A stretch of DNA of 64,000 bases from a bacterium. GTDB taxonomy: Bacteria > SAR324 > JACQKK01. Within the stretch, counting starts at the first letter, position 1, and each line of letters begins with the position of its first letter. A program made the translations under genes and the position numbers. The stretch covers positions 93,709 through 157,708 of the forward strand of contig DATFMP010000054.1 in NCBI GenBank assembly GCA_035266845.1, in the 5' to 3' direction. The notes under the pieces are model-generated. The model was not told the origin of the DNA and did not search any database. It saw only the letters and a list, made by a program, of their open reading frames with translations. Of this stretch, positions 1-64,000 are shown one piece after another.

Positions 1-171
1 CTGGCGGCCTTCCCGCAGGGGATCGACTTGGCGCTCAACGGCGGCCACACGTCCGGCGGCGCACCCTCCACCCTGGTGGACACCACTGTCTCGCCGCCCC
101 AGGTGCTACGCGAGGGCGCCATCCCCCGTGCCGCGCTACAGGCGGCGCTGCCCAACATTCCGCTGGCCTGA
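1..171 (+). CDS. tsaC: L-threonylcarbamoyladenylate synthase TsaC/YrdC, C-terminal fragment (5' end outside window)
   Basis: Frame-1 translation ...GGHTSGGAPSTLVDTTVSPPQVLREGAIPRAALQAAL* matches the YrdC/Sua5-domain C-terminus. Stop TGA 169-171 overlaps the tsaE ATG (TGATG). Confidence 0.6.
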   Translation: MAAFPQGIDLALNGGHTSGGAPSTLVDTTVSPPQVLREGAIPRAALQAALPNIPLA

Positions 172-653
172 TGCACCCGGTGATACGCGAGTTGGACGGA
201 CTGGCCGCCACGCGCCGGGCCGGGCTGGCGCTGGCACGCACGCTGCCCGAGCGCGCCATCGTGCTGTGTTCCGGAGGGCTGGGGGCGGGCAAAACCACGC
301 TCATCAAGGCCATCTGCGAGGGCCTGGGCATTGCGCCGCACCTGGTAACCTCGCCCACGTATACCCTGGTGAACGTTTACCCCGGGTCGCGATCCGTCTA
401 TCATGTGGACCTCTACCGGCTGGAATCGCCCGAGGCGCTGCTGGAGCTGGATCCGGCGGACTGGGTCAATCCGGACGGCATGACCCTGATCGAATGGCCG
501 GAGGCGGCCCGGCCCCTGCTGGCCGGGCAAGCCGTGCTGGAGCTGGAGCTGGAGCCCCTGCCTGGGCGCCCCGAGGCGCGGCGGCTGACGCTGCGCGCCG
601 CGGACGCCACCTATGCTGGCGTGCTGGGCGCGTTGCAGGCGCCCGACCTGTGA
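171..653 (+). CDS. tsaE: tRNA t6A biosynthesis ATPase TsaE (YjeE)
   Basis: 160-aa ORF with P-loop GGLGAGKTT and the TsaE-typical SPTYTLVNVY segment. Start overlaps tsaC stop. Confidence 0.85.
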   Translation: MHPVIRELDGLAATRRAGLALARTLPERAIVLCSGGLGAGKTTLIKAICEGLGIAPHLVTSPTYTLVNVYPGSRSVYHVDLYRLESPEALLELDPADWVNPDGMTLIEWPEAARPLLAGQAVLELELEPLPGRPEARRLTLRAADATYAGVLGALQAPDL

Positions 654-681
654 ACCTCCCCCCTGGAAGCCCCGCGCAGCG

Positions 682-1200
682 ATGACGGAACCGCTCTACC
701 GGCTGCTGGAGGAACTGGGCATCCGCTACACGGTGACCGAGCACGAGGCGGCCTTCACCGTGGAGCAGGCAGACCCCTTGTACGGCCACCTGCCCGGCGC
801 CCACAGCAAGAACCTGTTCCTGCGCAACAAGCGCGGCACGCAGCACTACCTGGTCGTGGTGCAGAGTCACCGGCAGGTGGATATCCGCGCGCTCAAGGCG
901 CAGCTCGGCGAGGCCACGCTGAGCTTCGCGTCCCCGGAGCGCCTGCAGCGCTACCTGGGGCTCACGCCGGGCTCGGTGTCCCCCTTCGGGCTCATCAACG
1001 ACCATGAGCGCGCCGTGCGGGTGATCCTGGACAAGAGCCTGCTGGATTTCGATACGCTAAACTTCCATCCCAACCGCAACACCGCCACGCTCTCGCTCTC
1101 CAGCGCGGACTTCCAACGCTTCCTGGCCCACTGCGGGCACGAGGTGCGCTTGCTGGACTTCGGTGCGGGGAACGGCGCGGAGCCGGGAGCCCAGCCATGA
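682..1200 (+). CDS. YbaK/ProX-family aminoacyl-tRNA deacylase (prolyl-tRNA editing domain protein)
   Basis: Start taken at the internal ATG (MTEPLYRLLEELGI). HSKNLFLRNKRG...YLVVV motif of the YbaK/ProX/EbsC family. Stop overlaps tsaB start (ATGA). Confidence 0.7.
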   Translation: MTEPLYRLLEELGIRYTVTEHEAAFTVEQADPLYGHLPGAHSKNLFLRNKRGTQHYLVVVQSHRQVDIRALKAQLGEATLSFASPERLQRYLGLTPGSVSPFGLINDHERAVRVILDKSLLDFDTLNFHPNRNTATLSLSSADFQRFLAHCGHEVRLLDFGAGNGAEPGAQP

Positions 1201-1979
1201 GCGCCCGTCCGGCGACCGCCCGCCCCGATGCGGTGGACGCACCCGAAGCGGCGTATCCGCTGGCCGAGCTGCCGCTGACACAGCCGCTGAACGCGCTGGC
1301 CATCGATACCAGCTCCGACGTGCTGGGGCTGGCGCTGCTGCGCGAGGGCACGCTGGCCGGCGCACAGTACGACGCCATTGGGCGCCGCACGACGCAGGAG
1401 ATTCTGCCGCGCATCGGGGGCCTGCTGGCCGCGGCCGGGCTGTCCCCCGCGGAGCTGGACGTGCTGGTGGTGGCGCGGGGGCCGGGTTCGTTCACGGGCA
1501 CGCGCATCGGCATGGCCGTGGCGCTCACCTTCGCCCAGGTGACGGGGTGCCCGCTGGTGGGCGTGGACACCCTGCGCGTGCTGGCCGCCCAGGCCGAGCC
1601 CGTGGAGGGCGGCGCGGTGCCCGTGTTGCTCAACTGTGCGCGGGACGAGGTGTATTTCGCCCGCTACCGCTGGCAGGGGGGCGCCCTGGCCCGCGAGACG
1701 GGCATGGCACTGCGCCGGCTGGAGTCGCTGCTGCCGGAGCTGGCGGGTGCACCGGTTCGACTACGCCGCTTCAACCCCGGCATGGGCACCAGTCCGGAGC
1801 AGGAGGCGGCCTTCGCCGCCCTGCCCAGCTTGCCCCTGCGCCACTCGGAGCCGGACGCCGTGCGACTGATGGCCGTGGGGCTGGGCCGCTACCTGGCGGA
1901 GCCGGGCCGCGACTGGCGGCACGTGGAGCCGATCTACCTGAAGTCCGAGGCCTTCCGCACCTGGAGGCCCGCCACATGA
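1197..1979 (+). CDS. tsaB: tRNA t6A biosynthesis protein TsaB (YeaZ)
   Basis: 260 aa. ALAIDTSSDVLGLALL...ARGPGSFTGTRIGMAVA is typical of the inactive Kae1 paralog TsaB. ATGA overlap with tsaD. Confidence 0.85.
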   Translation: MSARPATARPDAVDAPEAAYPLAELPLTQPLNALAIDTSSDVLGLALLREGTLAGAQYDAIGRRTTQEILPRIGGLLAAAGLSPAELDVLVVARGPGSFTGTRIGMAVALTFAQVTGCPLVGVDTLRVLAAQAEPVEGGAVPVLLNCARDEVYFARYRWQGGALARETGMALRRLESLLPELAGAPVRLRRFNPGMGTSPEQEAAFAALPSLPLRHSEPDAVRLMAVGLGRYLAEPGRDWRHVEPIYLKSEAFRTWRPAT

Positions 1980-3046
1980 GCGCGACAGCACGCAGGGCAG
2001 GGGAGGCGCCGCTGGGGCTGGCCATCGACACCACCTTCGACGATACCTCCGTGGCTCTGTTGCGGGGGCGGCGCGAGGTGCTGGCCAACATCACGCTTTC
2101 GCAGTACGCGGACCATGCGGAGTTCGGCGGCGTGGTGCCGGAGCGCGCCTCGCGTAAGCACTTGGAGGCAATCCACCCGCTCATCGGCGCGGCCCTGCGC
2201 GAGGCAGGTAGCCCCCATGCGCCCCTGGCGCTGAGCGACGTGGACTATGTGGCCGTCTCCAACCTGCCGGGGCTGCTGGGCTCGATCCTGGTGGGCATGA
2301 CAGTGGCCAAGAGTCTGGCCTTCCTGCTGGAGCGTCCGCTGATTGGCATCAACCACATCGAGGCGCACCCCTACGCGAACTTCCTGGTGCACGGAGACCT
2401 GCCCTTCCCGCTGGTGCACCTGGTGGCGGCCGGTGGACATACCGTGCTGATCCACCAGGAGGATCACTTCCGCTGGCGCATCGTGGGGCGCAGCGTGGAC
2501 GACGCCGCGGGCGAGTGCGTGGACAAGGTGGCCAAGATGTTCGGGCATCCCATGCCCGGCGGGCCCGTGGTGGATCGCCTGGCCATGGAACACGCACCCG
2601 GGCCCTACGAATTCCCGCGCCCCATGCTGGCCGATCCGGGCCTGGACTTCTCGTTCTCCGGCCTCAAGACGGCCATGCTGTACTTCCTGCGCGACCACGG
2701 ACTGCCCGCGGACGGCAGCGCGGCCCACGGTGAAGGGCCGTCGGAGGGGCCCGTGCTGGCCGCCTTCTTCGCGGCCGTGGCGGACGTACTGGTGGGCAAG
2801 ACCCTGCGCGCGGCCCGGCGGCTTGGCGTGCCGGCGGTGACGGTCTCCGGGGGCCTCGCGGCCAGCCGCAAACTGCGCCGGCGCTTCGAGGCGGCCTGCG
2901 CCGAAGCCGGTATGACGCTGTACTACCCCCCACCGAAGCTGTGCACGGACAATGCGGCCATGGTGGGTTGTCTGGCCGCGTACCGCTACGAGGCGGGCCG
3001 CGTCGACGATCTCACGCTGGAAGGCTATCCCAATCTGCCCATGTAA
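1976..3046 (+). CDS. tsaD: tRNA N6-adenosine threonylcarbamoyltransferase TsaD (Kae1/YgjD)
   Basis: Internal start MSATARRAG within the longer ORF. LAIDTTFDDTSVAL..., GINHIEAHPY and HxxH metal-site motifs. Confidence 0.9.
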   Translation: MSATARRAGEAPLGLAIDTTFDDTSVALLRGRREVLANITLSQYADHAEFGGVVPERASRKHLEAIHPLIGAALREAGSPHAPLALSDVDYVAVSNLPGLLGSILVGMTVAKSLAFLLERPLIGINHIEAHPYANFLVHGDLPFPLVHLVAAGGHTVLIHQEDHFRWRIVGRSVDDAAGECVDKVAKMFGHPMPGGPVVDRLAMEHAPGPYEFPRPMLADPGLDFSFSGLKTAMLYFLRDHGLPADGSAAHGEGPSEGPVLAAFFAAVADVLVGKTLRAARRLGVPAVTVSGGLAASRKLRRRFEAACAEAGMTLYYPPPKLCTDNAAMVGCLAAYRYEAGRVDDLTLEGYPNLPM

Positions 3047-3138
3047 CACCGCCCGGGGAGGTATGGGCCTTCGGCATAACGAAGGATCCGCTGCCCCTGC
3101 GTGGGCGTTTACCCTTTGGGTGCCCCCGCACCCGCGCC

Positions 3139-3167
3139 TTTACGGTGCCGCTGTTCGGTGGAATAAT
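3139..3167 (+). promoter_or_regulatory. candidate sigma70-like promoter (TTTACG-17-AATAAT) upstream of the TlpA-like gene
   Basis: Hexamers read directly with 17-bp spacing, ~60 nt upstream of the ATG at 3229. Confidence 0.3.
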
Positions 3168-3228
3168 GTGGGCCGCCCGCCTGCCCGCGCCGCACGCTGC
3201 ATTCTTAACCATCGCCGCAAGGAGCGTC

Positions 3229-3903
3229 ATGACCCACCATCGTCCGCGTCCCATCCGCCGTGCGGGGCTGCTGATTGCCCTGCTGGCCACCGCGCTGGCA
3301 GTCACGGCTGCGGCTGCGGACACGCCGAGCCCACTGCTGGGCAAGCGGGCCCCACTGCTCTCCGGGCGCGCAGCCTTCGGCGCGGGACTGATCAACCTGC
3401 AGCGGCTGCAGAACGAGATCGTCTACGAGAAGGATGCCCAGGGCAAGCCGGTGCGCGAAGGCAATCGCATCAAGGTGCACATCGTGCGCAATGCGGTGGT
3501 GCTGAACTTCTTCGCCACCTACTGTGCGCCGTGTGTCCGCGAGATTCCCACCTTCAACCGCATCGCGAAGTCGTACGAGGGCCGGCCGGTCAAGTTCGTG
3601 TACGTGAACGTGGATACGGAGAAGACCGCCGATCAGGTGCGCGAATTCGCCCGTTCCAAGGGCATCGCGGTGGAGATGATCCTACCGTCCGTCCGGTATG
3701 CGGTGCAGGCCTACAGGATCGACGCCCTGCCCCGCATCGTGGTGATCGATCGCAAGGGGATTGTCACGCACGTGGTGACAGGCTTTCAGGAGGACCTGGC
3801 CAAGCAACTGGGCGAGGTGCTGGCCCCCGTGCTCGCCCAGCCGGATCCAGGCGCCGCGCCGCTCAAACGATCGGCCAAGCAGAAGGCGAAGGCCACGCGG
3901 TAA
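3229..3903 (+). CDS. TlpA/ResA-like periplasmic thiol:disulfide oxidoreductase (thioredoxin fold, CxxC)
   Basis: GGAG RBS. N-terminal signal peptide (LLIALLATALAVTAAAA). FATYCAPCVREIP CxxC motif, redoxin fold, K/A-rich C-terminal tail. Confidence 0.75.
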   Translation: MTHHRPRPIRRAGLLIALLATALAVTAAAADTPSPLLGKRAPLLSGRAAFGAGLINLQRLQNEIVYEKDAQGKPVREGNRIKVHIVRNAVVLNFFATYCAPCVREIPTFNRIAKSYEGRPVKFVYVNVDTEKTADQVREFARSKGIAVEMILPSVRYAVQAYRIDALPRIVVIDRKGIVTHVVTGFQEDLAKQLGEVLAPVLAQPDPGAAPLKRSAKQKAKATR

Positions 3904-3963
3904 CGGCCGCTGTCTGGGTCGTGCCGCGCGTTCGGCCTTTGGGAAAGGCGGTTCCGGCCGGCC

Positions 3964-4350
3964 TCAGTGCTCCTGGCTGTCCAGATACGCTTGGTAGGCC
4001 TTTTCGTCCATCAGGTTGGCCGCCGCATCCCCGCTGGTCTGCAGCTTGAAGATCCAGCCGGCCTCGTAGGGCGACTCGTTGACCTGCTCCGGGTGCGCCT
4101 CCAGCTCCTTGTTGACCTCCACCACCTCGCCATCCACGGGCGCGAACACGTCAGAGACGGATTTCACCGATTCCAGCACGGCAATGGGGTCGCCCGTGCT
4201 GACCTTGCGGCCCACCTCCGGCAGTTCCACGAACACGATGTCCGTGAGCTGATCCTGGGCGAAATCGGTGATGCCCACGGTCGCAGTGGTGCCGTCCAGG
4301 CGCACCCACTCGTGTTCCCTGCTGTACTTGCGGTCGGCCGGAATAGTCAT
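3964..4350 (-). CDS. gcvH: glycine cleavage system H protein (lipoyl carrier)
   Basis: 128 aa. ...ESVKSVSDVFAPVDGEVVEVN... carries the lipoyl-lysine motif. Full-length match to GcvH. Confidence 0.9.
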   Translation of the reverse strand: MTIPADRKYSREHEWVRLDGTTATVGITDFAQDQLTDIVFVELPEVGRKVSTGDPIAVLESVKSVSDVFAPVDGEVVEVNKELEAHPEQVNESPYEAGWIFKLQTSGDAAANLMDEKAYQAYLDSQEH

Positions 4351-4470
4351 GCGGATCCTCGCTTCGGCTGGCTAGCGCGCCCGTCCTGAACGCGTGAATG
4401 CACGCCTGCACGTTGGGGCTGCAACACCACGGGCGGCATCGCGTGCAGCGGAAGCCGCGGGCGGTGCGCG

Positions 4471-5703
4471 TCAGACGGCCTTGAACACGAGCGTGGCGTT
4501 GGTGCCCCCGAACCCGAACGAGTTGGACATGGCCACGCGCACGGGACGCTCCCGCGCCGTGTTGGGGGTCACGTCCAGGTCGCACTCCGGGTCCAGGTTC
4601 TCGATGTTGATGGTCGGCGGAATGATGCCGTTCTCCAACGCCTTCACGGCCACGATGGCCTCCAGCCCGCCCGCCGCGCCAAGCAGGTGGCCGGTCATGG
4701 ACTTGCTGGAGCTGATGGAGACCTTTTTGGCGTTGTCCTCGCCCAGCGCCAGCTTGATGGCCTTGAGCTCGTTGATGTCGCCGGCCGGCGTGGAGGTGCC
4801 GTGGGTATTGATGTAATCCAGCTCGTCCGGGTTGCACTCGCCGTCCTTCAGGGTCAGCTTCATGGCGCGGCTGGGCCCCTCCGTGCTCGGTGAGGTCATG
4901 TGGTGCGCATCGGAGCTGAAGCCATAGCCGGCCAGCTCGCAGTAGATGTGCGCGCCCCGGGCCTTGGCGAACTCGTAGTCCTCGATGATGAGGATGCCCG
5001 AGCCCTCGCCCAGCACAAAGCCGTCGCGATCGCGGTCGTAGGGCCGCGAAGCCGCCTGCGGATTGTCGTTTCGCGTGGAGAGGGCGTGCATGGCCGCGAA
5101 GCCGCCGATGCCCAGTGGGGTCACCGTGGCTTCCGAGCCGCCCACGATCATCACCTTGGCGTCCCCCCGCTCGATGATGCGGGCCGCATCGCCGATGGAA
5201 TGGTTGGAGGAGGCGCAGGCCGAGGTGGTGGACGTGTTGTAGTTGCGGCAGTTGAAATACATCGAAATCTGCCCCGAGGCCATGTTGGAGATGACCATGG
5301 GGATGAAGAACGGGGTGATGCGGCGCGGCCCCCGCTCCATGTATACCTCGTGATACTTCTCGATGGTGGTCAGCCCCCCCAGGCCGATGCCCACCGAAAC
5401 CCCCGCATCGTACGAAAGCTCGTCGTCGATCGTCAGGCCCGCATCCTTCAGCGCCTCGGCCGTGGCCACCAGCGCGTAATGGATGAAGAGGTCCATCTTC
5501 TTCTGCTCGGGCTCCGGAATGACCGGCGTGGGGTCGAAGCCCCGCACCTCGCCGGCCATCTGGCTGCGGAAGGCTGCCGCATCGAACTTGGTGATGCGAT
5601 CGATTCCGGACTTCCCGTTGACGATACCGTTCCACGTCGTCGGCACGTCATTGCCCAGGGGCGAGACACAGCCAAGCCCCGTGACGACGATTCGCTTTCT
5701 CAT
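4471..5703 (-). CDS. fabF: 3-oxoacyl-[ACP] synthase II
   Basis: MRKRIVVTGLGCVSPLGN... with Cys-His-His KAS active-site context. Start placed at the internal ATG. Confidence 0.9.
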   Translation of the reverse strand: MRKRIVVTGLGCVSPLGNDVPTTWNGIVNGKSGIDRITKFDAAAFRSQMAGEVRGFDPTPVIPEPEQKKMDLFIHYALVATAEALKDAGLTIDDELSYDAGVSVGIGLGGLTTIEKYHEVYMERGPRRITPFFIPMVISNMASGQISMYFNCRNYNTSTTSACASSNHSIGDAARIIERGDAKVMIVGGSEATVTPLGIGGFAAMHALSTRNDNPQAASRPYDRDRDGFVLGEGSGILIIEDYEFAKARGAHIYCELAGYGFSSDAHHMTSPSTEGPSRAMKLTLKDGECNPDELDYINTHGTSTPAGDINELKAIKLALGEDNAKKVSISSSKSMTGHLLGAAGGLEAIVAVKALENGIIPPTINIENLDPECDLDVTPNTARERPVRVAMSNSFGFGGTNATLVFKAV

Positions 5704-5868
5704 AGAAACACCATTGGGGTTTGCCGGATCGTCCACGACGGACGATTCAGGCTATCGCGCGAAGGCGCTTCCGGGGTGTGCTGGATGGCGGGGACAACGG
5801 ATCACGTGGCGATTGCGGTTTCCTGAGTCGGGCCAAATGACAGCCTGCGAGGAGAATCGCAACCCGCC

Positions 5869-6101
5869 CTAGCGGTTTTCCTCGATGTAGTCGACCGCGC
5901 TCTGCACCGTGGTGATCTTCTCCGCCTCGTCATCGGGAATTTCGATGCCGAACTCCTCTTCGAACGCCATCACCAGCTCCACCTGGTCCAGGGAATCGGC
6001 GCCGAGATCGTCCACAAAGTGGGATTCCGGTTTGATTTCCGGTTCGTCCACACCGAGTTGTTCAGCGATAATCTGCTTCACTTTCGAAGCGACATCCATG
6101 C
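5869..6101 (-). CDS. acpP: acyl carrier protein
   Basis: [17 protein letters not shown]...[21 protein letters not shown] has the DSL phosphopantetheine site. 77 aa. Confidence 0.95.
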
Positions 6102-6259
6102 AGGTTCTCCTCGCAAATATGGATGGTTGCGACAAGCAGCCAAGGGCTGGGGCATTGGCTAGCGAATACGGTCCAGGAAAGCCGGCGAGCGTTCCGCGTC
6201 GCAGCCAATTACGCAAAAGCCACGGCGAAAGTCAATAGCGGCACAGGCCCCGTTCAGGG

Positions 6260-6997
6260 TCAATACATGCCACCGTTCACGTGTACGGTCGTGCCGTTGA
6301 TATAGGCCGCGTCATCGCTGGCCAGAAACCGCACCACCTTGGCGATTTCCTCCACGGTGCCCATGCGGCCCAGCGGCACCTGATTCAGAATGGCTTGTTT
6401 CTGCTCCTCGCTCAAGTCGCGCGTCATGTCCGTGTCGATGAAGCCGGGCGCCACGGCATTGCAGGTGATGGTGCGGCTGCCCAGTTCCTTGGCGATCGAC
6501 TTGGTGAAGCCCACCACGGCGGATTTGGAACTGGCGTAGTTGACCTGCCCCGGATTGCCCGTGAAGCCCACCACCGACGTGAGGTTGATGATGCGGCCCC
6601 GGCGCGCCCGCACCATCGTGCGGATCACGGCCCGCGTGACATAGAACATGCCGTCCAGGTTGACCGCCATCACCTCGCGCCAGTCCTCCGGTGTCATGCG
6701 CATGATGAGGGTGTCCTTCGTCACCCCGGCATTGTTCACCAGGATGTCGATGGTCGAGAGCTGCTCGAGGCCCTGCTTGACCAGCGCGTCCACCTGCTCC
6801 GGATCGGAGATGTCCGCCTGCACCGCCACGCAGCGCCGCCCCAGCGCCTCAATTTCCGCCTTGGTGGCGTCCGCGAGGGGCTTGCTGCGGTTGGTGAAGA
6901 GGATGTCGGCGCCGGCAGCGGCCAACTCCAGGGCGATACCCTTGCCGATGCCGCGTCCCGCCCCGGTGATCAGGGCGACTCGTCCTTGCAGGTTCAC
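6260..6997 (-). CDS. fabG: 3-oxoacyl-[ACP] reductase
   Basis: TGAGRGIGKG Rossmann motif, NNAG, YxxxK. Classic FabG length and position. Confidence 0.92.
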   Translation of the reverse strand: MNLQGRVALITGAGRGIGKGIALELAAAGADILFTNRSKPLADATKAEIEALGRRCVAVQADISDPEQVDALVKQGLEQLSTIDILVNNAGVTKDTLIMRMTPEDWREVMAVNLDGMFYVTRAVIRTMVRARRGRIINLTSVVGFTGNPGQVNYASSKSAVVGFTKSIAKELGSRTITCNAVAPGFIDTDMTRDLSEEQKQAILNQVPLGRMGTVEEIAKVVRFLASDDAAYINGTTVHVNGGMY

Positions 6998-7081
6998 AGG
7001 TCGCTCGTTCCTCCTTCTTGGTGGCGCCGTGCGAGAGCGATACGCACGGGGCGCGGTCCCGTTGTTCCGATGCGGTGAGAG

Positions 7082-8014
7082 TCAGGCGCCCAGGGCGGCC
7101 AGCGTGGCCTGCAGCGAGGCTTCATCCTCCACGTTGCTGACGGGTGTCTCCTTGGCGATGCGGCGCATCATGCCACTCAGCACCTTGCCGTGGCCCAGTT
7201 CCACAAAGCGCGTGACGCCCCCGCCGATCATCTTGCGGATGCCCGCGTCCCAGTGTACGGGCGAGGCGATCTGCCGCTTGAGCGAGTCGGGAAACTCCGC
7301 CGCCGCCGTGATGAACCGGTTGTCGCAGTTGGCGCAGATCGGCGCGGTGGCATCGTGGAACGCCAGCGCCTGCAGCACCTCGCCCATGCGCTCGGCCGCG
7401 GGCTCCATCAGCGCGCTGTGGAAAGGCGCGCTTACGCTGAGCAGCTTGCCCTTGGCGCGGCCCAGCACCCGCTTGACCGCTTCGGCATCGCCGGAGATGA
7501 CGATCTGGCCGGGGGTGTTGAAGTTGGCCGGCTGCACGACCTGTCCCTTGGCCTCCTCCCGGCAGAGCTGCTCGATCTCGGCAGGCTCCATGCCCAGAAC
7601 GGCCGCCATGGCGCCCACGCCCACCGGCGTGGCCTCCTGCATGAACTGTCCGCGCTTGAACACCGTGCGCACCGCGTCCGCGAAAGAGAGCGCCCCCGCC
7701 GCCACCAGGGCTGAGTATTCGCCCACACTGTGGCCGGCCAGGCTGACCGGCTTCAGCTCGACGCGCCCACCCAGCACGCGGTGGGCCACCGTGGCTACCG
7801 TGAGGATGGCGGACTGGGCATTGTAGGTGAGCGTCAGCTCTTCCTCCGGCCCCTCCAGCACCAGCTGGCGCAGGTCGAAGCCGAGAGCGTCGTTGGCCTC
7901 CTCGAACACCTGCTTGGCCTCGGGAAACGCGGCCGCAAGCGCCGCGCCCATGCCCACCTGCTGGGAGCCCTGCCCAGGAAAGATCAGTCCGATGCCCGCC
8001 ACCCGCGCCTCCAT
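7082..8014 (-). CDS. fabD: malonyl-CoA:ACP transacylase
   Basis: FPGQGSQ and GHSVGEY active-site motifs. Confidence 0.92.
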   Translation of the reverse strand: MEARVAGIGLIFPGQGSQQVGMGAALAAAFPEAKQVFEEANDALGFDLRQLVLEGPEEELTLTYNAQSAILTVATVAHRVLGGRVELKPVSLAGHSVGEYSALVAAGALSFADAVRTVFKRGQFMQEATPVGVGAMAAVLGMEPAEIEQLCREEAKGQVVQPANFNTPGQIVISGDAEAVKRVLGRAKGKLLSVSAPFHSALMEPAAERMGEVLQALAFHDATAPICANCDNRFITAAAEFPDSLKRQIASPVHWDAGIRKMIGGGVTRFVELGHGKVLSGMMRRIAKETPVSNVEDEASLQATLAALGA

Positions 8015-8060
8015 CCGTGTTGTGATTCAGGCCAAAGCCTTGTGCATTCCTGCGGCGATG

Positions 8061-9104
8061 TCAACCGGAGGCCGCGCTCCCGGCCGTGTCGGCGGAGCGA
8101 CCCGCTGCGGCGGCCTGCCGCGCGAATTCCGCACCCAGCGTCTCCACGAGCCGCCCCTGCACGCACTGCGTGGCCACCTGCACTGCGTTGAACAGCGTGC
8201 GGGCGTTGGAGGACCCGTGACACACCAGCGCCACGCCCCCCAGTCCCAACAGCAGCGAACCGCCCACCTCGCGGTAGTCCGTGCGCCGCCGCAGCTCTGC
8301 GAACACGCCGCGCATCAGCAGCGCGCCCAGCCGCGCCACAGGCGAGCGGGCAATGGATTCCTTCATGAGCAGGCGCATCTGGGTATCCGCCGCCTCGGCA
8401 GTCTTGAGTACCAGATTGCCCACGAAGCCGTCGCACACCAACACATCCGCCTTGCCGCGGAACAGGTCGCGCCCCTCCACGTTGCCCACGAACCCCGGCA
8501 CCCGCTCCGCCAGCAGCCCGTACGCGGCCCGGGTCAGCTCGTTGCCCTTGCCCGGCTCGCTGCCGTTGCTGAGCAGCGCCACGCGCGGGGCACCGATGCC
8601 AGCCACCACGCGGGCATAGACCTGGCCCATCAGCGCGAACTGCTCCAGGTAGTGCGGCTTGCAGTCCACATTGGCCCCGCTGTCCAGCAGCACGCTGCTC
8701 CCGCGCCGCAGGGGCAGCGGCGTGGCGATGGCCGGACGGTCGATGCCGGGCAGCGTGCCCAGCTCGTGCTTGGCCGCAACCATCAGTGCGCCCGTATGCC
8801 CGGCGCTGATCACCGCCTGGGCCCGCCCCTGGGCCACCAGGGCACAAGCCACACGCACCGAGGCCCGCGGCTTTTCGCGCAGCAGGGCTGTGGGGGCGTC
8901 GGCGGGGGTGAGCGCTTCGGGCGTGTGCTCGATGTGCAGGCGCGGCGGGGCGTGACCCCGGCGCCGCAACTCCGGCTCCAGCGCGGCGGCATCGCCCACC
9001 AGCACGATCTCGCAGTCGGTCTCGCGGGCAACGCGCAGGGCGGCCTCCACGGGCACGCGGGGCGAGAAGTCCCCACCCATCGCATCCATCGCGATCGTGG
9101 TCAT
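8061..9104 (-). CDS. plsX: phosphate acyltransferase PlsX
   Basis: 347 aa. AMDAMGGD...SAGHTGAL...LLSNGSE... are PlsX hallmarks. Confidence 0.9.
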   Translation of the reverse strand: MTTIAMDAMGGDFSPRVPVEAALRVARETDCEIVLVGDAAALEPELRRRGHAPPRLHIEHTPEALTPADAPTALLREKPRASVRVACALVAQGRAQAVISAGHTGALMVAAKHELGTLPGIDRPAIATPLPLRRGSSVLLDSGANVDCKPHYLEQFALMGQVYARVVAGIGAPRVALLSNGSEPGKGNELTRAAYGLLAERVPGFVGNVEGRDLFRGKADVLVCDGFVGNLVLKTAEAADTQMRLLMKESIARSPVARLGALLMRGVFAELRRRTDYREVGGSLLLGLGGVALVCHGSSNARTLFNAVQVATQCVQGRLVETLGAEFARQAAAAGRSADTAGSAASG

Positions 9105-9176
9105 GGCGCAAGCTCCCGCTGCGGCCAGGGCTGGCCGGCGTGAGGCGGCACGGCGGACGCCGTGTCGGCAGGGCGG

Positions 9177-9359
9177 CTAGTAGGACTCCACCTCCACCAC
9201 TTCCTTGCCCTTGAAATGACCGCACTGCGGGCAGATGCGGTGGGGCGGGATGAGCGCGCTGCAGTTGCTGCAGGTAATGAGGCTGGGCGCCTTCAGCGCG
9301 TGGTGGCTGCGGCGCTGGCCTTTCACACGCTTGGAGGTGCGTACCTGTGGGACGGCCAT
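9177..9359 (-). CDS. rpmF: 50S ribosomal protein L32
   Basis: MAVPQVRTSKRVKGQRRSHHAL...CSNCSA...CPQCGHF zinc-ribbon L32. Confidence 0.95.
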   Translation of the reverse strand: MAVPQVRTSKRVKGQRRSHHALKAPSLITCSNCSALIPPHRICPQCGHFKGKEVVEVESY

Positions 9360-9426
9360 CGTTCACTCCATTGGGGGTCGCATACGTGCTTCGGGACGGC
9401 AAGATCGCCGCCCATGCCGTTCGGTC

Positions 9427-9951
9427 TCAGTCCTTATCCAGCAGTCCCTTGAGTTGGGCAAAGGGATGTTCCTTGCCGCCCGCTTCCTCTTCGGGAAAGA
9501 GCTCATCCGTGCGCCTGCCGCAGATCACACAGCGTCCTTGCTCGTCCTCCTCCGCCACCGGCTCGGGAATCAGCAGCAGCAGCTCGTCTTCCAGGATGTG
9601 GCCGAGGTCAAGCTCCTCGTTCTCGTAGAAGCTCACTTCCAGATCGCCCACACCCAGGTGCACATCCTCCGGGGCATCGTCGTAGCTGCGTTCGGGCACT
9701 AGCGCCACGCGCACGGCCTCGTCCAGCTCCAGCGGCACCGGCTCCAGACAGCGCTGGCAGGGCGGATGAAGGGTCGTCCGGATGCGGCCCGTGATCTCCA
9801 CGTTGCCGTCCCGGTTCTTCACCCGCACGGCGGCCTGCACCTCCCCGCTCTGCTCGCCGAGGGCCTCGCTCAGCCGCGCCATGGCGGCCAGCTTCAGGTG
9901 AAGCGCTACCGGCAGGCCCTCTTCGGGAATCTGGGCCAGATGAATCTTCAT
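9427..9951 (-). CDS. yceD: YceD/DUF177 family protein (large ribosomal RNA subunit accumulation protein)
   Basis: Start at MKIHLAQ. C-terminal CxxC...CxxC. Conserved position upstream of rpmF. Confidence 0.75.
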   Translation of the reverse strand: MKIHLAQIPEEGLPVALHLKLAAMARLSEALGEQSGEVQAAVRVKNRDGNVEITGRIRTTLHPPCQRCLEPVPLELDEAVRVALVPERSYDDAPEDVHLGVGDLEVSFYENEELDLGHILEDELLLLIPEPVAEEDEQGRCVICGRRTDELFPEEEAGGKEHPFAQLKGLLDKD

Positions 9952-10231
9952 CGCTCCACCGCGGCTGGCTTCGCCGCCCCCGCGCACGATGCACGGCCGG
10001 ACGGATACGGCGCTGCCCACGAAAGACTCTAAGTTTAAAATCCGCGCGCGGCCATGTCAACGAGTGTGTGAATGACTGTGCCAGCGGTTTGCAGCGCCCG
10101 GTGCAACGATTCGCGCCGCCCCGCTTTCGCCCATGGCGCGTTCCCGTTATAAGGGAGGCGTACCGCCTGCCGGCCCGCGGCCGATCGCCGCCCGGCGACG
10201 CGATTCGTCCCCCGCACCTGGTTCGCCCGCC

Positions 10232-10633
10232 ATGTGGCAAACGCTGCTGTTTCCCAAGCCCAAGCGCGACTTCCCTTACCAACGGTGGGTGCGCATCAGC
10301 GTCCGCACGTGGCACCTGCTCAGCATGGGTATCCTGCTGGGTGGCACGGCCCACGGCCTGGCGTTGTCCGATCAGCCCCTTGGCCTGTGGATGACCTTCG
10401 GCAGCGGTCTCGTGTTCGTGGCTCTGGAGCTATACGGTTCCTGTGTGTGGCTGTTGCAGCTCAAGGGCTGGGCCGTAATCGCCAAGCTGCTGCTGCTGGG
10501 TGCAGCCGTCGCGTCCACCGGCACCAGCCTGCCCTATCTCATCGCCGCCGTGGTCATCGGCGGGATCAGCAGCCACATGCCCGGCAAGTACCGCTACTTC
10601 TCCCCCTTCCACGGCCGTGTCGTGAAGGAATGA
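10232..10633 (+). CDS. hypothetical small integral membrane protein
   Basis: Start at MWQTLLFP. 3-4 predicted TM helices. Confidence 0.45.
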   Translation: MWQTLLFPKPKRDFPYQRWVRISVRTWHLLSMGILLGGTAHGLALSDQPLGLWMTFGSGLVFVALELYGSCVWLLQLKGWAVIAKLLLLGAAVASTGTSLPYLIAAVVIGGISSHMPGKYRYFSPFHGRVVKE

Positions 10634-10666
10634 CGCCTGCGCCTTCGCTATGCGCCGGCGGGCACC

Positions 10667-11623
10667 TTACGCCCGCGCGGGCGTCAGAAGGGCGCCGATG
10701 GCCGCCGGGTTGCCGTTGCGGAAGGCGGCGAAGGGCATGTCGCCCTTGCCCTCCGGACGCACGACCTCCAGCCGCAGCCAGCCGGCACGGGCGCGCACGC
10801 GACCGTCCGCCAGCAGCGTGCCGGGCAGCGTGGCGGCCTGCGAGGCATCGGCAGGCGGGTCCGCAAGCGCCAGACGCACCAGCCCCAGCCGCCGCGTGCC
10901 CACGAAGGCGTGACATCCCGGCCAGGGCGTGTAGGCGCGGCACTTGCGCTCGATGGGCGCCGCATCCTCCGCGGCGAAGTCCACCGCACCCTGCTCCTTG
11001 CGGATGACACGGCAATGGGTGACGGCGGCGGGATCCTGCGGGCGGCGCGGCGGGTCGCCGGTCAGCAGCAGGGGCAGGCTGCGCACCAGCAAGGCGCCGG
11101 CCTCCACGGCCAGGCGCTCCGCCAGGCTCTGCGCGGTGTCGTCCGGGGCGATGGGCAGCGGTGGCGTCTCGGCAACCACGTCCCCGGCGTCCAGTTCAGC
11201 CACCATGCGCTGCAAACTGACGCCGGTGGTGGCGTCCCCGGCCAGGATGGCCGCCTGCACGGGGCTCGCCCCCCGCCAGCGCGGCAGCAACGAGAAGTGC
11301 AGATTGTAGCAGACCAGCGGTGGCAGGTTGAGCAGGTTTTCCGGGAGGATCTGCCCATAGGCGCAGACGATCGCCAATTCGGGCGCCCAGGCGCGCAGGG
11401 CCTCCAGCGCCTCTGGCTCGCGGATGCGCCGGGGTGTCAGCACGGGCAGACCCAGCGCCTCCGCCTCGGCCCGCACGGGGCAGGGCTGTAGCTTGCGCCC
11501 GCGCCCGGTGGGCTTGTCCGGCTGGGTCACCACACCCACTAGGCGCACGGCGGCATGATCCGCCAGCGCGCGCAGGCTGGGGAGGGCCGTGGCCGGGCTG
11601 CCCAGGAATACGGTGCGGGTCAT
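10667..11623 (-). CDS. fmt: methionyl-tRNA formyltransferase
   Basis: VVTQPDKPTGRGRK and HFSLLPRWRGASP (formyltransferase N/H/D motif region). No def adjacent. Confidence 0.88.
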   Translation of the reverse strand: MTRTVFLGSPATALPSLRALADHAAVRLVGVVTQPDKPTGRGRKLQPCPVRAEAEALGLPVLTPRRIREPEALEALRAWAPELAIVCAYGQILPENLLNLPPLVCYNLHFSLLPRWRGASPVQAAILAGDATTGVSLQRMVAELDAGDVVAETPPLPIAPDDTAQSLAERLAVEAGALLVRSLPLLLTGDPPRRPQDPAAVTHCRVIRKEQGAVDFAAEDAAPIERKCRAYTPWPGCHAFVGTRRLGLVRLALADPPADASQAATLPGTLLADGRVRARAGWLRLEVVRPEGKGDMPFAAFRNGNPAAIGALLTPARA

Positions 11624-11651
11624 GCGGCCTCGCGGGATGGAATCCAGCGCC

Positions 11652-12653
11652 TCAAGGCACAGAGGGCGTGAAGTTGAAGCGCTTCGCCGTCACGGGGTGG
11701 AAGGGCAGCAGCTTGCCGAATACGGCGTTCATGCTGCTGTTCACCTGGGCAAAAAGGGGATCGAAGAGGGCCATGGCATTGCCGCTGCCGTACACCGTAT
11801 CCAGCACCTTTAGCACCGTCGGCACCGGCAGATCACGCCGCCCCACCAGGATCTGGTACACGGCCGGCAATTCCAGGTTGCGCGTCTGGTTGGGATAGGA
11901 GCCGCGCGGCAGCTTGCCCGTGGTCAGCCACGGATCGGCCAGCTTCAGCTCATCCATGATCTTGCCGTCGATGGGCAGCAACTGTAGGCGGGGATCCCGG
12001 TTCATGGCGGCCGTCAGCTCCCGCAGGGGCGTGGGCGAGGTGAACAGCAGAATCGGTCCGTTGGCATAGTCCAGTGAATCCACCAGGATGTCGTCCGGCA
12101 CGCGCTGCAGTAGGGCCGTCTGCGCCGCGTCGTCATGGGTCAGCTCGCCCAGGGCTTGGTACGCAAACTCTGCGTTGTGCAGCGTCCACGTTTCCGCGGA
12201 TAGAGGCAGCTTCAGCTCCTGCACGGCTGGGTTGCGGGTCACCGCCTGCAGCAGGTTGGGCCAGAGCACGGCGATGGCCGTCAGGCGCGGGTACTCGCTG
12301 AGGTGCGCGGCCGCCGTGGCCGCGTCCACCACGGTGAGGTCGCCACGCCCTCGATTCACCGCCCGCAGGCGCGCCTGGGCGCCGTCCATCGCGCGCACGG
12401 CCAACAGGTCGTCCGCGGGGTCGTAGCGGTTGCGCCATAGCTGCGCCAGATCGGTCAGGAAGCGCCACGAGCCGTCGCCCGCCTCGGCGGCCAGGGCCGT
12501 GCGCACGGGCGCGGCCAGGGCGCGCGGTGCCGCCGCTGTCATGAGCGGCGCTGCCAGCAACAGTGCAGCCAGCAGCACGGTGAGTGGATAGCGCAGGGCG
12601 AAGCGGCTGAGGGAATGGGCGTGGCGCTGTGCGATCACGGCGATCCTGTGCAA
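11652..12653 (-). CDS. exported periplasmic-binding-like protein (possibly TAXI/TRAP-type solute-binding family)
   Basis: Signal peptide, 333 aa, protein-like composition. Family assignment is tentative. Confidence 0.45.
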   Translation of the reverse strand: MHRIAVIAQRHAHSLSRFALRYPLTVLLAALLLAAPLMTAAAPRALAAPVRTALAAEAGDGSWRFLTDLAQLWRNRYDPADDLLAVRAMDGAQARLRAVNRGRGDLTVVDAATAAAHLSEYPRLTAIAVLWPNLLQAVTRNPAVQELKLPLSAETWTLHNAEFAYQALGELTHDDAAQTALLQRVPDDILVDSLDYANGPILLFTSPTPLRELTAAMNRDPRLQLLPIDGKIMDELKLADPWLTTGKLPRGSYPNQTRNLELPAVYQILVGRRDLPVPTVLKVLDTVYGSGNAMALFDPLFAQVNSSMNAVFGKLLPFHPVTAKRFNFTPSVP

Positions 12654-12933
12654 AAGGGCGGGCCGGGCGGCATGGGGTCGCAGCCCGACGGGCTTGCCTC
12701 ACGCTAACCCATTCGCGGCCCAGCGGGAAGTACCGGCACCCCTCGGAACCACTTGGCCTCCCCCCCGACCCGGCGACCGACACAGCCGGCCGTGGAAGCA
12801 CGCGGCGGCGGTCAGGGCACCGGCGGCCAGATTCATCGTTAAATAAGGCGATTGATGCGCGTGGCCTCAGCCAGCGGTAGGCCGCTTCCAAGTCTAGCCT
12901 TGCTCCGAACGCCATCCCTAAACCAGGGCCCCC

Positions 12934-13290
12934 ATGAAGACGCTGCAACTGCAAAGTGCGCACACGATCCTCAAGCTGACCGATAGGCTGCCTCCGCGGC
13001 AGACGCTGACCGAGCAGGTGCGGCCATTCGTCGAGCGGTCGCCAAACCTGATCCTGGACGTGGAAGGCATCCTGTTCACCTCCATGCTCATCGGCGAGCT
13101 GATCAACGTCTATCGGGGCTTCGACGAGCGCTGGAAGGGCCAGGAACACCACATCTCTTTGGTGAACCTGACGGAGGTGAGCCGCAGCGTGTTCGAGCGC
13201 GTGCGCCTGATCGAGTACTTTCCCGTCTACGATTCCATCGCGGAGGCTATGGTGGACGGCACTCCGCCAGCGGCGGCCGTGCAGGGCTGA
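12934..13290 (+). CDS. STAS-domain protein (anti-sigma-factor antagonist-like)
   Basis: 118 aa. ...LDVEGILFTSMLIGELINVY...ISLVNLTEVSRSVFE is a SpoIIAA-like STAS fold pattern. Confidence 0.55.
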   Translation: MKTLQLQSAHTILKLTDRLPPRQTLTEQVRPFVERSPNLILDVEGILFTSMLIGELINVYRGFDERWKGQEHHISLVNLTEVSRSVFERVRLIEYFPVYDSIAEAMVDGTPPAAAVQG

Positions 13291-13424
13291 CCCAACGCCG
13301 CACCAACACGCCTATCCCCGTGGCCAGGGTCCACGCGGCGGGCGCGGATGCTGGCCAAGCTGCGCGCGATCTGCGAGGCTCGCCTTGGCGGGCCGATCCC
13401 GGTCCGCCGCAGCCTCTGCGGACC

Positions 13425-14318
13425 ATGAACCAAGCTTTCCGATCCGGATTCGTGTGCCTGGTGGGTCGCCCCAATGTGGGCAAGTCCACCCTGCTCAACC
13501 GCCTCGTGGGGCGAGAGATCGCCATCACCGCGCCCAAGCCGCAGACCACGCGGAACCGCATCATGGGCGTGCGGCACGGCGAGGGCTTTCAGGTGGTGTA
13601 CGTGGACACACCGGGCATCCACGCCTCTCCGCTGCCGCTGAACCAGCGCATGGTGTCGTATGCCACCGCCAGCCTGCAGGAGGCGGATCTGGTGCTCGTG
13701 CTGACCGAGCCCGGCCCACCCACGGGCGAGGAGGACCGGCTGGTGCTGGAGCACGTGCGGCACGCGGGTCGGCCCGCCCTGCTGGTGTTGAACAAGATCG
13801 ACACGGCGAGCGAGGGGGACGTGCTGGCGGCGCTACAGGCCTGGGCAGCGCTGGACCTCTTCGCCGAGATCGTGCCCATCTCCGCCCTGACGGGGCGCAA
13901 CGTGCAGCGCCTGGAACGGCTGGTGGTGGAGCGTCTGCCGGAGGGGCCACCCTACTTCGAGCCAGAGCAGATCACGGACCAGTCCGAGCCGGCGCTGATC
14001 GGCGAGCTGGTGCGGCGAGAGGTGATCCAGCGCACGCACCAGGAGCTGCCTTACCGGACGGCGGTGCGGGTGGAGCACATGGAGGAGCAGGCCCGCCGCG
14101 TACTCATCGTCGCCAGCATCTTCGTGGAGCGCGACAGCCAGAAGGGCATCGTCATCGGCAAGGGCGGGCGCATGCTCAAATCCATCGGCATCGCCGCGCG
14201 CAAGCAGATCGAGCGCCTGTTGGGCGTGACGGTGCACCTGGACCTGCAGGTGCGGGTGCTGGAGCGCTGGAGCGAGAGTCCGCGCCATCTGGAGTCGCTG
14301 GGCTATCCCAAGCCGTGA
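13425..14318 (+). CDS. era: GTPase Era
   Basis: GRPNVGKSTLLN (G1), DTPG (G3), NKID (G4), C-terminal KH domain (VIGKGG). Confidence 0.93.
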   Translation: MNQAFRSGFVCLVGRPNVGKSTLLNRLVGREIAITAPKPQTTRNRIMGVRHGEGFQVVYVDTPGIHASPLPLNQRMVSYATASLQEADLVLVLTEPGPPTGEEDRLVLEHVRHAGRPALLVLNKIDTASEGDVLAALQAWAALDLFAEIVPISALTGRNVQRLERLVVERLPEGPPYFEPEQITDQSEPALIGELVRREVIQRTHQELPYRTAVRVEHMEEQARRVLIVASIFVERDSQKGIVIGKGGRMLKSIGIAARKQIERLLGVTVHLDLQVRVLERWSESPRHLESLGYPKP

Positions 14319-14352
14319 GCGCCGGCGGCCGGCGTATCGAGACCCGGACGGC

Positions 14353-16251
14353 TCAGGTCTCCTCGTCCAGCAGGCGGATCAGGTCACGCAGACGCTGGGC
14401 CGGGGTGGCACGCACCATGTAGCGCCCCTGGGTCATGCCCTGAAAGGCGGAGCGGTAGAAGTCCAACTGGGCCTGCTGCGCGGCAAAGGCCGTGATGCGC
14501 GAGCGCAGTTCGCCCACGTCCTCGAACAGGTGCAGGGCGAAGCCGGGCGAGATGGCGCGCCGCACCTGATCCACCACGGGAAACTCCGCCCAGCTCAGCA
14601 TGTGCACCAGCGTATTGCCGCGGGCATCGAAGAGCAGGCGGCTCAGCGAGGCGCGGTCCATGCCGTAGACCAGATGCCGCAGGGGCAGCAGCGTGTCGAT
14701 CAGGTACTGGCAGCGGCTGAAGTAGTATTCCGTATACAGCGCCACCCACAGCGCCAGCCGGCCCTGCGGCAGCTTGTGGGCACGGTGCAGGCCGATCAGC
14801 GTGCGCGTGAGCTGCAGGTGCCGGCGCTGGGCCTCGCCCTCGGCCAGCTCGTAGCGCTCCGTGCGCTCGCGCAACATCACGGGCATGGCCTCCAGCCAGC
14901 GCTGGCGGAAGGGGCCGTCCAGCGCCTCGGCCACAGAGGCCAGCACCGGCTCCGCCAGCCCCGCCTGGCCCATTACGCGGATGAGATCCTGCAGTTCGCG
15001 GTCGGAGAGAAAGCCCGCCATGCGGGCCCAGGGCACCCGGCCCTGGGCCCAGCCCGTGGCGCGAAAGATGGCCTGCCGATTGGGCAGGCCCTGAGCCGGC
15101 AGCGCCATGCCCTTGGCCGTGATGCGCATCAGCCAGTGCCACGTGTGGGGCGGGATGGCCAGCACCCACTCCAGGTAGCCCTCGTCCATGCGCGCCGTCT
15201 GCCGCGCGATCAGCCCACCGCCCTCCAGGCGCTTGGTGACGGCATCGATGGCGTCGCTGGGAATCTTGCGCGCGGCCAGCAGGCGCCAGCGCATGGGGGT
15301 CTCCGCGAAAGCCTCCCACAGCTTGGCCGAATCGGCGAAGAGGGCGCGGAACATATCGCCCAGGAAGCGCTCCTGCCCGGAGCGGCTGAGCCGGATCAGT
15401 TGTCCGGCCGCTGCGGCCGGCAGCACCACGAACAGCTCCAGCGCCTTCTCGTCACCCAGTTGCAGGCGCGCCACCGTGGGCGGCCCGTCCTTGCCCACCA
15501 GTGCGGCCATGGCCTCGGCATCCACGACCTGGCACTGCAGGCCCGCGGGGCGCTGGAAGAGGCGGTTGCCGATCTCGCCATCGTTGCGCCCGAAGAACGT
15601 CTGCAGCCATCCGGCCAGCATAAGCTCCGAGATCTGCGCGCCCTGCTCCAGCCCCGGGGGCGGCGGGGGCGGCTCCCACTGCGGGCGGCACAGATAGGCC
15701 CCCTCGTTGATGGAGAACAGCGCGCGCTGCGTGGCCTTCTGGGTGGCCCGCTCCTCGATCAGGTCGCGACCCGCCGCCGTCACCAGCAGGCGCAGCACAA
15801 AGCCGTTGCCGCGGGGCACGGTAAACACGCCCGTGGCCATCGTGTAGCTCACCTCGCCACCCAGGTGGTGCGCGGTGAACCCCGTCACGTTGCGGGAGAC
15901 CTGCAAGCCGGTCAAGCGGTTGCGGCGCTTGCCGATGAAGTTGAAGGGCTCGGCCGCCGTGCTGACGACCTGCTCCAGCAGCTTGTGGAACGGCATGCGC
16001 TCGCCCGCCAAGCGCGTCAGCCCCGCCACGTCGTGCTCGGTCAGCGCGAAGACGAACGGCACCTCGGCCTTGGCCGCCAATTGCGGCAGAAGCACGGTCT
16101 CCACATCGCTCCAGCGCAGCTTGAGCGTGTTGGTGGTGGAGAGCTCCACCCGCTCCAGTGTCACCGCGCTGCCCGTCAGGCTCGTGAGCGACGTGCCCAC
16201 GGCCATCATCACCGACTGCGCGAAGAAGCCGAAGTAGGTCTCGATGTTCAT
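14353..16251 (-). CDS. large hypothetical protein (~630 aa), two-domain with a PPPPPPG linker
   Basis: Start taken at MNIETYF (alternative upstream start at 16308). The opposite-strand 624-aa ORF is R/Q/H/A-rich (shadow). No family recognised. Confidence 0.55.
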   Translation of the reverse strand: MNIETYFGFFAQSVMMAVGTSLTSLTGSAVTLERVELSTTNTLKLRWSDVETVLLPQLAAKAEVPFVFALTEHDVAGLTRLAGERMPFHKLLEQVVSTAAEPFNFIGKRRNRLTGLQVSRNVTGFTAHHLGGEVSYTMATGVFTVPRGNGFVLRLLVTAAGRDLIEERATQKATQRALFSINEGAYLCRPQWEPPPPPPGLEQGAQISELMLAGWLQTFFGRNDGEIGNRLFQRPAGLQCQVVDAEAMAALVGKDGPPTVARLQLGDEKALELFVVLPAAAAGQLIRLSRSGQERFLGDMFRALFADSAKLWEAFAETPMRWRLLAARKIPSDAIDAVTKRLEGGGLIARQTARMDEGYLEWVLAIPPHTWHWLMRITAKGMALPAQGLPNRQAIFRATGWAQGRVPWARMAGFLSDRELQDLIRVMGQAGLAEPVLASVAEALDGPFRQRWLEAMPVMLRERTERYELAEGEAQRRHLQLTRTLIGLHRAHKLPQGRLALWVALYTEYYFSRCQYLIDTLLPLRHLVYGMDRASLSRLLFDARGNTLVHMLSWAEFPVVDQVRRAISPGFALHLFEDVGELRSRITAFAAQQAQLDFYRSAFQGMTQGRYMVRATPAQRLRDLIRLLDEET

Positions 16252-16406
16252 CCGCCGCGCCGCGGCGGGGGACGAACGAAGGCGGGTAGGCGGGGCGAGC
16301 GTGCTCACGGATCAGGTATATCACGCCCTCTCCGTGCGACGAAGCCGCGGACTCGCCATGTCGGCATGGCGGGCCCGTGGGACACGGCTCTAACGGTGCG
16401 CTGACC

Positions 16407-17402
16407 TTATGCGGGCTTGCGTTCCTTGCCCTTCACGTCCGGATTGGCGTAGTGCACCAGCGGCTGGCCGTTCAGGCCGGCGAGCAGGTTGCGCACGGCC
16501 AGGTCGGTCATCATGCGACGGGTCTCCCAGGTGCCCGTGGCCACGTGGGGGGCGATGAGCAGGTTGTCGCAGGTCAGCAGGGGATCGTCCGCCCCGATGG
16601 GCTCGGGCTCGGTCACGTCCAGCGCGGCCCCCCGGATGCGCTTGGCGGAAAGCGCGCGGTACAGCGCATGGGGATCCACCACGCCCCCGCGGGCGACGTT
16701 GATCACGATGGCCGATTCCTTCATCTGGGCAAAGGCGGCGTCGTTCACCATGTGGTGGGTGGCGTCGGTAAGCGGCACGATGGTGACGATGATGTCCGAC
16801 TCGCGCAACAGCTCCTCATAGCTCACGTGGCGGCAGCCGTACTTCTCCTCGGCCTCCGGGCGGCGGTTGCGGGTGTGGTAGAGCAGCTTCATCTCGAAGC
16901 CCACGGCGCGGCGCGCAATGGCCTGCCCGATACGCCCCATGCCCACGATGCCCAGCGTCTTGCCGTACACGTCGTTGGAGATCATCAGGTAGGGCGACCA
17001 CGTCATCCACTGCTTGGCCTTCACGAAGGCGTCGGCCTCCTTGATGCGGCGGCTGAGCGATAGCATCAGCGCGAACGCCATGTCCGCCGTGGCCTCGGTG
17101 ACCACGCCGGGGGTATTGCCGGCGGGGATGCCCAGTGCCGTGCAGGTCGGCAGGTCGATGTTGTCCACGCCCACCGCGTAGTTGCTCACCACGCGCAGGC
17201 GCGGCGCGGCCTCCAGCAGGGCCTTGTCCACCGGGTCGAAGCTCGTCACGAACAGCCCGTCCGCCTCGGCCGCCTTCTCGCGCAGCAACTCGGGCGGCAC
17301 GATGCGGTCCTCCTCCCAGGCCCACACGTCGCACTGCTTCCAGATATCGGACTCCTCCAGGCCCGGGGTCATGCGCGCCACGACGACTTTCGGCTTGGCC
17401 AT
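16407..17402 (-). CDS. D-isomer-specific 2-hydroxyacid dehydrogenase (glyoxylate/hydroxypyruvate reductase-like)
   Basis: Start at MAKPKVVVAR with GGAG RBS. GIVGMGRIGQAIARR NAD-binding motif. Catalytic R/E/H region present. Confidence 0.85.
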   Translation of the reverse strand: MAKPKVVVARMTPGLEESDIWKQCDVWAWEEDRIVPPELLREKAAEADGLFVTSFDPVDKALLEAAPRLRVVSNYAVGVDNIDLPTCTALGIPAGNTPGVVTEATADMAFALMLSLSRRIKEADAFVKAKQWMTWSPYLMISNDVYGKTLGIVGMGRIGQAIARRAVGFEMKLLYHTRNRRPEAEEKYGCRHVSYEELLRESDIIVTIVPLTDATHHMVNDAAFAQMKESAIVINVARGGVVDPHALYRALSAKRIRGAALDVTEPEPIGADDPLLTCDNLLIAPHVATGTWETRRMMTDLAVRNLLAGLNGQPLVHYANPDVKGKERKPA

Positions 17403-17546
17403 GCTCACTCCTCTGCTGGCAGGGTGGGAAATCGCGACCCGCGGGCCGGCACCGTCGGCCCACTCATAGTCGAACGCCGCGCCGCTGGCAATGGCGGGCC
17501 GGGCCACAGCGGACCAGCCCGCGCCGGCAGCGGCGCTGCGAAGCCC

Positions 17547-18083
17547 TCAGGTCTGACCCTTGGGCGGCGACCCGCCGGCCGGTGGCGTCGGTGCCGGCAG
17601 GCCGTGCTGGATAGGTTGCAGCAACCCCTCGGCCGCGAAGATCGGGATGTGGTTGCGCACCGCGATGGCGATGGCGTCGCTGGGCCGCACGTCGATGTCC
17701 AGCACCTCCCCGCTCGCGTTGACTTGCACCGAAAGGAGAGCGTAGTAAGTGCTATCTTTCAGCCGGGTGATGGTGACGCGGGTGAACCGCGCGCCCAGGC
17801 GCCGCACCAGGATGCCGATCAGGTCGTGCGTGAGCGGGCGCTCCAGTTGCGGGCCGTCCATGCCGGTGCGGATCGCCGTGGCCATGAGGAAGTCCACGAA
17901 CATCAGCAGGTAGCGCTGGCCGGGCCGGTCCAGCAGAAGCACCGCCGGCACGTCGTCCACCAACAGCACGTCCTTCACCTGCAGTGGGACCATTCCGGGC
18001 GGGGCGTCTTGCGCGGCATCCTTCGCGGGCGCTGTGCCGCCCATCACCAGCAGGCACAGCAAGGCCATGATCGCGGTGCGCAT
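17547..18083 (-). CDS. bifunctional nuclease (BFN/DUF151) domain protein, exported
   Basis: Start at MRTAIMALL (signal peptide). YYALLSV...IDVRPSDAIAIAVRNHIPIF is the DUF151 core. Confidence 0.65.
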   Translation of the reverse strand: MRTAIMALLCLLVMGGTAPAKDAAQDAPPGMVPLQVKDVLLVDDVPAVLLLDRPGQRYLLMFVDFLMATAIRTGMDGPQLERPLTHDLIGILVRRLGARFTRVTITRLKDSTYYALLSVQVNASGEVLDIDVRPSDAIAIAVRNHIPIFAAEGLLQPIQHGLPAPTPPAGGSPPKGQT

Positions 18084-18149
18084 TGCCACACCTCCCTTGC
18101 GGATGGTCTGCTGCTTCCGTTGTAGCGCCGCACCCCGGCCAAGGCAAAA

Positions 18150-19088
18150 GTGGCCGGCGGCGCGGGACACGGAACGCGGAGCCGCGCCGTGAGGGTGGTC
18201 GCCCGCGGACCGGCGGACGAGGCGCGGGAGCAGGCGCTGGGCATCGGTCTGGTGCTGCTGGCCGCCCTGCTCTGGAGCAGCAGCGGGCTGTTCATCAAGC
18301 TGCTGCACGTGAACCCGCTGGCGCTCACGGGTCTGCGCTCGGGTCTGGCCACGCTGTCGCTGCTGCCCTTCGTGCGCTACCGGGCGCTGCGGCTGGACGG
18401 CACCATGCTCGTGCTGATGGTGGCGTTCTCCCTCACGCAGGCGTTCTTCGTGACGGCAACGCGCTGGACCACCGCTGCCAACGCCATCGCGCTGCAAGCC
18501 ACGGCGCCGGCGTGGGTGTTCCTGCTGGGCTGGCTGGCCACGCGCCGGGTGCAGGCGCCCCTGCTGCTGCCGATGGCGCTGATCGTCGGGGGCATCGCCG
18601 CCATGCTGGCCGAGCCGGCGCACGGCACCTCGTTGCAGGGAAATCTGCTGGGGCTCGCCTCCGGGCTCACATTCGCGGTGTCGCTGATTTGCTTCAAGCG
18701 GGTCAACCAGCCCGCCGTCGGCACGGTGGCCCTGGCCAACCTGGCCTCCGCGCTGGGCATGGTGGCGCTGTTCCCCGGGGCCTTCCGGCTGGGCGGCATC
18801 GCGGGCTGGGAGTGGGGCGTGCTCGTGTACCTGGGCGCGATCCAGATCGGCTTGGCGCTGTTGTGCTTCACGGCGGGTGTACGCCGCATCACGGTGAGCC
18901 AGGCCTCCGTGCTCACGCTGCTGGAGCCGCTGCTCAATCCCGTGTGGGTGTTCCTGGTGATCGGCGAGTTGCCCTCGGCCTATGGCTTCACGGGCTACGC
19001 GCTGATCCTGGCCGGGATCGTGGCGGACTTCTGGCTGCGGCTCTCGCTGCCATCGCTACAGCGGGTACCCGGTGCCGGAAGCGCCTGA
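18150..19088 (+). CDS. EamA/DMT-family transporter
   Basis: 10 TM. Two EamA-like repeats (ALLWSSSGLFIK...). Exact start uncertain. Confidence 0.75.
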   Translation: MAGGAGHGTRSRAVRVVARGPADEAREQALGIGLVLLAALLWSSSGLFIKLLHVNPLALTGLRSGLATLSLLPFVRYRALRLDGTMLVLMVAFSLTQAFFVTATRWTTAANAIALQATAPAWVFLLGWLATRRVQAPLLLPMALIVGGIAAMLAEPAHGTSLQGNLLGLASGLTFAVSLICFKRVNQPAVGTVALANLASALGMVALFPGAFRLGGIAGWEWGVLVYLGAIQIGLALLCFTAGVRRITVSQASVLTLLEPLLNPVWVFLVIGELPSAYGFTGYALILAGIVADFWLRLSLPSLQRVPGAGSA

Positions 19089-19199
19089 ATGGGGCGGATT
19101 TGCGCACACCCCGGTCGTGGGTTAGGTTGATTCCAGTTTGAAGCATTCACCCATTCCGCCACAGCGCAACTGACGTGCCCCGCAATTGGGAGGTAATTC

Positions 19200-20168
19200 A
19201 TGAAGGCTATTCGTGTGCACGAACAAGGGCCTTCCAGCGTGATGAAGCTGGAAGAGGTGCCCACGCCCACGCCGGGCGAGGGTCAGCTGCTGGTCAAGCT
19301 GGCCGCGGCGGGTCTGAACTACATCGATACCTACCAGCGCTCCGGGCTGTACAAAGTGCCCACGCCGTTCACCCCCGGCAACGAGGGCGCGGGCGTGGTG
19401 GAAGCCGTGGGCCCGGGCGTCAGCGGCTTCGCCAAGGGCGACCAGGTCTGCTACACGGGCGTGCTGGGCGCCTATGCAGAGTACACGCTGCTGCCGGCAG
19501 ACCGGGCGGTCAAGGTGCCGGCGGGCATGGATCTCAAGATGGGCGCGGCGATCATGCTGCAGGGCATGACGGCGCACTACCTGTGCAAGGACACCTATCC
19601 GCTGAAGAAAGGCGATGCCTGCCTGATCCACGCGGGGGCCGGCGGCGTGGGCCTGCTGCTGATCCAGATGTGCAAGATGATCGGCGCCACGGTGTTCACG
19701 ACGGTTTCCACCGAAGAGAAAGCCAAGCTGGCCAAGGAAGCGGGTGCGGACCACGTGATCCTCTACACCCAGGAGGACTTCGAGGAGGCCTGCAAGAAGA
19801 TCCTGGGCGACCGCAAGCTGGATGTGGTGTACGACTCGGTGGCCAAGACGACCTTCGACAAGGGTCTGAACCTGCTGCGACCGCGCGGGCTGATGGTGCT
19901 CTACGGCGCCTCCAGCGGCCCGGTGCCGCCCTTCGACCTGGGCGTCCTGGCCGCCAAGGGCTCTCTGTTCGTCACGCGCCCCAGCCTGGTGAACCACATC
20001 GCCTCGCGCGCGGACCTGGAAGCGCGGGCCGCGGAGGTGCTGGGCTGGGTGAGCTCCGGCAAGCTCAAGGTGCGCATCGGCGCGGAGTTCCCGCTGGCGC
20101 AGGCCAAGGAAGCCCACGACGCACTGGAAGGCCGCAAGACCACCGGCAAGGTGCTGCTGATTCCCTAG
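19200..20168 (+). CDS. qor: NADPH:quinone oxidoreductase (zinc-type alcohol dehydrogenase superfamily, Qor-like)
   Basis: MKAIRVHEQGP...GNEGAGVV...AGAGGVGLLLIQ is a typical Qor. Confidence 0.85.
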   Translation: MKAIRVHEQGPSSVMKLEEVPTPTPGEGQLLVKLAAAGLNYIDTYQRSGLYKVPTPFTPGNEGAGVVEAVGPGVSGFAKGDQVCYTGVLGAYAEYTLLPADRAVKVPAGMDLKMGAAIMLQGMTAHYLCKDTYPLKKGDACLIHAGAGGVGLLLIQMCKMIGATVFTTVSTEEKAKLAKEAGADHVILYTQEDFEEACKKILGDRKLDVVYDSVAKTTFDKGLNLLRPRGLMVLYGASSGPVPPFDLGVLAAKGSLFVTRPSLVNHIASRADLEARAAEVLGWVSSGKLKVRIGAEFPLAQAKEAHDALEGRKTTGKVLLIP

Positions 20169-20261
20169 CCGCCCATCTGCCCGGGGCTGCCGCGACGCGA
20201 CAGTTCCGGGCGATTTCCCCGCTTCCCATTGCCGCCAAACACCCCCCGCCCCTGACCGGCG

Positions 20262-21104
20262 ATGACCTACCTTGTCCTGGCCGTGCTGGTGCAGGTGGCG
20301 ATGGCCGCCGTGCTCAAGATCGGGGAGCTGTACCAGCAGGATCGCCTGGCCGTAATGGCCTTCAACTACCTGTTCGCCGCCTTCATCGCCTCGGCGGTGT
20401 GGGCGGTGCAGGGCACGGGTCTGCCCAGTGTGCCCACGCTCGTGCTGGGGCCGGTGGCGGGCTTCTTCTACGCCATAGGGCTCTTCCTGTGGATGGGCGG
20501 CATCGCCACGGCCGGCCTGGGCACCTCCACCACCGCCCTGCGCCTGAGCGTGCTCTGGCCCACGCTGCTCTCGCTGCTGGCCTTCGGCGAGCGGCCCTCC
20601 GGCTCACAACTGGTTGGCGTGGCCCTCACCTTCGGCGTGCTGGGCCTGCTGGGCGCGCACAGCCTGCGCGTGGGCCGCACGCGGGCGGGTCAGGGCGCCT
20701 TCGGCTGGCTGCTGGCCACGTTCGTGCTCAACGGCGGCGTGGGCATCTGCCAGAAGCTCTTCATCGAGTGGTCTCGGCCCGGTGAGGAGGTACCCCTGCT
20801 CGCGCTGATCTTCACCACGGCCACGCTGATGTGCGGCGCGGTGATGCTGCGCCGGCGGCGGCGTCTGCGCCGCGGCGACGTGCTGCGTGGGCTGCTCTTC
20901 GGCTTCGGCAACGTGTGCTCCAACGGACTGCTGCTGCTGGGGCTGTCCCGCGTGCCGGGCGTGGTGGCCTTCCCGTTCGTCAGCGTGACCATGATCGGGC
21001 TTACCGCGCTGACCGGCATCGTGCTGTGGCGCGAGCGTCCCGGGCTCTATGGCTCCGCGGCCATCGGCCTGGCCGGCGTGGCCATCGTGCTGATGCTGCG
21101 CTAA
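20262..21104 (+). CDS. integral membrane protein (DMT-superfamily-like, ~10 TM)
   Basis: Highly hydrophobic 280 aa. Family call tentative. Confidence 0.55.
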   Translation: MTYLVLAVLVQVAMAAVLKIGELYQQDRLAVMAFNYLFAAFIASAVWAVQGTGLPSVPTLVLGPVAGFFYAIGLFLWMGGIATAGLGTSTTALRLSVLWPTLLSLLAFGERPSGSQLVGVALTFGVLGLLGAHSLRVGRTRAGQGAFGWLLATFVLNGGVGICQKLFIEWSRPGEEVPLLALIFTTATLMCGAVMLRRRRRLRRGDVLRGLLFGFGNVCSNGLLLLGLSRVPGVVAFPFVSVTMIGLTALTGIVLWRERPGLYGSAAIGLAGVAIVLMLR

Positions 21105-21267
21105 GCGCCCACGGGGCGCGATTGCCGGGGGCCGCGGCGGCGTGGTAAGGACCCCCGACAGCGGCGACGCGCCAGGGCCGGTGAAGCAGGCTCATCCGGC
21201 CGGCGTGCGACGGAAGGCCGCACCGGGGGCGCCCCGCCGCCCGGTCATCCTGCCATGGGAGCGAGCG

Positions 21268-22941
21268 ATGAAAGCGATGTCGGGCCGCGAGGCCTTCCTG
21301 ACCTTGATGGAGGAGGAGGGCGTCGAGTATCTCTTCGGCAACCCGGGCACCACCGAGCTTCCCATCATGGACGCCCTGGTGGATCACCCCGCCATCCGCT
21401 ACGTGCTGGCCCTGCAGGAGGCCGTGGCGGTGGGCATGGCGGACGGTTATTCGCGTGCAACCGGCAAGCTTTCCTGCACCAACCTGCACGTGGCCCCGGG
21501 ACTCGGCAACGCCATCGGCTCGCTGTACACGGCGCGCTTCTTCGGTTCGCCCATGATCGTCACGGCCGGCCAGTGGGAGGCAGGGCACGGCCTCACCGAG
21601 CCGCTGCTCTCCGGCGATCTGGTGGCCATGGCCGCGCCCGTGGTGAAGTGGGCCACGGAAGTGCAACGCGTGGAGGACGTGCCGAGGGTCTTCCGCCGTG
21701 CCGCCAAGCTGGCCCTCACGCCGCCCACGGGGCCCGTGTTCGTCTCGCTGCCGGGCGACGTGCTGGTGAATTCCGCCGAGCTGGAGCTGGGCAGCGCCAC
21801 GCGGCTGGATAGCCGCACGCGACCCTCCGATGAGGCCCTGGAGCATGTGGCGGAGCGCCTGCTGGGCGCCGGCGCGCCCGTCATCATCGCCGCGCAGGAG
21901 GTGAACACGAGCGATGCCTTCGCCGAGCTGGCGCGGGTGGCGGAGCTGCTGGGCGCGCCGGTGTACAATCAGTCCGTGCCCTCCCTGGCCGTGTTCGATA
22001 CGGAGCACCCGCTGTTCGTGGGCGAGATCAGCCGCGACCAGCGTCGCGTGCGCGAGCGGCTGGATCCCCACGACCTGCTGTTCATGGTAGGCGGGGACGG
22101 CCTGCGCATGTCCGTGCAGTCGCCCGTGGAGCCGGTGCCGCCGGGCCTGCCCATCGTGCAGTTGGGCACGCGCGATTGGGAGATCGCCAAGAACTATTCC
22201 GCGGAGATCGCTCTGGACGCGGACGTGCGCGAAACCCTGCGCGCACTGGCGCCCATCCTGGAGCGCCGCGGCAGCAAGTCCCAGGTCGCCGCGGCGGAGC
22301 AGCGGGTGGAGCGCATCCGTGGAGCGAACTGGGCCGCCAAACGCGCCGCCCGCGTGACGACGACCGAGCCACTGGGCGGCCGCAAGCCGATCCTGGCCGA
22401 ATACCTGATGCTGCAGATCGCCGAGACCCTGCCGGCGGATGCCGTGGTGGTGGACGAGGGCATCACGGCCACGCGCAGCCTGCTGAGCCTGCTGCGCGCC
22501 AAGGAGCGGCAGCGCTACTTCGGCATGGCCAGCGGCGCCATCGGCTGGGGCATTGCCGCCGCGGTGGGCGTGCAGCTTGCCGTGCAGCCGCGCCGCGTGG
22601 TGGCCGTCATCGGGGACGGCAGCTCCATGTACAGCATCCAGGCGCTGTGGACGGCCGCGCGGCACCGCCTACCGATCACGTTCGTGATCGCCAGCAATGG
22701 CGCCTACAGCATCCTCAAGGAGCGGCTGGTGGCCTTCGGCGGCTCCTCGGTGGCCAAGGAGACCATGATCGGCATGGACTTCGAGCCGCCCATCGGCTTT
22801 CCGGCGCTGGCGGAGTCCCTGGGCGTGGCGGCCCGCCGCGTGGAGGATCCGGCGGACATCGTGCCGGCCCTGCGCTGGGGGCTGGAGGCCGACGGCCCCA
22901 CCCTGCTGGATGTGGCCATCCACGACGGCTACCGCAGCTAG
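21268..22941 (+). CDS. thiamine-pyrophosphate-dependent enzyme (benzoylformate decarboxylase / acetolactate-synthase-like)
   Basis: Start at MKAMSGREAFL. N-terminal TPP-pyrimidine domain (GNPGTTELP). GDGSSMYSIQALWTAARHRLPITFVIASNGAY TPP-binding motif. Confidence 0.8.
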   Translation: MKAMSGREAFLTLMEEEGVEYLFGNPGTTELPIMDALVDHPAIRYVLALQEAVAVGMADGYSRATGKLSCTNLHVAPGLGNAIGSLYTARFFGSPMIVTAGQWEAGHGLTEPLLSGDLVAMAAPVVKWATEVQRVEDVPRVFRRAAKLALTPPTGPVFVSLPGDVLVNSAELELGSATRLDSRTRPSDEALEHVAERLLGAGAPVIIAAQEVNTSDAFAELARVAELLGAPVYNQSVPSLAVFDTEHPLFVGEISRDQRRVRERLDPHDLLFMVGGDGLRMSVQSPVEPVPPGLPIVQLGTRDWEIAKNYSAEIALDADVRETLRALAPILERRGSKSQVAAAEQRVERIRGANWAAKRAARVTTTEPLGGRKPILAEYLMLQIAETLPADAVVVDEGITATRSLLSLLRAKERQRYFGMASGAIGWGIAAAVGVQLAVQPRRVVAVIGDGSSMYSIQALWTAARHRLPITFVIASNGAYSILKERLVAFGGSSVAKETMIGMDFEPPIGFPALAESLGVAARRVEDPADIVPALRWGLEADGPTLLDVAIHDGYRS

Positions 22942-22961
22942 CGGAACGAAGGCCTGTTTGG

Positions 22962-23705
22962 CTACACCTCCACGACGAGCCCGTCGTCGGCGCACTCGAA
23001 GTCGAGGTTGGGCACGCGGGCCAGCATGTCGGCGCTCATGTGGGTGAGAATCACACGGCGGGGACGCAGTTCGCCCAGGTGCGCCTGCAGGCTGGCCAGA
23101 TCCAGGTGGAAGGGAATGCGCTTGTCGTGGAAGTAGGCTTCCGCGATGAGCAGGTCCGCATCCTGGGCGGCAGGAACCAGGTCCTCGCACCACTCCGTAT
23201 CGCCCGTGTAGCACAGCACGCGGCCCCCGCACTCGATGCGCAGGGCCAGGGGCTCCGTGCCCGGCGTATGGCGCACGGCCTGGGGCGTGATGGCCAACCC
23301 GGCCACCTCCTGGCGCACCCCCGGCGTCAGTTCCGTGATCTCGATGGCGTACTTCTGCTGCACGGCGCTCATGCCCGGGAACAGCGCGTCCATGGTTTCG
23401 CGCAGGCGCTGGCGCGTGCCGGGCGGTCCGACGATGCGCAGCGGTGTGCTGCGCTTGCTGATGAGTTGCGCATCGAGGATGAAGAAGGGCACACCGCCGA
23501 AGTGATCGCCGTGCAGGTGCGAGAGCACGATCGTCTCCACAGCGTTGGGCTCCGCCCCGAAGCGGCGCATGGAGATCAGCGCGGAGGCTCCGCAATCCAC
23601 CAGGAAACCCGTACCGCCACCCTGCACGAGGATGCAGGTCTGCAGGCGGCCACCGCTGCCAAAGGCATCGCCGCTGCCGAGAAAGGTCACGCGCAGATCG
23701 CTCAC
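22962..23705 (-). CDS. MBL-fold metallo-hydrolase (RNase Z/ElaC-like short form)
   Basis: FLGSGDAF...LVDCGAS...LSHLHGDHFGG (HxHxDH). Confidence 0.7.
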   Translation of the reverse strand: MSDLRVTFLGSGDAFGSGGRLQTCILVQGGGTGFLVDCGASALISMRRFGAEPNAVETIVLSHLHGDHFGGVPFFILDAQLISKRSTPLRIVGPPGTRQRLRETMDALFPGMSAVQQKYAIEITELTPGVRQEVAGLAITPQAVRHTPGTEPLALRIECGGRVLCYTGDTEWCEDLVPAAQDADLLIAEAYFHDKRIPFHLDLASLQAHLGELRPRRVILTHMSADMLARVPNLDFECADDGLVVEV

Positions 23706-23774
23706 GGGGGCTCCTGGGCCGGAAATCGAAGCAAGGCCGGGGCAGCGGGCTGGGAGGGCTTTTCCGGACGCAGC

Positions 23775-24704
23775 CTAGAGAAGAGCCTTGGGCGTGTCGT
23801 CACGGTTGCCCCACTCCGCCCAGGAGCCATCATAGCCACGCACGCGCGGCAGGCCCAGCCATTTCAGCGTGAAGTAGGTGTGCGCGGCCCGCACCAGCAC
23901 CTGGCAGTAGACCACCGCCTCGCGGTCGGGCATCACCCCAAGCTGCTCGTAAGTCTCGCGCAGTTCCGCCGCGGACCGAAACGTGCCGTCCGGCCGCAGG
24001 TTGCGCTTCCACTCCATGGAGACGGCGCCGGGAATGTGACCCCCGTGCTTCGCGTAGCGCGTCGCACCGATGTACTCCAGCGTAGAGCGGGCATCGACCA
24101 GCACCACGGCGGGATCGTGCAGGTGCGCGCGCACCCAGGCCAGGTCCGCGATGGCCGCCGACTTTGGGCGGGGCGTGAAAGCGGCGTATGGTGCGCTGAA
24201 CGCCTCGCGGGAAACGGACCTGCCGCCGCGCAGCCAGGCCCGCCAACCGCCATCCAGCAGACGCCCGTGACCCTGGCCCAGGTAGTCCAACACCCAGAAC
24301 AGTCGCGCCGCGTAGAGGTCGCCCGCATCGTCGTACGCCACGACGGTGGTGCCCGCACCGATGCCGGCCCGACTCAGGGCTTCAGCCACCTGCGCCACAG
24401 GCGGCAGCATCCCCGCGACGCCCTTCACGGTGGCGAACAGTTCCTCGGCCGGCAGGTTCACCGCGCCTGGGATGTGCCCCTGGGCGTAAGCCGCGGCATC
24501 CCGGACATCCACGATGCGAAGGCCCGGCTGCGTGGCCTCGCGCAGGTGCGCAGCCAGCCACGGTGCCCGCACCAGCAGTTCGGGCCGCGGATGCCAGGAC
24601 GCAGCGCCAACAGCCTCTGCCCCGCCGAGCACCAGCAGCAGGGGCAGCGCAACGGCGATACCCCGAAGCGCGAACCGGGGCCTGGCAATCGAGCATAGAC
24701 GCAT
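23775..24704 (-). CDS. periplasmic tandem-rhodanese sulfurtransferase (thiosulfate/3-mercaptopyruvate sulfurtransferase-like)
   Basis: Start at MRLCSIARP (signal peptide). Two rhodanese domains. Active-site Cys in VVYCQVLVRAAH. Confidence 0.75.
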   Translation of the reverse strand: MRLCSIARPRFALRGIAVALPLLLVLGGAEAVGAASWHPRPELLVRAPWLAAHLREATQPGLRIVDVRDAAAYAQGHIPGAVNLPAEELFATVKGVAGMLPPVAQVAEALSRAGIGAGTTVVAYDDAGDLYAARLFWVLDYLGQGHGRLLDGGWRAWLRGGRSVSREAFSAPYAAFTPRPKSAAIADLAWVRAHLHDPAVVLVDARSTLEYIGATRYAKHGGHIPGAVSMEWKRNLRPDGTFRSAAELRETYEQLGVMPDREAVVYCQVLVRAAHTYFTLKWLGLPRVRGYDGSWAEWGNRDDTPKALL

Positions 24705-24810
24705 GCGTGTACCCCCGAAAGTCATGTGTGGCTGGAGTGAGGCTCGAAACGGACGGGCGCCCACCCTGCCCACCACACCGCGTCGACATATATGCTCGGG
24801 CATTCGTGGC

Positions 24811-24850
24811 AAAAAAAAACGGTGCAGCCCGTCTGGGCTGCACCGTTTGT
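24811..24850 (-). terminator. rho-independent terminator (11-bp GC stem, 4-nt loop, U9 tail on the minus strand; weaker T tail on plus)
   Basis: cggtgcagccc-gtct-gggctgcaccg is flanked by A9 on the plus strand, which is T9 on minus. It sits 30 nt downstream of the CDS ending at 24880. Confidence 0.85.
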
Positions 24851-24879
24851 CCTGAGTGCGAGGCGTCGGTGCTGGCGGT

Positions 24880-26730
24880 CTAGTCGGCCAGCTGCTCGAA
24901 CGTCTGGCTGAGGTCATCCCGCACCGTGGAGCGACGCCGCGAGAATTCGGCGAACGCGGTGTCGTGGAAGCCCCGGGAAACGGAGTACAGAAACTCGTTC
25001 AGCACGTTGGCCATCGCCATCATGGTGGTCTTCTTGCGCTTGACCGAGGTGATATCCAGCTCCAGCAGGGCGCCGGGCAGGATGTGGTACGGATTCACCA
25101 GCCCCTCGAACTCCTCGAACTTTTGCTCGAGGAAGTGCAAGCGGCTTTCCACGATGGTGCGATCGACCGGGTGCTGATTGCCGAAGATCTGCTGCAGCCG
25201 GTGCTTCGTGGCCGAGACGCGCTTGCGGAGCTCTTCCACGATGTACAGGTTGGTCTTGTTCATCTCCTCCACTTCGGTCGAGCGGGGCGGGACGAACACG
25301 ACCTCGTTCCACAGCTTCGGCGGCTCTTCCTCCACCTCTTCTTCGACGGCGCGGGAGAACCAACCGCCGGCCTTGGGCTTATCCTTCTTGAGGTATTGGC
25401 GCGCAATGTCCTCGTAGTCCTGGATGCCCTTGGCGGCCTTGTTGTCGTTGTACAGGACGTCCACCACGTTCACGACCTTCATGATCTCGGTATGAAGCTC
25501 GTCGAACTGGGCATCGTAGGCATTGCGCATACCCCGCACCTGCTCGTCATCGTAGTACGACAGGCGGATGCCGTAGCGCTCGTCGGGCAGCGCATTGACG
25601 TCCGTGTCCTCGTACTCGCGGATGACGCACTGGCGCGCGTTCTTGTAGTTCTCGATGTGCTGGTAGCCCATCTTGGAGGTGTCCAGCACCGAGGTCAGGT
25701 TGTTCACCGCCGTGTTGAAGCCGCGGTTCCGGATGTTCTCGTTGTCGATGATGCGCTTAATGTTCTCACGCACATTGAGCGGATCGAACTCGTCCGGATC
25801 GATCTCGGCGTGCAGGCCCTCGATGCGGTCCATGAAGCGCTTGGCGATGAACTGGTAACGCCGCGACTGTTCGTTGTTCACGTCGTCGTCGACGTAGTTG
25901 TCCAGGGCCTTGATCTTCTCGAACATCACCTCGGTGTCCGACAGCTCTTCCTTGCCTTCATCGATCAGGGTGTTGTTCAGCTCGGTGATTTCCTGCTCGA
26001 TCAGGGCGTGGATGTGCTTGCTGATGATGTCCTTGATGATCGTCGCCAGCGAGGTCTGGTAGTGATAGATGGGGCTGATCAACTCCGAATCCAGGATGTT
26101 GATCGCCAACTTCACATCCATCACCGTCTTGGGCTTGTAAAAGTTGTTCTTGAACGAGCACTTGGCGATCGCATAGGCGTTCTCGCCACGCACGAACGCG
26201 CCCACGTCCGACTTTTGACGCAGCAGCGCGTTGGTCTCGTTCTCCAACTCGTACATCCCACGCTGCACGTGCCCTTGCAGGTGCCCGTAGATGTTGACGA
26301 TGGACTTCTCAATCTCGCCCGTATTGAACTTGTCGATCCCGCCGATTTTGTCCAGGATCTCGGCGATCTCCCGCGGTGTATAGCGGTTGAGCGCTCGATA
26401 CTCCTCCTTGTCCACCAGATCACGTACCTTCTTGCCCAGTTCATCCTCCATAGTGGTGATGTACCGGTTGTACATGTTCTGGAAGTTCTGGTTGAAGTAG
26501 TTGTGCAGCTTCGACTTGATGGAGCCCATCACGTCGAGCTTTTCCAACACTTCAGGCGGGAGCTTCGCGTGGATATGGTTCAGGACCTTATCCACTTCCT
26601 CGTCGATGAGGAGCTTGGACTCTTCGTATTCGTTCCTGTTGTCACGATTGAGGCTGTTCCGCGACCCCACCGCACTCGGCTTTTCCGGGTGGATGACGTT
26701 GGGTCCTCGGGTCATGCTGTCTCGAGCCAT
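24880..26730 (-). CDS. hypothetical hydrophilic protein, K/N/Y/I/E/D-rich (616 aa), no recognised domain
   Basis: Long ORF with AGGAG RBS 8 nt upstream of the ATG, TTGACA box upstream and a strong terminator downstream. No P-loop and no signal peptide. Amino-acid composition is atypical for this genome but codons are GC3-rich. Confidence 0.8.
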   Translation of the reverse strand: MARDSMTRGPNVIHPEKPSAVGSRNSLNRDNRNEYEESKLLIDEEVDKVLNHIHAKLPPEVLEKLDVMGSIKSKLHNYFNQNFQNMYNRYITTMEDELGKKVRDLVDKEEYRALNRYTPREIAEILDKIGGIDKFNTGEIEKSIVNIYGHLQGHVQRGMYELENETNALLRQKSDVGAFVRGENAYAIAKCSFKNNFYKPKTVMDVKLAINILDSELISPIYHYQTSLATIIKDIISKHIHALIEQEITELNNTLIDEGKEELSDTEVMFEKIKALDNYVDDDVNNEQSRRYQFIAKRFMDRIEGLHAEIDPDEFDPLNVRENIKRIIDNENIRNRGFNTAVNNLTSVLDTSKMGYQHIENYKNARQCVIREYEDTDVNALPDERYGIRLSYYDDEQVRGMRNAYDAQFDELHTEIMKVVNVVDVLYNDNKAAKGIQDYEDIARQYLKKDKPKAGGWFSRAVEEEVEEEPPKLWNEVVFVPPRSTEVEEMNKTNLYIVEELRKRVSATKHRLQQIFGNQHPVDRTIVESRLHFLEQKFEEFEGLVNPYHILPGALLELDITSVKRKKTTMMAMANVLNEFLYSVSRGFHDTAFAEFSRRRSTVRDDLSQTFEQLAD

Positions 26731-26833
26731 AATCTCGCTCCTCTTGTTTCCGTCTTACCGGTAGTCTTCAAGCACAACAGGGACGTGGTAACAGACCAGA
26801 TTCCCCACAAACCAAAGGGACGGGAAAGGTTTT

Positions 26834-26862
26834 TGCCCCTCTTTCTTCTGCAATTTCGCCCG
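26834..26862 (-). promoter_or_regulatory. candidate promoter: consensus -35 TTGACA (26862..26857), weak -10, ~130-nt lower-GC leader
   Basis: TTGACA read directly. The -10 is poor (GAAGAA/AAGAAA). The leader 26731-26860 is ~50% GC versus ~70% for the window. Confidence 0.3.
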
Positions 26863-27069
26863 AATTGTCAAACGAAATCGCGGCCGGGCCGCGCTGCCGG
26901 GCCGTCGCCCGGCCCCGCGCAGGCACCAGACACCCGCCGCCCCGCCGCACGGGCCACGCCGGGAGTCCACGCACCAAAGCCGTGCCGGGCGGCGCAATAG
27001 GATCCAGGAGCCCTGGCCGATGCCGGACGAACGGCCTGGGGGCGTCGGGTTCCGCAGGCGTGCGCCCAG

Positions 27070-27858
27070 TCACTCACCGGTCGGCCCCTTAACGGCGTAG
27101 AAGACCCGCGGGTTGTCCCACTTCAGGGTCACGGTACCAGGCACGCCCGTGATGATCAGCTCGAAGGGGTGCGAGCCCACCGACACACCCAGCCGCCCTT
27201 TGGAGAGCTTGGGGAAGTCCACCTGGTAGGCCTGAGACCAGCGGTCGAGCCCCCGGAAGTACTTGTTGATGTAAAGAAAGGTGCGGCTCTCCGGCCGGAT
27301 GCGCTGGATGCGCAGCGGGGATTCCAACTGGCCCTCGTCGTCGCGCAGAAACAGCCGCCAGGGAGCATTCGCCTTGTCCAACTGCGAGGGTTCGTTGGTG
27401 CCCTCATAGGTGAACAGGAGGATCGAGATCTCAGTCTCGAAGGCCTGCTCCTGCTGCGCCTGGAGTTGCTTCACGTCCGCATCGGAGAGCAGGAACTGCT
27501 TGCGCAGCATGTCCACATACAGCCGCCGGTAGGTGCGGTCCTGCACGATCGCATCCACTACCAGCGCCGGGCGGAAGTCCTCGTAGAAGTTGCCGCTGCG
27601 GTAGGTATCCCGGAAGTAGTCCGCCGTCGCGGCGTCCCGGTAGTGCAGCAGCGTGAAGGGACCCTGGGGCGCATCGCGCCGACGCGCCGTGGAGCAGGCG
27701 GCAAGCGCCAGCACCAGCAATGCCGACAGCAGCAGCCGACCGGCCAGGGCAGTGCCCGCACGACCGGGCAGGGTGGGCACCGGACGCGGGACAGGGGCGC
27801 TGGCCGCGGCCCGTAGGGGGCCGTGCAGCGGGGCGCGATGGCGGGCTCGTGTTGTCAT
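27070..27858 (-). CDS. hypothetical lipoprotein
   Basis: Start at MTTRARHR. Lipobox LALAAC. No recognised domain. Confidence 0.55.
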   Translation of the reverse strand: MTTRARHRAPLHGPLRAAASAPVPRPVPTLPGRAGTALAGRLLLSALLVLALAACSTARRRDAPQGPFTLLHYRDAATADYFRDTYRSGNFYEDFRPALVVDAIVQDRTYRRLYVDMLRKQFLLSDADVKQLQAQQEQAFETEISILLFTYEGTNEPSQLDKANAPWRLFLRDDEGQLESPLRIQRIRPESRTFLYINKYFRGLDRWSQAYQVDFPKLSKGRLGVSVGSHPFELIITGVPGTVTLKWDNPRVFYAVKGPTGE

Positions 27859-28080
27859 TCCGCCTGCGATGTGACAAAAATGCGCGTTTAAAAAGCCTTT
27901 GCCGTGCAGGGTGATGCTGCCCTGCAACGTAGTCGATCGCGGCAGGCCTGTCCATTGCCGCCACCCCGCCGGGTGGGGCGGCGCCGCCTGAGGGCGCGGC
28001 GCCGTGCACGCGGGGTCGGCGCTATCCGGGTTTGAGCCATTGGAGCCGAAGCAGGCGAACGAACGAGGAGACACACAACC

Positions 28081-30351
<2,271 letters not shown>

Positions 30352-30663
30352 GCATGAAGCGTCCCCGGCCCCCGCGTGTCACGCGGGAGGCCGGGCCGCA
30401 GGGCGGCACACGCACTGGTGCGGAAGCACCGGCCGGGCCGTGTACGGTCCGCGTCCCACCCATGTTTTTTGTTGCGCGGCAATTCAGGATAGACTATCAG
30501 GTGAAACCCAATTCCTGCCCGCTAGCGGGGGTGCGCGGGAAGGAGCCGCTCCGGAGCCGTTGAACGCGGCGGCCCGGGCCGGTCGGCAAGGGGGGCTGGC
30601 TCGCACCCCCATGCGTCTTGCAGCACTCCCACGCAACGCATAGGGACAGCGGAACGACCGACG

Positions 30664-31704
30664 ATGGCGACGACCAAGAAGAAGGCTCAGCCCAAGCCGA
30701 AGGCAAAAAACACGGTATCCCGATCGAAATCGGCGGGAACCTCATCGGCCTCTCGTGCCTCCAAAGCGTCGAAGCCGACGCGGACGGCAACGGCGTCGAA
30801 GGCCACCAAGGCCTCGAAAGCCAAAGCGCCGAAGGCGAAGGCCTCTCCGGCCAAGGCGGCAAAGACGACCGCCAAGGCTCCGAAGGCCACGAAACCGGCC
30901 AAACCGACGAAGAGCGCGGCATCGTCTCGAACAACCCGGGCCGCAGCCGCGTCCACGGCAAAGTCATCGCGAGCGTCGAAACCGGCCAAGGCCGCCGGCG
31001 CTGCACGTGCCAAACCCGCGCCGAAACCGGCCAAGGCCGCCGGCGCATCCCAGGCCAGAGGAGCGGCAAAGACGTTGAAAGCGACAGGAGGATCGAAGTC
31101 ATCCAAGGTGGCAAGCACCAAGGCGAGCAAGGCCAAGCCCGCACCCAAGACGGCCGCGAAAGCGCCCAAGGTAGCGAAGGCCAAACCGGCCCCGAAGGCC
31201 GCCGCCCCCAAGGCCGCGGCCAAGGTACCGCCACCGCCGGTGGTGCCCGAGATGGGGGAGTCTCTCACCGAGAAGCTTCCGCACATCGACGACAAGACGT
31301 TGGGCAAGATCATTGCCAAGCTGCAGGAGATGCGCGAGGAGAGCCTGTCCATCGTCAATCAGAACATGCAGACGGACCTGAAGCCGCGCGAGGAAGCCTC
31401 CGACGTGGGGGACGACCTGGATCAGGCCAGCAACGAGCGCGACCGGGAGTTCAACCTCATCATGCACCAGCGCCATCTGCGCCGGTTGCAGCAGATCAAC
31501 GATGCGTTCGAGCGCATCGATGACGGCAGCTACGGCCTGTGCGAGGGGACGGACGAGCCCATCAATCCCAGGCGGCTGCTGATCATGCCGCTGGCCCGCT
31601 TCAGCCTGGAGTACCAGGAGCAGCAGGAGAAGATGCTGGGCCGCACCGTGGAAACGGAGCAGTTCCTGGAGAGCGGCGAGGACTCCTTCAGCGCCGAAGA
31701 GTGA
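30664..31704 (+). CDS. DksA/TraR-family regulator with N-terminal AKP-rich histone-H1-like domain
   Basis: C-terminal 150 aa carries the DksA coiled-coil tip (DVGDDLDQASNE) and a degenerate zinc finger (LCEGTDEPINPRRLLIMPLARFSLEY; only 1 of 4 Cys). The N-terminal ~200 aa are KPAKA/AAKA low-complexity repeats. Confidence 0.75.
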   Translation: MATTKKKAQPKPKAKNTVSRSKSAGTSSASRASKASKPTRTATASKATKASKAKAPKAKASPAKAAKTTAKAPKATKPAKPTKSAASSRTTRAAAASTAKSSRASKPAKAAGAARAKPAPKPAKAAGASQARGAAKTLKATGGSKSSKVASTKASKAKPAPKTAAKAPKVAKAKPAPKAAAPKAAAKVPPPPVVPEMGESLTEKLPHIDDKTLGKIIAKLQEMREESLSIVNQNMQTDLKPREEASDVGDDLDQASNERDREFNLIMHQRHLRRLQQINDAFERIDDGSYGLCEGTDEPINPRRLLIMPLARFSLEYQEQQEKMLGRTVETEQFLESGEDSFSAEE

Positions 31705-31755
31705 CCCCGCGGGCAGCCGCGCACCGCGCGTCTGGCACCGGCCCCCGCGCGACGC

Positions 31756-32826
31756 TCACAGCGGCCCCGGCTCCGCCTCCACGTGCTGCTTGATGCGTTG
31801 CAGCAACCGCGAGGCGGGCGCCCCATCCACCGCTTTGTGATCGAAGCTGAGACAGAACGTGCACATGGGCGCGGCCACCACGCGTCCATCGCGCACCACT
31901 GCGCGCTCCTCTACCTTACCCACGGCCAGGATGAACGTCTCCGGCGGGTTGAGCACCGCCGTGAACGCCGTGACGTCGAACTCGCCCAGGTTGGTGATGG
32001 TGAGGCTGCTGGCGTAGAGCTCCTCGCGGGAGAGCGTCATGCGCAGGGCTTTGCGGATCAGCCCCTTGAAGCGGCGCTGAATCTCCAGCAGCCCCGCATC
32101 CGCCAGATTCTTCATCGACACCGTGATCAGGTTGTCGCCCAGCGCTACGGCCATGCCCACGTGGATGCCCTCCAGGGGCACCACGTCGCCGTCGATGAGG
32201 TGGAAGTTGAAGCCCGGCAGCTCCTGAAACGCCTTCACCACACCGTGGGCGATGTACACGTTGTAGCTGGGCGCCTCCTTGCCGTCCGCCTTGAGTGCCT
32301 TGCGATGGGCCTCCACCTGTGAGAAATCCACCTCCGCGAACAGATCCACTTTGGGCGAACCGACCCACGAGCGGGCCATGCGCTGGGCCGTCACCCGCCG
32401 CAACTGGTGGCGCAGCAGGCCCCGCTGACGCGCCGTGAACTCCGCCGGGGCCGGCGCGGCATCGTCCTGCAGTTGCCGCGGACCGAAGGTCTCGGGCGGA
32501 ACCGCCAGCAACGCGGAGAGATTGGGCGGCGGCGGGGCCACCTCGGACTCCCAGCCTACGATGCGGCAACCGCCGGCCGGCGCGGTCTCGCCCTTGCGGC
32601 CGATCCAGCCCAGGCGCTCACCTTCCGGCACGATGGCGCCCTCGGGCGCCCACACGGCCAGCAGCACGCCATCCGCTCCGGCCTCCAGCACGTGCACGGT
32701 TTTCTCCATGGACACTTCCACCAGGGCCTCCCCCGCCGTCACGGGCTGGCCGAGGGGCTTGAGCCACTGCAGGACAGTGCCTTCGCGGGTGCCGTAACCG
32801 AGGTTGGGTAGCAGAATGGCCGGCAT
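31756..32826 (-). CDS. 2-oxoacid dehydrogenase E2 component (dihydrolipoamide acyltransferase), single lipoyl domain
   Basis: Start at MPAILLPNLGYG. Lipoyl-lysine context EVSMEKTVHVLEA. Catalytic DHKAVDG. No E1/E3 adjacent. Confidence 0.8.
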   Translation of the reverse strand: MPAILLPNLGYGTREGTVLQWLKPLGQPVTAGEALVEVSMEKTVHVLEAGADGVLLAVWAPEGAIVPEGERLGWIGRKGETAPAGGCRIVGWESEVAPPPPNLSALLAVPPETFGPRQLQDDAAPAPAEFTARQRGLLRHQLRRVTAQRMARSWVGSPKVDLFAEVDFSQVEAHRKALKADGKEAPSYNVYIAHGVVKAFQELPGFNFHLIDGDVVPLEGIHVGMAVALGDNLITVSMKNLADAGLLEIQRRFKGLIRKALRMTLSREELYASSLTITNLGEFDVTAFTAVLNPPETFILAVGKVEERAVVRDGRVVAAPMCTFCLSFDHKAVDGAPASRLLQRIKQHVEAEPGPL

Positions 32827-33130
32827 GGAGCGTCCTCGGGAATCGCGGGGGGTCGGAGCGCGGGGGGCCCGCCCGGACCCGCCGTCAGCGCCCTTCGGAT
32901 AGCACACTAGCCGCCCGCGCCGCAATGCGGCAAGCGCAGGGCCGATCCGTCCGCGGCACCCCCTGTGGGTTGATGTAGCTTGACTTTTGGCCCGGTTTTC
33001 CGAAGATAGGCAGACTTCCTGCAGAGCCGCCGCGGCAGACGACGCCCGGCCATGCCCGCCCCGGCGGGCTGCGCCGCGTGCGAGCCGGTGGATGCAGGCT
33101 GGCAGGCACCAACGCCAACAAGGACCGCAC

Positions 33131-34258
33131 ATGGAGTTCAAGATTCAACCCGTCCCGGCAACGGAGCGGCGTCCGAAACCTACGGACGAGAACAAGTTAG
33201 GCTTCGGCAAGATCTACAGCGACCACATGTTTACGGCCACCTGGAGTCCTAACGGCGGGTGGGCCCAAGGCACGGTGAAGAAGTATGGTGCGCTCGACCT
33301 GGCTCCTGCGGCGTTGGTACTCCATTACGGGCAGACGATCTTCGAGGGCCTCAAGGCCTACCGGAACCAGCACGGCACGATCAACCTGTTCCGGCCGCTG
33401 AAGAACCTGGAGCGCTTCAACCGCTCCGCGGCGCGGCTGGACCTGCCGCAGGTGCCCGAGGAACTGTTCATGGGTGCGATCGAGGCGCTGCTGGAACTGG
33501 ATCACGAGTGGATTCCGCACTCCCACGGCACCTCGCTCTACATCCGGCCCACCATGATCGGCGCCGAGCCCTACATCGGGCTCAAGTCGGCCTCCGAGGT
33601 GCTGCTGTTCTTCATCACCGGCCCGGTGGGTGCGTACTATCCCGAGGGCTTCAACCCGGTGAAGATCACCGTCTGCGAGGCGTACTCGCGCGCGGGGCCG
33701 GGCGGCCTGGGCTCGGCCAAGACGGCCGCCAACTATGCGGCGAGCCTGCTGGCCGAAAAGGAAGCCATCAAGCGCGGCTTCACGCAGGTGCTCTGGCTGG
33801 ATGCGGCCGAGCGCAAGTACGTGGAGGAAGTCGGCTCGATGAACATCCTGTTCAAGATCAAGGGCAAGGTGGTCTCCCCTCCGCCGGGCGAGACGATCCT
33901 GGCGGGCATCACGCGCGATTCCGCGCTGCAACTGCTACGCAGTTGGGACGTGCCCGTGGAGGAGTACCGCATCACCATCGACGAGGTGCTGCAAGCCCAT
34001 GCCGACGGCACGCTGGAGGAGGTCTTCGGCGCGGGTACCGCGGCTGTCATCTCCCCGGTGGGCCTGCTGGAGTACAAGGGCCACAACTACGAGGTCGCCG
34101 ATGGCCAGACCGGCCCCGTGGCCCGCAAGCTGTTCGATGAGCTGATGGGCATCCAATATGGCCTGCGTCCGGATCCCTTCCAGTGGATTCACGAGGTCGT
34201 GCCCACCACGCTCAAAGCCAACGTAGCCTCCCAACCGGTAGCCGCGACCCGCTCGTAA
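33131..34258 (+). CDS. ilvE: branched-chain amino acid aminotransferase (fold type IV)
   Basis: MEFKIQP...GFGKIYSDHMF...QTIFEGLKAYR...EVFGAGTAAVISPV. Confidence 0.88.
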   Translation: MEFKIQPVPATERRPKPTDENKLGFGKIYSDHMFTATWSPNGGWAQGTVKKYGALDLAPAALVLHYGQTIFEGLKAYRNQHGTINLFRPLKNLERFNRSAARLDLPQVPEELFMGAIEALLELDHEWIPHSHGTSLYIRPTMIGAEPYIGLKSASEVLLFFITGPVGAYYPEGFNPVKITVCEAYSRAGPGGLGSAKTAANYAASLLAEKEAIKRGFTQVLWLDAAERKYVEEVGSMNILFKIKGKVVSPPPGETILAGITRDSALQLLRSWDVPVEEYRITIDEVLQAHADGTLEEVFGAGTAAVISPVGLLEYKGHNYEVADGQTGPVARKLFDELMGIQYGLRPDPFQWIHEVVPTTLKANVASQPVAATRS

Positions 34259-34426
34259 GACGGTCGCGGTCCCGCTCGCGGGTCGGCGCCCTCCGGGCGC
34301 CGCACCCCGCAGCTCCCTACGCCAGTCAGCTCCCGCGGTAATGGCCTTGCGGCCGTGCCGCCTGTCGTACACCGCCCGGCCGCACCAGCGTGCGTCGGCC
34401 GGGCCGCCCATTCGTGAGGCATCGCC

Positions 34427-35563
34427 ATGACGTTGCAGATGCAGATCGCGCCCGTCCCGCCCGAGCAGCGGCAGGCCAAACCACAGGATCCCACCCGACT
34501 GGGCTTCGGCCGGGTGTATACCGACCACATGTTCACGATGCGCTGGAGCGCCGAGCACGGCTGGCACGACGCGCAACTGGGGCCCTTCGAGCCGCTGGCG
34601 CTTTCCCCCGCGGCCATGGTGCTGCACTATGCGCAGACGATCTTCGAGGGCCTCAAGGCCTATCGCACGCCGCAGGGTACCGTGAACCTGTTCCGCCCGG
34701 CGGACAACGCCGAGCGCTTCGACCGCTCGGCCGAGCGCCTGGCCCTGCCACTGCTGCCGCCCGGGGCCTTCGTGGCGGCGGTGGAGGCGCTCGTGGCGCT
34801 GGAGCGGGACTGGGTGCCGCAGGCCCCGGGCACCTCGCTGTACGTCCGCCCGACCCTGATCGCCACCGAGCCCCACCTGGGCGTGCGACCCGCCGCCGAG
34901 GCCCTGTTCTTCGTCATCGCGGGCCCGGTGGGGCCGTACTACCCGGAGGGCTTCGCGCCCGTGCGCATCACAGTGGCCGAACACTACGTGCGCGCCGCGC
35001 CCGGCGGGCTGGGCGCAGCAAAGACGGGTGCCAATTACGCCGCCAGCCTGCTGGCCGCCGAGGAGGCGAAGGCGGAGGGTTACACGCAGGTGCTGTGGCT
35101 CGATGCCATCGAACGCCGCTACGTGGAGGAGGTCGGCGCCATGAACATCGCGTTTAAGATCGGCGGCACCGTGATCGCTCCGCCGGCGAGCGGCACTACC
35201 CTGGCCGGCATCACCATCCGCTCCGCGCTGCACCTGCTGCGGGGCTGGGACGTGTCGGTGGAGGAACGCCGCATCACCATCGACGAGGTGCTGCAGGCCC
35301 ATGCCGACGGCACGCTGGAGGAGGTCTTCGGTGCGGGCACGGCCGCGGTGATCTCGCCCGTGGGCCTGCTGGCCTACCAGGGCCGCCAATACGAGATCGC
35401 GGGGGGCGGCACGGGCCCGCTGGCACAGCGGCTGTTCGATGAGCTGACCGGCATCCAGTATGGCCAGCGCCCCGACCCCGATGGGTGGATCCGTGCAGTG
35501 CCGCCGGCGCCGCCAACACCCCGGAGGCAGGCCCCACTGCCGCTGCCGGCGGCCGGGCGCTGA
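34427..35563 (+). CDS. ilvE: branched-chain amino acid aminotransferase, tandem paralog
   Basis: Collinear with the upstream copy (~60% aa identity by eye). Shares a ~66-nt near-identical DNA stretch with it. Confidence 0.85.
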   Translation: MTLQMQIAPVPPEQRQAKPQDPTRLGFGRVYTDHMFTMRWSAEHGWHDAQLGPFEPLALSPAAMVLHYAQTIFEGLKAYRTPQGTVNLFRPADNAERFDRSAERLALPLLPPGAFVAAVEALVALERDWVPQAPGTSLYVRPTLIATEPHLGVRPAAEALFFVIAGPVGPYYPEGFAPVRITVAEHYVRAAPGGLGAAKTGANYAASLLAAEEAKAEGYTQVLWLDAIERRYVEEVGAMNIAFKIGGTVIAPPASGTTLAGITIRSALHLLRGWDVSVEERRITIDEVLQAHADGTLEEVFGAGTAAVISPVGLLAYQGRQYEIAGGGTGPLAQRLFDELTGIQYGQRPDPDGWIRAVPPAPPTPRRQAPLPLPAAGR

Positions 35564-35834
35564 GCCGGCGGCCGGCGCGCAGGAGGCCTTTCGCCCCGGC
35601 CGCGCCGGGCCCGGCTTCGTTAGGTTTGCCAGCAGGGCGGGCGGTCGCCACGCAAAAAGTTTGCATTGGCCTCGCCCTTCGTGCGAAACCGAGGGTGGCC
35701 GGGCCTCGGCGCGGCCGATGCGGAGGCCCTGGCCTCCTGCGGGAGCCGTGTAGGGTCGCCGGCCCGGCCCGCGCGAACCCCCGCCCAGAAGGGATTCCCA
35801 TGTCCGGCCGAGCCTCGTAGCCCCCTGAGCCTCG

Positions 35835-36308
35835 TTGCACGCGCAGCGCAAAAACCTGCTGGATGTCTACCGCGTCCACGATGCGTACCTCGGCATCTAT
35901 CGGGAGGCGTTCGACCGCGTCATGGAGTTGCAGGGCTTCGAGTTGACGCCGGTGCCCGAGGCACCGGAGGTATGGGAGTTCCGCAATCCCGACGAGGCAC
36001 TGCACGGGCGGCTGCTGAACGTGGCGGGCTACCTGCACCCGGATCCGGTGGCGCTGACCACCAAGGGCCGGGCCTACATGATCACGCGCCAGAACTTCAC
36101 CTTGGCGCTGCTGTTTCCCGGATCGCCCTGGCGCCTGCACCTGAACCGCACGCGCTACAAGCTGATTTCCCAGGAGCGGTCGATGCTTTATCCTGTGGAA
36201 TGGCCGCGGGAGATGGTGACACGGGTGATCCGCACGCGCTTCCGCAACCTGGTGATTCTGAACGAGGCCTTCCTGCTGCAGCAGATCGGGCTGCGCGCAC
36301 CGCTCTAA
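35835..36308 (+). CDS. hypothetical protein
   Basis: Protein-like composition versus an R/G/P-rich antisense shadow. Start uncertain (TTG at 35835 or ATG at 35922). Confidence 0.35.
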   Translation: MHAQRKNLLDVYRVHDAYLGIYREAFDRVMELQGFELTPVPEAPEVWEFRNPDEALHGRLLNVAGYLHPDPVALTTKGRAYMITRQNFTLALLFPGSPWRLHLNRTRYKLISQERSMLYPVEWPREMVTRVIRTRFRNLVILNEAFLLQQIGLRAPL

Positions 36309-36439
36309 GCGCGGCACAGGCGCGCACGTCCGATGGGCGGTCGGGTCCCCGTGCGGGGTGTGCCGGCGGCCTGCATCCGGCACGCGGAACCATGGCCACA
36401 CGCAAACCGAAGCACACGCAGTCCACTGCCGGAGAACGC

Positions 36440-37906
36440 ATGGAGCTTTGCGACCACCCCATCCACACCCTGCACGAGCGGCGCCTGGCCAAGGAGATTT
36501 CCTCGGCCGACGTGGCCCGCTCCGTGCTGGCGCGCATCGAGGCCGTGGAGGACCGCGTGCACGCCTTCATTACGCTGACCACGCAGGACGTGCTGCGCCG
36601 CGCCGAGGAGGCGGACGCCCGGCTGGCCCAGGGCAAGCCGCTCTCGCCCATCGACGGCCTGCCCATCGCCCTCAAGGACATCTTCACGACACGGGGCATC
36701 CAGACCACCTGCGGCTCGCGCATCCTGGCGGGCTTCACGCCCCCCTATGATGCGACGGTGGTGGAGCGCCTGACAGCGCAAGGCATGAACCTGGTGGGCA
36801 AGGCGAACATGGACGAGTTCGCCATGGGCTCGTCCACGGAGAACTCCGGCTACGGCCCCACGCACAATCCGTGGGACCTCTCGCGGGTGCCGGGCGGCTC
36901 GTCCGGCGGTTCGGCCGCGGCCGTGGCGGTAGGCGAGGCCTTGGCCGCACTGGGCACGGACACTGGCGGCTCGATCCGCCAGCCCGCGGCGTACACCTCG
37001 CTGGTGGGCCTCAAGCCTACATACGGGCGCGTAAGTCGTTACGGCATGGTGGCCTTCGCCAGTTCGCTGGACCAGGGCGGTGTGATCACCCGCGACACGG
37101 AGGACGCCGCGTTGATGCTGGGTATCATCGCCGGACACGACCCCCGCGACGCCACCAGCGCCCAGGTGCCCGTGCCGGACTACCGGGCGGCGCTGGGCGG
37201 CGACCTCAAGGGCAAGCGGGTCGGCCTCGTGCGCGAGTTCCAGGCCTGGGGCGGCGTGGAAGCCGTGGTGGCGGAGACCTTTCAGGCGAACGTGAAGCAG
37301 TTGGAGGCGCTCGGCGCCGAGGTGCGCGAGGTCTCCCTGCCGTCGCTCGATTACGGCATCGCCGTGTACTACATCCTGGCGCCCAGCGAGGCCAGTTCCA
37401 ACCTGGGTCGCTACGACGGTGTGCGCTATGGGCCGCGCAGCGAGCAAGGCAGCAACCTGCGCGACATGTTCCGCCGCACGCGCGAGGAGGGCTTCGGGCC
37501 GGAGGTGAAGCGCCGCATCATGCTGGGCACCTTCGCGCTTTCCGCGGGCTACTACGACGCGTACTACCTGCGCGCCATGCGCATCCGCGAGCAGTTGCGG
37601 GCAGACTTCCAGCGCGCCTTCGCGGACGTGGACCTGATCGCGTGTCCGCCGGCGCCCATGCCGGCCTTCAAGCTGGGGGAGAAGCTGGACGATCCGTTGC
37701 AGATGTACCTGGTGGATGCTTTCACGCTACCGGTCAACCTGGCCGGGCTGCCTGGGATCAGCGTGCCGGGGGGCTTCACGCCCGAGGGCCTGCCCCTGGG
37801 ACTGCAGCTCATCGCGCCGCACTTCCAGGAAGCCGCGCTGCTGCAGGCCGCGCACGCCTTCGAACAATCCACGGACTACCACACGCGCCGCCCGCCGCTG
37901 ACCTGA
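36440..37906 (+). CDS. gatA: aspartyl/glutamyl-tRNA(Asn/Gln) amidotransferase subunit A
   Basis: Amidase signature GGSSGGSAAAVA, DTGGSIRQPA. GGAG RBS before MELCDHP. gatB/gatC not adjacent. Confidence 0.9.
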   Translation: MELCDHPIHTLHERRLAKEISSADVARSVLARIEAVEDRVHAFITLTTQDVLRRAEEADARLAQGKPLSPIDGLPIALKDIFTTRGIQTTCGSRILAGFTPPYDATVVERLTAQGMNLVGKANMDEFAMGSSTENSGYGPTHNPWDLSRVPGGSSGGSAAAVAVGEALAALGTDTGGSIRQPAAYTSLVGLKPTYGRVSRYGMVAFASSLDQGGVITRDTEDAALMLGIIAGHDPRDATSAQVPVPDYRAALGGDLKGKRVGLVREFQAWGGVEAVVAETFQANVKQLEALGAEVREVSLPSLDYGIAVYYILAPSEASSNLGRYDGVRYGPRSEQGSNLRDMFRRTREEGFGPEVKRRIMLGTFALSAGYYDAYYLRAMRIREQLRADFQRAFADVDLIACPPAPMPAFKLGEKLDDPLQMYLVDAFTLPVNLAGLPGISVPGGFTPEGLPLGLQLIAPHFQEAALLQAAHAFEQSTDYHTRRPPLT

Positions 37907-37962
37907 GGCCCGCGGGGACTGCCATTGCCGGGGGGCGCGCGCCATCTCGCACGCAGGGGGCA

Positions 37963-38250
37963 ATGATCATCGAGGTACGCCAGGAGGACTTCGACTACGC
38001 CCGTGGGGAATGCCCGGACGACGCGCCGTGGTGGATGCTGCAGGAGTTCGCCGCCAATCGCGCCCTGCGCCGCGCCTTCCCCGAGGCGGAGATCATCAAG
38101 GTGGACAGCGCCCGCATGGAAGTGGACGACCGGCGCTTCCACCGCTCGATGCAGCTCTATCTGCGGCGCGGCCCCTATCGCTTCCGCCTGAGCCGCTCCA
38201 AGCTGCAGGTGCGCCTGTACGACGTGCTGCATGTGCTGGGCTGGGGGTAG
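37963..38250 (+). CDS. hypothetical small protein (95 aa)
   Basis: First ATG after the gatA stop, in a different frame. Protein-like composition. Confidence 0.35.
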   Translation: MIIEVRQEDFDYARGECPDDAPWWMLQEFAANRALRRAFPEAEIIKVDSARMEVDDRRFHRSMQLYLRRGPYRFRLSRSKLQVRLYDVLHVLGWG

Positions 38251-38391
38251 TCCACGCTCCCGCCCAACAACCCGCCCATCAAGATTGATCCGGGGAAGCG
38301 GTCGCTCCCCTTGCCCCTCGGTCGACGGGCTATCCGGACCGCCGGGAGCAATTCTTGCGGGGCCGCGCGAGCACCATGCGCGCCGGCGCGG

Positions 38392-38790
38392 CTATTGGCG
38401 ACGCTTCCGGATCCAGCGGATGTTGTGGTCCACGGATTTCCAGCCCTGCTTCCACAGCCGTCCCTCGCCCCAGAGGCTGTGGCCATAGGGATTGGCGGAG
38501 CGTGAGCGGCCGGCTGCGCGCGCCTTCTGACCCTCCTCACGCGCGGAAACCCGCCGCTGCCGACGAGCGTGCTCCTTCAGGCCGCCCAGTTCGTTCCACT
38601 GCAGCATCAGTTCGCGGCGCTCGCGCGGCGTAGCAGCCCGGGCCGCGCGGAGGCGCAGGGCGGCCCGGTGCTTGCGCAGGCGGCGCTTGCGGACGCCGCT
38701 GAGACGGTACATCAGCAGGCCCACCAGCGCGAACAGCAGCCAGACGACGGGCTCCCGCAGGTAGATCCACAGGCTGTCGTCCGCGGGCAC
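38392..38790 (-). CDS. hypothetical membrane-anchored protein (N-terminal TM, Arg-rich cytoplasmic tail)
   Basis: Start assigned to a GTG with a GGAG SD 7 nt upstream. The longer ORF form would initiate inside repeat copy A. Confidence 0.35.
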   Translation of the reverse strand: MPADDSLWIYLREPVVWLLFALVGLLMYRLSGVRKRRLRKHRAALRLRAARAATPRERRELMLQWNELGGLKEHARRQRRVSAREEGQKARAAGRSRSANPYGHSLWGEGRLWKQGWKSVDHNIRWIRKRRQ

Positions 38791-38911
38791 GGCAGCACTC
38801 CAATGCAGTGAACGGGATGGGCGGCCTCCGGCCGCCGGGTCTTGGAGAGCCTTCACTCCCCACGCTTCGCCTTGCAGGAATGGGGCTAGGCTCTGTTTGG
38901 GAAGTTGTTTT

Positions 38912-39092
38912 TTGAGCGGCTGGGCCACTTAGAACCACAAAGAATCCAATGTGGGGGCCGAGGGCTCCCACACCCCAACTACGGGCCTTGACCAAGGCAG
39001 GCGCAGTTCCACCCACAAATGGGGTCCAGGGAGCCTTGCTCCCTGGTGGCGGTATGGGGGCAACGCCCCCTGGCCGACAGGCTTTTCAAAAC
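38912..39092 (+). repeat. ~185-bp multi-hairpin intergenic repeat, copy A (first hairpin degenerate)
   Basis: Aligns by eye with copies at 50215-50405 (reverse) and 57335-57520. Shared core (A/G)AACCAC(A/G)AGAAATCCAA(T/C)G(T/C)GGGGGCC...GGGTCCAG(G/A)GAG...GGGGGCA(A/G).GCCCC...GCTTT. Confidence 0.75.
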
Positions 39093-39097
39093 AGAGG

Positions 39098-39703
39098 CTA
39101 GTACAGGCGATCGCGGATGGATTCCTGGGTCAGGCGCTCGGATTCTTCCACGTCCGTGCCCAACTGATCGGCCAGCATGCGCCCCATGGAGGGGATCGTG
39201 CCGCGCTCCACCTGGCTGGCCGGATCCCACAGCCGCGAGCGGATGAAGGCCTTGGCGCAGTGCAGAAACACCTCGTCCACCTCCACCAGCAGCCCGCTGG
39301 CGGGCGTGCGGCCCCGCACAGCCAGCGGCGCCAGCAATGCCGCATCCGTTGTGATGCGAGCCCGGCCGTTGACGCGCAGGGTTTCGTTCACACCGGGGAT
39401 CATGAACAGCAGGCCCACCTGCGGGTTCTCCAGCACATTGCGCATGCCGTCCAGGCGGTTGTTGCCAGGCCGATCGGGAATGAGCAGCGTGCGGTCGTCC
39501 AGCACGGCCACAAAGCCCGGGGCATCGCCCTTGGGCGAGGTATCCACGGCGCCGTCCACACCCGCCGTGCCCATCACCAGGAATGGGCTGTGCGCGATGA
39601 ACGTGCGGCAATGCGCGTCCAGCGCAGCGAGTTGTTTGCGGACGGCCCGCTCGCCGGGATCACCGTAGAGACCGCGCAGGGCCTCCTCGCTGCGGATTTC
39701 CAT
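39098..39703 (-). CDS. pyridoxamine 5'-phosphate oxidase-family FMN-binding protein
   Basis: Start at MEIRSEEALRGLY. The PNPOx-like split-barrel pattern is my assignment. Confidence 0.6.
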   Translation of the reverse strand: MEIRSEEALRGLYGDPGERAVRKQLAALDAHCRTFIAHSPFLVMGTAGVDGAVDTSPKGDAPGFVAVLDDRTLLIPDRPGNNRLDGMRNVLENPQVGLLFMIPGVNETLRVNGRARITTDAALLAPLAVRGRTPASGLLVEVDEVFLHCAKAFIRSRLWDPASQVERGTIPSMGRMLADQLGTDVEESERLTQESIRDRLY

Positions 39704-39927
39704 GAACCATGCTCCGGCACGGGGTGAGCCGCTCGGGCAGGGCCCCGGCGCGGCGTATGCATCCCCATATAGGCACAAGTGGCGTGCGATGTTAACCGCT
39801 GGCACCAGGTGGATAGCCATTCACCTTGCCGCCAGGGAAACAGCAGGGTATACGGGAACGTAAGCCGGTTGAGTCCGGGTGTGGCCGGCATGGCGCGCCG
39901 CTAATGCCCACCGGTGGGGAGACAACG

Positions 39928-40110
39928 ATGGCCCTGGAGATGCGAGTCTCGTGTGAACGGTGCGATAGCCCGCTCACCACGGAAGGGGAAGCCCGCATCT
40001 GCAGTTTCGAATGTACGTTTTGCCCTGACTGCGCGGAGACGATGGCGCACACCTGCCCCAATTGCGGAGGGGAACTGGTGCCACGGCCAAAGCGCAGACC
40101 GAAGCCTTGA
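39928..40110 (+). CDS. DUF1272-family zinc-ribbon protein
   Basis: MALEMRVSCERCDSPL...ICSFECTFCPDCAE...CPNCGGELVPRPKRR. GGGGAG RBS. Confidence 0.6.
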   Translation: MALEMRVSCERCDSPLTTEGEARICSFECTFCPDCAETMAHTCPNCGGELVPRPKRRPKP

Positions 40111-40229
40111 AGCTCCGGGCAGTGCCGGAGGCAAGGGTGCGGTGGGAGAAGGCAGCGCACAGGCCTGTTGCGGTGGGGTGAGGCCGCAGGGGGTTGTCAA
40201 GGGAGGACAAACCTACCATAGCGGGAGAT

Positions 40230-40562
40230 ATGGAGCACCAATCTCAAGAGCGCACGGACGATCAGCGCGAGCAGCTCCCCAAGGAAGCGGGGGCGATGAC
40301 CGGGGAAAAGGACGTCCGCATCGAGATGATGAACCGCGACAAACGGCACGAAGCCCTCGCCTGGGCGGAAGCCTACAAGCTCATCCGCGGAGGGGTGGAT
40401 GAGGTGGTGGAGTTCATCGAGGGCTCGCAATACACGATCGAGCTATTACTGGAGACGCTGCGCGATGCGGCTTGCCGCTGCCGCGACGTGAATCCGCCCA
40501 GAGACCCCGCCGGCTGCGAGTTCTGCCAGCGGCGCGACGAGTTGCTGTCCCAGCTCGCCTAG
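40230..40562 (+). CDS. hypothetical acidic protein with C-terminal CxC...CxxC motif
   Basis: GGGAG RBS before MEHQSQ. ...AACRCRDVNPPRDPAGCEFCQRR. Co-oriented with the DUF1272 gene. Confidence 0.45.
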   Translation: MEHQSQERTDDQREQLPKEAGAMTGEKDVRIEMMNRDKRHEALAWAEAYKLIRGGVDEVVEFIEGSQYTIELLLETLRDAACRCRDVNPPRDPAGCEFCQRRDELLSQLA

Positions 40563-40710
40563 CACTGGGCGCCCCCCAGTCCAGTCCACCTGCAGGAATC
40601 CGGCCCGCCCCATGGCGGGCCGCGCAGGTCTGCGTGCGCGCGGTTGGCGCCTGCCTCCGCCCATCCAGGTTACTGGCTCCTATCGAATTCGTGAGATCTG
40701 CGGGCCGGCC

Positions 40711-41781
40711 TCAGCCGGCGGCGGCCACGGCGTCGGAGGCGATCTCCGGCAGGGCAGCGCTCGTGCTGCGGGCGAGCTGGCCGCAGGCCGCCTGGATGTC
40801 CTGGCCCTTGGAGATGCGAATGGTGGCCAGCACGCCGCGATCCAGCAGGATGCGCTGAAAGGCATGGGCGTGTGCCAGGGTGGGCGGCCGGTAGGGACTG
40901 CCCGGGTGGGCGTTGTAGGGAATCAGGTTCACCTTGCACTTGAAGCCGTGGAGCAGCCGCACCAGCTTATGTGCCGCCTCCAGGCCATCCGTCAGCCCGT
41001 CCAGCAGCACGTATTCGAAGGTGATCCGGTAGCGGTTCTCCGAAGGCACCTCGCGGCAGGCGTCCAGCAGCGCCTCGATGTTCCAGCGGCGATTCACGGG
41101 CATCAGGCGCGAGCGCACGGCGTCGTCCACGCCGTTCAGCGATACAGCCAGGTTGGCGCGCAGGCCCTCACGCACATAGCGGCGGATGCCGGACACGAGG
41201 CCGGAAGTGGACACCGTGAGCCGCCGCGACGACAGGCCGAAGCCGTGATCCTCCTGCAGGATTTCCAGCGCGGCCTTGAGGTTGTCGAAGTTGTGCAGCG
41301 GCTCGCCCATGCCCATGAACACGACATTGCGCACGAACTTATCACCAGTGATGGCGCGGGCCGCCTCCACCACCTGCTGCACGATCTCGCCCGGCGAGAG
41401 GTTGCGCACGAGGCCCATCTTGGCCGTGGCGCAGAAGTCGCAGCCCATCGCGCAGCCCACCTGCGTGGAGACGCACACGGTGTAGTGCGTCAGGTTGGGC
41501 ATCAGCACCGTTTCGATCTGCCGCCCGTCCGGCAAGGCAAATGCGAACTTCACGGAGCCGTCCGCGGATTCGGCTTGCGCCACCGGCTCCAGGTTGCCGA
41601 TGTGGAAGTGCCCTGCCAGCGTCGCGCGCATGTCCTTGGACAGGCTGCTCATCTGCGCGAAGTCCGTCGCCTTGTGCTGATAGAGCCACTGGAAGATCTG
41701 GCGGGCGCGGAAGGGCTTCTCGCCCTGCGAGCCGAGCCATTCCGCCAAGGCGGGCAGCGTGTAGTCCTTGATGTTGTCCAT
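40711..41781 (-). CDS. rlmN: 23S rRNA (adenine2503-C2)/tRNA methyltransferase RlmN (radical SAM)
   Basis: CxxxCxxC (GCAMGCDFC) and RlmN-specific MPVNRRW motif. Start at MDNIKDY. Confidence 0.9.
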   Translation of the reverse strand: MDNIKDYTLPALAEWLGSQGEKPFRARQIFQWLYQHKATDFAQMSSLSKDMRATLAGHFHIGNLEPVAQAESADGSVKFAFALPDGRQIETVLMPNLTHYTVCVSTQVGCAMGCDFCATAKMGLVRNLSPGEIVQQVVEAARAITGDKFVRNVVFMGMGEPLHNFDNLKAALEILQEDHGFGLSSRRLTVSTSGLVSGIRRYVREGLRANLAVSLNGVDDAVRSRLMPVNRRWNIEALLDACREVPSENRYRITFEYVLLDGLTDGLEAAHKLVRLLHGFKCKVNLIPYNAHPGSPYRPPTLAHAHAFQRILLDRGVLATIRISKGQDIQAACGQLARSTSAALPEIASDAVAAAG

Positions 41782-42693
41782 AGCGATTCCGTCCGGTCGC
41801 ACCGGGAGTTCGGGGGCCGCTGGGCTCATGCGTCGCCGCGGCGCAGGATGCGTCCCACCGCCTGTCCCATCCGCACCGGCGTACCCGGCGCCAAGTCATC
41901 CAGCACCGCCTCGCCCAGCCGGCACAGCACGATCACCGTGGAACCCAGCTCGAAGCGTCCCAGCTCAGCCCCACGCTCCAGCGGCAGCGGGGGCTGCACG
42001 GGCGCGGCCATGGGCCGGGCGCCCGGCCGGTTGGTCCTCACCGGATGATAGACCACGCGCACACTGCCAACAACGGTCGCACCCACGGCCACCACGGCCA
42101 GTTCCCCGAAGGATGCCGCCAGGAAGCTGACCACGCGCTCATTGCGTGCGAAGAGGCCCGGCACGCCCCGCACACCGGCGGGACTCACCGTCCACAGCTC
42201 GCCCGGGGCGTAAGCGAAACGCGCCACCTCCCCCGCACAGGGGGTGTGAATGCGGTGGTAGTCGCGCGGGCTGAGGTAGACCGTCAGGGCCGTGCCGCCC
42301 TCGTAGGCCTGCCAGCCCTCAGCGGCACCCAGCAGGGCTTCCAGACTGTAGCTGTGCCCCTTGGCCTGCAGGAGCTGCCCGTGCGCGATGGGCCCCGCGG
42401 CGATCACGGTGCCATCCACCGGGCACAGCAGCGCGTCAGGCTCCGGCGCCAGGGGCCGCAGCCCGGGCCGCACAGCGCGGCCGAAGAAGGCGTTGAAGGT
42501 GCGGAAGCCCTCCGCCGGCACCACGAACTGCGCCATGTCGATGCGGAACAGCGCCACGTACAGGGCGATCGTGGGACGCAGCAGCCAGCCCGGCCAGGGC
42601 GTGGCCGCCACCCAGCCCATCAGCCGGCTGAAGGCGCGCTTGGGAAACCAGCGGAAGAGGCGGTAGTAGAGCCAGGGCAAGGAGGTGCCGACC

Positions 42694-44493
<1,800 letters not shown>

Positions 44494-44717
44494 GACACCT
44501 CGACCGGCAATAGGAATCGGACCCCAGCCCTGTGATGGGGTGTGCCTTTATGGCGCTTCGGATCGGGAAGGCGGCGGGCGCGGGCTACGGCCGCGATCTG
44601 GGGCCTTGCTCAGTCACGATGGCGTCCGGTGCAGGCCCTACCCATGATAAATTCGCCCGGGCCATGAGTCAATCGCGCAGGCCGCCACCGCCCGCGCACG
44701 TCCCAAGCGCTTCGGCA

Positions 44718-45956
44718 TCAATCCGGGCGGCGGAAGGCCACCACCGCATTGTGGCCACCGAAGGCGAATGCGTTGGACAGCACGGCCGTAAGCGGCACTT
44801 CCCGCGCGGTATGCGGCACATAGTCCAGGTCCAGCTCCGGGTCCGGATCGTCCAGGTTGATCGTGGGCGGGATCACGCCGTGCCGCAGTGCCAGCACGCA
44901 GGCCACGGCCTCGATGCCCGCCGCCCCGCCCAGGCTGTGGCCCACCATGGACTTGATGGAACTGACCGGCACCTGGCCGGCCTGCTCGCCCCAGATTTCC
45001 TTGATGGCCCGCGTCTCCAGCGCGTCGTTGAGCGGCGTGGAGGTGCCATGGGCATTGATGTAGCTCACGTCCTGCGGGTTCAGCGCGGCATCCTGCAGGG
45101 CCAGCCGGATGCAGCGCACGGCGCCCAGCCCCTCCGGGTGCGGGGCCGTCAGATGGTACGCATCGGCGTTGATGCCGTAGCCCGCCACCTCGGCCAGTAT
45201 CTCCGCACCCCGCCCCCGCGCGTGGCTCAGGCTCTCCAGCACGAGCACCCCGGCGCCCTCGGCGAGCACGAAGCCGTCGCGCTCGCGGCTGAAGGGCCGG
45301 CTGGCGGTGGTCGGGTCGTCGTTGCGCGTGGAAAGGGCGCGCAACTGGTGGTAGCCGTCCATGGCGAAGGCGGAGATGGTGGACTCGCTACCGCCCGCCA
45401 CCATCACGTCCGCCCGGCCCAGTCGGATCAGGTCCGTGGCCGCGGCGATGTTGTGGTTGCCGGTGGCGCAGGCGGTGGAAATGCACAGATTGGGGCCGGC
45501 CAACCCGTGATGGATGGCCACGTTGGCCGCCGCCATGTTCGCGATCACGATGGGCACCGTGAGCGGGTGGAACTTGCCCGGCCCACGCTCCAGGAACTTC
45601 GCGTACTGCTCCTCCAGGAAGGGCTCGCCCCCGATGCCCGAGCCGATCGCCACCCCCACGCGCTCCCGGTCCGCCGCCAGGGCGCCGTCCGCGCCGGGCT
45701 GCAAGCCCGCTTGGCCCAGGGCCTGCTGGGCGGCGGAAAAGGCAAGCTGCGCGAAGCGCGCCATGCGCTTGCCCAGGCGCGGATCGAAGGCGAAGTCCTT
45801 CACCTCGCCCGCAATCCGCACGCCCATCGCCGAGGCATCGTAGGCGCGCACCGGGCCGATGCCCGAGCGTCCCGCCAGCAGGGACTCCCAGAATGACGGC
45901 ACGTCGTTGCCGATGCACGAAACGACGCCCAGACCGGTCACGACCACGCGTTCCAT
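44718..45956 (-). CDS. beta-ketoacyl-[ACP] synthase I/II paralog
   Basis: MERVVVTGLGVVS...ACATGNHNI...GHSLGGAAG. Second KAS in the window, outside the fab cluster. Confidence 0.85.
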   Translation of the reverse strand: MERVVVTGLGVVSCIGNDVPSFWESLLAGRSGIGPVRAYDASAMGVRIAGEVKDFAFDPRLGKRMARFAQLAFSAAQQALGQAGLQPGADGALAADRERVGVAIGSGIGGEPFLEEQYAKFLERGPGKFHPLTVPIVIANMAAANVAIHHGLAGPNLCISTACATGNHNIAAATDLIRLGRADVMVAGGSESTISAFAMDGYHQLRALSTRNDDPTTASRPFSRERDGFVLAEGAGVLVLESLSHARGRGAEILAEVAGYGINADAYHLTAPHPEGLGAVRCIRLALQDAALNPQDVSYINAHGTSTPLNDALETRAIKEIWGEQAGQVPVSSIKSMVGHSLGGAAGIEAVACVLALRHGVIPPTINLDDPDPELDLDYVPHTAREVPLTAVLSNAFAFGGHNAVVAFRRPD

Positions 45957-46151
45957 CACCTTTTGCTCCCAGACGGTTGGCTGTGGGCGACCCGTGCGGG
46001 CTACCCGATGCGAGGGCGCATCACCACGCACCCCTACCGGCCATGATGCGTTCCCGGCGCGAACTGCAGAGCCGATAGAGAAATCGGAATAGCCTTCTTG
46101 AATACACGCTTTCGCGCCGGACGGCAGCCCTGGATTGTGCGCTCCGGCTCT

Positions 46152-47219
46152 TCAGACGCGTTGCGGCGCGATCAGCATGCAGTCGCCGAAGCTGAAGAAG
46201 CGGTACTCCTGGGCCACCGCCTCGGCGTAAGCAGCCAGCAGGCGCTCGCGCCCGTAAAGGGCAGAGACCATCAGCATCAGTGTGCTCTTGGGCAGGTGGA
46301 AATTGGTCAGCAGCCCATCCACTATCCGGAATTCATAGGGCGGGCGGATGTACAGGCGCGTCCAGCCCTGGTGGTCCGGGCGCGCGCCCTCGGCTGCCCA
46401 ACTCTCCAACGCACGCACGGTGGTGGTGCCCACGGCGATCACGGGGCGGCCCTGGGCGCGCGCCTGCATGATGCGCGCGGCCGTCTCGGCGGGCAGTTCG
46501 AACCATTCGTCGTGCATGGTGTGATCGGCCGTGTCCGACACCTTGACCTTGGCGAAGGTGCCCAGTCCCACGTGCAGGGTCAGCTCCGCCGTCTCGACGC
46601 CTCGCGCGCGAACATCCGCCAGCACCTGCGGCGTGAAGTGCAGCCCGGCGGTGGGGGCAGCGATGGCACCTTCCACGCGCGCATAGCAGGTCTGGTAGGC
46701 CGCGCGGTCCGCCTGCACCGCGGCGGCGTCGTAGCCACCGTGCAGGTCGCGCCGGATGTACGGCGGCAGAGGCGCCATGCCGTGCGCCTCCAGCCGCGCC
46801 GTCAGATCCTGCGACGATTCGAACTGCAGACGCCACGCGCCGTCCTCCGTGCGCTCCAGGGCACGCGCCGGCAGGGCCCCCTCGGCAAAGGGAATCGTCA
46901 TGCCCGGCTTGATGCGCCGGGCTTTGCGCACCAACGCGTGCCAGAGCCCCGGAGCCTCCTCGACCACCAGCAGCGCCTCCAGTTCCACGCCAGAGGGCAG
47001 CCGGGCCGCCAAACGCCGCGGGGGCACGCGCGTGTTGTTCATCACAAGCAGGGCATCCGGCGGCAGCAGCGCCGGCAGCTCGGAGAAGACGTGGTGGGCG
47101 ATGGCGTCGCTGCCGCGTTGCAGCAGCATCAGGCGGGAACGATCGCGTGCCGGCAGGGGGCGTTGCGCGATCAGGTGCTCGGGCAGCGGGAAGTCGTAGT
47201 CCTCGAAGCGGTCCGTCAT
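46152..47219 (-). CDS. queA: S-adenosylmethionine:tRNA ribosyltransferase-isomerase
   Basis: Start at MTDRFEDYDF. ...PLPPYIRR...AAPTAGLHFT...VGTTTVRALE. Confidence 0.9.
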   Translation of the reverse strand: MTDRFEDYDFPLPEHLIAQRPLPARDRSRLMLLQRGSDAIAHHVFSELPALLPPDALLVMNNTRVPPRRLAARLPSGVELEALLVVEEAPGLWHALVRKARRIKPGMTIPFAEGALPARALERTEDGAWRLQFESSQDLTARLEAHGMAPLPPYIRRDLHGGYDAAAVQADRAAYQTCYARVEGAIAAPTAGLHFTPQVLADVRARGVETAELTLHVGLGTFAKVKVSDTADHTMHDEWFELPAETAARIMQARAQGRPVIAVGTTTVRALESWAAEGARPDHQGWTRLYIRPPYEFRIVDGLLTNFHLPKSTLMLMVSALYGRERLLAAYAEAVAQEYRFFSFGDCMLIAPQRV

Positions 47220-47227
47220 GAAGCTCT

Positions 47228-47806
47228 TCAGTTGACGAGCACCGTCTCCTGCTCGTGCCCGCAGTGCTGACACACCGTGGCCAGCAGCTCGATCGATTTT
47301 TGGCAATTCGTGCACGGCTTGAAATCCCAGCCCGTGTGCTCCTTGGGCCGCAGGGCGGAAAGCAGCCGGTGCTCGACGGGCGCCTTGCCGACGGCGCCAG
47401 CGGCACCGGCGGCGGAACGCGTCTGCTGCAGAAGCTTGGCGCGCAGTTGCGCTGTGATGTCGTCGTAGTTGCGGTGGTACGCCTTGAATTCCTGCAGCGT
47501 GCGGTACAGCGCCACCAGCAGCACCACCGCCATGGTGCCGATCACGAGGGCCATCCAGCGAGGGGAGTAGGGATCGAGCAGCGAATACAGCGCAAAACCG
47601 AGGAGCACCAGCGTGAAGGTGAGGAAGCCCGCCAGGCTCACCTTGAAGATCTCCACGATCACGCGATGCTGATACTCGTGGAGCCGCAGGAGGCTCTGGC
47701 CCTTGCCACGCGATGCGTTCGCACCGGCGTTGGCCGTGGGTTCGCCGGGGCGGAGCGCCTTGAAGGGCGCCAGCAGTATCTCGGGAAAGGCTCTCAGCGG
47801 CTTCAT
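47228..47806 (-). CDS. hypothetical membrane protein with C-terminal zinc ribbon (CTNCQ...CQHCGH)
   Basis: Start at MKPLRAF. 2 TM helices. CxxC-x10-CxxC. 9-nt gap to queA. Confidence 0.5.
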   Translation of the reverse strand: MKPLRAFPEILLAPFKALRPGEPTANAGANASRGKGQSLLRLHEYQHRVIVEIFKVSLAGFLTFTLVLLGFALYSLLDPYSPRWMALVIGTMAVVLLVALYRTLQEFKAYHRNYDDITAQLRAKLLQQTRSAAGAAGAVGKAPVEHRLLSALRPKEHTGWDFKPCTNCQKSIELLATVCQHCGHEQETVLVN

Positions 47807-48171
47807 ATGAGGTGCGTGGCTCCGAGGATCGGTTACTCTCCGACGGACCGCCCTACGGTGCCCCCGCACCGGGCTGTCCAGCTTCCGACCGGCATTTCGG
47901 CTGGTGGATTGCGCTGCGCGCGTCCGTACCAGTTATACCCCCACGCGCACAGGTAGTGCAAGGTTGGCCCCGGCGGCCCGCGGTCCGCCAAGCCGCCGCT
48001 GGCGCGTCATCGGGCCGGGCCGGCCGATGCTCACGGGGTGCGGCCGGCAAGGCTTCCACGCTTTGAGTTTCCCCGGAGAATCCGTCAGAATCGCAGGGGG
48101 AGCCACCGCGGCGCCCCGGTCCGCGCCCGGCGGCGCGACGTCCCGCACGCACCCCGAACCCCGCCCCGACC

Positions 48172-48978
48172 ATGGCCGACGCACACGACCCCCGCGGCAG
48201 CGGGACTCACCCCATCCACCGGCTGCTGCAGACGATGGCCACGCTGCGGGGCCCCGATGGCTGCCCTTGGGACCGTGCCCAGACCCACCGCTCGCTGCTG
48301 CCCTACCTGGTGGAGGAAGCCTACGAGCTGATCGAGGCGGCGGAGAGCGACGATGACGCCGCACTGCGGGAAGAGCTGGGCGACGTGCTGCTGCAGGTCG
48401 TCTTCCACGCGCAGGTGGCGGAGGAGCGCGGTGCCTTTACCTTCGCGGAGGTGGCGGCCGGGCTGGACGAGAAGCTGCGCGAGCGGCACCCGCACGTGTT
48501 CGGTGGGACCCCACTGGAGACGCCGGACGCCGTCAACGCCGCCTGGCACGCGCGCAAGATGCTGGCGCGCAACTCCGCCCTGGATGGCGTGCCTCACGCC
48601 CTGCCGGCCCTGCAGCTCGCGGCGCAGACCAGCAGCCGCGCGGCTCGCTCCGGCTTCGAGTGGAACCACCGCGGGGAGATCCTGGCCAAGGCGGCCGAGG
48701 AGCTGGAGGAGTTCCGCGCGGCCCTGGAGGCACCGGAGACCCAGCCGCCACCCGAGGATGCCGAGGCGGAGCTGGGCGATCTGCTCTTCGCCATGGTGCA
48801 GCTCGCGCGCTGGCAGCGCATCGATCCGGAGGCGGCCCTGCGCCGCGCTACGCGAAAGTTCAGTGCCCGCTTCCGTTGGATGGAGGAGGCCCTGCGGGCC
48901 CGCGGATTGCAGCCCGAAGCCCAGGGCCCCGACCAGTGGTGGGCACTATGGGACGAGGCCAAAGCGGCCTTGGGATAG
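48172..48978 (+). CDS. mazG: nucleoside triphosphate pyrophosphohydrolase MazG
   Basis: GCPWD...EEAYELIEA...ELGDLLFAM tandem MazG domains. Confidence 0.85.
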   Translation: MADAHDPRGSGTHPIHRLLQTMATLRGPDGCPWDRAQTHRSLLPYLVEEAYELIEAAESDDDAALREELGDVLLQVVFHAQVAEERGAFTFAEVAAGLDEKLRERHPHVFGGTPLETPDAVNAAWHARKMLARNSALDGVPHALPALQLAAQTSSRAARSGFEWNHRGEILAKAAEELEEFRAALEAPETQPPPEDAEAELGDLLFAMVQLARWQRIDPEAALRRATRKFSARFRWMEEALRARGLQPEAQGPDQWWALWDEAKAALG

Positions 48979-49056
48979 CGGGCCCGGTGGTGGCGTGCCG
49001 CGGGGCGGTCGCGCCGCGGCGGACGGGGCAGGCAGGCAGCAGCACGAGGGAGCGCC

Positions 49057-50211
49057 ATGAAGGAAGACCACTACATCGGGGTGCTCGACCCGCGGATCCT
49101 GGAGTACGTCAAGTTCAGCCGCTTCCACTGGTGGGAAATCGGAGCCATCGCCGTGGTGCTGGGGGCCCTGCTCGGCTATGCCCTGCTGGCCGTAGTGCTG
49201 GATCGTCGCGCGCGTGCCCGGCGCCGCAAGCACAAGCAGCTGTCGCGGCTGGAGGCCTGGCTCGACGCCTGGCGGCTGGAGCCGGACGAGGAAGAGGCCC
49301 TGTGGGAGCTGGCCGGCCAACGCAAGCCGCTGGCCCTGTACGCGCTGCTGGCGGAGCCGCTGCGCTTCGAGCGCGCCGTGCACGAGGCACTTATCAGCGG
49401 CAAGCACCTGCCCTTCACCGAGCGCGTGCGCGATGCGCTGGGCTATCGCAGCGACAACCTGAGCTGCCCCGTCGTCTCCACACGACAGTTGATGGTGGGC
49501 GACCACCTGCGCTTTGCCGTGTGGGAAGAGGGGCGCCCGCAGCACCACTATGCCATCGTCACGGCCGTTTCCGCCGCCGGCCTGGCCGTCGAGCTGACCG
49601 AGGCGGGCTTCCGCGACGTGACGAGCGCGCGCGGGGAGACCGAACTTTTCTTTCTGCGTGGGAACGACCTGGAGGTGCGCTTCCCGCTGGCCGTCCGCAC
49701 GGCGGATGCGGAGCGCCACCGGCTGCTGCTGGCGCATCAACTGGTGCGCGGGGGGCAACGGCCGCGCAGCACGCGCCTGCCCATGCTGCGACCCATCACC
49801 TTTCGCCTGCGGGCCCAGGCCGCGGAGCTGGCCTCACCGCACGCCCTCGCCACCGGCGAACTTGCCGCCGGGCAACCGGGCGGCGCCCAGGGTCAGGAGA
49901 TGCGCGGTGCGCTGCTGGAGATGAGCGAGGGAGGCTTCTCGATGGTGACCCTCCACCCCGTGGCCGAGGGCGCGTATGTGGAGCACGCCATGCAACTGCC
50001 GCGGGGCCGCTACCTCCCCATCGTGGGGCGCGTGCTGGACTGCCGCGCATTCGCCGGCAACCGCTGGCTGGTGCGCTGCGAGCTGCGCGGGCTGACCCCC
50101 ACCCAGCGCAACACGCTGTCGCAGGTGCTGCGGCTGGAACAGGCGCGGCGCCTGCGCGCCATCCAGGCCGAGCGCCGCAAACGCCTGCGGGAATCCGGCG
50201 AGGCGCCCTAG
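49057..50211 (+). CDS. hypothetical membrane-anchored protein, possible degenerate PilZ-like domains
   Basis: N-terminal TM. Weak LEMSEGGF (DxSxGG-like) motif. Call speculative. Confidence 0.4.
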   Translation: MKEDHYIGVLDPRILEYVKFSRFHWWEIGAIAVVLGALLGYALLAVVLDRRARARRRKHKQLSRLEAWLDAWRLEPDEEEALWELAGQRKPLALYALLAEPLRFERAVHEALISGKHLPFTERVRDALGYRSDNLSCPVVSTRQLMVGDHLRFAVWEEGRPQHHYAIVTAVSAAGLAVELTEAGFRDVTSARGETELFFLRGNDLEVRFPLAVRTADAERHRLLLAHQLVRGGQRPRSTRLPMLRPITFRLRAQAAELASPHALATGELAAGQPGGAQGQEMRGALLEMSEGGFSMVTLHPVAEGAYVEHAMQLPRGRYLPIVGRVLDCRAFAGNRWLVRCELRGLTPTQRNTLSQVLRLEQARRLRAIQAERRKRLRESGEAP

Positions 50212-50214
50212 GCT

Positions 50215-50405
50215 GTACTTTGAAAAGCATTTCGCACAGGGGGGCGTTGCCCCCACACCCCCGCCAAGGAGCGGGGCTCTCTGGACCCTGTTTGCGGGCG
50301 AGACCGCGCCGGCCTTGGTCAGGGTCCGTATTGAGGGTGTGGGGCCCTTGGCCCCCGCGTTGGATTTCTCGTGGTTCTCAAGCGGCCCAGCCGCTTGAGA
50401 ACGCA
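50215..50405 (-). repeat. ~185-bp multi-hairpin intergenic repeat, copy B (reverse orientation)
   Basis: The reverse complement aligns with copies A and C. It has an intact terminal hairpin CAAGCGGCTGGGCCGCTTG. Confidence 0.75.
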
Positions 50406-50494
50406 CGTCCAAACATAATCTGGACGGTGGGGCAGGCGCTGGCCGCGCAGCAGGGAAGTGCTACGCGCGCCACCCTGCACGGCCCGGGAGGGAT

Positions 50495-50887
50495 TCACTC
50501 CGCAAGCTGGATCAGCTCGATGCTGTGGTTGTCCGGATCGCGGATGAAGGCGATCACGCTGCCGCCGAACTTCATGGGGCCCGGCTTGCGTGGCACGGAA
50601 ACGCCGGCCTGCTCCAGCCGCTCGCACAGCCCGTAGATGTCTTTCACGCCGATGGCGATGTGTCCCCAGGCATCGCCCAGGTCGTAGGGCTGCTCCTGAT
50701 CCCAGTTGTACGTCAGCTCCAGCATCGGGGCGCGCGGGTCGGAATCGTCGTAGCCCAGGAACGTGTTGGTGAACTTGCCGTCGGGGTACTCCTTCTGCCG
50801 GATCACCTTCATGCCCAGGTGCCGCGTGTAGAAGTCGATGGCCTTGTCCTGGTCCTTCACGCGCATCATCGTGTGCAGATACTGCAT
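50495..50887 (-). CDS. gloA: lactoylglutathione lyase (glyoxalase I)
   Basis: MMRVKDQDKAIDFYTRHLGM...HIAIGVKDI is a VOC-fold GloA. Confidence 0.85.
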   Translation of the reverse strand: MQYLHTMMRVKDQDKAIDFYTRHLGMKVIRQKEYPDGKFTNTFLGYDDSDPRAPMLELTYNWDQEQPYDLGDAWGHIAIGVKDIYGLCERLEQAGVSVPRKPGPMKFGGSVIAFIRDPDNHSIELIQLAE

Positions 50888-51300
50888 GCGCCGGTCCTCA
50901 CGGGTTGGGTGGCTGCCGGGGTTGGGCGTGGGCCTTGGCGCCCGCCCCTTGGATTGTCGGGGTTTTCAGGCCCAAGCCTAGCCCGGACCCCGCCGCCGCA
51001 CAAGCCGCCCCGGCGGCCCCACGCCAGCCCAGCCGGTGGCACGCGCAGGACGGCGGGAGCACCCTTGCCAGCGCGAAAACCTGCGGCAACCGCCGTCACC
51101 TGAAGGAGGATTGAGCCCCCATCCGGCAATGTGAAAAAAATCTGCCTGGGAATGAAAAATCTCCGTGAACCCGATTGACCCGGTGGTACTCCAAAGTTTG
51201 AAACGAGCAGCGAAGCCGGGAGACGCTCCCACCCGCACCGCAGGCTGCCGCTGCCGCTGAAAGAGTTCTCCAAAGCCGCCCCCCGGGGCGGCTCTCCCCC

Positions 51301-51345
51301 GAAAGCCCGGTGTGCCCCCCCTCACGCCGGGCTTTCGTCTTTCGT
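51301..51345 (+). terminator. terminator-like hairpin (10-bp GC stem GAAAGCCCGG/CCGGGCTTTC) followed by a TCTTTCG tract
   Basis: Read directly. Preceded by a second hairpin GCCGCCCC-ccgg-GGGCGGC at 51285-51302. It lies inside the ~800-bp intergenic region. Confidence 0.35.
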
Positions 51346-51420
51346 GCAGCCTCCCGGGTCAGCACCGCCGACCCCAACCACAGCCCTGACCGGACGCCGC
51401 CGAGGCCCCTGCAGGCCGGT

Positions 51421-51448
51421 TTGCCGCGGGCCGGGGTCGCGGTATAGT
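51421..51448 (+). promoter_or_regulatory. candidate sigma70 promoter TTGCCG-16-TATAGT
   Basis: Near-consensus -10. It is ~250 nt upstream of the Omp85-like gene start, implying a long leader or a separate sRNA. Confidence 0.35.
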
Positions 51449-51717
51449 GGCGCCGCAAGTCCCTATCTCGGCAAACCGGCGTGAGGTGTGGGCCCATGGA
51501 CGACTGGAGTGCCTTCGCGCAGTCACTGCGGGGTCTGAGGGGGCCCGGGGCGCCCACGCAGTGGCATCCGCCCCGCCCATCGCCCGCTGCCTGCCAGTAT
51601 GCCCCGTACGGTCACTCCCGACAGACCGAGCTGCGGCCCGAGCGGCCTCTCCGCCGCTGAGCGGCCGGCCGCGCGTCCGCCCCATCCATCCCGATGCCGT
51701 CGATCCGACCGCCGCCC

Positions 51718-52896
51718 ATGTCGCGACCCCGCACCGTGCGGGTGCGACACCATAGGCGGGCCCGTGCCAGTCTGCTGGCCGTGGTGGCGTGCATGGTGGG
51801 CTGCTTGGCGGTTGCGCTGCTGGCACCGGGCACCTCGCTGGCGGAGGAGCAGCCGGGGGACTGGCTTCCCACCGCGTCCCTCCCAGGCACCGGCGGAAGG
51901 CTGGAGCTGACGCCCTTCCCGATCCTCTTCTACACGCCGGAGACGCGGGGAGCCTTCGGCGTGGGCGCCTGGGTGATCGCCCGCAAGGATGGCGAGCCCA
52001 CCAATGGGCTGCCCAACAACGTGTGGCTGAGCGCCGTGTATACCCAGGAGCAACAGACCATCCTGCAGGCCATTCCGGAACTGTACTTCGCCGACGGCGC
52101 CTATCGCCTGCAATTGCGGCTGCGCTATCTGAATTTTCCCACGCGCTTCTACGGCATCGGCAACGACACGCCGGACACGGCGGAGGAAGGTTACACGCCG
52201 GTCACCCATGCCGCGCGCGTCACCTTCACACGGCGGGTGGTGGAGGCGCTCAGCATGGGCGTGCGCGCGGACTACGACCACACGGAGATCGAGCGCGTGG
52301 AGGCCGGGGGGCTGCTCGCCACGGGCGCCGTGCCGGGCGCCACGGGCAGCCGGGTGGGCGGCCTTGGGCTCGTGCTGCGGCGCGATACGCGCGAGCAGCA
52401 CTTCAACCCGCACGACGGCAGCCTGCTGGAGTTGACCGCGTTGCGCTACCACGACCTGGACGGCGCACCCTTCCGCTACGACCGCAGCGACCTGGACTGG
52501 CGCTGGTACATCCCGCTCGGCATGCGGCAGGTGCTGGGCCTCCAGGCGCTGGCGCAGTCCATCGCGGGCGAGGCGCCGTTCTCAGCGCTGCCCCGGTTGG
52601 GGGGCAAGTTCCTCTTCCGGGGGCTCTTCGAGGGGCGCTATCGGGACAAGAACCTGCTGGTCGTCCAGGCGGAGGATCGCATTCACGTCTTCGGCCGCCT
52701 TGGCGCCACCGTGTTCGCGTCCTATGGCGACGTGGCGGAGCGGCCTCGCGCCTTCACCCTGCGCACGTTCAAGAGGGCCGGCGGCTTCGGCCTGCGCTAT
52801 GCCTACAACCGCCGCGAGCGTATCAATGTGCGGCTGGACGTGGCCTTTGCCCCCGGCTCGCACGGCATCTACTTCTCGGCGGGTGAGGCCTTCTGA
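51718..52896 (+). CDS. Omp85/surface-antigen-family outer-membrane beta-barrel protein (no POTRA)
   Basis: Signal peptide. Alternating amphipathic beta pattern. C-terminal ...GIYFSAGEAF aromatic terminus. An alternative start lies at 51694. Confidence 0.5.
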   Translation: MSRPRTVRVRHHRRARASLLAVVACMVGCLAVALLAPGTSLAEEQPGDWLPTASLPGTGGRLELTPFPILFYTPETRGAFGVGAWVIARKDGEPTNGLPNNVWLSAVYTQEQQTILQAIPELYFADGAYRLQLRLRYLNFPTRFYGIGNDTPDTAEEGYTPVTHAARVTFTRRVVEALSMGVRADYDHTEIERVEAGGLLATGAVPGATGSRVGGLGLVLRRDTREQHFNPHDGSLLELTALRYHDLDGAPFRYDRSDLDWRWYIPLGMRQVLGLQALAQSIAGEAPFSALPRLGGKFLFRGLFEGRYRDKNLLVVQAEDRIHVFGRLGATVFASYGDVAERPRAFTLRTFKRAGGFGLRYAYNRRERINVRLDVAFAPGSHGIYFSAGEAF

Positions 52897-53045
52897 GGCT
52901 GGGACTGTCAAGGCAGCCCGCCTCATGCCATGCGCCGGAAGCGATCGACTCCGCGCGCTTCGAGACGCGGCCTTTGGCCGCTCCTCAGCAACGCGGAGCG
53001 AGGGGGCTGACAGGTTCGCACTGCAACGCGGGAAGCGGCCTCGTG

Positions 53046-54101
53046 TCAGTCGCGCTGGAAGTCGATGCGGTCCTGCGTGCCGCCGAAGCGCTGCTCCATG
53101 ATGCGCGGCAGGGCAAGGAAGTCGTGCGGAAAGCCCAGCTCGATGCGGCTGACCTCATGCAGGCGCGCCAGGTGGGCGGGCTCCAGTTCGAACTCCAGGC
53201 AGCCCAGGTTGTCGCGGAGCTGCTTTTCCGTGCGGGCGCCGAGGATGGGGATCACCTGCCGCCCCTGCTGGCGCACCCAGGCCAGCGCCACCTGGGCGGA
53301 GCTGCGCCCGATCTCGCCCGCGATGGCCTGCACCTCCGCCGCGATGCGCAGGCCGCGCTCGCTGGTGCGCTCGGTACCCACGTTCAGCTTGGTGCGCAGC
53401 GTATCCGCGGGGGCGTTGGGGTCGGCCGCGGTGTGGTACTTGCCGGAGAGCACCCCGCCGGCGATGGCGCCCCAGGGCGTCACGGCCAGGCCGAAGGCCC
53501 GCGCCATGGGCAGCAGCTCACGCTCCGGGGTGCGCTCGATCAGGCTGTACTCGATCTGCAGACCCACGAACGGCGTCCAGCCGCGCAGGGCGGCCAGCGT
53601 GTTGGCCTGGGAGCAGACCCACGCCGGCGTATCGGAGATGCCCACGTAGAGCACCTTGCCCGCGCGCACCAAGTCGTCCAGCGTGCGCATCACCTCCTCC
53701 ACCGGCGTCGTGGCGTCCCACTGGTGCAGCCAGTAGAGGTCCACGTAGTCCGTCTTGAGCCGGCGCAGAGAGGCCTCCAGCGACTGCACGATGGCCTTGC
53801 GGTGGTTGCCGCCGGCATTGGGGTCGCCCTGGCGCATGTTGAGCGAGAACTTGGTGGCCAGCACGAACTGGTCGCGCTCGGCGCCCATGAAGTCGCCGCA
53901 CCAGGTCTCGCTGGTGCCGTTCGTATAGCGGTTCGCCGTATCCAGGAAGTTGCCGCCCGCCTCCACGTAGGCGCGGAACACGCGCTCGCTTTCCGCCTTG
54001 TCCGCGCCGAAGCCCGCCTCCTGGCCGAAAGTCAGCGTGCCGAGGCTCAGCTCGGAGACGCGCAGGCCGCTATTGCCGAACAGCTTGTACCGCATGGTCA
54101 T
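53046..54101 (-). CDS. aldo/keto reductase
   Basis: MTMRYKLFGNSGLRVSELSLGT... with AKR catalytic tetrad context (D..Y..K..H). Confidence 0.85.
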   Translation of the reverse strand: MTMRYKLFGNSGLRVSELSLGTLTFGQEAGFGADKAESERVFRAYVEAGGNFLDTANRYTNGTSETWCGDFMGAERDQFVLATKFSLNMRQGDPNAGGNHRKAIVQSLEASLRRLKTDYVDLYWLHQWDATTPVEEVMRTLDDLVRAGKVLYVGISDTPAWVCSQANTLAALRGWTPFVGLQIEYSLIERTPERELLPMARAFGLAVTPWGAIAGGVLSGKYHTAADPNAPADTLRTKLNVGTERTSERGLRIAAEVQAIAGEIGRSSAQVALAWVRQQGRQVIPILGARTEKQLRDNLGCLEFELEPAHLARLHEVSRIELGFPHDFLALPRIMEQRFGGTQDRIDFQRD

Positions 54102-54164
54102 GTCGCTTGGCTCCTGATGAAGCGTGTCGTGAGGCTGCCGTGGGGCAACCTGCTTCCGTGAGGT

Positions 54165-54941
54165 CTACTTGGCGGTCCAGCCGCCGTCCACCACCATGTG
54201 CGTGCCGGTCATGAGCCGGGAGGCGTCCGAGGCCAGATACACCACGGCGCCGGTGAGATCGGCCACCTGCCCCAGCCGGCCCAAGGGAATCTGCGCCAAC
54301 GTCTGTTCCCGGAAGGCGGGGTCCTCGAAGTAGGGCCGCGTGAGAGGCGTCTCGGTGAAGGTGGGGCAAAGCGTGTTCACGCGGATGCCGTGGGGCGCCA
54401 GATCCAACGCCATGGCCTTGGTCATGCCCTCCAGGGCGTGCTTGCTGGCGCAGTAGACGGTGCGGTTTATCGCGCCCACCAGGCCCATCTGCGAGGAGAC
54501 GTTGATGATCGAGCCACCCCGCCCCTGCGTGACCATGGTCTGCGCCGCGGCCTGGGCGCAGAAGAAAGCCGCGCGCACGTTCAGGTTCACGATGGCGTCG
54601 AAGTCCTCCTCGGTCACCTGCAGGAAGGGCGCGGGGCGGTTGGTGCCGGCGTTGTTCAGCAGCACGTCCACCGGCCCGCGATCGGCCAGCAGTGCAGTCA
54701 GCCCCGCGCGGTCCGCCACGTCCAGCGCCGCCCACTCGGCCGAGCCGCCCTCCGCCACGATGGCCTCGGCTGCCTGGCGCACCTCGTCCCCGTTGCGGGC
54801 CAGCAGGATCACGCGGGCGCCCGCACCGGCCAGCGCCCAGGCGGAGGCGAGCCCGATGCCGCGGCCGGCCCCGGCGACGAGCGCCGTCTTGCCATGCAGG
54901 TCGAAGTTGGGGGTGGCGCTCTGCAGTGCAGCGGAGGTCAT
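54165..54941 (-). CDS. SDR-family oxidoreductase
   Basis: GAGRGIGLA, NNAG, YCASKHAL. Confidence 0.8.
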   Translation of the reverse strand: MTSAALQSATPNFDLHGKTALVAGAGRGIGLASAWALAGAGARVILLARNGDEVRQAAEAIVAEGGSAEWAALDVADRAGLTALLADRGPVDVLLNNAGTNRPAPFLQVTEEDFDAIVNLNVRAAFFCAQAAAQTMVTQGRGGSIINVSSQMGLVGAINRTVYCASKHALEGMTKAMALDLAPHGIRVNTLCPTFTETPLTRPYFEDPAFREQTLAQIPLGRLGQVADLTGAVVYLASDASRLMTGTHMVVDGGWTAK

Positions 54942-55099
54942 GCCGTGCATCTCGTTGACGTGGTGTGGATCGGCACCCCGCGCAGCAGTCACCGGTTGTG
55001 CAGATTAGGCTGAGGTGCCCCGTCACCCTCGCCCAGGGCCGGGGTGCCTGTCCAGTCCCCCGCGGCCACGGCGGCCGGCGGGCCGGGGCTCCGGCGGGC

Positions 55100-57169
55100 T
55101 CAGCCATCGCCTGGCGTGCGCACCAGCGGCGGCTCCTCCAGTTGGCAGGGCGGCAGCAGCGCGGGATCGCCCGGCAAGTGCAGAGCCTCGCCCACGGCGC
55201 CGGGGCCGCTGGCCTGCCGATAGGCCGCGCGCAGGCGCTCCAGAATCGGCCCGTCCACCAGCGTGCCGAGGCGGCTCAGCTCAGGACGGGTCGCCAGGTC
55301 GATCAGCTGCAGCCGCACCAGGATGTGCGCGGCTTGACGCAGACAGTTCACGGCGTTGCCCGAGATCTGAAAACTCGTGCCAATGCCCGCGATGCGGTCG
55401 TACAGCCGGTTGTAGAGCTGTCCGCTCTCGCGATCGGCCGCCAGGCGCCTCCGGCCGCGCTCCCCCTCGTAGGGGTAGCCCTGAAAGTTCAGCTCCGGCA
55501 TGGCGTTCACCAGCCGGAGCAGCGCCGGATCGAAGGGCCGCGGCGGCGTGGGGTTGAGAGGATCCACATACTTGGCGTCGTAATCGGGTACAGTCTCCTT
55601 CGGGATCAGACGCGCCAGATCGCTGAATTGCAGGTGCAGCACCTCGCCGGGCCACGGCGGCGTCGCATGCTCATCCTGGGCACAGTAGCAGGGAGGCTCC
55701 CCCGGCCGTTCCGCGGAGGCGGGCAGGTGCAACCGCTCGCGCAGCTCGCGCACAAGCTGGTAGCGCCGTATGCCCATCATCACGTCCGTGGCCGCCAGGG
55801 CGCTGGTGTCGAAGATGTGGTCCAGAGCCGTGCGGGGGTCCGGCTCCGCAGCGGGGGCCTCCAGGGCGGTGGTATAGGCATCCACCAGGATCACCACCCG
55901 CAGCGCCGGTCGCTTTGGCAACGAGGAGTTCGCGGACGGGTCGGACCGGCCCTCGTGGTCGAACACCCGCTCCAGGGCGGTCAGCCCCAGGTTGTCGAAC
56001 ACCCCCGCGTCCATGAGGTGTACGTATTCCGCCGCGTCGCCGCGGTCCTCCGCCCGCGGGCGGTAGCGCCCCAACGTCGTGTAGTTGAACACACCCGGGA
56101 ACGCCGCCGAGGCCATCACCGCACGACCCAGCTCCATCTCGTCCAGGTTCGAGTGCAGACAGCCGAACATGTCGTCGGTGAAGGCGAAGTGCTTGGCGGC
56201 ATCGCGGGCGCGGGCATCGCCGGCGGGCTGCACGCCGCACCGGGCACCGTCCGGCGAGCCCGGCGTGCCCACCGGCCCCATTCCGCCGGGCCGCGGATGT
56301 GTGTTGTTGGTGGCGTTGATCAGCAGATAGGGACGCTGCGGGTTGAGGTCCTCGAAGCGCAGGCCCTGGTACCCGCCCACCGACTGATCGTAGAGATTGT
56401 CGGTCAGCACCTTGGCCATGATGTCGGTGCGGTCGAAGCTGGTGAACCAGTAACGCGGGAAGTTCCACGGCAGGAACCAGCTCCCGAACCACCGCCAAAG
56501 GTAGTTCCGCCCCATGCGATCGAACACCGCCGCCTCGCTCCAGGGCGGGCGGGGCTGCCCCCACAGGGGCGGCGACTCCACGGTGGGTGGACAGGCCCCT
56601 TCCGTCTCCAGCTTCGCGCTGTCGCAGCTCACGGCGTAGTAGGCGGACGCGAGCGAGCCACCGGATACGGACGACATCACGTCCACCTGCCGCAGCAGGT
56701 GCACGCGCTGCAGCTCGAACATCACGGCGGTGGAGAACACAGCGGCGCGACTGCCGCCGCCGGAGAGCGCCAGCCCGATCAGGTTGGCGTCCGGCCGCAC
56801 GGGCGCCGGGCCCGCGGTGACGCACAAACCGTCGCGCCAGGGCGTCGTGCGGGGCGGGGGGCGACCAGTGCCGGCGTCGAACACGGCCTGGCGCTCCACG
56901 ACCGTTCGATAGGCCTCCTCCGTGAAGGCTCGATAGCCTGCCGGATCGGCGGCCGGGCTGAAGGCCGCACGGCAGTCGGCATCGAGCCACCAGGGCACCC
57001 GAAAGTCCGCCATGTACGCCGACGAGGCCACCACGCGCGGATCGAGCTGGCCGACCTTGCGGTGCTGATAGTCCCTGCGCTCAGGATCGTTCCAGTGGCT
57101 CCACAGGCTGCAGGCAGACGTGCCGGCCAGTGCCAGCACGCACGCCGCGACGACGCAGAGGCGGGTCAT
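55100..57169 (-). CDS. patatin-like phospholipase, lipoprotein/exported (689 aa)
   Basis: Signal peptide plus Cys. GLALSGGGSRAAVF oxyanion motif. Ser motif VSGGSLA (GxSxA). Asp motif MDAGVFDNLG. Confidence 0.7.
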   Translation of the reverse strand: MTRLCVVAACVLALAGTSACSLWSHWNDPERRDYQHRKVGQLDPRVVASSAYMADFRVPWWLDADCRAAFSPAADPAGYRAFTEEAYRTVVERQAVFDAGTGRPPPRTTPWRDGLCVTAGPAPVRPDANLIGLALSGGGSRAAVFSTAVMFELQRVHLLRQVDVMSSVSGGSLASAYYAVSCDSAKLETEGACPPTVESPPLWGQPRPPWSEAAVFDRMGRNYLWRWFGSWFLPWNFPRYWFTSFDRTDIMAKVLTDNLYDQSVGGYQGLRFEDLNPQRPYLLINATNNTHPRPGGMGPVGTPGSPDGARCGVQPAGDARARDAAKHFAFTDDMFGCLHSNLDEMELGRAVMASAAFPGVFNYTTLGRYRPRAEDRGDAAEYVHLMDAGVFDNLGLTALERVFDHEGRSDPSANSSLPKRPALRVVILVDAYTTALEAPAAEPDPRTALDHIFDTSALAATDVMMGIRRYQLVRELRERLHLPASAERPGEPPCYCAQDEHATPPWPGEVLHLQFSDLARLIPKETVPDYDAKYVDPLNPTPPRPFDPALLRLVNAMPELNFQGYPYEGERGRRRLAADRESGQLYNRLYDRIAGIGTSFQISGNAVNCLRQAAHILVRLQLIDLATRPELSRLGTLVDGPILERLRAAYRQASGPGAVGEALHLPGDPALLPPCQLEEPPLVRTPGDG

Positions 57170-57334
57170 GGCAGTTCCCCCTTTTGGGCGCCCGGCGGGC
57201 CGCGAGCCACGCCGTCACGGCCGCGGGCGCAGGTGCTGACCCAGCATCGGGCAAACCCGGGCGGGGGTCAACGGGCCCAGGAAGCCCCGCGCGGCAAGGC
57301 ACGCGGCTGGTCAGCGCCGCCAGGTTCTGCTTGG

Positions 57335-57520
57335 GAGTGGGTCGTCAAGCGGCTGGGCCGCTTGAAAAGCACAAGAAATCCAATGCGGGGGCCAAGGGCC
57401 CCCACACCCCCAATACAGACCCAGACCAGGGCCGACGCGATCTCGCCCACAAATAGGGTCCAGGGAGTTCCACTCCCTGGTGGGGGTATGGGGGCAGAGC
57501 CCCTATGGCTGAAGTGCTTT
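57335..57520 (+). repeat. ~185-bp multi-hairpin intergenic repeat, copy C (best preserved)
   Basis: Hairpins CAAGCGGC-tggg-CCGCTTG; GGGGGCC-aag-GGCCCCC; CAGGGAG-ttcca-CTCCCTG; GGGGGCA-gag-CCCC. Confidence 0.75.
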
Positions 57521-57532
57521 CCTGCACACAAC

Positions 57533-58594
57533 CTAGCGCACGAGACCGCGGGCCCGCACGCGCCAGGTCAGTTCGACCTCGCCGCCGCGCACGCCCAGCA
57601 ATTCGTTGTGCAGGTTGGCCACCGTGCAGCAGTGGTTGGGGATCACCGTCACGCGCTCGCCCACCACGGGCTTGCGGACGCAGGCGCTCACGTCCACGTT
57701 GGCGTGTTCCTCGGAGTAGCCATAGATGACCGCCTCCGGATACTCGACGACCGTGCCGTATGTGGCGTCGCGCCAGAGCAGGCGGTCGGCGCTGAGGGTC
57801 TTCGAGCCGCCGTCCAGGATGGCGCGCTCGGCGGTGGGCCGGCTGACGACGGTCATCAGCACGCGCATGGCGCACTCGTCCAGCGTGGCCGTGCCCGCGG
57901 CAAGCGTGTTGCTGTCGTTGAAGACGTAGGTGCCCGCACGATGCTCCGTGATCTGCGGAATCTCGTGCACTCGCCAGGTCTGCGGCGTGCCACCGCCGCT
58001 CACGGTCTCCGCCTCCAGCCCGGCGGCGCCCAGCAAGGCCACGGCCTCGGCCAGGAAGGGCGGCGTGGTCTCTAGGTTCGTGGGAAAGGTCATCAGCCCC
58101 GCGAAGCGCACGCCGGGTATCCGGTCGATCTCCTGCGCCAGCACGAGGGCCTGGGCGGGCGTCTGCACGCCCGTGCGGCCCGCGCCCGTGTCGCACTCGA
58201 TCAGCAGCGGCACCTCCAATCCCGCCGCTGCGGCGGCCTCGCTGATGCCCTGGGCCACCGGGGCGGAGTCCACCGCCACGCTGACCCGACAGCGCCGCGC
58301 CAACGCCGTCAGGCGGGCCAGCTTGGCCGGGCCGATCAGGTTATACGGGATGAAGATGTCGTCGAAGCCCGCATCCGCGAAGACCTCCGCCTCTCCCAGC
58401 TTCTGGCAGGTAATGCCCTGGGCCCCCGCCTCCAGTTGCAGGCGGCCGATCTCAGGGGTCTTGTGCGTCTTGATGTGCGGCCGGAAGCGCAGGCCGTGCG
58501 CATCGCAGTAGGCCTGCATCTTGCGGATGTTCGCCGCCATGATGTCGAGGTCCACCGTGACGATGGGCGTTTCCAGATCCTCCACGCGGGGCAT
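57533..58594 (-). CDS. alanine-racemase-fold PLP enzyme (DSD1 / D-threonine aldolase / D-serine dehydratase-like family)
   Basis: FRPHIKTHK PLP-lysine motif. 353 aa. Immediately downstream of the predicted selenoprotein. Confidence 0.7.
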   Translation of the reverse strand: MPRVEDLETPIVTVDLDIMAANIRKMQAYCDAHGLRFRPHIKTHKTPEIGRLQLEAGAQGITCQKLGEAEVFADAGFDDIFIPYNLIGPAKLARLTALARRCRVSVAVDSAPVAQGISEAAAAAGLEVPLLIECDTGAGRTGVQTPAQALVLAQEIDRIPGVRFAGLMTFPTNLETTPPFLAEAVALLGAAGLEAETVSGGGTPQTWRVHEIPQITEHRAGTYVFNDSNTLAAGTATLDECAMRVLMTVVSRPTAERAILDGGSKTLSADRLLWRDATYGTVVEYPEAVIYGYSEEHANVDVSACVRKPVVGERVTVIPNHCCTVANLHNELLGVRGGEVELTWRVRARGLVR

Positions 58595-58708
58595 GGCCTC
58601 GGCTCCGATGCGGGCACGCGGGCGCGCCCCGGGTTGGCTGCAATGTGCGAGACAACAGCCCCGGTGTAGCGGGCCGGCGGGGGGCGGGTCAACGGCCGGC
58701 GGCGCCGG

Positions 58709-59557
58709 TCAGGCCCCCTCGCTGAAGCGGTGCGGCAGCTCCACCACAGTACCCGGCTCGCGGACGGTGCGCAGCAGATCCAGCGCTGCCGCCACCACCT
58801 CCCGCTGCAGATCTGCCGCGCCGGGTGGCCCGCAGGTGGCGCCGCGCGGGAAGCGGGCCACCGCCGCGCGTGGATAGCATACGCGCCGCACGCGGTCGGC
58901 CATGGTGGCCAGCGCCACGGTGGGGATGCCCGCCGCTTCCACCACTCGCTGGATCAGTCCGCCGGACTGATGGCAGACCGGTCACACAGGCACGTGCAGC
59001 AGCACATCCACGCGGTCCTGGCGCAAGCGCTGCACGATCTGCGGCGCGCTGCGCTCCACGATGTGGTCAGGGCGCGTACAGTAGCCCGAGATGCTGTAGT
59101 GCCTGGAAGCCACCTCGCCAATGACACCTGCCGTCGCCAGCTCGCGCAGCCGCGCGTGGGGATAGACGCAGTTGCGGTCCGTCTCGGCACGCGTGTGGTC
59201 GTAGTGGTCGTGCGCAATGGCCAGCGCCTCCGGCGCCACGCCTTCCGGAAGCTCGCGGAAGCTCCAGTCGCCCTCGATGTCCTCGGCGCGGAACGGCGGC
59301 TGCTCGCCCGGCACATAGAGCCCGGCGGTGCTGAGCAGGGCGACGCGGCACTCGGCCAGCGGCTTGGCCTGCGGTGCCCAAGGGCTCTCCGTGTTCACGG
59401 CAAAGGGATAGGTCTTGAAGGACGCACCCCAGTCCTTGGCCTCCAGCAGGGGCCGCGTGGCCTCGAGCCACGCCGGATAGCGGGAGCGGAACGTCTCCAC
59501 GTCCATAATGTGCACGGCTGCCTCCGGGTCGGACATTGATGGTGGGGGCCACGCCAC
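58709..59557 (-). CDS. predicted selenoprotein, glycine/betaine/sarcosine/D-proline reductase selenoprotein-B-like (GrdB/PrdB family); in-frame TGA (Sec) at 58984..58982
   Basis: Two same-frame ORFs (58982..59557 and 58709..58945) are separated only by TGA. Read-through gives ...LLHVPV-U-PVCHQSGG.... The second ORF has no RBS of its own. A SECIS-like hairpin lies 10 nt downstream. Confidence 0.6.
58953..58971 (-). promoter_or_regulatory. SECIS-like stem-loop (AUCAGUCC-GGC-GGACUGAU) beginning 10 nt 3' of the in-frame UGA
   Basis: Perfect 8-bp stem with a G-rich apical loop ~18 nt from the UGA. This is consistent with the bacterial SECIS geometry described in the literature. Confidence 0.5.
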
Positions 59558-59609
59558 GGCTACGGACGCATCACCCCTCTGCCCGACTGTATCGAACTTG
59601 ACCGATCGG

Positions 59610-61346
59610 TCAACCCTTGGAAGACGCGCGCAGGGCGGGGTCTTCCAGGCGGGCGCGGATGCGGGCGAGCTGCATGAAGCGCACGTCCGGAGGCACGGCG
59701 TGGCGGTCCAGCATGTACGATGTGATCTCGGCGGCCGCCTCCAGCTCCGCGGGCACCACCTTGTTGGCGCCGGCCGTGAGCAGGCCCCGGATATCGCCCA
59801 CGTAGCGCGAGCGGATCACGATGTGCAGATCAGGCGCAATGCGTCGCGCGGCACCGATGGCGCGCAGTGCAGCGCCGGGGTCGTTGATGGCCAGCACCAA
59901 CTCGCGGGCGTGGGGCGCCCCCACAGCCTCCAGCACCTCGGGACTGGTGACGTCGCCGAAGCAGGCCGGCTCGCCGTTGCGGGCAGCGCGGCGCACGTTC
60001 TCCGCGTTGAGATCGACCAGGATGTAGGCGATGCCGGCCTCGCGCAGGGAGTGGGCCAGTTCCAGGCCGACCACCCCCAGGCCCGCCACGATGACGTGAT
60101 CCTGCAAGCCCGCGAACTGCTCGGCGGTCTCCCCCGCCTCGCGCACGCCCAGGTATTGCGTCAGCACGCGGATGCGGCCCGCGCCCGCCGCGATGTGCGG
60201 CCCGGCTGCCAGCGCCAGGGGCGCGATGATCATGGAGAAGATGGCGGCGGCGGAAAGGTTGGCAGCCAGGGCGGCGCCGCCCCAGTGCGCATCCACGATG
60301 CCCGCGCTCTGGCCCGCGCGCAGCAGCACGAAGTAGAACTCGCCCACCTGCGCCAGCCCCGCCGCGGAGAGGATGGACACCCGCGCCGGCAGGCGCATGG
60401 AAAGGCCAGTGAGCAGCACCACCAGGAACTTGCCGGCGATGATGGCCACCAGCAGGCCCACGATGGGCAGGGGATGATCCAACAGCGCGCTGGCATCCAG
60501 CAGCATGCCCACCGAGACGAAGAACACGCTGGTGAGCACCTCGCGGAACGGGAACAGATCCGCCAGGGCCTGGTGCCGGTATTCGCTGCCGGCCACCACC
60601 AGGCCCGCCATGAACGCGCCCAGGGCCAGCGAGATGCCCGCGCTGGAGACGATCCAGGCCGTGCCCAGGCAGACCAGGAACGTGGAGAGCATGAACAGGT
60701 TGCGCTGGCGCGTGCGGGCCACGAGGTGCAGCGCCCGCGGCACGATGATCCGCGCGGCGATGAGCACCCCCGCCAACACCCCCACGGCCTTGCCCAGCGT
60801 CAGCAGCACGTGCATGGCCGAGGTGCCCGTACCGGCCAGGATCGGGATCGCCAGCATCATGGGCACCACGCTGAGGTCCTGAAATACCAGGATGCCCAGC
60901 GTGAGGCGGCCATGGGGCGCTTCCAGTTCACCCCGATCGTTCAGCGCGCGCAGCACAATGGCCGTGCTGGATACGGCCACCAGAAAGCCCAGGAAGATGG
61001 CGCTGGCGGGCGCCATGCCGAAGATGATGGCGAGCACCATGCAGACCAGGATGCTGAGGCCCATCTGCAAGGTGCCGCCAATCAGGATCGGCTGCCAGAG
61101 CCGCCGAACGCGGTCCAGCGAAAGCTCCAGGCCAATGCCGAACAGCAGCAGCACCACGCCCACTTCGGCCAGGATTTCCACGTCGTGCAGATCGCGGATG
61201 AGCCCAGAGCCGTGCGGGCCCACCAGGATGCCGGCGACGATGAACCCCGCGATGGACGGGATGCCGACCTTCTGCAGCACGGCGACCACGACCACGGCCA
61301 CCGCGAAGATCACAACCAGGTCGCGCAGGAAGGCGAGTTCACCCAT
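59610..61346 (-). CDS. Kef-type K+/H+ antiporter (CPA2) with C-terminal TrkA-N/KTN domain
   Basis: 12-13 TM. VIVAGLGVVGLELA Rossmann motif in the C-terminal domain. Confidence 0.85.
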   Translation of the reverse strand: MGELAFLRDLVVIFAVAVVVVAVLQKVGIPSIAGFIVAGILVGPHGSGLIRDLHDVEILAEVGVVLLLFGIGLELSLDRVRRLWQPILIGGTLQMGLSILVCMVLAIIFGMAPASAIFLGFLVAVSSTAIVLRALNDRGELEAPHGRLTLGILVFQDLSVVPMMLAIPILAGTGTSAMHVLLTLGKAVGVLAGVLIAARIIVPRALHLVARTRQRNLFMLSTFLVCLGTAWIVSSAGISLALGAFMAGLVVAGSEYRHQALADLFPFREVLTSVFFVSVGMLLDASALLDHPLPIVGLLVAIIAGKFLVVLLTGLSMRLPARVSILSAAGLAQVGEFYFVLLRAGQSAGIVDAHWGGAALAANLSAAAIFSMIIAPLALAAGPHIAAGAGRIRVLTQYLGVREAGETAEQFAGLQDHVIVAGLGVVGLELAHSLREAGIAYILVDLNAENVRRAARNGEPACFGDVTSPEVLEAVGAPHARELVLAINDPGAALRAIGAARRIAPDLHIVIRSRYVGDIRGLLTAGANKVVPAELEAAAEITSYMLDRHAVPPDVRFMQLARIRARLEDPALRASSKG

Positions 61347-61492
61347 GTGTCGGAATCACCGGCATACGCTGCGGGTTGCGGGGAGCGACGGGATGGATTG
61401 GGCGCCCGTCACGCTGCACTGTCGGGAATCATCGCCGCCCACCATACGGCAGGCACGCACGGCGCACAAGACCGTCCCCCGCGCCGTTGCGG

Positions 61493-64000
61493 TCACAGCA
61501 GCACGGGCTGATCGGCCAGGTCCGGCTCGCCCAGGCGCCGCAGCATCTCCGCACGCACGCCATCACGCAGGGCTACCGCGGCGTTCCAGCCGTTGTCCTC
61601 CGGCTGGAGCGGCGGGGCCAGTTCCATGCGCACGTGCACGCGGCGCGGCAGCCACTGTCCATCGCGCAGCATGGAGCGCGTTCCGCGCAGCACGACCGGC
61701 ACGATGGGTGCGCCACCCTCCACGGCGGCCTGGAAAGCACCCATGTGGAAGGGCAGCAGCCCCGGGTGCCGGCGGAACGTGCCCTCCGGGAAGAACACGA
61801 GCGAGCGACCCGCCTGGAGGGATGCCCCCACGCGCCGGGCGTCCTCCACCCCACGCTGCTTGTCGAAGCGCTCCACGAACTCCGTGGACAGGCGGCGCAG
61901 GAACCAACGCGAGATGAAGCTACCCACCAGTTCGCGCTTGGCCACGAAGCTCCATAGTCCGGGCAGGCCCGCGACGATCATCAGGCCGTCGGTATAGCTG
62001 GAGTGGTTCACTGCCAGCACACAGGGCCGCTCCCGCGGCAGGTGTTCGAGGCCCTGTACGGTCAGCCGGATGCGGGCCAGCTTCAGCAGCAGCCGCCCCG
62101 CCCCGCGCACGACCGTGAAGCGCGTGGCGGCCCCCGGCAGCAGCACGACCAGCAGCCACGTCGGCAGCGCGATCACCAGCAACAGCGCCCACACGTAGAC
62201 GCCATAGGCCGTGTCCGCCACCACGCGCCAGAGCCGGCGCGTCTGGGGCGCCAGTCCGGCCAGCCAGAGCCGCACCACCTGCAGCCACACGGCGCGCGTG
62301 CCGCCGCGGGTCGCGCCCTGCTCATAGAGCAGGCGGCTGGAGGCACGGCGGATCTTGCCGCTGGAGGTCTTGGGCACGGTGTGGGGCGGCGCCAGCACCA
62401 CGTCGTCCAGCGGTGTGCCGAGCAGGTCCACGGCCAATCCCTCCACCCTCATGCGCAGGGCCTCCAGGCGCTCGGGATCACGCTCGCGGGTCTCGGCCAG
62501 GGCCACCAGGCGCTCGGTGCCCGTGCGCGGATCGGTGCTGCCGAACACGGCCACGCAGCCCTTGCGAACGCCTTCCAACTCCCCGATGGCATCCTCCAGC
62601 TCATGGGGATAGATGTTGCGCCCGGCGCGGATGATGATGTCCTTGCGGCGCCCGGTGAGGAAGACGTCGCCACCGGCGATGTAGGCCATGTCGCCGGAAT
62701 CCAGCCACTCCCCGTGCAGCAGGGCCTTGGTGTCCGTCGCGTTGCGGTAGTAGCCGCTGGTGGCCGAGGGGCCCTTGAACTGCAGCCGCCCTTCCTCGCG
62801 CTCGCCCAGTTCCAGGCCAGCCTCGTTCACGACGCGCACCTCGTGGCCCGGCAGCGGCTGGCCGCAGGCGACGAACTCCAGCGCGTGCGGATCGTCCGCC
62901 GCCGCCAGTTCGGCTCGCCCGGCGTGGTTCAGCGCGTCGCGGGAGATGCGGTCCACCAGCGGGTCGCGCCCCAGCGGCGGGAATGCCAGACCCACTGAGC
63001 ACTCGGCCAGGCCGTAGACCGGCTTCATGGCATCGTGCCGCAGCCCGTACTTCGCAAATCGCTCGGTGAAGCGCCGCAGCGTGCCGGGAATCACCGGCTC
63101 GGCGCCGTTGAAGGCCACGCGCCACGAGCTGAGGTCCAGCCCCGCGAGTTGCTCATCGCTGAGGCGCTTGAGGCACAGCTCGTAGGCGAAGTTGGGACCA
63201 CCGGAAAGCGTGCCGCGGTGCTCATGGATGGCCCACAGCCAGCGCTCCGGGCGCGCCAGAAAGGTGAGCGGCGACATCAGGAACAGCGGCACGGAGAAGT
63301 ACATGCTGCCTAGCCACGCGCCGATGAGCCCCATGTCGTGGTAGAGCGGCAGCCAGCTCACGAACACGTCCGTGGAGTCCGCCTGCAGGCCGCGGCCCAT
63401 TGCGCGGATGTTGGCCAGCAGGTTGTCGTGGGTGAGCACGACACCCTTGGGGTTGCCCGTGCTGCCCGAAGTGTATTGCAGGTGGCCGATGTCCGAGCCC
63501 TGCCCGGCATGCCGGGGCAGCGCCGCCCCCTCGGGGCGCAGCTCGTCCGGGGTGACGATGTGCTGCAGGGAGAGCACCTGCATGCGCAGCAGCCGCGCGG
63601 CGATCTTGGCCTCGGGCACCGTGATGAGGATCGCCGCCCGGGCGTTGTCCAGGATGCCCGCGTGGCGCCGCAGGTGGTCCTCGATCTGCGAAGGCCGCGC
63701 CGGCGGGTAGATGGGCACCGGAATGCCCCCGGCCATCAGCACGCCCATGAAGCTGTGGAAGTACTCCAGGCAGCTTGGCAGCATGATCGCCACGGGCTGC
63801 CCCGGCCGCAGGTCGCGCTCCAGCAGGCCGGCCGCCGTGCGCTGCGCATCGGCGAAGAGGTCGCCATAGGTCATCACCTGCGGCCCGCCATCCTCGCCCA
63901 GCAGCGTGATGTGCGGCCGCTCGGCATGGGCGTTGACGTGCCAGTCCAGCACGTCCATCAGTGTGGCGGCCTGGTCCGGCGCGGCCTCCACGGCGGCCAG
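61493..64000 (-). CDS. fusion protein: N-terminal fatty acyl-AMP ligase / acyl-ACP synthetase, TM segment, C-terminal PlsC-type acyltransferase (5' end at or beyond window edge)
   Basis: YTSGSTGNPKGV AMP-binding motif. NHSSYTD HX4D acyltransferase motif. FFPEGT. The reading frame is open to position 64000. Confidence 0.8.
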   Translation of the reverse strand: MAAVEAAPDQAATLMDVLDWHVNAHAERPHITLLGEDGGPQVMTYGDLFADAQRTAAGLLERDLRPGQPVAIMLPSCLEYFHSFMGVLMAGGIPVPIYPPARPSQIEDHLRRHAGILDNARAAILITVPEAKIAARLLRMQVLSLQHIVTPDELRPEGAALPRHAGQGSDIGHLQYTSGSTGNPKGVVLTHDNLLANIRAMGRGLQADSTDVFVSWLPLYHDMGLIGAWLGSMYFSVPLFLMSPLTFLARPERWLWAIHEHRGTLSGGPNFAYELCLKRLSDEQLAGLDLSSWRVAFNGAEPVIPGTLRRFTERFAKYGLRHDAMKPVYGLAECSVGLAFPPLGRDPLVDRISRDALNHAGRAELAAADDPHALEFVACGQPLPGHEVRVVNEAGLELGEREEGRLQFKGPSATSGYYRNATDTKALLHGEWLDSGDMAYIAGGDVFLTGRRKDIIIRAGRNIYPHELEDAIGELEGVRKGCVAVFGSTDPRTGTERLVALAETRERDPERLEALRMRVEGLAVDLLGTPLDDVVLAPPHTVPKTSSGKIRRASSRLLYEQGATRGGTRAVWLQVVRLWLAGLAPQTRRLWRVVADTAYGVYVWALLLVIALPTWLLVVLLPGAATRFTVVRGAGRLLLKLARIRLTVQGLEHLPRERPCVLAVNHSSYTDGLMIVAGLPGLWSFVAKRELVGSFISRWFLRRLSTEFVERFDKQRGVEDARRVGASLQAGRSLVFFPEGTFRRHPGLLPFHMGAFQAAVEGGAPIVPVVLRGTRSMLRDGQWLPRRVHVRMELAPPLQPEDNGWNAAVALRDGVRAEMLRRLGEPDLADQPVLL

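Follow-up and report, generated by a model that had tools for sequence, protein, structure and literature searches.

A native cfpA gene of the SAR324 lineage and the probable filament-forming role of its product

Our analysis showed that the window, i.e., the 64,000-nucleotide stretch of bacterial DNA studied here, carries a full-length, collinear member of the family of the cytoplasmic filament protein CfpA under extreme purifying selection, which is a native chromosomal gene of a non-spirochaete host from the SAR324 lineage. Reviews, in contrast, describe CfpA as "found exclusively in spirochaetes". We consider it quite probable that the cfpA orthologue of the SAR324 lineage is at hand, whose product most likely polymerises without nucleotide, as in Treponema, and forms thin cytoplasmic filaments beneath the membrane. 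Assigning such proteins to the family is no novelty, since databases already name those from MAGs CfpA; a literature search found no paper linking CfpA with SAR324. The biological case is modest but real, with the distribution outside the spirochaetes adding a modest twist.

Identification of the gene product as CfpA

The gene is a minus-strand ORF at 24880..26730 coding for a protein of 616 aa (71.8 kDa, pI 5.3, GRAVY −0.68) of the SAR324-type short form, as recognized from the ORF together with NF040882 and PF27473. An earlier note, made from the letters of this DNA, had called the same frame, and independent gene callers likewise give 616 aa in three other assemblies with the identical protein. 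An identical copy is found in ERZ27257098, SRR5210470 and JGI 3300026196. The match to NCBIfam NF040882 (the cfpA equivalog) reaches 916.2 bits (cutoff 500; E = 1.1e-275) and spans residues 6-612 of 616 and profile positions 2-604 of 605; PF27473 (CfpA_C) is among the precomputed annotations of the identical protein in three assemblies. Further, we recovered more than 2900 homologues, all with PF27473 CfpA_C and many of them named CfpA in records of SAR324, Deltaproteobacteria, Lambdaproteobacteria and Spirochaetia. The alignment with CfpA of the cultured Spirochaeta africana extends over 606 aa with 56% identity, 78% similarity and 0 gaps. Two of the three published tryptic peptides of Treponema pallidum TP_0748 align to the window protein at conserved positions (9/14 and 10/14 identities), with scores that none of 300 shuffles reached; the third maps to the variable C-terminus and is not significant.

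These matches bear directly on the earlier note, which had described an orphan of unknown function. A Pfam-A scan returned only sub-threshold noise (IFT20, dynamin-like helical) and a sequence search of the PDB found no relative of the window protein, both of which would fit a genuine orphan or a new protein whose family is unknown. However, the scan lacks a significant match because PF27473 is newer than the Pfam-A copy scanned, and the 916-bit equivalog match is a clear hit to a characterised family, the outcome that the note itself had set against its reading. With PF27473 on the identical protein and thousands of homologues besides, the probability that this is an orphan is next to nil. 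The same note had reported no P-loop, signal peptide or recognizable motif: Walker A and a hydrophobic segment are indeed absent, but "no motif" was wrong for a full-length member of a curated family.

Host, gene neighbourhood and distribution

The gene order around cfpA is common to 12 SAR324-type genomes (L001-L012) with GC contents of 0.43-0.70, and the content of the window is a housekeeping core genome with no mobile-element genes near cfpA. The SAR324-type short-form CfpA proteins constitute a deep clade of their own, apart from Spirochaetota, with identities of 0.72-0.92 within the SAR324-type clade and 0.61-1.00 within the spirochaete clade versus 0.53-0.62 between them. As an independent marker from the same window, the FtsH protein has named relatives exclusively from SAR324, Deltaproteobacteria or Lambdaproteobacteria and none from spirochaetes, and some of these relatives share large contigs with cfpA. 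Thus, synteny and FtsH place the host in the SAR324 lineage rather than among the spirochaetes, a finding that touches a claim about the distribution of CfpA and not a molecular criterion for it. Overall, CfpA is encoded by genomes of at least 559 species representatives, of which the best 80 were retrieved.

Since some spirochaete cfpA loci reach 69% GC, the window might in principle come from a high-GC spirochaete, in which case its host would be ordinary. We regard this as extremely improbable: the flanking genes share their order with MAGs that several independent studies label SAR324, Lambdaproteobacteria or Deltaproteobacteria, and the affinities of FtsH, the placement of the protein in the short-form clade and the NCBI lineages all speak against it.

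Two positional patterns distinguish the loci. First, directly upstream of cfpA, at 27070..27858 on the minus strand, lies a gene for a lipoprotein of 262 aa with the lipobox L-A-A-C and no Pfam family. It adjoins cfpA upstream in 9 SAR324-type loci and in 0 spirochaete loci, an association that is positional only. Second, a spirochaete cassette of cfpA, a TP_0747-like gene and ppdK (pyruvate phosphate dikinase) was found in 55 spirochaete loci as well as in L016 and L081, and an HMM of the TP_0747-like partner had no match in the window, L001-L015 or L017. This cassette is a contextual trait outside the curated definition of the CfpA family; its absence from the window and close SAR324-type loci was counted against the filament explanation.

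Amino acid composition and codon usage

The earlier note had drawn attention to an aberrant composition written in host-adapted codons and had attributed it to selection on the protein, not to a recent low-GC import; this account is borne out. The GC1/GC2/GC3 values of cfpA are 0.57/0.29/0.88, with the other likely genes in the window ranging over 0.39-0.56 at GC2 and 0.78-0.95 at GC3. In the product, the enrichment of N, K, Y, E, I and D amounts to 1.6-3.3-fold, the FYMINK fraction is 0.325 versus a background of 0.168, and the GARP fraction is 0.19 versus 0.36. At the same time, the GC-ending fraction of codons for K/N/Y/E/D/F/H/Q/I is 0.83 both in cfpA and in the background, and the amino acid composition of CfpA homologues stays alike in hosts of 34-70% GC. 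The K/N/Y/I/E/D-rich composition is a frozen, family-intrinsic trait, with host GC pressure visible at synonymous sites only; the anomaly arises because composition is frozen across a known cytoskeletal family and does not denote a new class of genes.

The local GC at cfpA falls to 0.57-0.59, a drop of about 10 points, which, along with the family being best known from spirochaetes, might prompt the suspicion that cfpA was recently acquired by horizontal transfer, with a low-GC bacterium or a spirochaete as the donor. Such an origin is very unlikely given the background-like GC3 and codon choice, the same gene order in 12 genomes of 43-70% GC, the separation of the SAR324-type clade at the above identities and the lack of mobile elements nearby.

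Conservation and constraint

Mean column identity across the CfpA clades is 55-68%, and clustering of 1.84 billion proteins at the 50% level leaves only 218 CfpA representatives. Between the window cfpA and four orthologues, codon differences that are synonymous only stand to amino acid changes at about 2:1. The invariant motifs of the family include KCSFK, MGYQ, LPDERY and NPYH-QPG. Both termini (residues 10-26 and 586-611) are strongly conserved (block conservation 0.80-0.91), yet their pLDDT is just 33-59. A profile of divergent members, built to deepen the alignment, mostly retrieved the main clade again, and the second structural model was only slightly better; name look-ups for the clusters of divergent representatives were largely uninformative.

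Predicted structure

Two AlphaFold models were available (pLDDT 66 and 69, pTM 0.45-0.46). Their moderate confidence was, like the absence of a C-terminal tail, counted against the filament explanation. Both show an alpha/beta topology with several helices of 30-47 residues, and beta elements recur at 186-213, 358-393 and 553-563 with pLDDT of up to 90. One model hinted that a helix/beta-hairpin/helix module occurs three times within the protein, but such a triplication is not supported, as hhalign probabilities between slices of the alignment were all below 5%.

The literature lists CfpA among the intermediate-filament-like (IF-like) proteins and predicts it to be rich in coiled coil (PMC6599971, PMC2776988), and the earlier note had similarly proposed a protein that is "possibly structural or coiled-coil". 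According to this classification, CfpA, including the present copy, would assemble via a heptad-repeat rod, and the helices of 30-47 residues as well as heptad-like periodicity in two segments (396-449 and 554-590) are compatible with it. However, by a crude home-made score requiring 7 of 8 positions, heptad coverage is 15% for CfpA, confined to these two short segments, versus 8% for shuffled sequence and 97% for a tropomyosin control; at 8 of 8 positions it is 0% versus 54% for tropomyosin. Moreover, the protein contains 19 Pro and 25 Gly, its beta elements are reproducible, and its invariant motifs (KCSFK, MGYQ, LPDERY and NPYH-QPG among them) are of a kind typically seen in globular folds. 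Reviews stress the low conservation of IF-like proteins, and the 56-60% identity of CfpA across phyla is unlike that of fast-evolving coiled-coil rods. Foldseek of the model against the PDB, a check proposed in the earlier note, gave a best E of 0.44, and the fold searches yielded no IF or coiled-coil rod and, except for a KA1-like module (about 95 residues), no similar solved structure. Hence, "structural" was right in kind, "coiled-coil" is unsupported, and a heptad-rod assembly of CfpA appears unlikely.

The KA1 (kinase-associated-1) likeness has 6-7% identity and covers about 15% of the protein, and many small alpha+beta folds unrelated to it, among them SRPBCC/START, DcrB and AdoMetDC, score nearly equally. 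We therefore treat it as a structural lead from a moderate-confidence model and not as homology.

Transcription and translation signals

The Shine-Dalgarno sequence AGGAG that had been placed at −8 is present on the minus strand at 26738..26742, 7 nt before the ATG (−12..−8), and an alignment of 13 SAR324-type loci shows no variation in its GGAG core. A −35-like TTGACA box, which the earlier note had also seen, lies within GT-TTGACA-AT at 26866..26871 (minus strand), 141 nt before the ATG, and not at 26862..26857, which is 9 nt off. TTGACA by itself is not above chance in the window (5 observed vs 12.8 expected); the composite GT-TTGACA-AT is unique in it, with 0 expected by chance. The box and its flanks are kept in 10 orthologous loci, eight of which have it at −133 to −211, and it is this phylogenetic footprint alone that gives the box its weight. 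The minus strand gave no promoter in a sigma-70 scan, and TTGACA is not followed by a canonical −10. An anchored alignment of the 10 loci suggests a putative non-canonical −10, GAAGAA, at 26843..26848 (minus strand), 17 nt after the −35 box, with the family pattern CA(A/T)nnA.

The length of the leader, about 105 nt, depends on this putative −10. The predicted 5' leader (26728..26836, minus strand) has a GC of 0.50 and is unconserved in sequence except for the Shine-Dalgarno and a CCTGTTGTG patch. A structured or riboswitch-like leader is not supported, with no Rfam match, a fold z-score of +0.78 and conservation restricted to the Shine-Dalgarno and that one short patch. Directly upstream of the promoter box, a GC-rich, terminator-like hairpin, CGCGGCCCGGCCGCG (26879..26893, minus strand), may insulate cfpA from the upstream gene, a function suggested with caution because its T-tract is weak.

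Downstream, we confirmed the intrinsic terminator of an 11-bp stem and U9: it occupies 24811..24848 on the minus strand, with the GC-rich stem CGGTGCAGCCC/GGGCTGCACCG (14 bp with an A-T extension) at 24845..24820, the loop AGAC and T9 at 24819..24811. The next gene, coding for a rhodanese of 309 aa, has its called start at 24704. Having a conserved promoter-like box and a terminator to itself, cfpA is monocistronic and looks like the standalone gene that the note had supposed. High expression, also thought probable there, is not supported, as the codon bias is no stronger than background and the leader structure is ordinary.

Proposed function

CfpA filaments are known only from Treponema, where they consist of this single protein, are located under the membrane and extend parallel to the flagella, and where a cfpA mutant displays chromosome condensation and filamentation (PMC3398590, PMC13398306). 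On this model, the 71.8-kDa CfpA of the SAR324 lineage would polymerise, needing no nucleotide cofactor, and so give thin filaments that extend through the cytoplasm along the cell beneath the inner membrane, the Treponema counterpart being a ribbon. Losing such filaments in Treponema leads to a condensed chromosome and failed cell separation. A nucleoid- or division-related role might be expected in the SAR324-lineage host. The conserved, predicted-disordered termini (10-26 and 586-611) could make the contacts between subunits, and the KA1-like alpha+beta module could face the membrane; statements on the termini and this module are weak because the confidence of the models is only moderate.

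A CfpA-family protein might instead have acquired a function in the SAR324 lineage that involves no filaments, such as that of a soluble scaffold or regulator. The loss of the tail and of the TP_0747/ppdK neighbourhood, the conserved lipoprotein neighbour in their place, and a host not known to share the spirochaete cell architecture would all be compatible with such a change. On the other hand, the alignment with spirochaete CfpA is free of gaps at 56-60% identity, nearly all invariant positions are kept, including those of both termini, and the within-clade identities point to purifying selection as strong as that in spirochaetes. Such uniform conservation is expected of a polymer with many contact surfaces. 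We accordingly see a changed role as rather improbable and prefer the filament-forming one.

More tentatively, and with greater doubt than confidence, we raise the possibility that CfpA represents a distinct class of cytoskeletal polymers, with an alpha/beta protomer and conserved docking termini, that is not IF-like, has retained about 55-60% identity between two phyla that are unrelated, and would allow the SAR324 lineage to build treponeme-like filaments without the context of periplasmic flagella. In that case, the central function of the filament, as a scaffold for the nucleoid or for division, could be separated from the motility architecture of spirochaetes. A native, strongly constrained CfpA in the core genome of the SAR324 lineage stands against the spirochaete exclusivity stated in reviews, just as their coiled-coil-rich description does not fit the CfpA found here. 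A non-spirochaete CfpA also offers a way to probe the role of the filament apart from periplasmic flagella, and CfpA would repay structural work, as none of its relatives has been solved.

Comparison with known cytoskeletal systems

The window protein has no NTP-binding motif in its 616 aa; neither Walker A, tubulin G-box or actin phosphate motifs nor a matching fold (actin/MreB, tubulin/FtsZ, ParA/MinD) was found in it. Bactofilin, with its DUF583 beta-helical domain, was considered and rejected, given the lack of a match in the Pfam scan and the mainly helical models.

The literature groups CfpA with crescentin, FilP, Scc and Ccrp, all of which are presumed to be nucleotide-independent cytoskeletal polymers. 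In contrast to these, CfpA is devoid of an extended heptad rod, has a mixed alpha/beta prediction and shows very high conservation across phyla.

The closest counterparts are the CfpA proteins of Treponema (T. pallidum TP_0748/tpn83 and those of T. denticola and T. phagedenis) and Spirochaeta africana, which belong to the same NF040882/PF27473 family and share with the window protein the conserved motifs PEKPSAVGSRNS (N-terminal) and SRRRST (C-terminal). They differ in length, with the spirochaete versions having 656-688 aa and the window protein being about 45-65 aa shorter and ending at the conserved core, because the spirochaete C-terminal tail with its basic PKKKGR-type patch is absent. 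They also differ in context, as spirochaete cfpA is followed by the TP_0747-like gene and ppdK in the 55 loci mentioned above whereas the window cfpA has neither, and the two groups fall into separate deep clades of one family.

Identification and distribution of CfpA

The minus-strand ORF at 24880..26730 codes for a protein of 616 aa, as originally delineated, and an identical protein with the same boundaries is present in three other public assemblies processed by independent gene callers. The earlier note regarded it as an orphan of unknown function with no recognizable motif. This view is rejected by a clear, full-length match to a characterized family: the NCBIfam equivalog NF040882 ("cytoplasmic filament protein CfpA") covers residues 6-612 with a score of 916 bits (cutoff 500). 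Further, both the identical protein and all of the listed homologues carry the PF27473 ("CfpA_C") annotation. Our Pfam-A scan gave no match because PF27473 is newer than the release searched. The family identity of the protein is already captured by the NCBI annotation. Neither a Walker A motif nor a hydrophobic segment was found in it, the former in line with the P-loop having been reported absent.

More than 2900 homologues were scored in the homologue search, and relatives are encoded by at least 559 species-representative genomes. The CfpA of the cultured Spirochaeta africana shows 56% identity and 78% similarity to the window protein over 606 residues with no gaps. Two of the three published tryptic peptides of TP_0748, the Treponema pallidum CfpA (PMC6248270), align at conserved positions with 9/14 and 10/14 identities, better than any shuffled sequence. 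The cytoplasmic filaments of Treponema have CfpA as their only subunit (PMC3398590; PMC13398306), and a T. denticola cfpA mutant shows a condensed chromosome, filamentation and loss of pathogenicity (PMC3398590). The earlier guess of a structural protein is right in kind.

Among the homologues P0038, P0042, P0086, P0291, P0305, P0308, P0315, P0318 and P0072 are several NCBI/JGI MAG records named 'cytochrome C oxidase subunit II' or 'TPR repeat protein'. The window CfpA lacks any such Pfam domain. These names look like propagated misannotations and could mislead metaproteomic or metatranscriptomic work on SAR324. Another homologue, P0129 (KAK3596126.1), an 841-aa 'hypothetical protein', shares 48% identity with the window CfpA across residues 4-605. 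It comes from the genome of a freshwater mussel, Potamilus streckersoni, and probably reflects contaminating bacterial DNA or a symbiont in that eukaryotic assembly.

Composition and sequence constraint

The cfpA gene has GC1/GC2/GC3 values of 0.57/0.29/0.88, while about 50 other likely genes of the window span 0.39-0.56 for GC2 and 0.78-0.95 for GC3; GC drops locally to 0.57-0.59. In the protein, N, K, Y, E, I and D are 1.6-3.3-fold enriched, with FYMINK residues reaching 32.5% (background 16.8%) and GARP residues only 19% (background 36%). The unusual composition noted earlier is thus quantitatively right, as is the GC3 adaptation of its codons: 83% of those for AT-rich amino acids are GC-ending, exactly the background value. 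All homologues compared show the same tendency (FYMINK 0.31-0.36, GARP 0.17-0.20), from host loci of 34% to 70% GC; the odd composition is, across these sequences, a trait of the CfpA family and not of the window genome.

Alignments spanning the SAR324-type and spirochaete versions have a mean column identity of 55-68%, and only 218 representatives at the 50%-identity level were matched in a set of 1.84 billion proteins. Between the window cfpA and four orthologues, synonymous-only codon differences and amino-acid changes stand at about 2:1. The family is, as judged from these comparisons, extraordinarily constrained. Given also the family-wide composition, the earlier proposal that selection has acted on the protein, and that the gene is no recent arrival from a low-GC source, is correct.

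Predicted structure

Two AlphaFold2 models, built from input alignments of 44 and 78 sequences, have pLDDT of 66 and 69 and pTM of 0.45-0.46, and agree in topology, with β elements (186-213, 358-393 and 553-563; local pLDDT up to 90) in alternation with helices 30-47 residues long. Reviews class CfpA as coiled-coil rich and intermediate filament (IF)-like (PMC6599971; PMC2776988), and a coiled coil had also been guessed for the window protein. This description is not supported for the window protein, given the α/β topology of the models, a heptad coverage by a home-made score of just 15% (segments 396-449 and 554-590; tropomyosin control 97%), and the presence of 19 prolines and 25 glycines.

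A sequence search of the PDB returned nothing, and Foldseek with the CfpA model recovered no convincing relative from the PDB (best E = 0.44), with no actin, tubulin, ParA, bactofilin or IF-rod fold among the matches. The sole partial resemblance is to a KA1-like module of about 95 residues. KA1 domains bind acidic membrane lipids; such binding would suit a sub-membrane filament, though we treat this model-based similarity only as a lead. The termini, 10-26 (PNVIHPEKPSAVGSRNS) and 586-611 (with SRRRSTVR), rank with the best-conserved blocks (0.80-0.91), yet the models predict disorder there (pLDDT 33-59). This combination suggests that they might gain order only in subunit-subunit contacts.

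Transcriptional signals

On the minus strand, cfpA is preceded by the Shine-Dalgarno AGGAG (26742..26738) and followed by an intrinsic terminator with an 11-bp GC-rich stem (24845..24820; loop AGAC) and T9 (24819..24811), both as described before. The previously reported TTGACA box also exists, but at 26871..26866 (-141), 9 nt from its first placement; it directly follows a GC-rich hairpin (26893..26879) in the 339-nt intergenic region that separates cfpA from the upstream lipoprotein gene. When orthologous sequences upstream of cfpA were anchored at this box, 10 loci proved to share one arrangement: (A/T-rich)-G-TTGACA-AT, a GAAAT spacer element and a CA(A/T)nnA hexamer exactly 17 nt downstream, whose counterpart in the window is the putative -10 hexamer GAAGAA (26848..26843). 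Bare TTGACA is not enriched in the window; the composite motif occurs in it once, with 0 expected by chance. The conserved pattern is the phylogenetic footprint of a promoter whose -35 is canonical and whose putative -10 is not, the latter accounting for the failure of a sigma-70 scan to call it.

Apart from the GGAG, which does not vary, and a CCTGTTGTG patch, the implied leader (about 105 nt) shows no conservation; its folding is no more stable than that of shuffled sequences (z = +0.78), and it matched no family in Rfam. The patch (~26775..26783, minus strand) is found in the otherwise unconserved leaders of the window and its closest loci L001, L002 and L003; a regulatory role is conceivable, as is mere recent common ancestry. 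With its upstream gap, its own promoter footprint and a terminator before the rhodanese gene, cfpA looks monocistronic, consistent with the earlier reading of a standalone gene. High expression is plausible by analogy with T. pallidum, where CfpA is readily detected by proteomics (PMC6248270) and its transcript ranking differs from study to study; codon bias adds no support.

Genomic neighborhood and phylogeny

The closest genomes (76-92% identity) are MAGs from several independent studies labelled SAR324 cluster, Candidatus Lambdaproteobacteria or Deltaproteobacteria. Close loci, with GC of 0.43-0.70, retain the order divergent H+-pyrophosphatase, small lipoprotein gene, cfpA, rhodanese, MBL hydrolase and TPP enzyme. 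The rest of the window codes for core housekeeping functions (fab/plsX cluster, fmt, era, ftsH, tsaBDE, queA, rlmN, psd). As an independent check on the host, named relatives of the FtsH encoded there (61-81% identical) all come from SAR324, Lambdaproteobacteria or Deltaproteobacteria, with no spirochaete among them, and some share large contigs with cfpA.

In crude midpoint-rooted neighbor-joining trees of the best 80 loci, the SAR324-type CfpAs (~615 aa) form one clade and those of Spirochaetota (~656-688 aa, with a C-terminal tail) another; identity between the two is 0.53-0.62, and within the sampled spirochaetes it goes down to 0.61. This separate clade and synteny across 43-70% GC exclude a recent transfer into the SAR324 lineage, where the gene may stem from an ancient transfer or vertical descent. 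Published reviews confine CfpA to spirochaetes, a statement that its presence in SAR324-lineage bacteria contradicts; our literature search found no paper discussing it there. The finding points to a structurally uncharacterized, ultra-conserved cytoskeletal family occurring outside spirochaetes.

The 262-aa lipoprotein (27070..27858, minus strand; lipobox L-A-A-C-S) directly upstream of cfpA matches no Pfam family. It adjoins cfpA in nine SAR324-type loci (33-71% identity) and in none of the spirochaete loci examined; by sequence it represents an uncharacterized clade-specific family, tied to cfpA by position only. Past the terminator, a 309-aa rhodanese with a signal-peptide-like N-terminus starts at 24704 (minus strand); this version, based on independent calls and homologue coverage, replaces a mechanical ORF of 380 aa (23775..24917, minus strand) that overlapped the cfpA 3' end and terminator.

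Elsewhere in the window, Pfam (E <= 1e-5) returned no match for five ORFs of considerable size and host-like GC3, among them one of 651 aa: 11652..12653 (-), 14353..16308 (-), 49057..50211 (+), 38392..38928 (-) and 47228..47869 (-). The 346-aa ORF at 30664..31704 (+) has DksA/TraR zinc-finger domains only at residues 220-316, and homologues in related loci cover just 36-45% of it; its true start is probably well downstream, the alternative being a lineage-specific N-terminal extension. Class-IV aminotransferases occur as tandem paralogues (32987..34258 (+) and 34427..35563 (+)), both matched by one copy in related loci.

Comparison with the spirochaete loci

In 55 loci spread across Spirochaetota (among L018-L080), a gene of ~340 aa lies ~73 nt downstream of cfpA and is followed by a PPDK-type gene. 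Precomputed Pfam assignments place the ~340-aa protein in PF27497 ("TP_0747_N"). Our literature search found no paper mentioning TP_0747; from this gene order, its family provides candidate CfpA partners. The cassette also occurs on two non-spirochaete contigs, L016 (6265-7296) and L081 (739-8445). The latter carries two cfpA paralogues 3.9 kb apart (739-2661 and 6583-8445; 640 aa and 620 aa; 55% identical), and its cassette-side copy P0321 (640 aa) falls outside both the spirochaete and SAR324-type clades, implying at least three deep lineages in the family. The cassette is absent from the window and the close SAR324-type loci. In contrast to the spirochaete version, the window CfpA lineage is a short stand-alone form without the C-terminal tail.

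Follow-up and report, generated by a model that had tools for sequence, protein, structure and literature searches.

Does the ORF at 30664–31704 encode one protein in which a DksA-type regulator is fused to a long basic tail, and is such a fusion a new kind of transcription factor? The ORF lies on the forward strand of the window (the whole stretch of DNA analysed here, 64 kb in length) and is single and unbroken, with an ATG start and 346 codons for amino acids in the ORF listing. Its product is an RNA polymerase regulator of the DksA type in which the zinc finger has been lost and a long disordered stretch rich in Lys, Ala, and Pro forms the N-terminus. It is the only DksA-like sequence in the six frames of the window, which contains no second DksA-like gene. 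The computed pI of residues 199–346 is 4.55, versus 12.0 for the tail. For this locus, the analysis established the identity and fold of the domain, the conservation of its motifs, the fusion, the synteny, and the prediction of disorder; the features of the locus are as follows.

30664–31704, forward strand: complete CDS, DksA-like with a basic disordered N-terminal tail (ORF listing, family matches, and the two-part layout shared by about 100 homologous clusters)
30664–31257, forward strand: residues 1–198, disordered tail rich in K, A, P, S, and T, similar in composition to the H1 C-terminus (composition, pI 12, AlphaFold, and relatives)
30973–31062, forward strand: imperfect direct repeat of 45 nt × 2 with 78% identity, encoding SKPAKAAGAARAKP and APKPAKAAGASQAR (repeat search)
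31189–31221, forward strand: 15-bp × 2.2 tandem repeat of APKAA units at the end of the tail (repeat search)
31291–31524, forward strand: residues 210–287, antiparallel coiled coil with helices 210–239 and 251–287 (AlphaFold pLDDT 90–97, Pfam DksA_N, and fold match)
31411–31428, forward strand: coiled-coil tip D250-D-L-D253-Q-A255, equivalent to D71-P-V-D74-R-A76 of Escherichia coli DksA (HMMER alignment to 1tjl)
31525–31614, forward strand: residues 288–317, globular region with a degenerate zinc finger of the C1 type, C293-x2-T296 ... S314-x2-Y317 (zf-dskA_traR)
31645–31701, forward strand: residues 328–346, acidic C-terminal extension ending in E-[DE]-S-F-x-x-[DE]-[DE] (column conservation; pLDDT 53–57)

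The C-terminal part belongs to the DksA/TraR superfamily (PF01258 and PF21157), with which its profile matches, fold, and tip all agree. TIGR02420 (NCBIfam dksA) matched residues 218–319 with an E-value of 1.2e-17, and the Pfam models DksA_N and zf-dskA_traR matched residues 220–285 (E = 2e-5) and 288–316 (E = 3e-5), respectively, at scores 0.5–2 bits short of gathering (24.4 versus 24.9 and 25.2 versus 27). The cutoffs of the canonical DksA equivalogs TIGR02420, NF033459, and PRK10778 were also missed (64.3 versus 115.5, 55.9 versus 105, and 23.9 versus 289 bits, respectively). Since the scores lie under every curated DksA cutoff, the protein is a divergent member of the family. PF01258 was matched by all 68 aligned relatives and PF21157 by 58 of them. 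The sequence matches in PDB were Pseudomonas aeruginosa DksA2 (4ijj, 3.5e-12), Chlamydia DksA (6ptg, 9e-11), and E. coli DksA (1tjl, 4.5e-4). AlphaFold placed the core (residues ca. [quoted passage not shown] The DksA architecture proposed in the original prediction from the letters alone was thus supported.

The same prediction had seen an acidic DxxDxA tip in DVGDDLDQASNE (residues 247–258) and a single remaining zinc-finger cysteine in LCEGTDEP...PLARFSLEY (residues 292–317), and both proved correct across the family. D250, D253, and A255 align to D71, D74, and A76 of E. coli and do not vary in any of the 101 relatives; substitutions at D74 or A76 abolish the function of E. coli DksA (10.1101/188680). 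R270 and R304, equivalent to R91 and R125 of E. coli, are likewise invariant (n = 101). The canonical cysteines (C114, C117, C135, and C138 in E. coli) are not kept, and the corresponding residues are C293, T296, S314, and Y317, with Cys in 101/101, Thr in 101/101, Ser in 99/101, and Tyr in 94/101 relatives. C293 is the sole cysteine of the entire 346-aa protein. In its sequence, the core is a C1-type DksA (at least three of the four cysteines replaced, DksA fold retained) and is predicted to be zinc-independent.

In E. coli, K98A and R129A abolish the binding of ppGpp at site 2 (PMC7676912; 10.1101/188680). K98 is replaced by Q277 in 101/101 relatives, R129 by M308 in 99/101, and K139 by Q318 in 101/101. 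Because of these replacements, the factor is probably ppGpp-insensitive at site 2, an argument that consists of the alignment to the E. coli residues. At the other site 2 positions, R91 is kept (R270) and L95 corresponds to R274, and the equivalents of both K94 (R273) and R91 are still basic. A hydrophobic residue occupies the position of the N88I substitution of E. coli "super-DksA". At the other end of the core, F342 of the acidic extension was found in 75/101 relatives, and positions 345 and 346 were acidic in 101/101. The extension runs beyond the end of the E. coli DksA sequence as aligned, and its motif recurs in L002 and L009, two orthologues that lack the tail. At the sequence level, the Gln, Met, and Gln at the ppGpp positions, the acidic C-terminal motif, and the strongly variable tail length are distinctive of this hppA-linked family.

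Residues 1–198 contain 43 Lys (22%), 8 Arg, 61 Ala (31%), 23 Pro (12%), 24 Ser, 19 Thr, 1 Glu, and no Asp, with a net charge of ca. +50, and AlphaFold gave pLDDT of about 40–58 without secondary structure, predicting disorder. A Pfam scan matched no domain on the tail, curated H1, Hc2, and AlgP models detected no homology to it, and PF07382 (HC2) was matched by only 2 of 68 relatives (E ≤ 0.01). Therefore, the term "H1-like" applies to composition and disorder and not to homology. The partly tandem DNA repeats also predicted for the tail are present but weak and imperfect; 30973–31040 can alternatively be read as a 21-bp period × 3.1 with 64% matches. A match of the tail to Peptidase_S64 (E = 0.11) was discarded as a weak low-complexity artefact. 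Besides the tail, the six frames of the window contain no K-rich low-complexity stretch. A peak of AT skew at 60–62 kb was considered as a second lysine-rich gene and rejected, since it covers a minus-strand Na+/H+ exchanger gene and the six-frame scan found no other K-rich segment; by inference, the skew is due to this membrane-protein gene. The homologue survey suggested along with the original prediction found tails of 50–226 aa and similar composition in the relatives. Orthologues L002 and L009 have no tail at the same locus, so the tail is not essential to the function of the core. As repeats expand and contract, tail length changes fast, and some orthologues can do without the tail altogether.

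The homologues form about 100 protein clusters from metagenome genomes (MAGs) of SAR324, Lambdaproteobacteria, or Deltaproteobacteria, and the neighbourhood of the gene includes the following two features.

28081–30351, forward strand: hppA, H+-translocating pyrophosphatase, upstream neighbour given for context only (Pfam H_PPase, E = 4.8e-247)
30472–30500, forward strand: promoter-like TTGCGC-N17-TATCAG overlapping the palindrome GATAGnCTATC in the hppA–dksA intergenic region (alignment of 7 loci, recognisable in 6)

In all seven related loci that retained upstream DNA, the gene was immediately preceded by hppA in the same orientation, and this synteny was kept in L002 and L009. The synteny is therefore not tied to the tail, and the idea that the tail is linked in function to hppA was set aside. 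The other neighbours included an E2 acyltransferase and aminotransferases, and zinc genes were not among them. The promoter-like element became visible only when the orthologous intergenic regions were aligned; a scan for consensus promoters and terminators found no sigma-70 site, and terminator-like hairpins occurred at chance level only. Neither a leader nor a riboswitch was detected with Rfam in the locus (E ≤ 1) or in the whole window (gathering thresholds), the lone match being a spurious lncRNA.

The combination of such a tail with DksA had been thought unusual, which did not hold up. The first homologue survey used the whole protein, and its word index was skewed to lysine-rich tails; it was therefore redone with the core only against an unindexed representative library. 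Among the 150 DksA-like representatives nearest to the core, 33 carried basic tails and only 56 had the CCCC finger. DdbA of Streptomyces coelicolor (SCO2075), in which an H1-like N-terminus is fused to DksA, has been characterised (Aldridge et al. 2013, PMC3643593): in EMSA, DNA is shifted by the N-terminal domain but not by the DksA-like domain, and overexpression of DdbA suppresses a relA phenotype. DdbA orthologues were reported only in streptomycetes, and the fusion was deemed Streptomyces-specific (PMC3643593). The C1, C2, and C4 types of DksA are likewise recognised, and C1 proteins can function (PMC9126822). Thus, the two-part design at 30664–31704 is real and conserved, but each of its features and the fusion are already known from other bacteria, which makes the protein a new example and not a new kind.

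Compared by description, DdbA shares with the present protein a lysine-rich basic N-terminus, a DksA-like C-terminus keeping the D71 and D74 equivalents, and tail lengths that differ among orthologues. In contrast, DdbA has a four-cysteine zinc finger, a 93-aa tail, and a locus near ftsZ, whereas the present family has C-T-S-Y, a tail of ca. 200 aa, hppA as neighbour, and a SAR324/Lambdaproteobacteria-like lineage. Neither the streptomycete lineage, nor the ftsZ locus, nor the Cys4 finger expected of a DdbA orthologue was found, and on this comparison by description the two tails were most probably acquired independently.

The core resembles the zinc-independent proteins P. aeruginosa DksA2 (C2, 4ijj), Chlamydia trachomatis DksA (C1, 6ptg), and Rhodobacter sphaeroides C1-DksA, in which cysteines are replaced and the fold is retained, and its best PDB sequence and fold matches are in this set. 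All three are without a basic tail. Proteins of the DksA2 type are Zur-regulated paralogues that back up a Cys4 DksA under zinc starvation. DksA2 contains no zinc (PMC9213440) and differs in keeping Lys, Arg, and Lys at the three ppGpp positions. Chlamydia DksA resembles the present protein in the replacement of K98 by Gln and of R129 by a hydrophobic residue but lacks the D71 and A76 equivalents (HQADQG), whereas the present family keeps DxxDxA strictly. This equally divergent C1-type DksA fails to complement E. coli dksA (PMC9126822), and canonical activity of the present protein is therefore not to be assumed. E. coli DksA itself has the same fold and DxxDxA tip as well as the matching arginines R91 and R125, but differs in its Cys4 finger and in having neither Q/M/Q, nor the 200-aa tail, nor the acidic C-terminal extension (ca. 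20% identity in the structural alignment). TraR of the F plasmid and its phage homologues, which keep the D and A tip residues, offer a possible functional analogy in acting on RNA polymerase free of ppGpp; however, TraR has 73 aa, is missing the first helix of the coiled coil, and retains Cys4, whereas the present protein has the full coiled coil. The tail resembles AlgP, PhaF (KPAA repeats), Chlamydia Hc2, and actinobacterial HupS in composition, disorder, positive charge, and repeat-driven length variation. Their tails are C-terminal and often consist of near-perfect short repeats, while that of the present protein is N-terminal, has degenerate repeats, and matches no profile. The KPAA tails of AlgP and PhaF bind DNA (PMC9239181).

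By analogy with these proteins, the product of 30664–31704 would most likely be a secondary-channel factor that is free of zinc, probably insensitive to ppGpp, and kept by its tail on the nucleoid or another polyanion. We infer RNA polymerase binding, ppGpp independence, and DNA binding as follows. As in E. coli DksA, the core would dock on the β′ rim helices of RNA polymerase with its coiled coil entering the secondary channel, and the DxxDxA tip, near the active site, would destabilise or remodel open promoter complexes; like TraR, it would not need ppGpp at site 2. The disordered polycationic tail would bind DNA non-specifically, like the lysine-rich N-terminus of DdbA and the KPAA tails of AlgP and PhaF, and would thereby concentrate the factor on the nucleoid beside its target. 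We consider this whole reading, a C1-type DksA core with a DNA-binding polycationic tail, reasonably probable.

Alternatively, the target of the tail may be not DNA but another polyanion, for example RNA or polyphosphate granules, or the tail may drive condensates; polyphosphate or energy state would then decide whether the protein is sequestered or released, in place of a nucleoid tether. AlgP, whose K/P/A tail is comparable (net charge +55), is recovered with polyphosphate granules and determines their position (PMC9239181), the present gene always adjoins hppA, which encodes a pyrophosphate-energised pump, and the tail is without sequence-specific features. However, the adjacency to hppA extends to the tail-less L002 and L009, a conserved promoter-like element of its own precedes the dksA-like gene, and the sole direct experiment on a DksA-linked lysine-rich tail revealed DNA binding (PMC3643593). 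We regard this alternative as fairly unlikely, and the polyphosphate and DNA readings can both hold.

We also considered that the DksA-like domain has diverged to a different partner and that the protein is mainly nucleoid-associated or architectural. Such divergence would fit the scores of every DksA model under its curated threshold, the loss of the ppGpp-site residues, the failure of Chlamydia C1 DksA to complement, and the conserved acidic motif at the C-terminus, which is missing from the E. coli DksA sequence as aligned and hints at an extra interaction. It is nevertheless improbable: the strict invariance of DxxDxA, R270, and R304 in 101 relatives is hard to explain without a secondary-channel function, and the core fold superimposes on RNA polymerase-bound DksA.

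A further possibility is that the tail is untranslated, the true gene being a standalone DksA of ca. 150–200 aa that starts at an internal codon and the upstream frame a GC-rich accident. An identical public protein (P0001) is called at 198 aa from GTG 31108, ATG 30664 has no strong Shine-Dalgarno sequence, GC3 is 0.75 in the tail versus 0.92 in the core, and there are tail-less orthologues; the probability of a 198-codon open frame by chance is ca. 0.01 at the local GC content. However, the lysine-rich frame is open in about 100 relatives, the invariant His of the core is preceded by more than 55 aa in all 96 relatives that were scored, whose N-termini read MAK, MAT, or MAA, and tails are retained in genomes of 58–60% GC (L004 and L007). 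No internal Met is conserved, and only 39 of 96 relatives have a Met at all in the 25 aa that precede the core. ATG 30664 aligns, together with its context, with the start codon of L001, the AT-rich lysine codons are the reverse of GC drift, and the lysine-rich segment is unique in the window. These results render an untranslated tail very improbable and bear out the original prediction that the N-terminus of ca. 200 aa and the core form one protein. An assembly or sequencing artefact that joined two ORFs in the low-complexity, partly repetitive tail DNA has practically no chance of being correct, since the repeats are short, match at only 64–88%, and are too degenerate to collapse, and the tail and core layout was assembled independently from many samples by many assemblers.

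Gene callers shorten such tails, as in the 198-aa call of P0001 and in Rhodanobacter homologues, called at either 162 or 392–448 aa, and databases therefore under-count the architecture. The combination of a secondary-channel factor with an H1-like polycationic tail is recurrent across DksA subfamilies (C4, C1-SA, and C1-SY) and phyla and is not confined to Streptomyces. SAR324-type bacteria are abundant and uncultured. The two-part protein is likely their DksA, and the prediction for it is that it works zinc-free and probably ppGpp-free at site 2. Going further, it might be the principal or sole DksA of SAR324/Lambdaproteobacteria, blind to ppGpp and regulated in location by its tail (nucleoid versus polyphosphate or RNA), with ESFxxEE folding back as an autoinhibitory switch. 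We consider this extended proposal quite unlikely as it stands; if true, transcription initiation would be tuned by the state of the nucleoid or polyanion and not by an alarmone.

The peptides quoted in the original prediction of a DksA/TraR-like regulator were found in the protein encoded by the following ORF; a six-frame scan of the window showed no other DksA-like sequence.

30664..31704, + strand, DksA-like ORF, ATG start, 346 aa

Its tail (residues 1–198) contains 43 K, 8 R, 61 A, 23 P, 24 S, 19 T, no D, and 1 E (pI 12.0) and is the only K-rich low-complexity stretch in the six frames; the core (residues 199–346) is acidic (pI 4.55). The NCBIfam dksA model (TIGR02420) matched residues 218–319 (E = 1.2e-17), and the yteA and DksA_like models matched at 1e-15. 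Pfam DksA_N (2e-5) and zf-dskA_traR (3e-5) were a fraction of a bit to 2 bits short of their gathering scores. The best PDB matches by sequence were Pseudomonas aeruginosa DksA2 (4ijj, 3.5e-12), Chlamydia trachomatis DksA (6ptg, 9e-11), and Escherichia coli DksA (1tjl, 4.5e-4). An AlphaFold model built from a 68-sequence alignment showed residues ~205–325 at pLDDT >90, with a coiled coil (helices 210–239 and 251–287) followed by a small globular region and a C-terminal helix. The top Foldseek matches in the PDB were DksA2 (TM 0.71) and E. coli DksA in a complex with RNAP and ppGpp (5vsw chain M, TM 0.71), and no unrelated structure was found below E = 0.8. The profile, sequence, and fold matches all support the predicted DksA architecture and place the domain of the C-terminal half in the DksA family.

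We aligned the core with E. coli DksA, of which residues 60–138 were confirmed by HMMER output, and with 101 close relatives. As had been predicted for an acidic coiled-coil tip, D250, D253, and A255, each of them invariant, correspond to E. coli D71, D74, and A76. With substitutions at D74/A76, DksA loses its function but not its affinity for RNAP (10.1101/188680). At the zinc-ligand positions, C293 and T296 occur in 101 of 101 relatives, S314 in 99, and Y317 in 94; C293 is the only Cys of the whole 346-aa protein, in agreement with the claim that one of four zinc-finger cysteines remains. By sequence, this C-T-S-Y motif is of the 'C1' type of the literature, in which DksA is described in C4, C2, and C1 forms, some C1 proteins being functional (PMC9126822), and DksA2 is without zinc (PMC9213440). 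In E. coli, ppGpp binding at site 2 requires K98, R129, and K139, with L95 and R91, and either K98A or R129A abolishes it (PMC7676912; 10.1101/188680). The equivalents in the window family are Q277 (101/101), M308 (99/101), and Q318 (101/101), with L95 replaced by R274 and R91 kept as R270. HMMER alignment showed that DksA2 of P. aeruginosa keeps K, R, and K at the first three positions; Chlamydia DksA has Q at the K98 position and I at the R129 position. C. trachomatis is not known to synthesise ppGpp. Judged from the alignment, the tip of the window family is fully canonical and its ppGpp pocket is dismantled, a combination that points to ppGpp-independent action. The alignment also revealed a conserved motif after the DksA C-terminal helix.

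31645-31701, + strand, acidic C-terminal motif E-[DE]-S-F-x-x-[DE]-[DE], residues 328–346

It runs beyond the end of the E. coli reference (an end outside the part confirmed by HMMER), and AlphaFold confidence is low across it. The motif may serve as a short linear interaction motif or pair with the basic tail within the same molecule.

The tail had been called H1-like. Its composition agrees with this name; homology does not, since no Pfam model matched the window tail and the Hc2 model touched only 2 of 68 relatives. 'H1-like' is therefore a description of composition only. AlphaFold gave residues 1–200 no secondary structure (pLDDT about 40–58). In DdbA (SCO2075), a Streptomyces coelicolor fusion of an H1-like N-terminus to DksA, the N-terminal domain shifts DNA in EMSA and the DksA-like domain does not; a ddbA mutant has altered nucleoid condensation and supercoiling, and DdbA overexpression suppresses a relA phenotype (PMC3643593). 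DdbA keeps Cys4, unlike the C1 window protein.

The best-supported reading, which we regard as probable, is that the core would be a zinc-free secondary-channel factor with a canonical tip, probably acting without ppGpp at site 2, and that the disordered polycationic tail would hold this factor on the nucleoid. A tail that targets polyP or RNA, or drives condensates, instead of binding DNA is unlikely. The K/P/A tails of AlgP and PhaF illustrate both abilities, DNA binding and association with polyP or PHA granules (PMC9239181). It is less likely still that divergence has given the core a role away from the RNAP secondary channel.

That the tail is untranslated is very improbable. The identical public protein (P0001) is called from an internal GTG at 31108, giving 198 aa in all and shortening the tail from ~200 to 51 aa. 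A whole-protein search yielded ~100 clusters (core identity 63–86%), nearly all with a K/A/P-rich N-terminal extension of 50–220 aa. All 96 scored relatives start with MAK, MAT, MAA, MAI, or MAQ and have >55 aa ahead of the invariant core His (median 128, maximum 226). Because only 39 of the 96 have any Met within 25 residues ahead of the core, there is no conserved internal start. The start at L001, the closest genomic locus, lines up with the window ATG, sequence context included. The chance probability of a 198-codon open frame is ~0.01 at the local GC content, and tails are still present in relatives of 58–60% GC (L004 and L007), where long accidental ORFs are unlikely. These comparisons argue against a separate ORF; on the sequence evidence, the N-terminal half and the DksA core form one protein, and the P0001 short form is a gene-caller truncation. 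An assembly artefact is extremely improbable, as the tandem DNA repeats noted earlier in the tail are genuine but short and degenerate (21-bp period × 3.1, 64% matches; 15-bp period × 2.2; 45 nt × 2, 78% identity), with no sign of such an artefact.

To remove the bias of a tail-containing query, we used only the 147-aa core as the query in a search of 1.84 billion representatives. Nine representatives at E<1e-30 formed the window family; below their 180 bits came a gap, the next scores being 113 bits for a 61-aa fragment and then 84 bits. Among the best 150 representatives, 47 had an N-terminal extension of at least 40 aa, 33 of these being basic (K+R at least 18% and D+E <10%; Cys4 9, C-T-S-A 12, C-T-S-Y 8, plus other types), and only 56 of the 150 had Cys4. 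Tailed examples include 'DksA' of Rhodanobacter/Rhodanobacteraceae (325–448 aa, some alternatively called at 162 aa). In this survey, both a basic tail and a missing Cys4 are common among environmental DksA-like proteins, and with DdbA published, the combination is not as unusual as first supposed. DdbA orthologues were reported only in streptomycetes (PMC3643593), and our literature search found no H1-like tail/DksA fusion described outside Streptomyces. Public calls for tail-bearing DksA-like genes are inconsistent (P0001, P0253, and P0278–P0291), and 162-aa and 392–448-aa versions of Rhodanobacter-type DksA fall in a single 90%-identity cluster. Systematic under-annotation of K-rich tails at the N-terminus is probable.

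The relatives that have names are MAGs with the labels SAR324 cluster bacterium, Candidatus Lambdaproteobacteria, or Deltaproteobacteria. The surroundings of the gene contain the following features.

24880-26730, − strand, full-length match to cytoplasmic filament protein CfpA (NCBIfam NF040882), 616 aa
28081-30351, + strand, hppA (H+-pyrophosphatase), direct upstream neighbour
30472-30500, + strand, conserved promoter-like element TTGCGC-N17-TATCAG
31756-33141, opposite strand to the aminotransferases, 2-oxoacid dehydrogenase E2 gene
32987-34258 and 34427-35563, + strand, tandem class IV (branched-chain) aminotransferase paralogues adjoining the E2 gene

Upstream DNA is retained in 7 related loci, and in every one of them hppA is the immediate upstream neighbour in the same orientation, also where the orthologue is without a basic tail. 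At this syntenic position, the tail is ~200 aa in L001, ~130 in L005 and L008, and ~75 in L007, and essentially absent in L002 (MATSKNAKIKSK, then core) and L009; thus, a single orthologous gene undergoes expansion, contraction, and even loss of its tail. The hppA-dksA intergenic region is 312 bp in the window. Its promoter-like element, aligned in L001, L002, L005, L007, and L008, suggests that the dksA-like gene has its own promoter and does not depend on hppA. The element was not called in a consensus promoter scan; it overlaps a near-perfect palindrome, GATAGnCTATC, which could be an operator. The implied 5′ UTR (~160 nt) matched no Rfam family. Branched-chain aminotransferase genes recur downstream among related loci; in the window, the 5′ ends of the long E2 and first aminotransferase ORFs overlap, which makes internal true starts probable for both. 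Separately, the cfpA-like gene, two genes upstream, is a spirochaete-type match in a high-GC SAR324/Lambdaproteobacteria-like genome. It scored 916 bits (cut-off 500), matched no Pfam model, and is extremely conserved among related loci, sharing 76% identity over 614 aa with L009 and 96–97% with partial copies in L005 and L003; every CfpA paper found concerns Treponema.

The original description is correct and verifiable, and the design is already published and widespread. The window family is set apart by its C1 motif, its loss of residues from the ppGpp pocket, its acidic motif at the C-terminus, and its linkage to hppA.

Follow-up and report, generated by a model that had tools for sequence, protein, structure and literature searches.

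A 216-bp Intergenic Repeat at CTAG Stop Codons of an Uncultured Bacterium, Best Read as a New MITE Family

The bacterial DNA considered here, a stretch of 64,000 nucleotides with a GC content of 68.6% that is referred to as the window, contains three intergenic regions in which similar strings of hairpins recur, raising the question of what kind of element they represent and why each of them lies at the end of a gene. An earlier note, drawn up by eye from the sequence, had described three dispersed homologous segments of about 185 bp and had suggested a mobile element of the MITE or REP type or a structured RNA. The homology is real, as the three segments share a mean column identity of 85% over approximately 225 columns in a MAFFT alignment, with 80-90% identity between copies, and an HMM built from the three copies finds only these three matches in the 64-kb window, with E-values of 3e-72 to 8e-74. 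The homology runs about 25-30 bp past the earlier limits on either side, and the length of about 185 bp is corrected to a unit of 216-217 bp. Copy A (38886-39101, plus strand; nhmmer E = 2.6e-72) is a full-length copy of 216 bp running from CTAG to CTAG, copy B (50208-50423, minus strand; E = 8e-74) and copy C (57320-57536, plus strand; E = 8.4e-74) being likewise full-length. All three are non-coding: there is no Pfam-bearing ORF, and 1-nt indels between copies break every frame, indicating that the element is not translated. A small ORF or peptide was considered and rejected, the 50-aa ORF of copy A stopping at the CTAG and being destroyed elsewhere by 1-nt indels.

In the orientation of the element, the left end consists of CTAG followed by the left TIR, GGYTCTGTTTGGGAAG. 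Four hairpins and two AT-rich spacers then follow as previously described, namely hairpin A (GTTCTCAAGCGGC-TGG-GCCGCTTGAGAAC) with an A-rich spacer, hairpin B (GGGGGCC-AAG-GGCCCCC) with a spacer whose terminal sequence is CCCRCAAAYA, hairpin 1 (CCAGGGAGC-NNN-GCTCCCTGG), which is preceded by GGGT, and hairpin 2 (TGGGGGC-AAA-GCCCCCA), which is preceded by TGGGGGTA; a tail of about 30 nt with the right TIR and a terminal CTAG completes the right end. The earlier description of hairpins and spacers is thus sound, and what it overlooked are the TIRs and the overlap of the right-end CTAG with a stop codon. The TIR of copy A (CTAGGCTCTGTTTGGGAA / TTTCAAAACAGAGGCTAG; arms at 38886-38903 and 39084-39101) is an imperfect repeat of 18 nt with 83% complementarity. 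A degenerate TIR pattern (up to three mismatches) matches at element ends only, with three matches versus 0.01 expected, among them the right end of copy B (50208-50226). The first hairpin of copy A is decayed, as had been noticed, relative to the perfect 13-bp stem of hairpin A in copy B (50374-50402), and copy C has hairpins at 57345-57365, 57384-57406, and 57460-57480. Hairpins 1 and 2 form a two-hairpin "GGGT" cassette, defined by inverted repeats and by a covariance model, R1, at 39022-39073 in copy A (plus strand, 60.2 bits; hairpin 1 at 39026-39046 and hairpin 2 at 39056-39070), at 50237-50288 in copy B (minus strand, 53.9 bits), and at 57456-57507 in copy C (plus strand, 66.0 bits). 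An inverted, diverged version of the hairpin-2 region (TGGGGGTGTGGGGGC versus TGGGGGTATGGGGGC) is also present in the left half, which makes the element loosely palindromic overall.

According to a GC3-based gene map and Pfam, each of the three right-end CTAGs includes the TAG stop codon of a gene that abuts the element in the opposite orientation. The gene at copy A belongs to the PNPOx family (39098-39703, minus strand; Pfam PF01243; 201-aa product identical to P0121), with its TAG stop at 39098-39100; the gene at copy B encodes a PilZ-domain protein (49057-50211, plus strand; PF07238; a called gene of 384 aa in L001), with its stop at 50209-50211; and the gene at copy C encodes a PLP-enzyme of the D-TA family (57533-58594, minus strand; PF01168 and PF14031; 353-aa product identical to P0001), with its stop at 57533-57535. 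Copy B is flanked by the PilZ-domain gene and a convergent glyoxalase-family gene and copy C by the co-directional D-TA PLP-enzyme and patatin genes, the genes around copy A being co-directional as well. The second neighbor of copy A is a gene of about 132 aa (38392-38790, minus strand) whose translation aligns with the downstream genes of eight related contigs (L138-L145); it lies directly after PNPOx in all of these relatives, and copy A intervenes here.

The same eight contigs provide empty sites. Their PNPOx orthologs, with 76-88% amino acid identity, occur in identical synteny (FtsH-Psd-RlmN-PNPOx-130aa-amidase), and in 8/8 of them the gene ends in TAC-TAG-C and is followed by the next gene after 36-60 bp, without the element. 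At the copy A site, the window reads GTAC TAG, then CCTCTGTTTTGAAAAGCC ... CCCAAACAGAGC CTAG as the additional segment, and then CCCCATTCC, versus GTAC TAG CCCACCCGG in L141; written in letters, GTAC-TAG(CCTCTG...212 bp...CAGAGC-CTAG)CCCCATT in the window is to be compared with GTAC-TAG-CCCACCC in L141. The comparison of filled and empty sites therefore identifies copy A as a precise 212-bp insertion together with a duplicated CTAG, the target being made up of the C that ends the last sense codon and the TAG that follows it; a check for target-site duplications had been suggested at the outset, and it finds a perfect one here, the eight empty sites being orthologous. For copy C, the orthologous genes in L004 and L005 likewise end in TAG, and the element is absent. 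The intact duplication is confined to copy A, left flanks elsewhere being CCAG, CCAG, CCAA, and CTAA (CCAG, a degenerate duplication, at copy B), and the right-end flanks of three truncated copies are CTAC, CTAC, and CTAA. TA is present at both ends of copy A, and whether CTAG or only its inner TA is duplicated makes no difference to the resulting sequence. CTAG is the insertion target, and what is duplicated is either this tetranucleotide or its inner TA.

The tetranucleotide itself is scarce in the window, with 21 occurrences observed versus 85 (Markov-1) or 186 (mononucleotide) expected, an under-representation of about 4-fold to about 9-fold, respectively, and TA is under-represented about 2-fold. 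NNC-TAG stop codons constitute 8 of the 21 CTAG sites (about 40%), and three of these eight are occupied by the element. Because both TIRs start with G after TA, insertion regenerates the TAG stop; insertions at stop codons are therefore harmless to the interrupted gene, and CTAGs within genes are unavailable. The scarcity of CTAG and the regeneration of the stop account for most of the association with stop codons, not for the orientation of the copies.

The best reading of these observations is that the repeats constitute a new, previously uncatalogued MITE family, since they are short and non-coding, possess TIRs, show a target duplication relative to empty sites, and occur as dispersed copies with presence/absence variation, all of which agree with the definition of a MITE; the mobile character and the additional copies anticipated in the earlier note are thereby borne out. 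The likely explanation as a whole is a non-autonomous MITE of about 216 bp that occupies CTAG stop codons, is moved in trans by a DDE enzyme, and is retained in one orientation. The transposase would probably be encoded elsewhere in the genome, candidates being the IS5 group, with a 4-bp CTAG/YTAR duplication as in MITEPsy1, and the IS630 family, with TA within CTAG; IS630 prefers CTAG and duplicates TA. The scarcity of CTAG, together with selection, would hold the family at stop codons. Pfam detects no transposase among the 46 ORFs of the window, which are housekeeping genes (fatty-acid synthesis, FtsH, RlmN, H+-pyrophosphatase, and others), and 199 kb of DNA from the lineage contains no TIR pairs beyond those of the copies. 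An identity of 80-90% between copies does not demonstrate current mobility.

Known elements of similar type offer points of comparison. MITEPsy1 of Pseudomonas syringae, which derives from the IS5-family ISPsy2, targets CTAG or YTAA with a 4-nt duplication (PMC3189936). Like the present element, it is a non-coding MITE with TIRs of about 18 nt and a CTAG target, and there is a weak resemblance between its inner TIR (..TCTGAAAAAGCC) and ..TTTTGAAAAGC of this element, the homology shown here being limited to a few TIR bases; unlike the present element, it is 100 nt long, has no internal hairpin series, resides in an unrelated host lineage, and has no reported association with stop codons. RUP of Streptococcus pneumoniae is a small, TA-flanked TIR element that uses TA targets and whose mobilization in trans is ascribed to an IS630-family transposase (PMC2229807). 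The small size, TIRs, and flanking TA of RUP and other IS630-mobilised MITEs are shared with the present element, whereas RUP is AT-rich, measures 107 bp, and targets IS elements.

A palindromic target predicts random orientation, and the stop codon is found at the right end in 11 of 12 copies (10 of 11 distinct loci), where the last three bases of the right end form the stop of a long, high-GC3 ORF on the other strand. Each of the full-length copies that are independent, five in number, has the same end at the stop (p ~ 0.06 for these five). The truncated copies carry no independent weight as to orientation, since selection would act against losing the stop-side end and the pattern used for searching was located in the right half. 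The stop-proximal half is the best conserved and is kept in every partial copy; three of the truncated copies (in L007, L008, and L012b) span precisely the interval that separates two convergent stop codons, and the other three start 27-54 bp beyond, or overlap, the neighboring stop. We infer that selection keeps the copies in one orientation. In the retained orientation, the mRNA of the interrupted gene would enter GC-rich hairpins, each with a conserved U-rich tract behind it (hairpin 1' and then ACCC-UAUUUGUGGG, hairpin B' and then CAUUGGAUUUCUUGUGG, as read along the gene), and in the opposite orientation the same spacers are A-rich. This asymmetry of hairpins and U-tracts offers a plausible reason for the bias, and the element might conceivably replace the 3' terminator or stabilizer of the interrupted gene. 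The shorter copies would be one-sided decay products that retain the stop-codon side because its deletion would damage the gene.

A second, related multi-hairpin family is represented in L007 (1015-1400) by two tandem units of about 200 bp between convergent genes, and the same end lies at the stop there too: its right end (...GCCGCTCTG-CTAG) overlaps the TAG stop of an opposite-strand ORF (1397-2887). This second family includes a degenerate copy of the same two-hairpin cassette.

As to the host, the proteins encoded around the repeats are exact matches to those of a contig of about 158.7 kb from an uncultured MAG, which occurs in both ENA and JGI assemblies. Its FtsH is 81% identical to that of a SAR324-cluster MAG and 74-76% identical to those of Ca. 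Lambdaproteobacteria and "Deltaproteobacteria" MAGs. The wider family predicted from the density of copies is found both just beyond the window and in related metagenome contigs, eight of which were matched in a search with a core pattern; further full and partial copies are carried by L001 and L007-L013, the last seven being separate loci except that L009 and L012 share one site, and the related contigs contribute two more full-length copies and six without part or all of the left half. The copy in L001 (384-563), about 450 bp beyond the 3' end of the window, is a fourth, more diverged one that is left-truncated and has lost the right-end CTAG. The core pattern has no match in species-representative genomes, a set without the source genome, and no family copy occurs in 76 kb of DNA from related species. 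Judged by these searches, the family is restricted to one narrow clade, that of an uncultured bacterium resembling SAR324/Lambdaproteobacteria. The copy C locus is present in three independent assemblies (two from ENA and one from JGI). Two short assemblies of it, L002 and L003, end inside the element or about 40 bp past it, as a multi-copy repeat is expected to break assembly.

Outside the source lineage, resemblance to the element is limited to the two-hairpin cassette. A scan for the hairpin-1 pattern with one genome per species returned more than 118 loci, and in 90 of the 98 distinct hits among the matches listed, a second strong hairpin follows after YGGG. The hosts among the matches listed represent at least six other phyla and include Magnetococcales, Acetobacteraceae/Rhodospirillales, Desulfovibrionaceae, Synergistaceae, rumen Clostridia, Sumerlaeota, and unclassified MAGs. 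The layout consists of an A-rich tract, GGGT with a G-first hairpin, YGGG(G)T with a second G-first hairpin bearing a purine triloop, and often a T-tract. The R1 model, built on 38 seed sequences, finds in the window only the three element copies, plus minus-strand echoes of the palindromic hairpin 1 in copies A and C, and in other loci it finds many copies that had not been selected by the pattern. In these unselected copies the sequence of hairpin 1 is not conserved but covaries, as in the arms GCAGGGAGA/TCTCCCTGC, CAAGGGGGC/GCCCCCTTG, and CCAGGAGGAGA/TCTCCTCCTGG. In an alignment of 73 distinct copies, which is itself fitted to the model, 13 of 14 pairs show changes on both sides, 98.8% of cells pair, versus 34-64% with slid partners, and none of 500 shuffles attains the observed score. 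The GGGT leader is present in 64 of the 73 copies, and the loops of hairpin 2 are purine triloops. The upstream flanks hold 485 A versus 281 T and the downstream flanks 465 T versus 327 A; G-T wobbles outnumber A-C mismatches by 13 to 6, which is too weak to call the strand of selection.

In these genomes the cassette occurs inside MITEs with different ends and different target duplications, as well as in short gaps between convergent genes. In Ca. Magnetaquicoccus inordinatus UR-1, it lies just inside the left end of a high-copy MITE of about 290 bp (loci L023, L030, L040, L056, L062, L063, L079, L080, L086, L103, and L131) with perfect 11-bp TIRs (GTAACTATTCA / TGAATAGTTAC) and 8-bp target duplications, such as GCCTACTC, GTTTTGAG, and TATGCGTT. 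The MAG "bacterium Dive96_bin1.51" (JAJRTK01; many loci within L016-L128) contains at least two abundant MITE families with TIRs of 23-24 nt (GGGTATCCACGTAAGGCGGGACA and GGCCTCGGTCATGGTACCGGCCAC), in which the cassette is followed by one or two more GGGT-type hairpins and inside which many contigs end. Rumen Clostridia MAGs (L048:2693-3123 and L015:7154-7318) carry tandem arrays of two to three head-to-tail units of 111-126 bp, each composed of a longer AT-containing hairpin and the two-hairpin cassette. In Synergistaceae MAGs, the cassettes form divergent inverted pairs 10-100 bp apart (L083:5061-5166, L085:767-916, L097:5860-6008, L064:1277-1421, L028:1811-1937, and L090:2879-3026), at least two of which (L085 and L097) flank a central A/T-flanked hairpin and produce REPIN-like palindromic elements. 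Inverted cassette pairs are found in Magnetococcales as well.

The cassette appears to be undescribed in Rfam and the searchable literature. At 12 loci from other phyla, the cassette has no Rfam match at gathering thresholds, a literature search with GGGTCCAGGGAG and its complement returned unrelated eukaryotic primers only, and keyword searching of the literature on repeats of this kind in SAR324, Magnetococcales, or Synergistaceae gave nothing relevant. It is possible, and is proposed here tentatively and with more doubt than conviction, that the cassette is a portable structured module acquired or retained by unrelated MITEs, forming a third "tagged hairpin" class beside the GTAG and CGTC REPs. 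Such a module could work as a terminator or insulator in both directions, making the insertion of a MITE less costly, or it could be a structure recognized by some host or mobile-element protein. Three other ideas about the cassette were rejected. An intramolecular triplex, in which the linker would mirror the purine arm of hairpin 2, was prompted by hand-picked examples and did not survive a systematic test (mirror 266, direct 279, shuffled 253 +/- 7); an origin of the GGGTC-stem-TGGAAT loops from a tRNA T-arm rests on anecdotal resemblance; and an association with phages is attributed to chance, six viral-contig matches being one coding-sequence family without a second hairpin.

Other explanations of the element as a whole have to be weighed against a DDE-moved MITE. 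It is unlikely that the repeat is instead a REP/REPIN-like element that a RAYT/TIRYT-type tyrosine transposase (HUH/Y1) mobilizes in single-stranded form. In that case, the hairpins would be recognition structures, the "TAG" a cleavage or target tag, and the apparent duplication a left target tetranucleotide identical to the 3' cleavage site of the element, as in IS200/IS605. The string of GC-rich hairpins, each with an unpaired conserved GGGT ahead, echoes the GTAG- and CGTC-tagged REPs, the cassettes are paired in inverted orientation in several genomes, copies that are anchored at one end and biased in orientation would suit a strand-specific mechanism, and the purine-rich triloops of hairpin 2 are closed by C-G. 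Loops of this composition and closing pair are exceptionally stable when DNA is single-stranded. REPs and REPINs of the GTAG and CGTC classes, which are RAYT-associated, adjoin the 3' ends of ORFs, often supply TAG stops, and often form inverted dimers, and long double-palindromic TIRs flank some Y1 transposases (PMC3733652). The likeness thus extends to a hairpin with a conserved unpaired tetranucleotide ahead and to a position at ORF 3' ends. However, a REP unit is a palindrome of 20-40 nt with a GTAG or CGTC tag, whereas here GGGT-tagged hairpins stand in tandem direct order inside a 216-bp unit with genuine TIRs, and TAG is already present in the empty sites and hence belongs to the target rather than to the element. 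Moreover, no Y1 (RAYT) transposase is found among the 46 ORFs of the window, the orientation of copies tracks the gene and not replication, with copies B and C lying 7 kb apart in opposite orientations, and the same cassette resides in MITEs whose 8-bp target duplications are typical of DDE enzymes.

Two further mobile-element identities were considered and set aside. The ends of the element misfit the RYYYAAC/GTTRRRY of an integron attC or gene cassette, and its neighbors are syntenic housekeeping genes. An IS200/IS605-type PATE or an omega-RNA-like right end was considered for the subterminal hairpins and the sharp end, and is disfavored by the true TIR and by the cassette adjoining the opposite end in other MITEs.

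A functional reading, according to which the repeat is a cis-acting RNA or DNA element at 3' ends (a terminator, an mRNA-stabilizing 3' UTR, or a small RNA) with incidental inverted ends and with spread and conservation reflecting selection for function, is judged quite improbable. Both strands fold far better than shuffled sequences (z = -3.1 and -4.9), which is expected in any case because the DNA is rich in palindromes. The AT-rich spacers are conserved despite the high GC content and lie 3' of the hairpins in the sense of the abutting gene, and the conservation of the stop-proximal half and the A-rich upstream and T-rich downstream flanks of the cassette across phyla point in the same direction. 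Against these stand the precise insertion, the target duplication, and the empty orthologous sites, which indicate transposition rather than vertical descent, as well as functionally unrelated host genes. Covariation within the family gives no support either: the RNAalifold covariation term is +0.59, most pairs are invariant, and 5 of 35 pairs show any double change, a comparison that is uninformative because the copies are too similar. The stem changes that the earlier note called compensatory-looking exist in small number, two doubles in hairpin A of L009 and one in that of L011 being recognized by hand, and they lack statistical support. Rfam has no match at gathering thresholds over the whole window, and a permissive scan of copy A yields only noise with E > 3, so that the expected absence of the element from Rfam holds. 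No promoter-like site is found in the element; a terminator scan detects no site in copies A and B and one weak terminator-like site in copy C (hairpin B', minus strand), and the U-rich tracts after the hairpins, although conserved, are either short or displaced by 4 nt. The canonical terminators of the organism also look different: a textbook bidirectional intrinsic terminator, A9-CGGTGCAGCCC-GTCT-GGGCTGCACCG-TTTGT, is located at about 24810-24852, downstream of the gene at 24880-26730 (minus strand), indicating that canonical terminators unlike the hairpins of the element are in use. A function gained after insertion would in addition fit the MITE explanation and not rival it. For comparison, ERIC/IRU and Correia (NEMIS) elements are MITE-like, are co-transcribed with their neighbors, and form long RNA hairpins, ERIC having an orientation-dependent effect on neighboring mRNA and its stability (PMC2229807); they have no sequence similarity to the present element, and their effects are experimental, whereas any effect of this element is inferred.

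Chance similarity of GC-rich intergenic hairpins or an assembly artefact is hardly credible, even though the source contig is metagenome-assembled and hairpins abound in GC-rich genomes, given E-values of about 1e-72, the recovery of copy C in independent assemblies, and the position of the copies between well-supported genes with conserved synteny.

Read as a MITE family, the repeat explains three odd intergenic regions of the window and, likewise, assembly breaks after certain genes in this lineage. Repeats that overlap stop codons may also be misread by gene callers as C-terminal extensions. The family provides a natural example of how a target preference and the scarcity of a tetranucleotide in a high-GC genome steer a transposon harmlessly to gene ends, to which it is channelled because CTAG survives mainly as NNC-TAG stops. 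The MITE family itself is an ordinary kind of element, and the cross-phylum cassette is the most novel lead; if it is a true module shared by MITEs across phyla, the GGGT double hairpin would be a searchable signature for MITEs in uncultured bacteria and the cassette a testable candidate for a portable terminator or insulator.

One further site in the window recalls the ends of the element. The TAG stop of a rhodanese-like gene (23775-24917, minus strand) is followed by GCTGCGTCCGGAAAAGCC (23775-23795, minus strand), which resembles the element end TAG/GCTGTGTTTTGAAAAGC with three mismatches to the 17-mer TIR pattern, and this site may be either a solo-end relic at another C-TAG stop or a chance match.

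What the first reader, a model, noticed from the sequence alone, without database searches (positions are those of the whole stretch)
57533..61346. Selenoprotein-B-like gene sits between a Kef antiporter and a DSD1/alanine-racemase-fold PLP enzyme
kef (59610..61346), the predicted selenoprotein (58709..59557) and the DSD1/D-threonine-aldolase-like gene (57533..58594) are co-oriented, with 52-bp and 114-bp gaps.

In Stickland organisms, selenoprotein B reductases partner with amino-acid racemases/epimerases and substrate-specific subunits. Here the only nearby amino-acid-handling enzyme is an alanine-racemase-fold PLP protein acting on D-Ser/D-Thr-type substrates. No grdA/grdE/prdA-like genes are present. 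This could be an uncharacterised reductase module coupled to a D-amino-acid/hydroxy-amino-acid aldolase or dehydratase.
Basis: inference. Interest (0 to 1): 0.55.

Follow-up and report, generated by a model that had tools for sequence, protein, structure and literature searches.

The report
Stand-alone PrdB-like selenoprotein, lineage-limited DSD1 neighbour
The gene really does encode a selenocysteine protein related to proline/glycine reductase subunit B, but it belongs to an already catalogued family of unknown function, has its own promoter, and lies next to the D-amino-acid PLP enzyme only in one narrow bacterial lineage.

Summary
On the minus strand a CPA2/Kef antiporter, a PrdB-like gene with an in-frame TGA and a D-TA/DSD1-family PLP enzyme are co-oriented, with the stated gaps.

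The TGA is a real Sec codon:
- Cys homologues carry CPVCHQS where this protein has U-P-V-C-H-Q-S.
- 13 distinct relatives keep TGA at the same codon.
- All keep an 8-bp hairpin 11 nt downstream, with compensatory changes. Two Cys forms lack it.

It is not D-proline reductase. TIGR04483 scores 145 against a cutoff of 300, and the window holds no PrdA, GrdA or GrdE.

The family is the UxxC "PrdB" group, known from ocean selenoproteome surveys since 2005.

DSD1 follows the gene in 7 (plus 1 diverged) of 20 distinct Sec-clade contexts and in 0 of 6 more distant ones. Two loci have operon-like gaps of 5-18 nt. Close relatives lack DSD1. The upstream FAAL-acyltransferase is equally syntenic. The DSD1 orthologue group extends far beyond this lineage, with an unchanged active site.

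A conserved palindrome, TTGACC-N4-GGTCAA, overlaps a sigma-70-like promoter directly upstream of the selenoprotein gene. This separates it from kef.

Functional coupling to DSD1 is possible (about 0.2) but unproven.

The parts
59610..61346 (-). CPA2-family K+/H+ antiporter with a C-terminal KTN (TrkA_N) domain (Kef-like). It is an upstream neighbour, not part of the selenoprotein unit.
   Evidence: Pfam Na_H_Exchanger 2.5e-60 and TrkA_N 9e-20. NCBIfam KefC scores 319 bits, below the 752 cutoff. Present upstream in 8 related locus types. Absent in L047, L007 and L030.
59598..59613 (.). Perfect 16-bp palindrome TTGACCGATCGGTCAA, operator-like. It overlaps the kef stop codon and the -35 element of the selenoprotein promoter.
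   Evidence: It is the only match in the window. The half-sites TGAC and GTCAA are invariant and the central 4 nt vary across 11 distinct loci, including loci without kef. It occurs once per locus, always just upstream of the PrdB-like gene.
59586..59613 (-). Sigma-70-like promoter, TTGACC-16 nt-TACAGT, for the PrdB-like gene.
   Evidence: It is the only promoter-like site found in 57000..62000 on either strand. Shuffles give a mean of 0.3. A -10-like TAnAnT is conserved in most of the 11 aligned upstream regions.
58709..59515 (-). PrdB-like selenoprotein gene, about 268 codons. Alternative starts are GTG 59557 (longest ORF) and ATG 59506 (NCBI call). The redox motif is U-P-V-C.
   Evidence: Translation. 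Pfam GRDB 39 bits. TIGR04483 PrdB 145.5 bits over model positions 16-234 of 238, below the cutoff of 300. tblastn alignments run through the TGA in more than 20 loci.
58982..58984 (-). UGA selenocysteine codon.
   Evidence: It aligns with the first Cys of CPVCHQS in full-length homologues. TGA sits at the same codon in 13 distinct relatives and TGT in two Cys forms.
58953..58971 (-). bSECIS-like hairpin AUCAGUCC-GGC-GGACUGAU, starting 11 nt after UGA.
   Evidence: 99% of cells pair in 13 distinct sequences. Two pairs show compensatory changes (U-A to C-G, G-C to A-U), in 8 cells, against 0 of 500 shuffles. Slid registers pair at 5-46%. The Cys forms L015 and L023 lack it. The single-sequence fold is not exceptional (z = -0.75).
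58663..58692 (-). Conserved intergenic motif TTGACC-N18-TACACC between the selenoprotein stop and the DSD1 start. It may be a weak separate promoter for DSD1.
   Evidence: Seen by eye in the window, L024, L032, L006 and L037/L048. It was not called by the consensus scan, so its status is uncertain.
57533..58594 (-). D-TA/DSD1-family fold-type III PLP enzyme, with PLP lysine in HIKTHK and a metal motif PNHCC.
   Evidence: Pfam Ala_racemase_N and D-ser_dehydrat. The closest solved structure is D-threonine aldolase 4v15, E 2.6e-57, where H-V-D aligns with H-C-C here. The motifs are invariant in 14 orthologues down to 56% identity.
57382..57408 (-). Terminator-like GC-rich hairpin (12 pairs) followed by a T-rich tail, 125 nt after the DSD1 stop.
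   Evidence: No terminator-like site was found between the selenoprotein gene and DSD1.

Best explanation
The central gene encodes a genuine, stand-alone selenoprotein of the GrdB/PrdB superfamily. It is about 268 aa, PrdB-sized and colinear with PrdB.

Shown:
- UGA at 58984..58982 is decoded as Sec with the help of a conserved hairpin 11 nt downstream.
- Sec sits in a U-P-V-C motif. In a confident model of a Cys homologue, this motif lies at the junction of a beta-strand and the N-cap of an alpha-helix in a Rossmann-like alpha/beta domain.
- The gene carries its own sigma-70-like promoter, overlapped by a conserved TTGACC-N4-GGTCAA palindrome. This palindrome travels with the gene whatever lies upstream.

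Inferred:
- The Sec selenolate attacks an oxidised or electrophilic substrate.
- Cys+3 resolves the adduct as a selenenylsulfide.
- A cellular thiol system re-reduces it.
- The palindrome is a repressor operator.

The protein is not D-proline or glycine reductase, because no pyruvoyl subunit (PrdA/GrdE) or GrdA accompanies it. Kef and the DSD1-type PLP enzyme are syntenic neighbours within one narrow lineage (relatives include SAR324 and Lambdaproteobacteria MAGs). DSD1 may be co-transcribed in some members, but it is dispensable in cis.
For: Sec/Cys alignment.

TGA plus a covarying hairpin in 13 distinct loci, and no hairpin in two Cys forms.

Family assignment: PF07355, and TIGR04483 below its cutoff.

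Structure model of P0043: pLDDT 87, pTM 0.86, with CxxC at the junction of strand 163-167 and helix 171-186.

Promoter and palindrome.

Variable neighbourhoods.

No PrdA, GrdA, GrdE or Sel genes among the window genes scanned.

The family is listed as the UxxC 'proline reductase PrdB' group, among the most abundant selenoprotein families in Sargasso Sea and GOS data (PMC1088965, PMC2398784).
Against: No substrate, reductant or regulator has been identified.

The Sec machinery (selA, selB, selD, tRNA-Sec) is not in the window, so decoding rests on comparative evidence.

The DSD1 adjacency persists while the other flanks change, and it is operon-tight in L010 and L047. A stand-alone reading does not predict this.

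No promoter-consensus hit and no terminator separate the selenoprotein gene from DSD1 in the window.
Confidence: 0.6

Rival explanations
1. The PrdB-like selenoprotein and the DSD1-type PLP enzyme form a two-gene functional module, transcribed from the palindrome-controlled promoter through to the terminator after DSD1. The PLP enzyme would activate a D- or beta-hydroxy-amino acid as an aldimine or aminoacrylate, taking the role that the pyruvoyl group of PrdA/GrdE plays in Stickland reductases. The Sec/Cys pair would then carry out a reductive or beta-replacement step.
For: The two genes are on the same strand and adjacent in 7 (plus 1 diverged) distinct contexts, spanning 53-74% PrdB-like identity.

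Gaps are 5 nt in L047 and 18 nt in L010.

The pair persists while kef, SDR, patatin, NmrA and SBP neighbours vary.

The two DSD1 orthologues at 70% identity or above that were looked up independently are next to a PrdB-like gene. The one at 65% is not.

In the window, one promoter-like site and one terminator-like site bracket exactly this pair.
Against: Twelve of 20 Sec-clade contexts and 6 of 6 more distant ones lack DSD1. These include L020, where NmrA follows directly, and L007 and L030.

FAAL-AT and AKR are equally syntenic in the same lineage, so inherited gene order suffices.

DSD1 belongs to a huge orthologue group with invariant catalytic motifs and no lineage-specific change.

A conserved promoter-like motif lies between the two genes in five lineages.

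No precedent was found in the literature search.
Confidence: 0.22
2. It is the PrdB subunit of a true D-proline (or glycine/betaine/sarcosine) reductase, with its partner genes lying elsewhere in the genome.
For: The best NCBIfam hit is TIGR04483 PrdB, colinear over 219 of 238 model positions, and the UxxC motif is present. Public pipelines name relatives 'D-proline reductase (dithiol) PrdB'.
Against: The score is 145.5 against the equivalog cutoff of 300. GrdB, GrdF and GrdH models score about 50 against cutoffs of 600-800.

No PrdA/GrdE (pyruvoyl proprotein), GrdA, PrdC or proline racemase was found in the 64-kb window or in any of about 26 related contexts.

The surrounding genes are housekeeping genes of a high-GC, non-clostridial organism.
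Confidence: 0.03
3. The TGA is a real stop codon. The locus is a truncated or pseudogenised GrdB-family gene followed by an unrelated short ORF.
For: Public annotation stops at the TGA (HKI98516.1, 174 aa). The single-sequence fold of the hairpin is not exceptional.
Against: The downstream 91 codons are conserved in frame in more than 20 loci and align with the C-terminal half of Cys-containing homologues. The TGA aligns exactly with a Cys. The hairpin covaries.
Confidence: 0.02

Closest known systems
'Proline reductase PrdB' UxxC selenoprotein family of environmental selenoproteome surveys (Zhang et al. 2005, PMC1088965; Zhang & Gladyshev 2008, PMC2398784)
   Same: Assigned to pfam07355, with a UxxC motif. 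Mostly Sec rather than Cys forms. Found in non-clostridial, environmental bacteria and truncated at Sec in databases. The surveys report 42 genes in the Sargasso Sea and 235 in GOS.
   Different: I could not align against those specific sequences. The window's relatives come from groundwater, soil and sediment-type metagenomes and from SAR324/Lambdaproteobacteria MAGs, not from surface ocean. The passages of those papers that I read lump the family with D-proline reductase.
D-proline reductase subunit PrdB (TIGR04483; Clostridium sticklandii / C. difficile)
   Same: Similar size. Colinear over almost the whole model. Sec in UxxC. Same superfamily.
   Different: Scores less than half the equivalog cutoff. 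It has an N-terminal extension of about 35-45 aa. There is no PrdA pyruvoyl subunit, no PrdC/D/E and no proline racemase nearby. It is monocistronic with its own promoter, or paired with a PLP enzyme.
Glycine/sarcosine/betaine reductase protein B (GrdB/GrdF/GrdH; PF07355, TIGR01917/01918)
   Same: Homologous over the C-terminal half of GrdB, including the Sec-containing segment. The NCBI product name for this gene uses this family.
   Different: GrdB is about 435 aa, and this protein lacks its N-terminal 195 residues or so. There is no GrdA, GrdE or GrdC/D. Scores are about 50 bits against cutoffs of 65-800.
D-threonine aldolase / D-serine dehydratase (DSD1) / D-3-hydroxyaspartate aldolase family (PDB 4v15, 7dib, 6qkb, 3wqc, 3anu)
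   Same: The neighbouring gene has the same two-domain fold-type III architecture, a PLP lysine and a C-terminal metal-binding His motif.
   Different: H-C-C replaces the H-x-D of D-threonine aldolase in the alignment to 4v15. From memory, a His/Cys metal site is the dehydratase-type arrangement. Substrate is unknown. BhcC scores 213 against a cutoff of 690.

Membership tests
Bacterial selenoprotein (Sec-decoded UGA) | The in-frame UGA aligns with Cys in homologues. | tested here: met
   U aligns with the first Cys of CPVCHQS in 17 full-length homologues. Relatives carry TGA or TGT at the same codon.
Bacterial selenoprotein (Sec-decoded UGA) | A bSECIS hairpin lies shortly downstream of UGA, with G in the apical loop. 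| tested here: met
   An 8-bp stem starts 11 nt after UGA, with loop GGC. 99% of cells pair and 2 pairs covary in 13 sequences. The spacing and loop criteria are from my own knowledge of the bSECIS model.
Bacterial selenoprotein (Sec-decoded UGA) | The host has selA, selB, selC and selD. | not testable with these tools
   None is in the 64-kb window. The rest of the genome was not available.
D-proline reductase PrdB (TIGR04483 equivalog) | The score reaches the equivalog cutoff of 300 bits. | tested here: not met
   145.5 bits.
D-proline reductase PrdB (TIGR04483 equivalog) | Accompanied by the PrdA pyruvoyl proprotein and other prd genes. | tested here: not met
   No such gene in the window or in about 26 related contexts.
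D-proline reductase PrdB (TIGR04483 equivalog) | UxxC redox motif. | tested here: met
   U-P-V-C.
Glycine reductase protein B, GrdB (TIGR01917) / subfamily TIGR01918 | Full-length protein of about 430 aa that reaches the model cutoffs, with grdA and grdE adjacent. | tested here: not met
   47.6 bits against 602, and 53.4 against 65.45. Only model positions 196-431 are matched. No grdA or grdE (as above).
GRDB superfamily (Pfam PF07355) | Pfam gathering score. | tested here: met
   39 bits against a cutoff of 22, E 8e-10.
D-TA/DSD1 family PLP enzyme (neighbour gene) | Ala_racemase_N plus D-ser_dehydrat domains, a PLP lysine and a metal-binding His motif. | tested here: met
   Both Pfam domains score above their cutoffs. 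HIKTHK and PNHCC are invariant in orthologues. 4v15 matches at E 2.6e-57.
3-hydroxy-D-aspartate aldolase BhcC (NF045642) | Equivalog cutoff of 690 bits. | tested here: not met
   212.9 bits.
Glutathione-gated KefB/KefC | Equivalog cutoffs of 752 and 804 bits. | tested here: not met
   319 and 270 bits. It is a generic CPA2 transporter with a KTN domain.

The most novel reading that the evidence does not exclude
In this lineage, the PrdB-like selenoprotein and the DSD1-type PLP enzyme (possibly with a following NAD(P)H-dependent NmrA/SDR protein) make up a new kind of amino-acid reductase. PLP would replace the pyruvoyl cofactor of Stickland reductases. This would give the first functional handle on the abundant orphan 'PrdB' selenoproteins of non-fermenting environmental bacteria. 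The whole unit would be controlled by a repressor that binds TTGACC-N4-GGTCAA.
Probability: 0.12. Interest if true: 0.8.

Novelty: new member of a known kind. Interest (0 to 1): 0.38.

Why it matters
UxxC "PrdB" selenoproteins are among the most abundant selenoprotein families in ocean metagenomes. The members examined here have no PrdA partner, so the family name probably does not describe their function.

This locus adds three concrete points:
- A clean comparative proof of Sec decoding for a clade that public annotation truncates.
- A conserved promoter/operator that defines the gene as its own regulated unit.
- A lineage-limited, sometimes operon-tight pairing with a D-amino-acid PLP enzyme, which gives a testable but weak functional lead.

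If the pairing is only synteny, the locus is an ordinary member of a known orphan family.

Tried and rejected

**Structure of the window protein itself.** I modelled P0043 instead, which is 41% identical.

**Single-sequence fold of the SECIS region.** It was not distinguishable from shuffles (z = -0.75). Only the comparative analysis was informative.

**RNA scans.** ARAGORN and Rfam over the whole window found nothing, including no tRNA-Sec.

**Sec or Stickland partners.** Pfam over the predicted genes across the window found none.

**Limited sampling.** The genome contigs and metagenome-contig scans returned only 9 and 19 loci, many of them short. Neighbourhood statistics therefore rest on about 26 distinct contexts.

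**Literature.** A search for 'PrdB-like' returned nothing.

**MerR-type activator site for the palindrome.** I rejected this because the promoter spacer is 16 nt, not 19-20 nt. This rests on my own knowledge.

**CRP/FNR-type site.** Its 5-N6-5 geometry also fits the palindrome. I could not test this.
Full report
**Observation**

On the minus strand the window carries, in order:
- a fatty-acyl-AMP ligase/acyltransferase fusion (61493..63991, cut by the window end);
- a CPA2/Kef-type antiporter with a KTN domain (59610..61346);
- a GRDB-family gene interrupted by one TGA (58709..59557 as the longest reading);
- a D-TA/DSD1-family PLP enzyme (57533..58594);
- then a patatin-like protein, an SDR and an aldo-keto reductase.

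Homologues start M-Q-I-M-D. A GGAGG precedes GTG 59515, so the true start is probably 59515 or 59506.

**The selenoprotein is real**

Read through, the frame gives ...LLHVPV-U-PVCHQSGGLIQRVVEAAGIPTV....
- In 17 full-length homologues the position of the TGA is the first Cys of a conserved CPVCHQS motif.
- Closer homologues in the protein database (51-73% identical) all end at 174-193 residues. They are truncated at the same codon.
- At the DNA level, 13 distinct relatives have TGA at that codon, and the reading frame stays conserved beyond it. The two Cys forms with full downstream sequence have TGT.
- An 8-bp hairpin, AUCAGUCC-GGC-GGACUGAU, starts eleven nucleotides after the UGA. Across 13 distinct sequences 99% of cells pair.
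- Two of its pairs change on both sides (U-A to C-G, G-C to A-U), in 8 cells. No shuffle out of 500 reached this, and registers slid by 1-3 nt pair at only 5-46%.
- The compensatory changes fall partly on synonymous sites: CAG/CAA pairs with CUG/UUG.
- The two Cys forms, L015 and L023, have no such hairpin.
- The public record HKI98516.1 stops at the Sec codon.

**What family it belongs to**

Pfam GRDB is passed: 39 bits against a cutoff of 22. The best NCBIfam model is D-proline reductase PrdB (TIGR04483). It is colinear over positions 16-234 of 238 but scores 145.5 bits against a cutoff of 300. The GrdB, GrdF and GrdH models match only their C-terminal halves, at about 50 bits.

I found no PrdA/GrdE, GrdA, PrdC, proline racemase, SelA, SelB, SelD or tRNA among the predicted genes scanned across the 64-kb window. 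The window otherwise holds housekeeping genes: the plsX-fabD-fabG-fabF cluster, era, an H+-pyrophosphatase, ftsH, psd, rlmN and others.

The protein is therefore a PrdB-like member of the superfamily, not a D-proline or glycine reductase subunit.

A profile search of 1.84 billion cluster representatives finds 4,577 relatives at E<=0.001 and 349 at E<=1e-30.

The literature already lists a UxxC "proline reductase PrdB" family (pfam07355) among the most abundant selenoprotein families in ocean data. There are 42 genes in the Sargasso Sea and 235 in GOS (PMC1088965, PMC2398784). Later reviews repeat the D-proline reductase label.

**Structure**

No solved structure is related by sequence, with either the single protein or the profile.

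A model of the closest full-length Cys homologue, P0043 (41% identical), is confident: pLDDT 87, pTM 0.86. The fold is a Rossmann-like alpha/beta domain. The CxxC sits between strand 163-167 and the N-cap of helix 171-186. From my own knowledge, that is the usual position for a redox-active pair.

From this I infer the mechanism. The Sec selenolate acts as nucleophile, Cys+3 resolves to a selenenylsulfide, and a thiol system re-reduces it. None of this is shown.

**Own promoter and operator**

The only sigma-70-like site in 57-62 kb is TTGACC-16 nt-TACAGT at 59613..59586, directly upstream of the selenoprotein gene. Its -35 hexamer is the left half of a perfect palindrome, TTGACCGATCGGTCAA (59598..59613). 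This palindrome is unique in the window and overlaps the kef stop codon.
- The same element lies upstream of the PrdB-like gene in 11 distinct loci.
- The half-sites are invariant and the central four bases vary.
- It is present in L047 and L030, where the upstream gene is the acyl-AMP ligase fusion rather than kef, and in the SAR324 locus L010.

The selenoprotein gene therefore starts a transcription unit of its own, and kef is outside it. I infer that the palindrome is a repressor operator because it spans the -35 element and the spacer.

**Is DSD1 recurrently adjacent?**

I collected about 26 distinct contexts.

DSD1 follows the PrdB-like gene in these Sec-clade contexts:
- the window;
- L001-4/L024;
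- L005/6/9;
- L032;
- L010 (18-nt gap);
- L047 (5-nt gap);
- L037/L048, where an NmrA-like gene follows DSD1;
- in diverged form (52% identity, after a small membrane-protein ORF), L028.

Reverse look-ups of DSD1 orthologues at 76% and 70% identity both landed beside a PrdB-like gene. One at 65% (L049) did not.

DSD1 is missing in these contexts:
- L020/21 (kef-PrdBl-NmrA);
- L007/L011 (FAAL-AT-PrdBl-small membrane protein-HicB-AKR);
- L030 and L008;
- L012 and L031 (a methyltransferase follows);
- L033 and L035;
- L017 and L018/19/36;
- L013 and L039;
- the more distant members: L014 (contig ends within the gene), L015, L016, L023, L043/44 and L045/46.

On a neighbour-joining tree, the DSD1-linked loci lie in or near the subclade that carries the palindrome. 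L037 is the exception, and its upstream region is unknown.

In the same lineage, the acyl-AMP ligase fusion sits upstream in 7 contexts, and an aldo-keto reductase stays nearby. The whole region is syntenic with indels.

The DSD1 orthologue group itself is very large: more than 7,134 clusters at E<1e-60, many from Chloroflexi at 56-64% identity. The PLP lysine motif HIKTHK and the metal motif PNHCC are invariant throughout, so the linked copies carry no special feature.

The closest solved enzyme is D-threonine aldolase 4v15 (E 2.6e-57). H-V-D there aligns with H-C-C here. From my own knowledge, this resembles the His/Cys metal site of D-serine and D-threo-3-hydroxyaspartate dehydratases.

**Weighing**

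For coupling:
- the pair persists while other flanks change;
- two loci have operon-tight gaps;
- in the window, one promoter-like and one terminator-like site (57408..57382) bracket exactly the pair, with nothing called between them.

Against coupling:
- DSD1 is dispensable in cis in close relatives;
- unrelated neighbours are equally syntenic;
- DSD1 belongs to an ordinary, widespread orthologue group;
- a conserved TTGACC-N18-TACACC motif lies between the two genes in five lineages;
- no precedent was found in the literature search.

I put a functional selenoprotein-DSD1 module at about 0.2. I put the stand-alone reading, with inherited synteny, at about 0.6.

**Verdict**

The selenoprotein call is correct and well supported. 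The family is known but functionally orphan. The proposed coupling to DSD1 is a legitimate but weakly supported, lineage-limited lead. Kef is not part of the unit.

The new details are the covariation-supported SECIS hairpin for this clade and the conserved palindromic promoter/operator.

Noticed in passing
window 59598..59613 (also L001 5904-5919, L005 5326-5341, L047 4087-4102 and others): A perfect palindrome, TTGACCGATCGGTCAA, overlaps the -35 element of the selenoprotein promoter and the kef stop codon. The half-sites are invariant and the central 4 nt vary in 11 loci. It occurs once per locus. No regulator was identified.
   Followed up: partly
L007 6852-7358, L028 6720-7109, L008 11159-11533: A conserved multi-pass membrane protein ORF of about 130 aa or more (50-52% identical between loci) lies directly downstream of the PrdB-like gene in three distinct loci. 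It is not present in the window. The pipeline whose gene calls I saw did not call it in L007.
   Followed up: partly
window 61493..64000 (-), and L001 1196-4024, L047 1140-3980: A fusion protein of PP-binding, fatty-acyl-AMP ligase and PlsC-type acyltransferase domains (about 942 aa, with its N-terminus cut by the window end). It is the most persistently syntenic upstream neighbour of the selenoprotein gene. Its domain order is the reverse of E. coli Aas (own knowledge).
   Followed up: no
L048 1522-2436 and L020 6823-7710: An NmrA-like NAD(P)-binding protein follows DSD1 in L048 (10-nt gap) and follows the PrdB-like gene directly in L020 (18-nt gap). This suggests an ancestral PrdBl-DSD1-NmrA order, with DSD1 lost in L020.
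   Followed up: no
L012 4579-6660, L018 1846-3777, L013 7797-8684: Cyclic-nucleotide genes lie near PrdB-like genes in three outlying loci: a GAF-cyclase-HD protein, a guanylate/adenylate cyclase and a Crp-family regulator. This may be coincidence. The 5-N6-5 geometry of the palindrome would also fit a CRP-type site (own knowledge).
   Followed up: no
window 55100..57169 (-): A patatin-like phospholipase of 689 aa lies between DSD1 and the SDR. It is absent at the corresponding place in the closest syntenic loci (L001-4), so it looks like a local insertion.
   Followed up: no
window 32984..34255 and 34418..35560 (+): Two tandem class IV aminotransferase genes (the D-amino-acid / branched-chain aminotransferase fold). 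This is another D-amino-acid-related function, about 22 kb from the finding.
   Followed up: no
window about 36300..39100: A stretch of about 2.8 kb in which no candidate ORF matched Pfam and the GC3-based gene call was ambiguous. There was no Rfam hit either.
   Followed up: no
window 58982..59506 (-): Public annotation (HKI98516.1, 'glycine/sarcosine/betaine reductase selenoprotein B family protein', 174 aa) ends at the Sec codon. In related loci the C-terminal 91 codons are unannotated or called as a separate small ORF (69-93 aa).
   Followed up: yes
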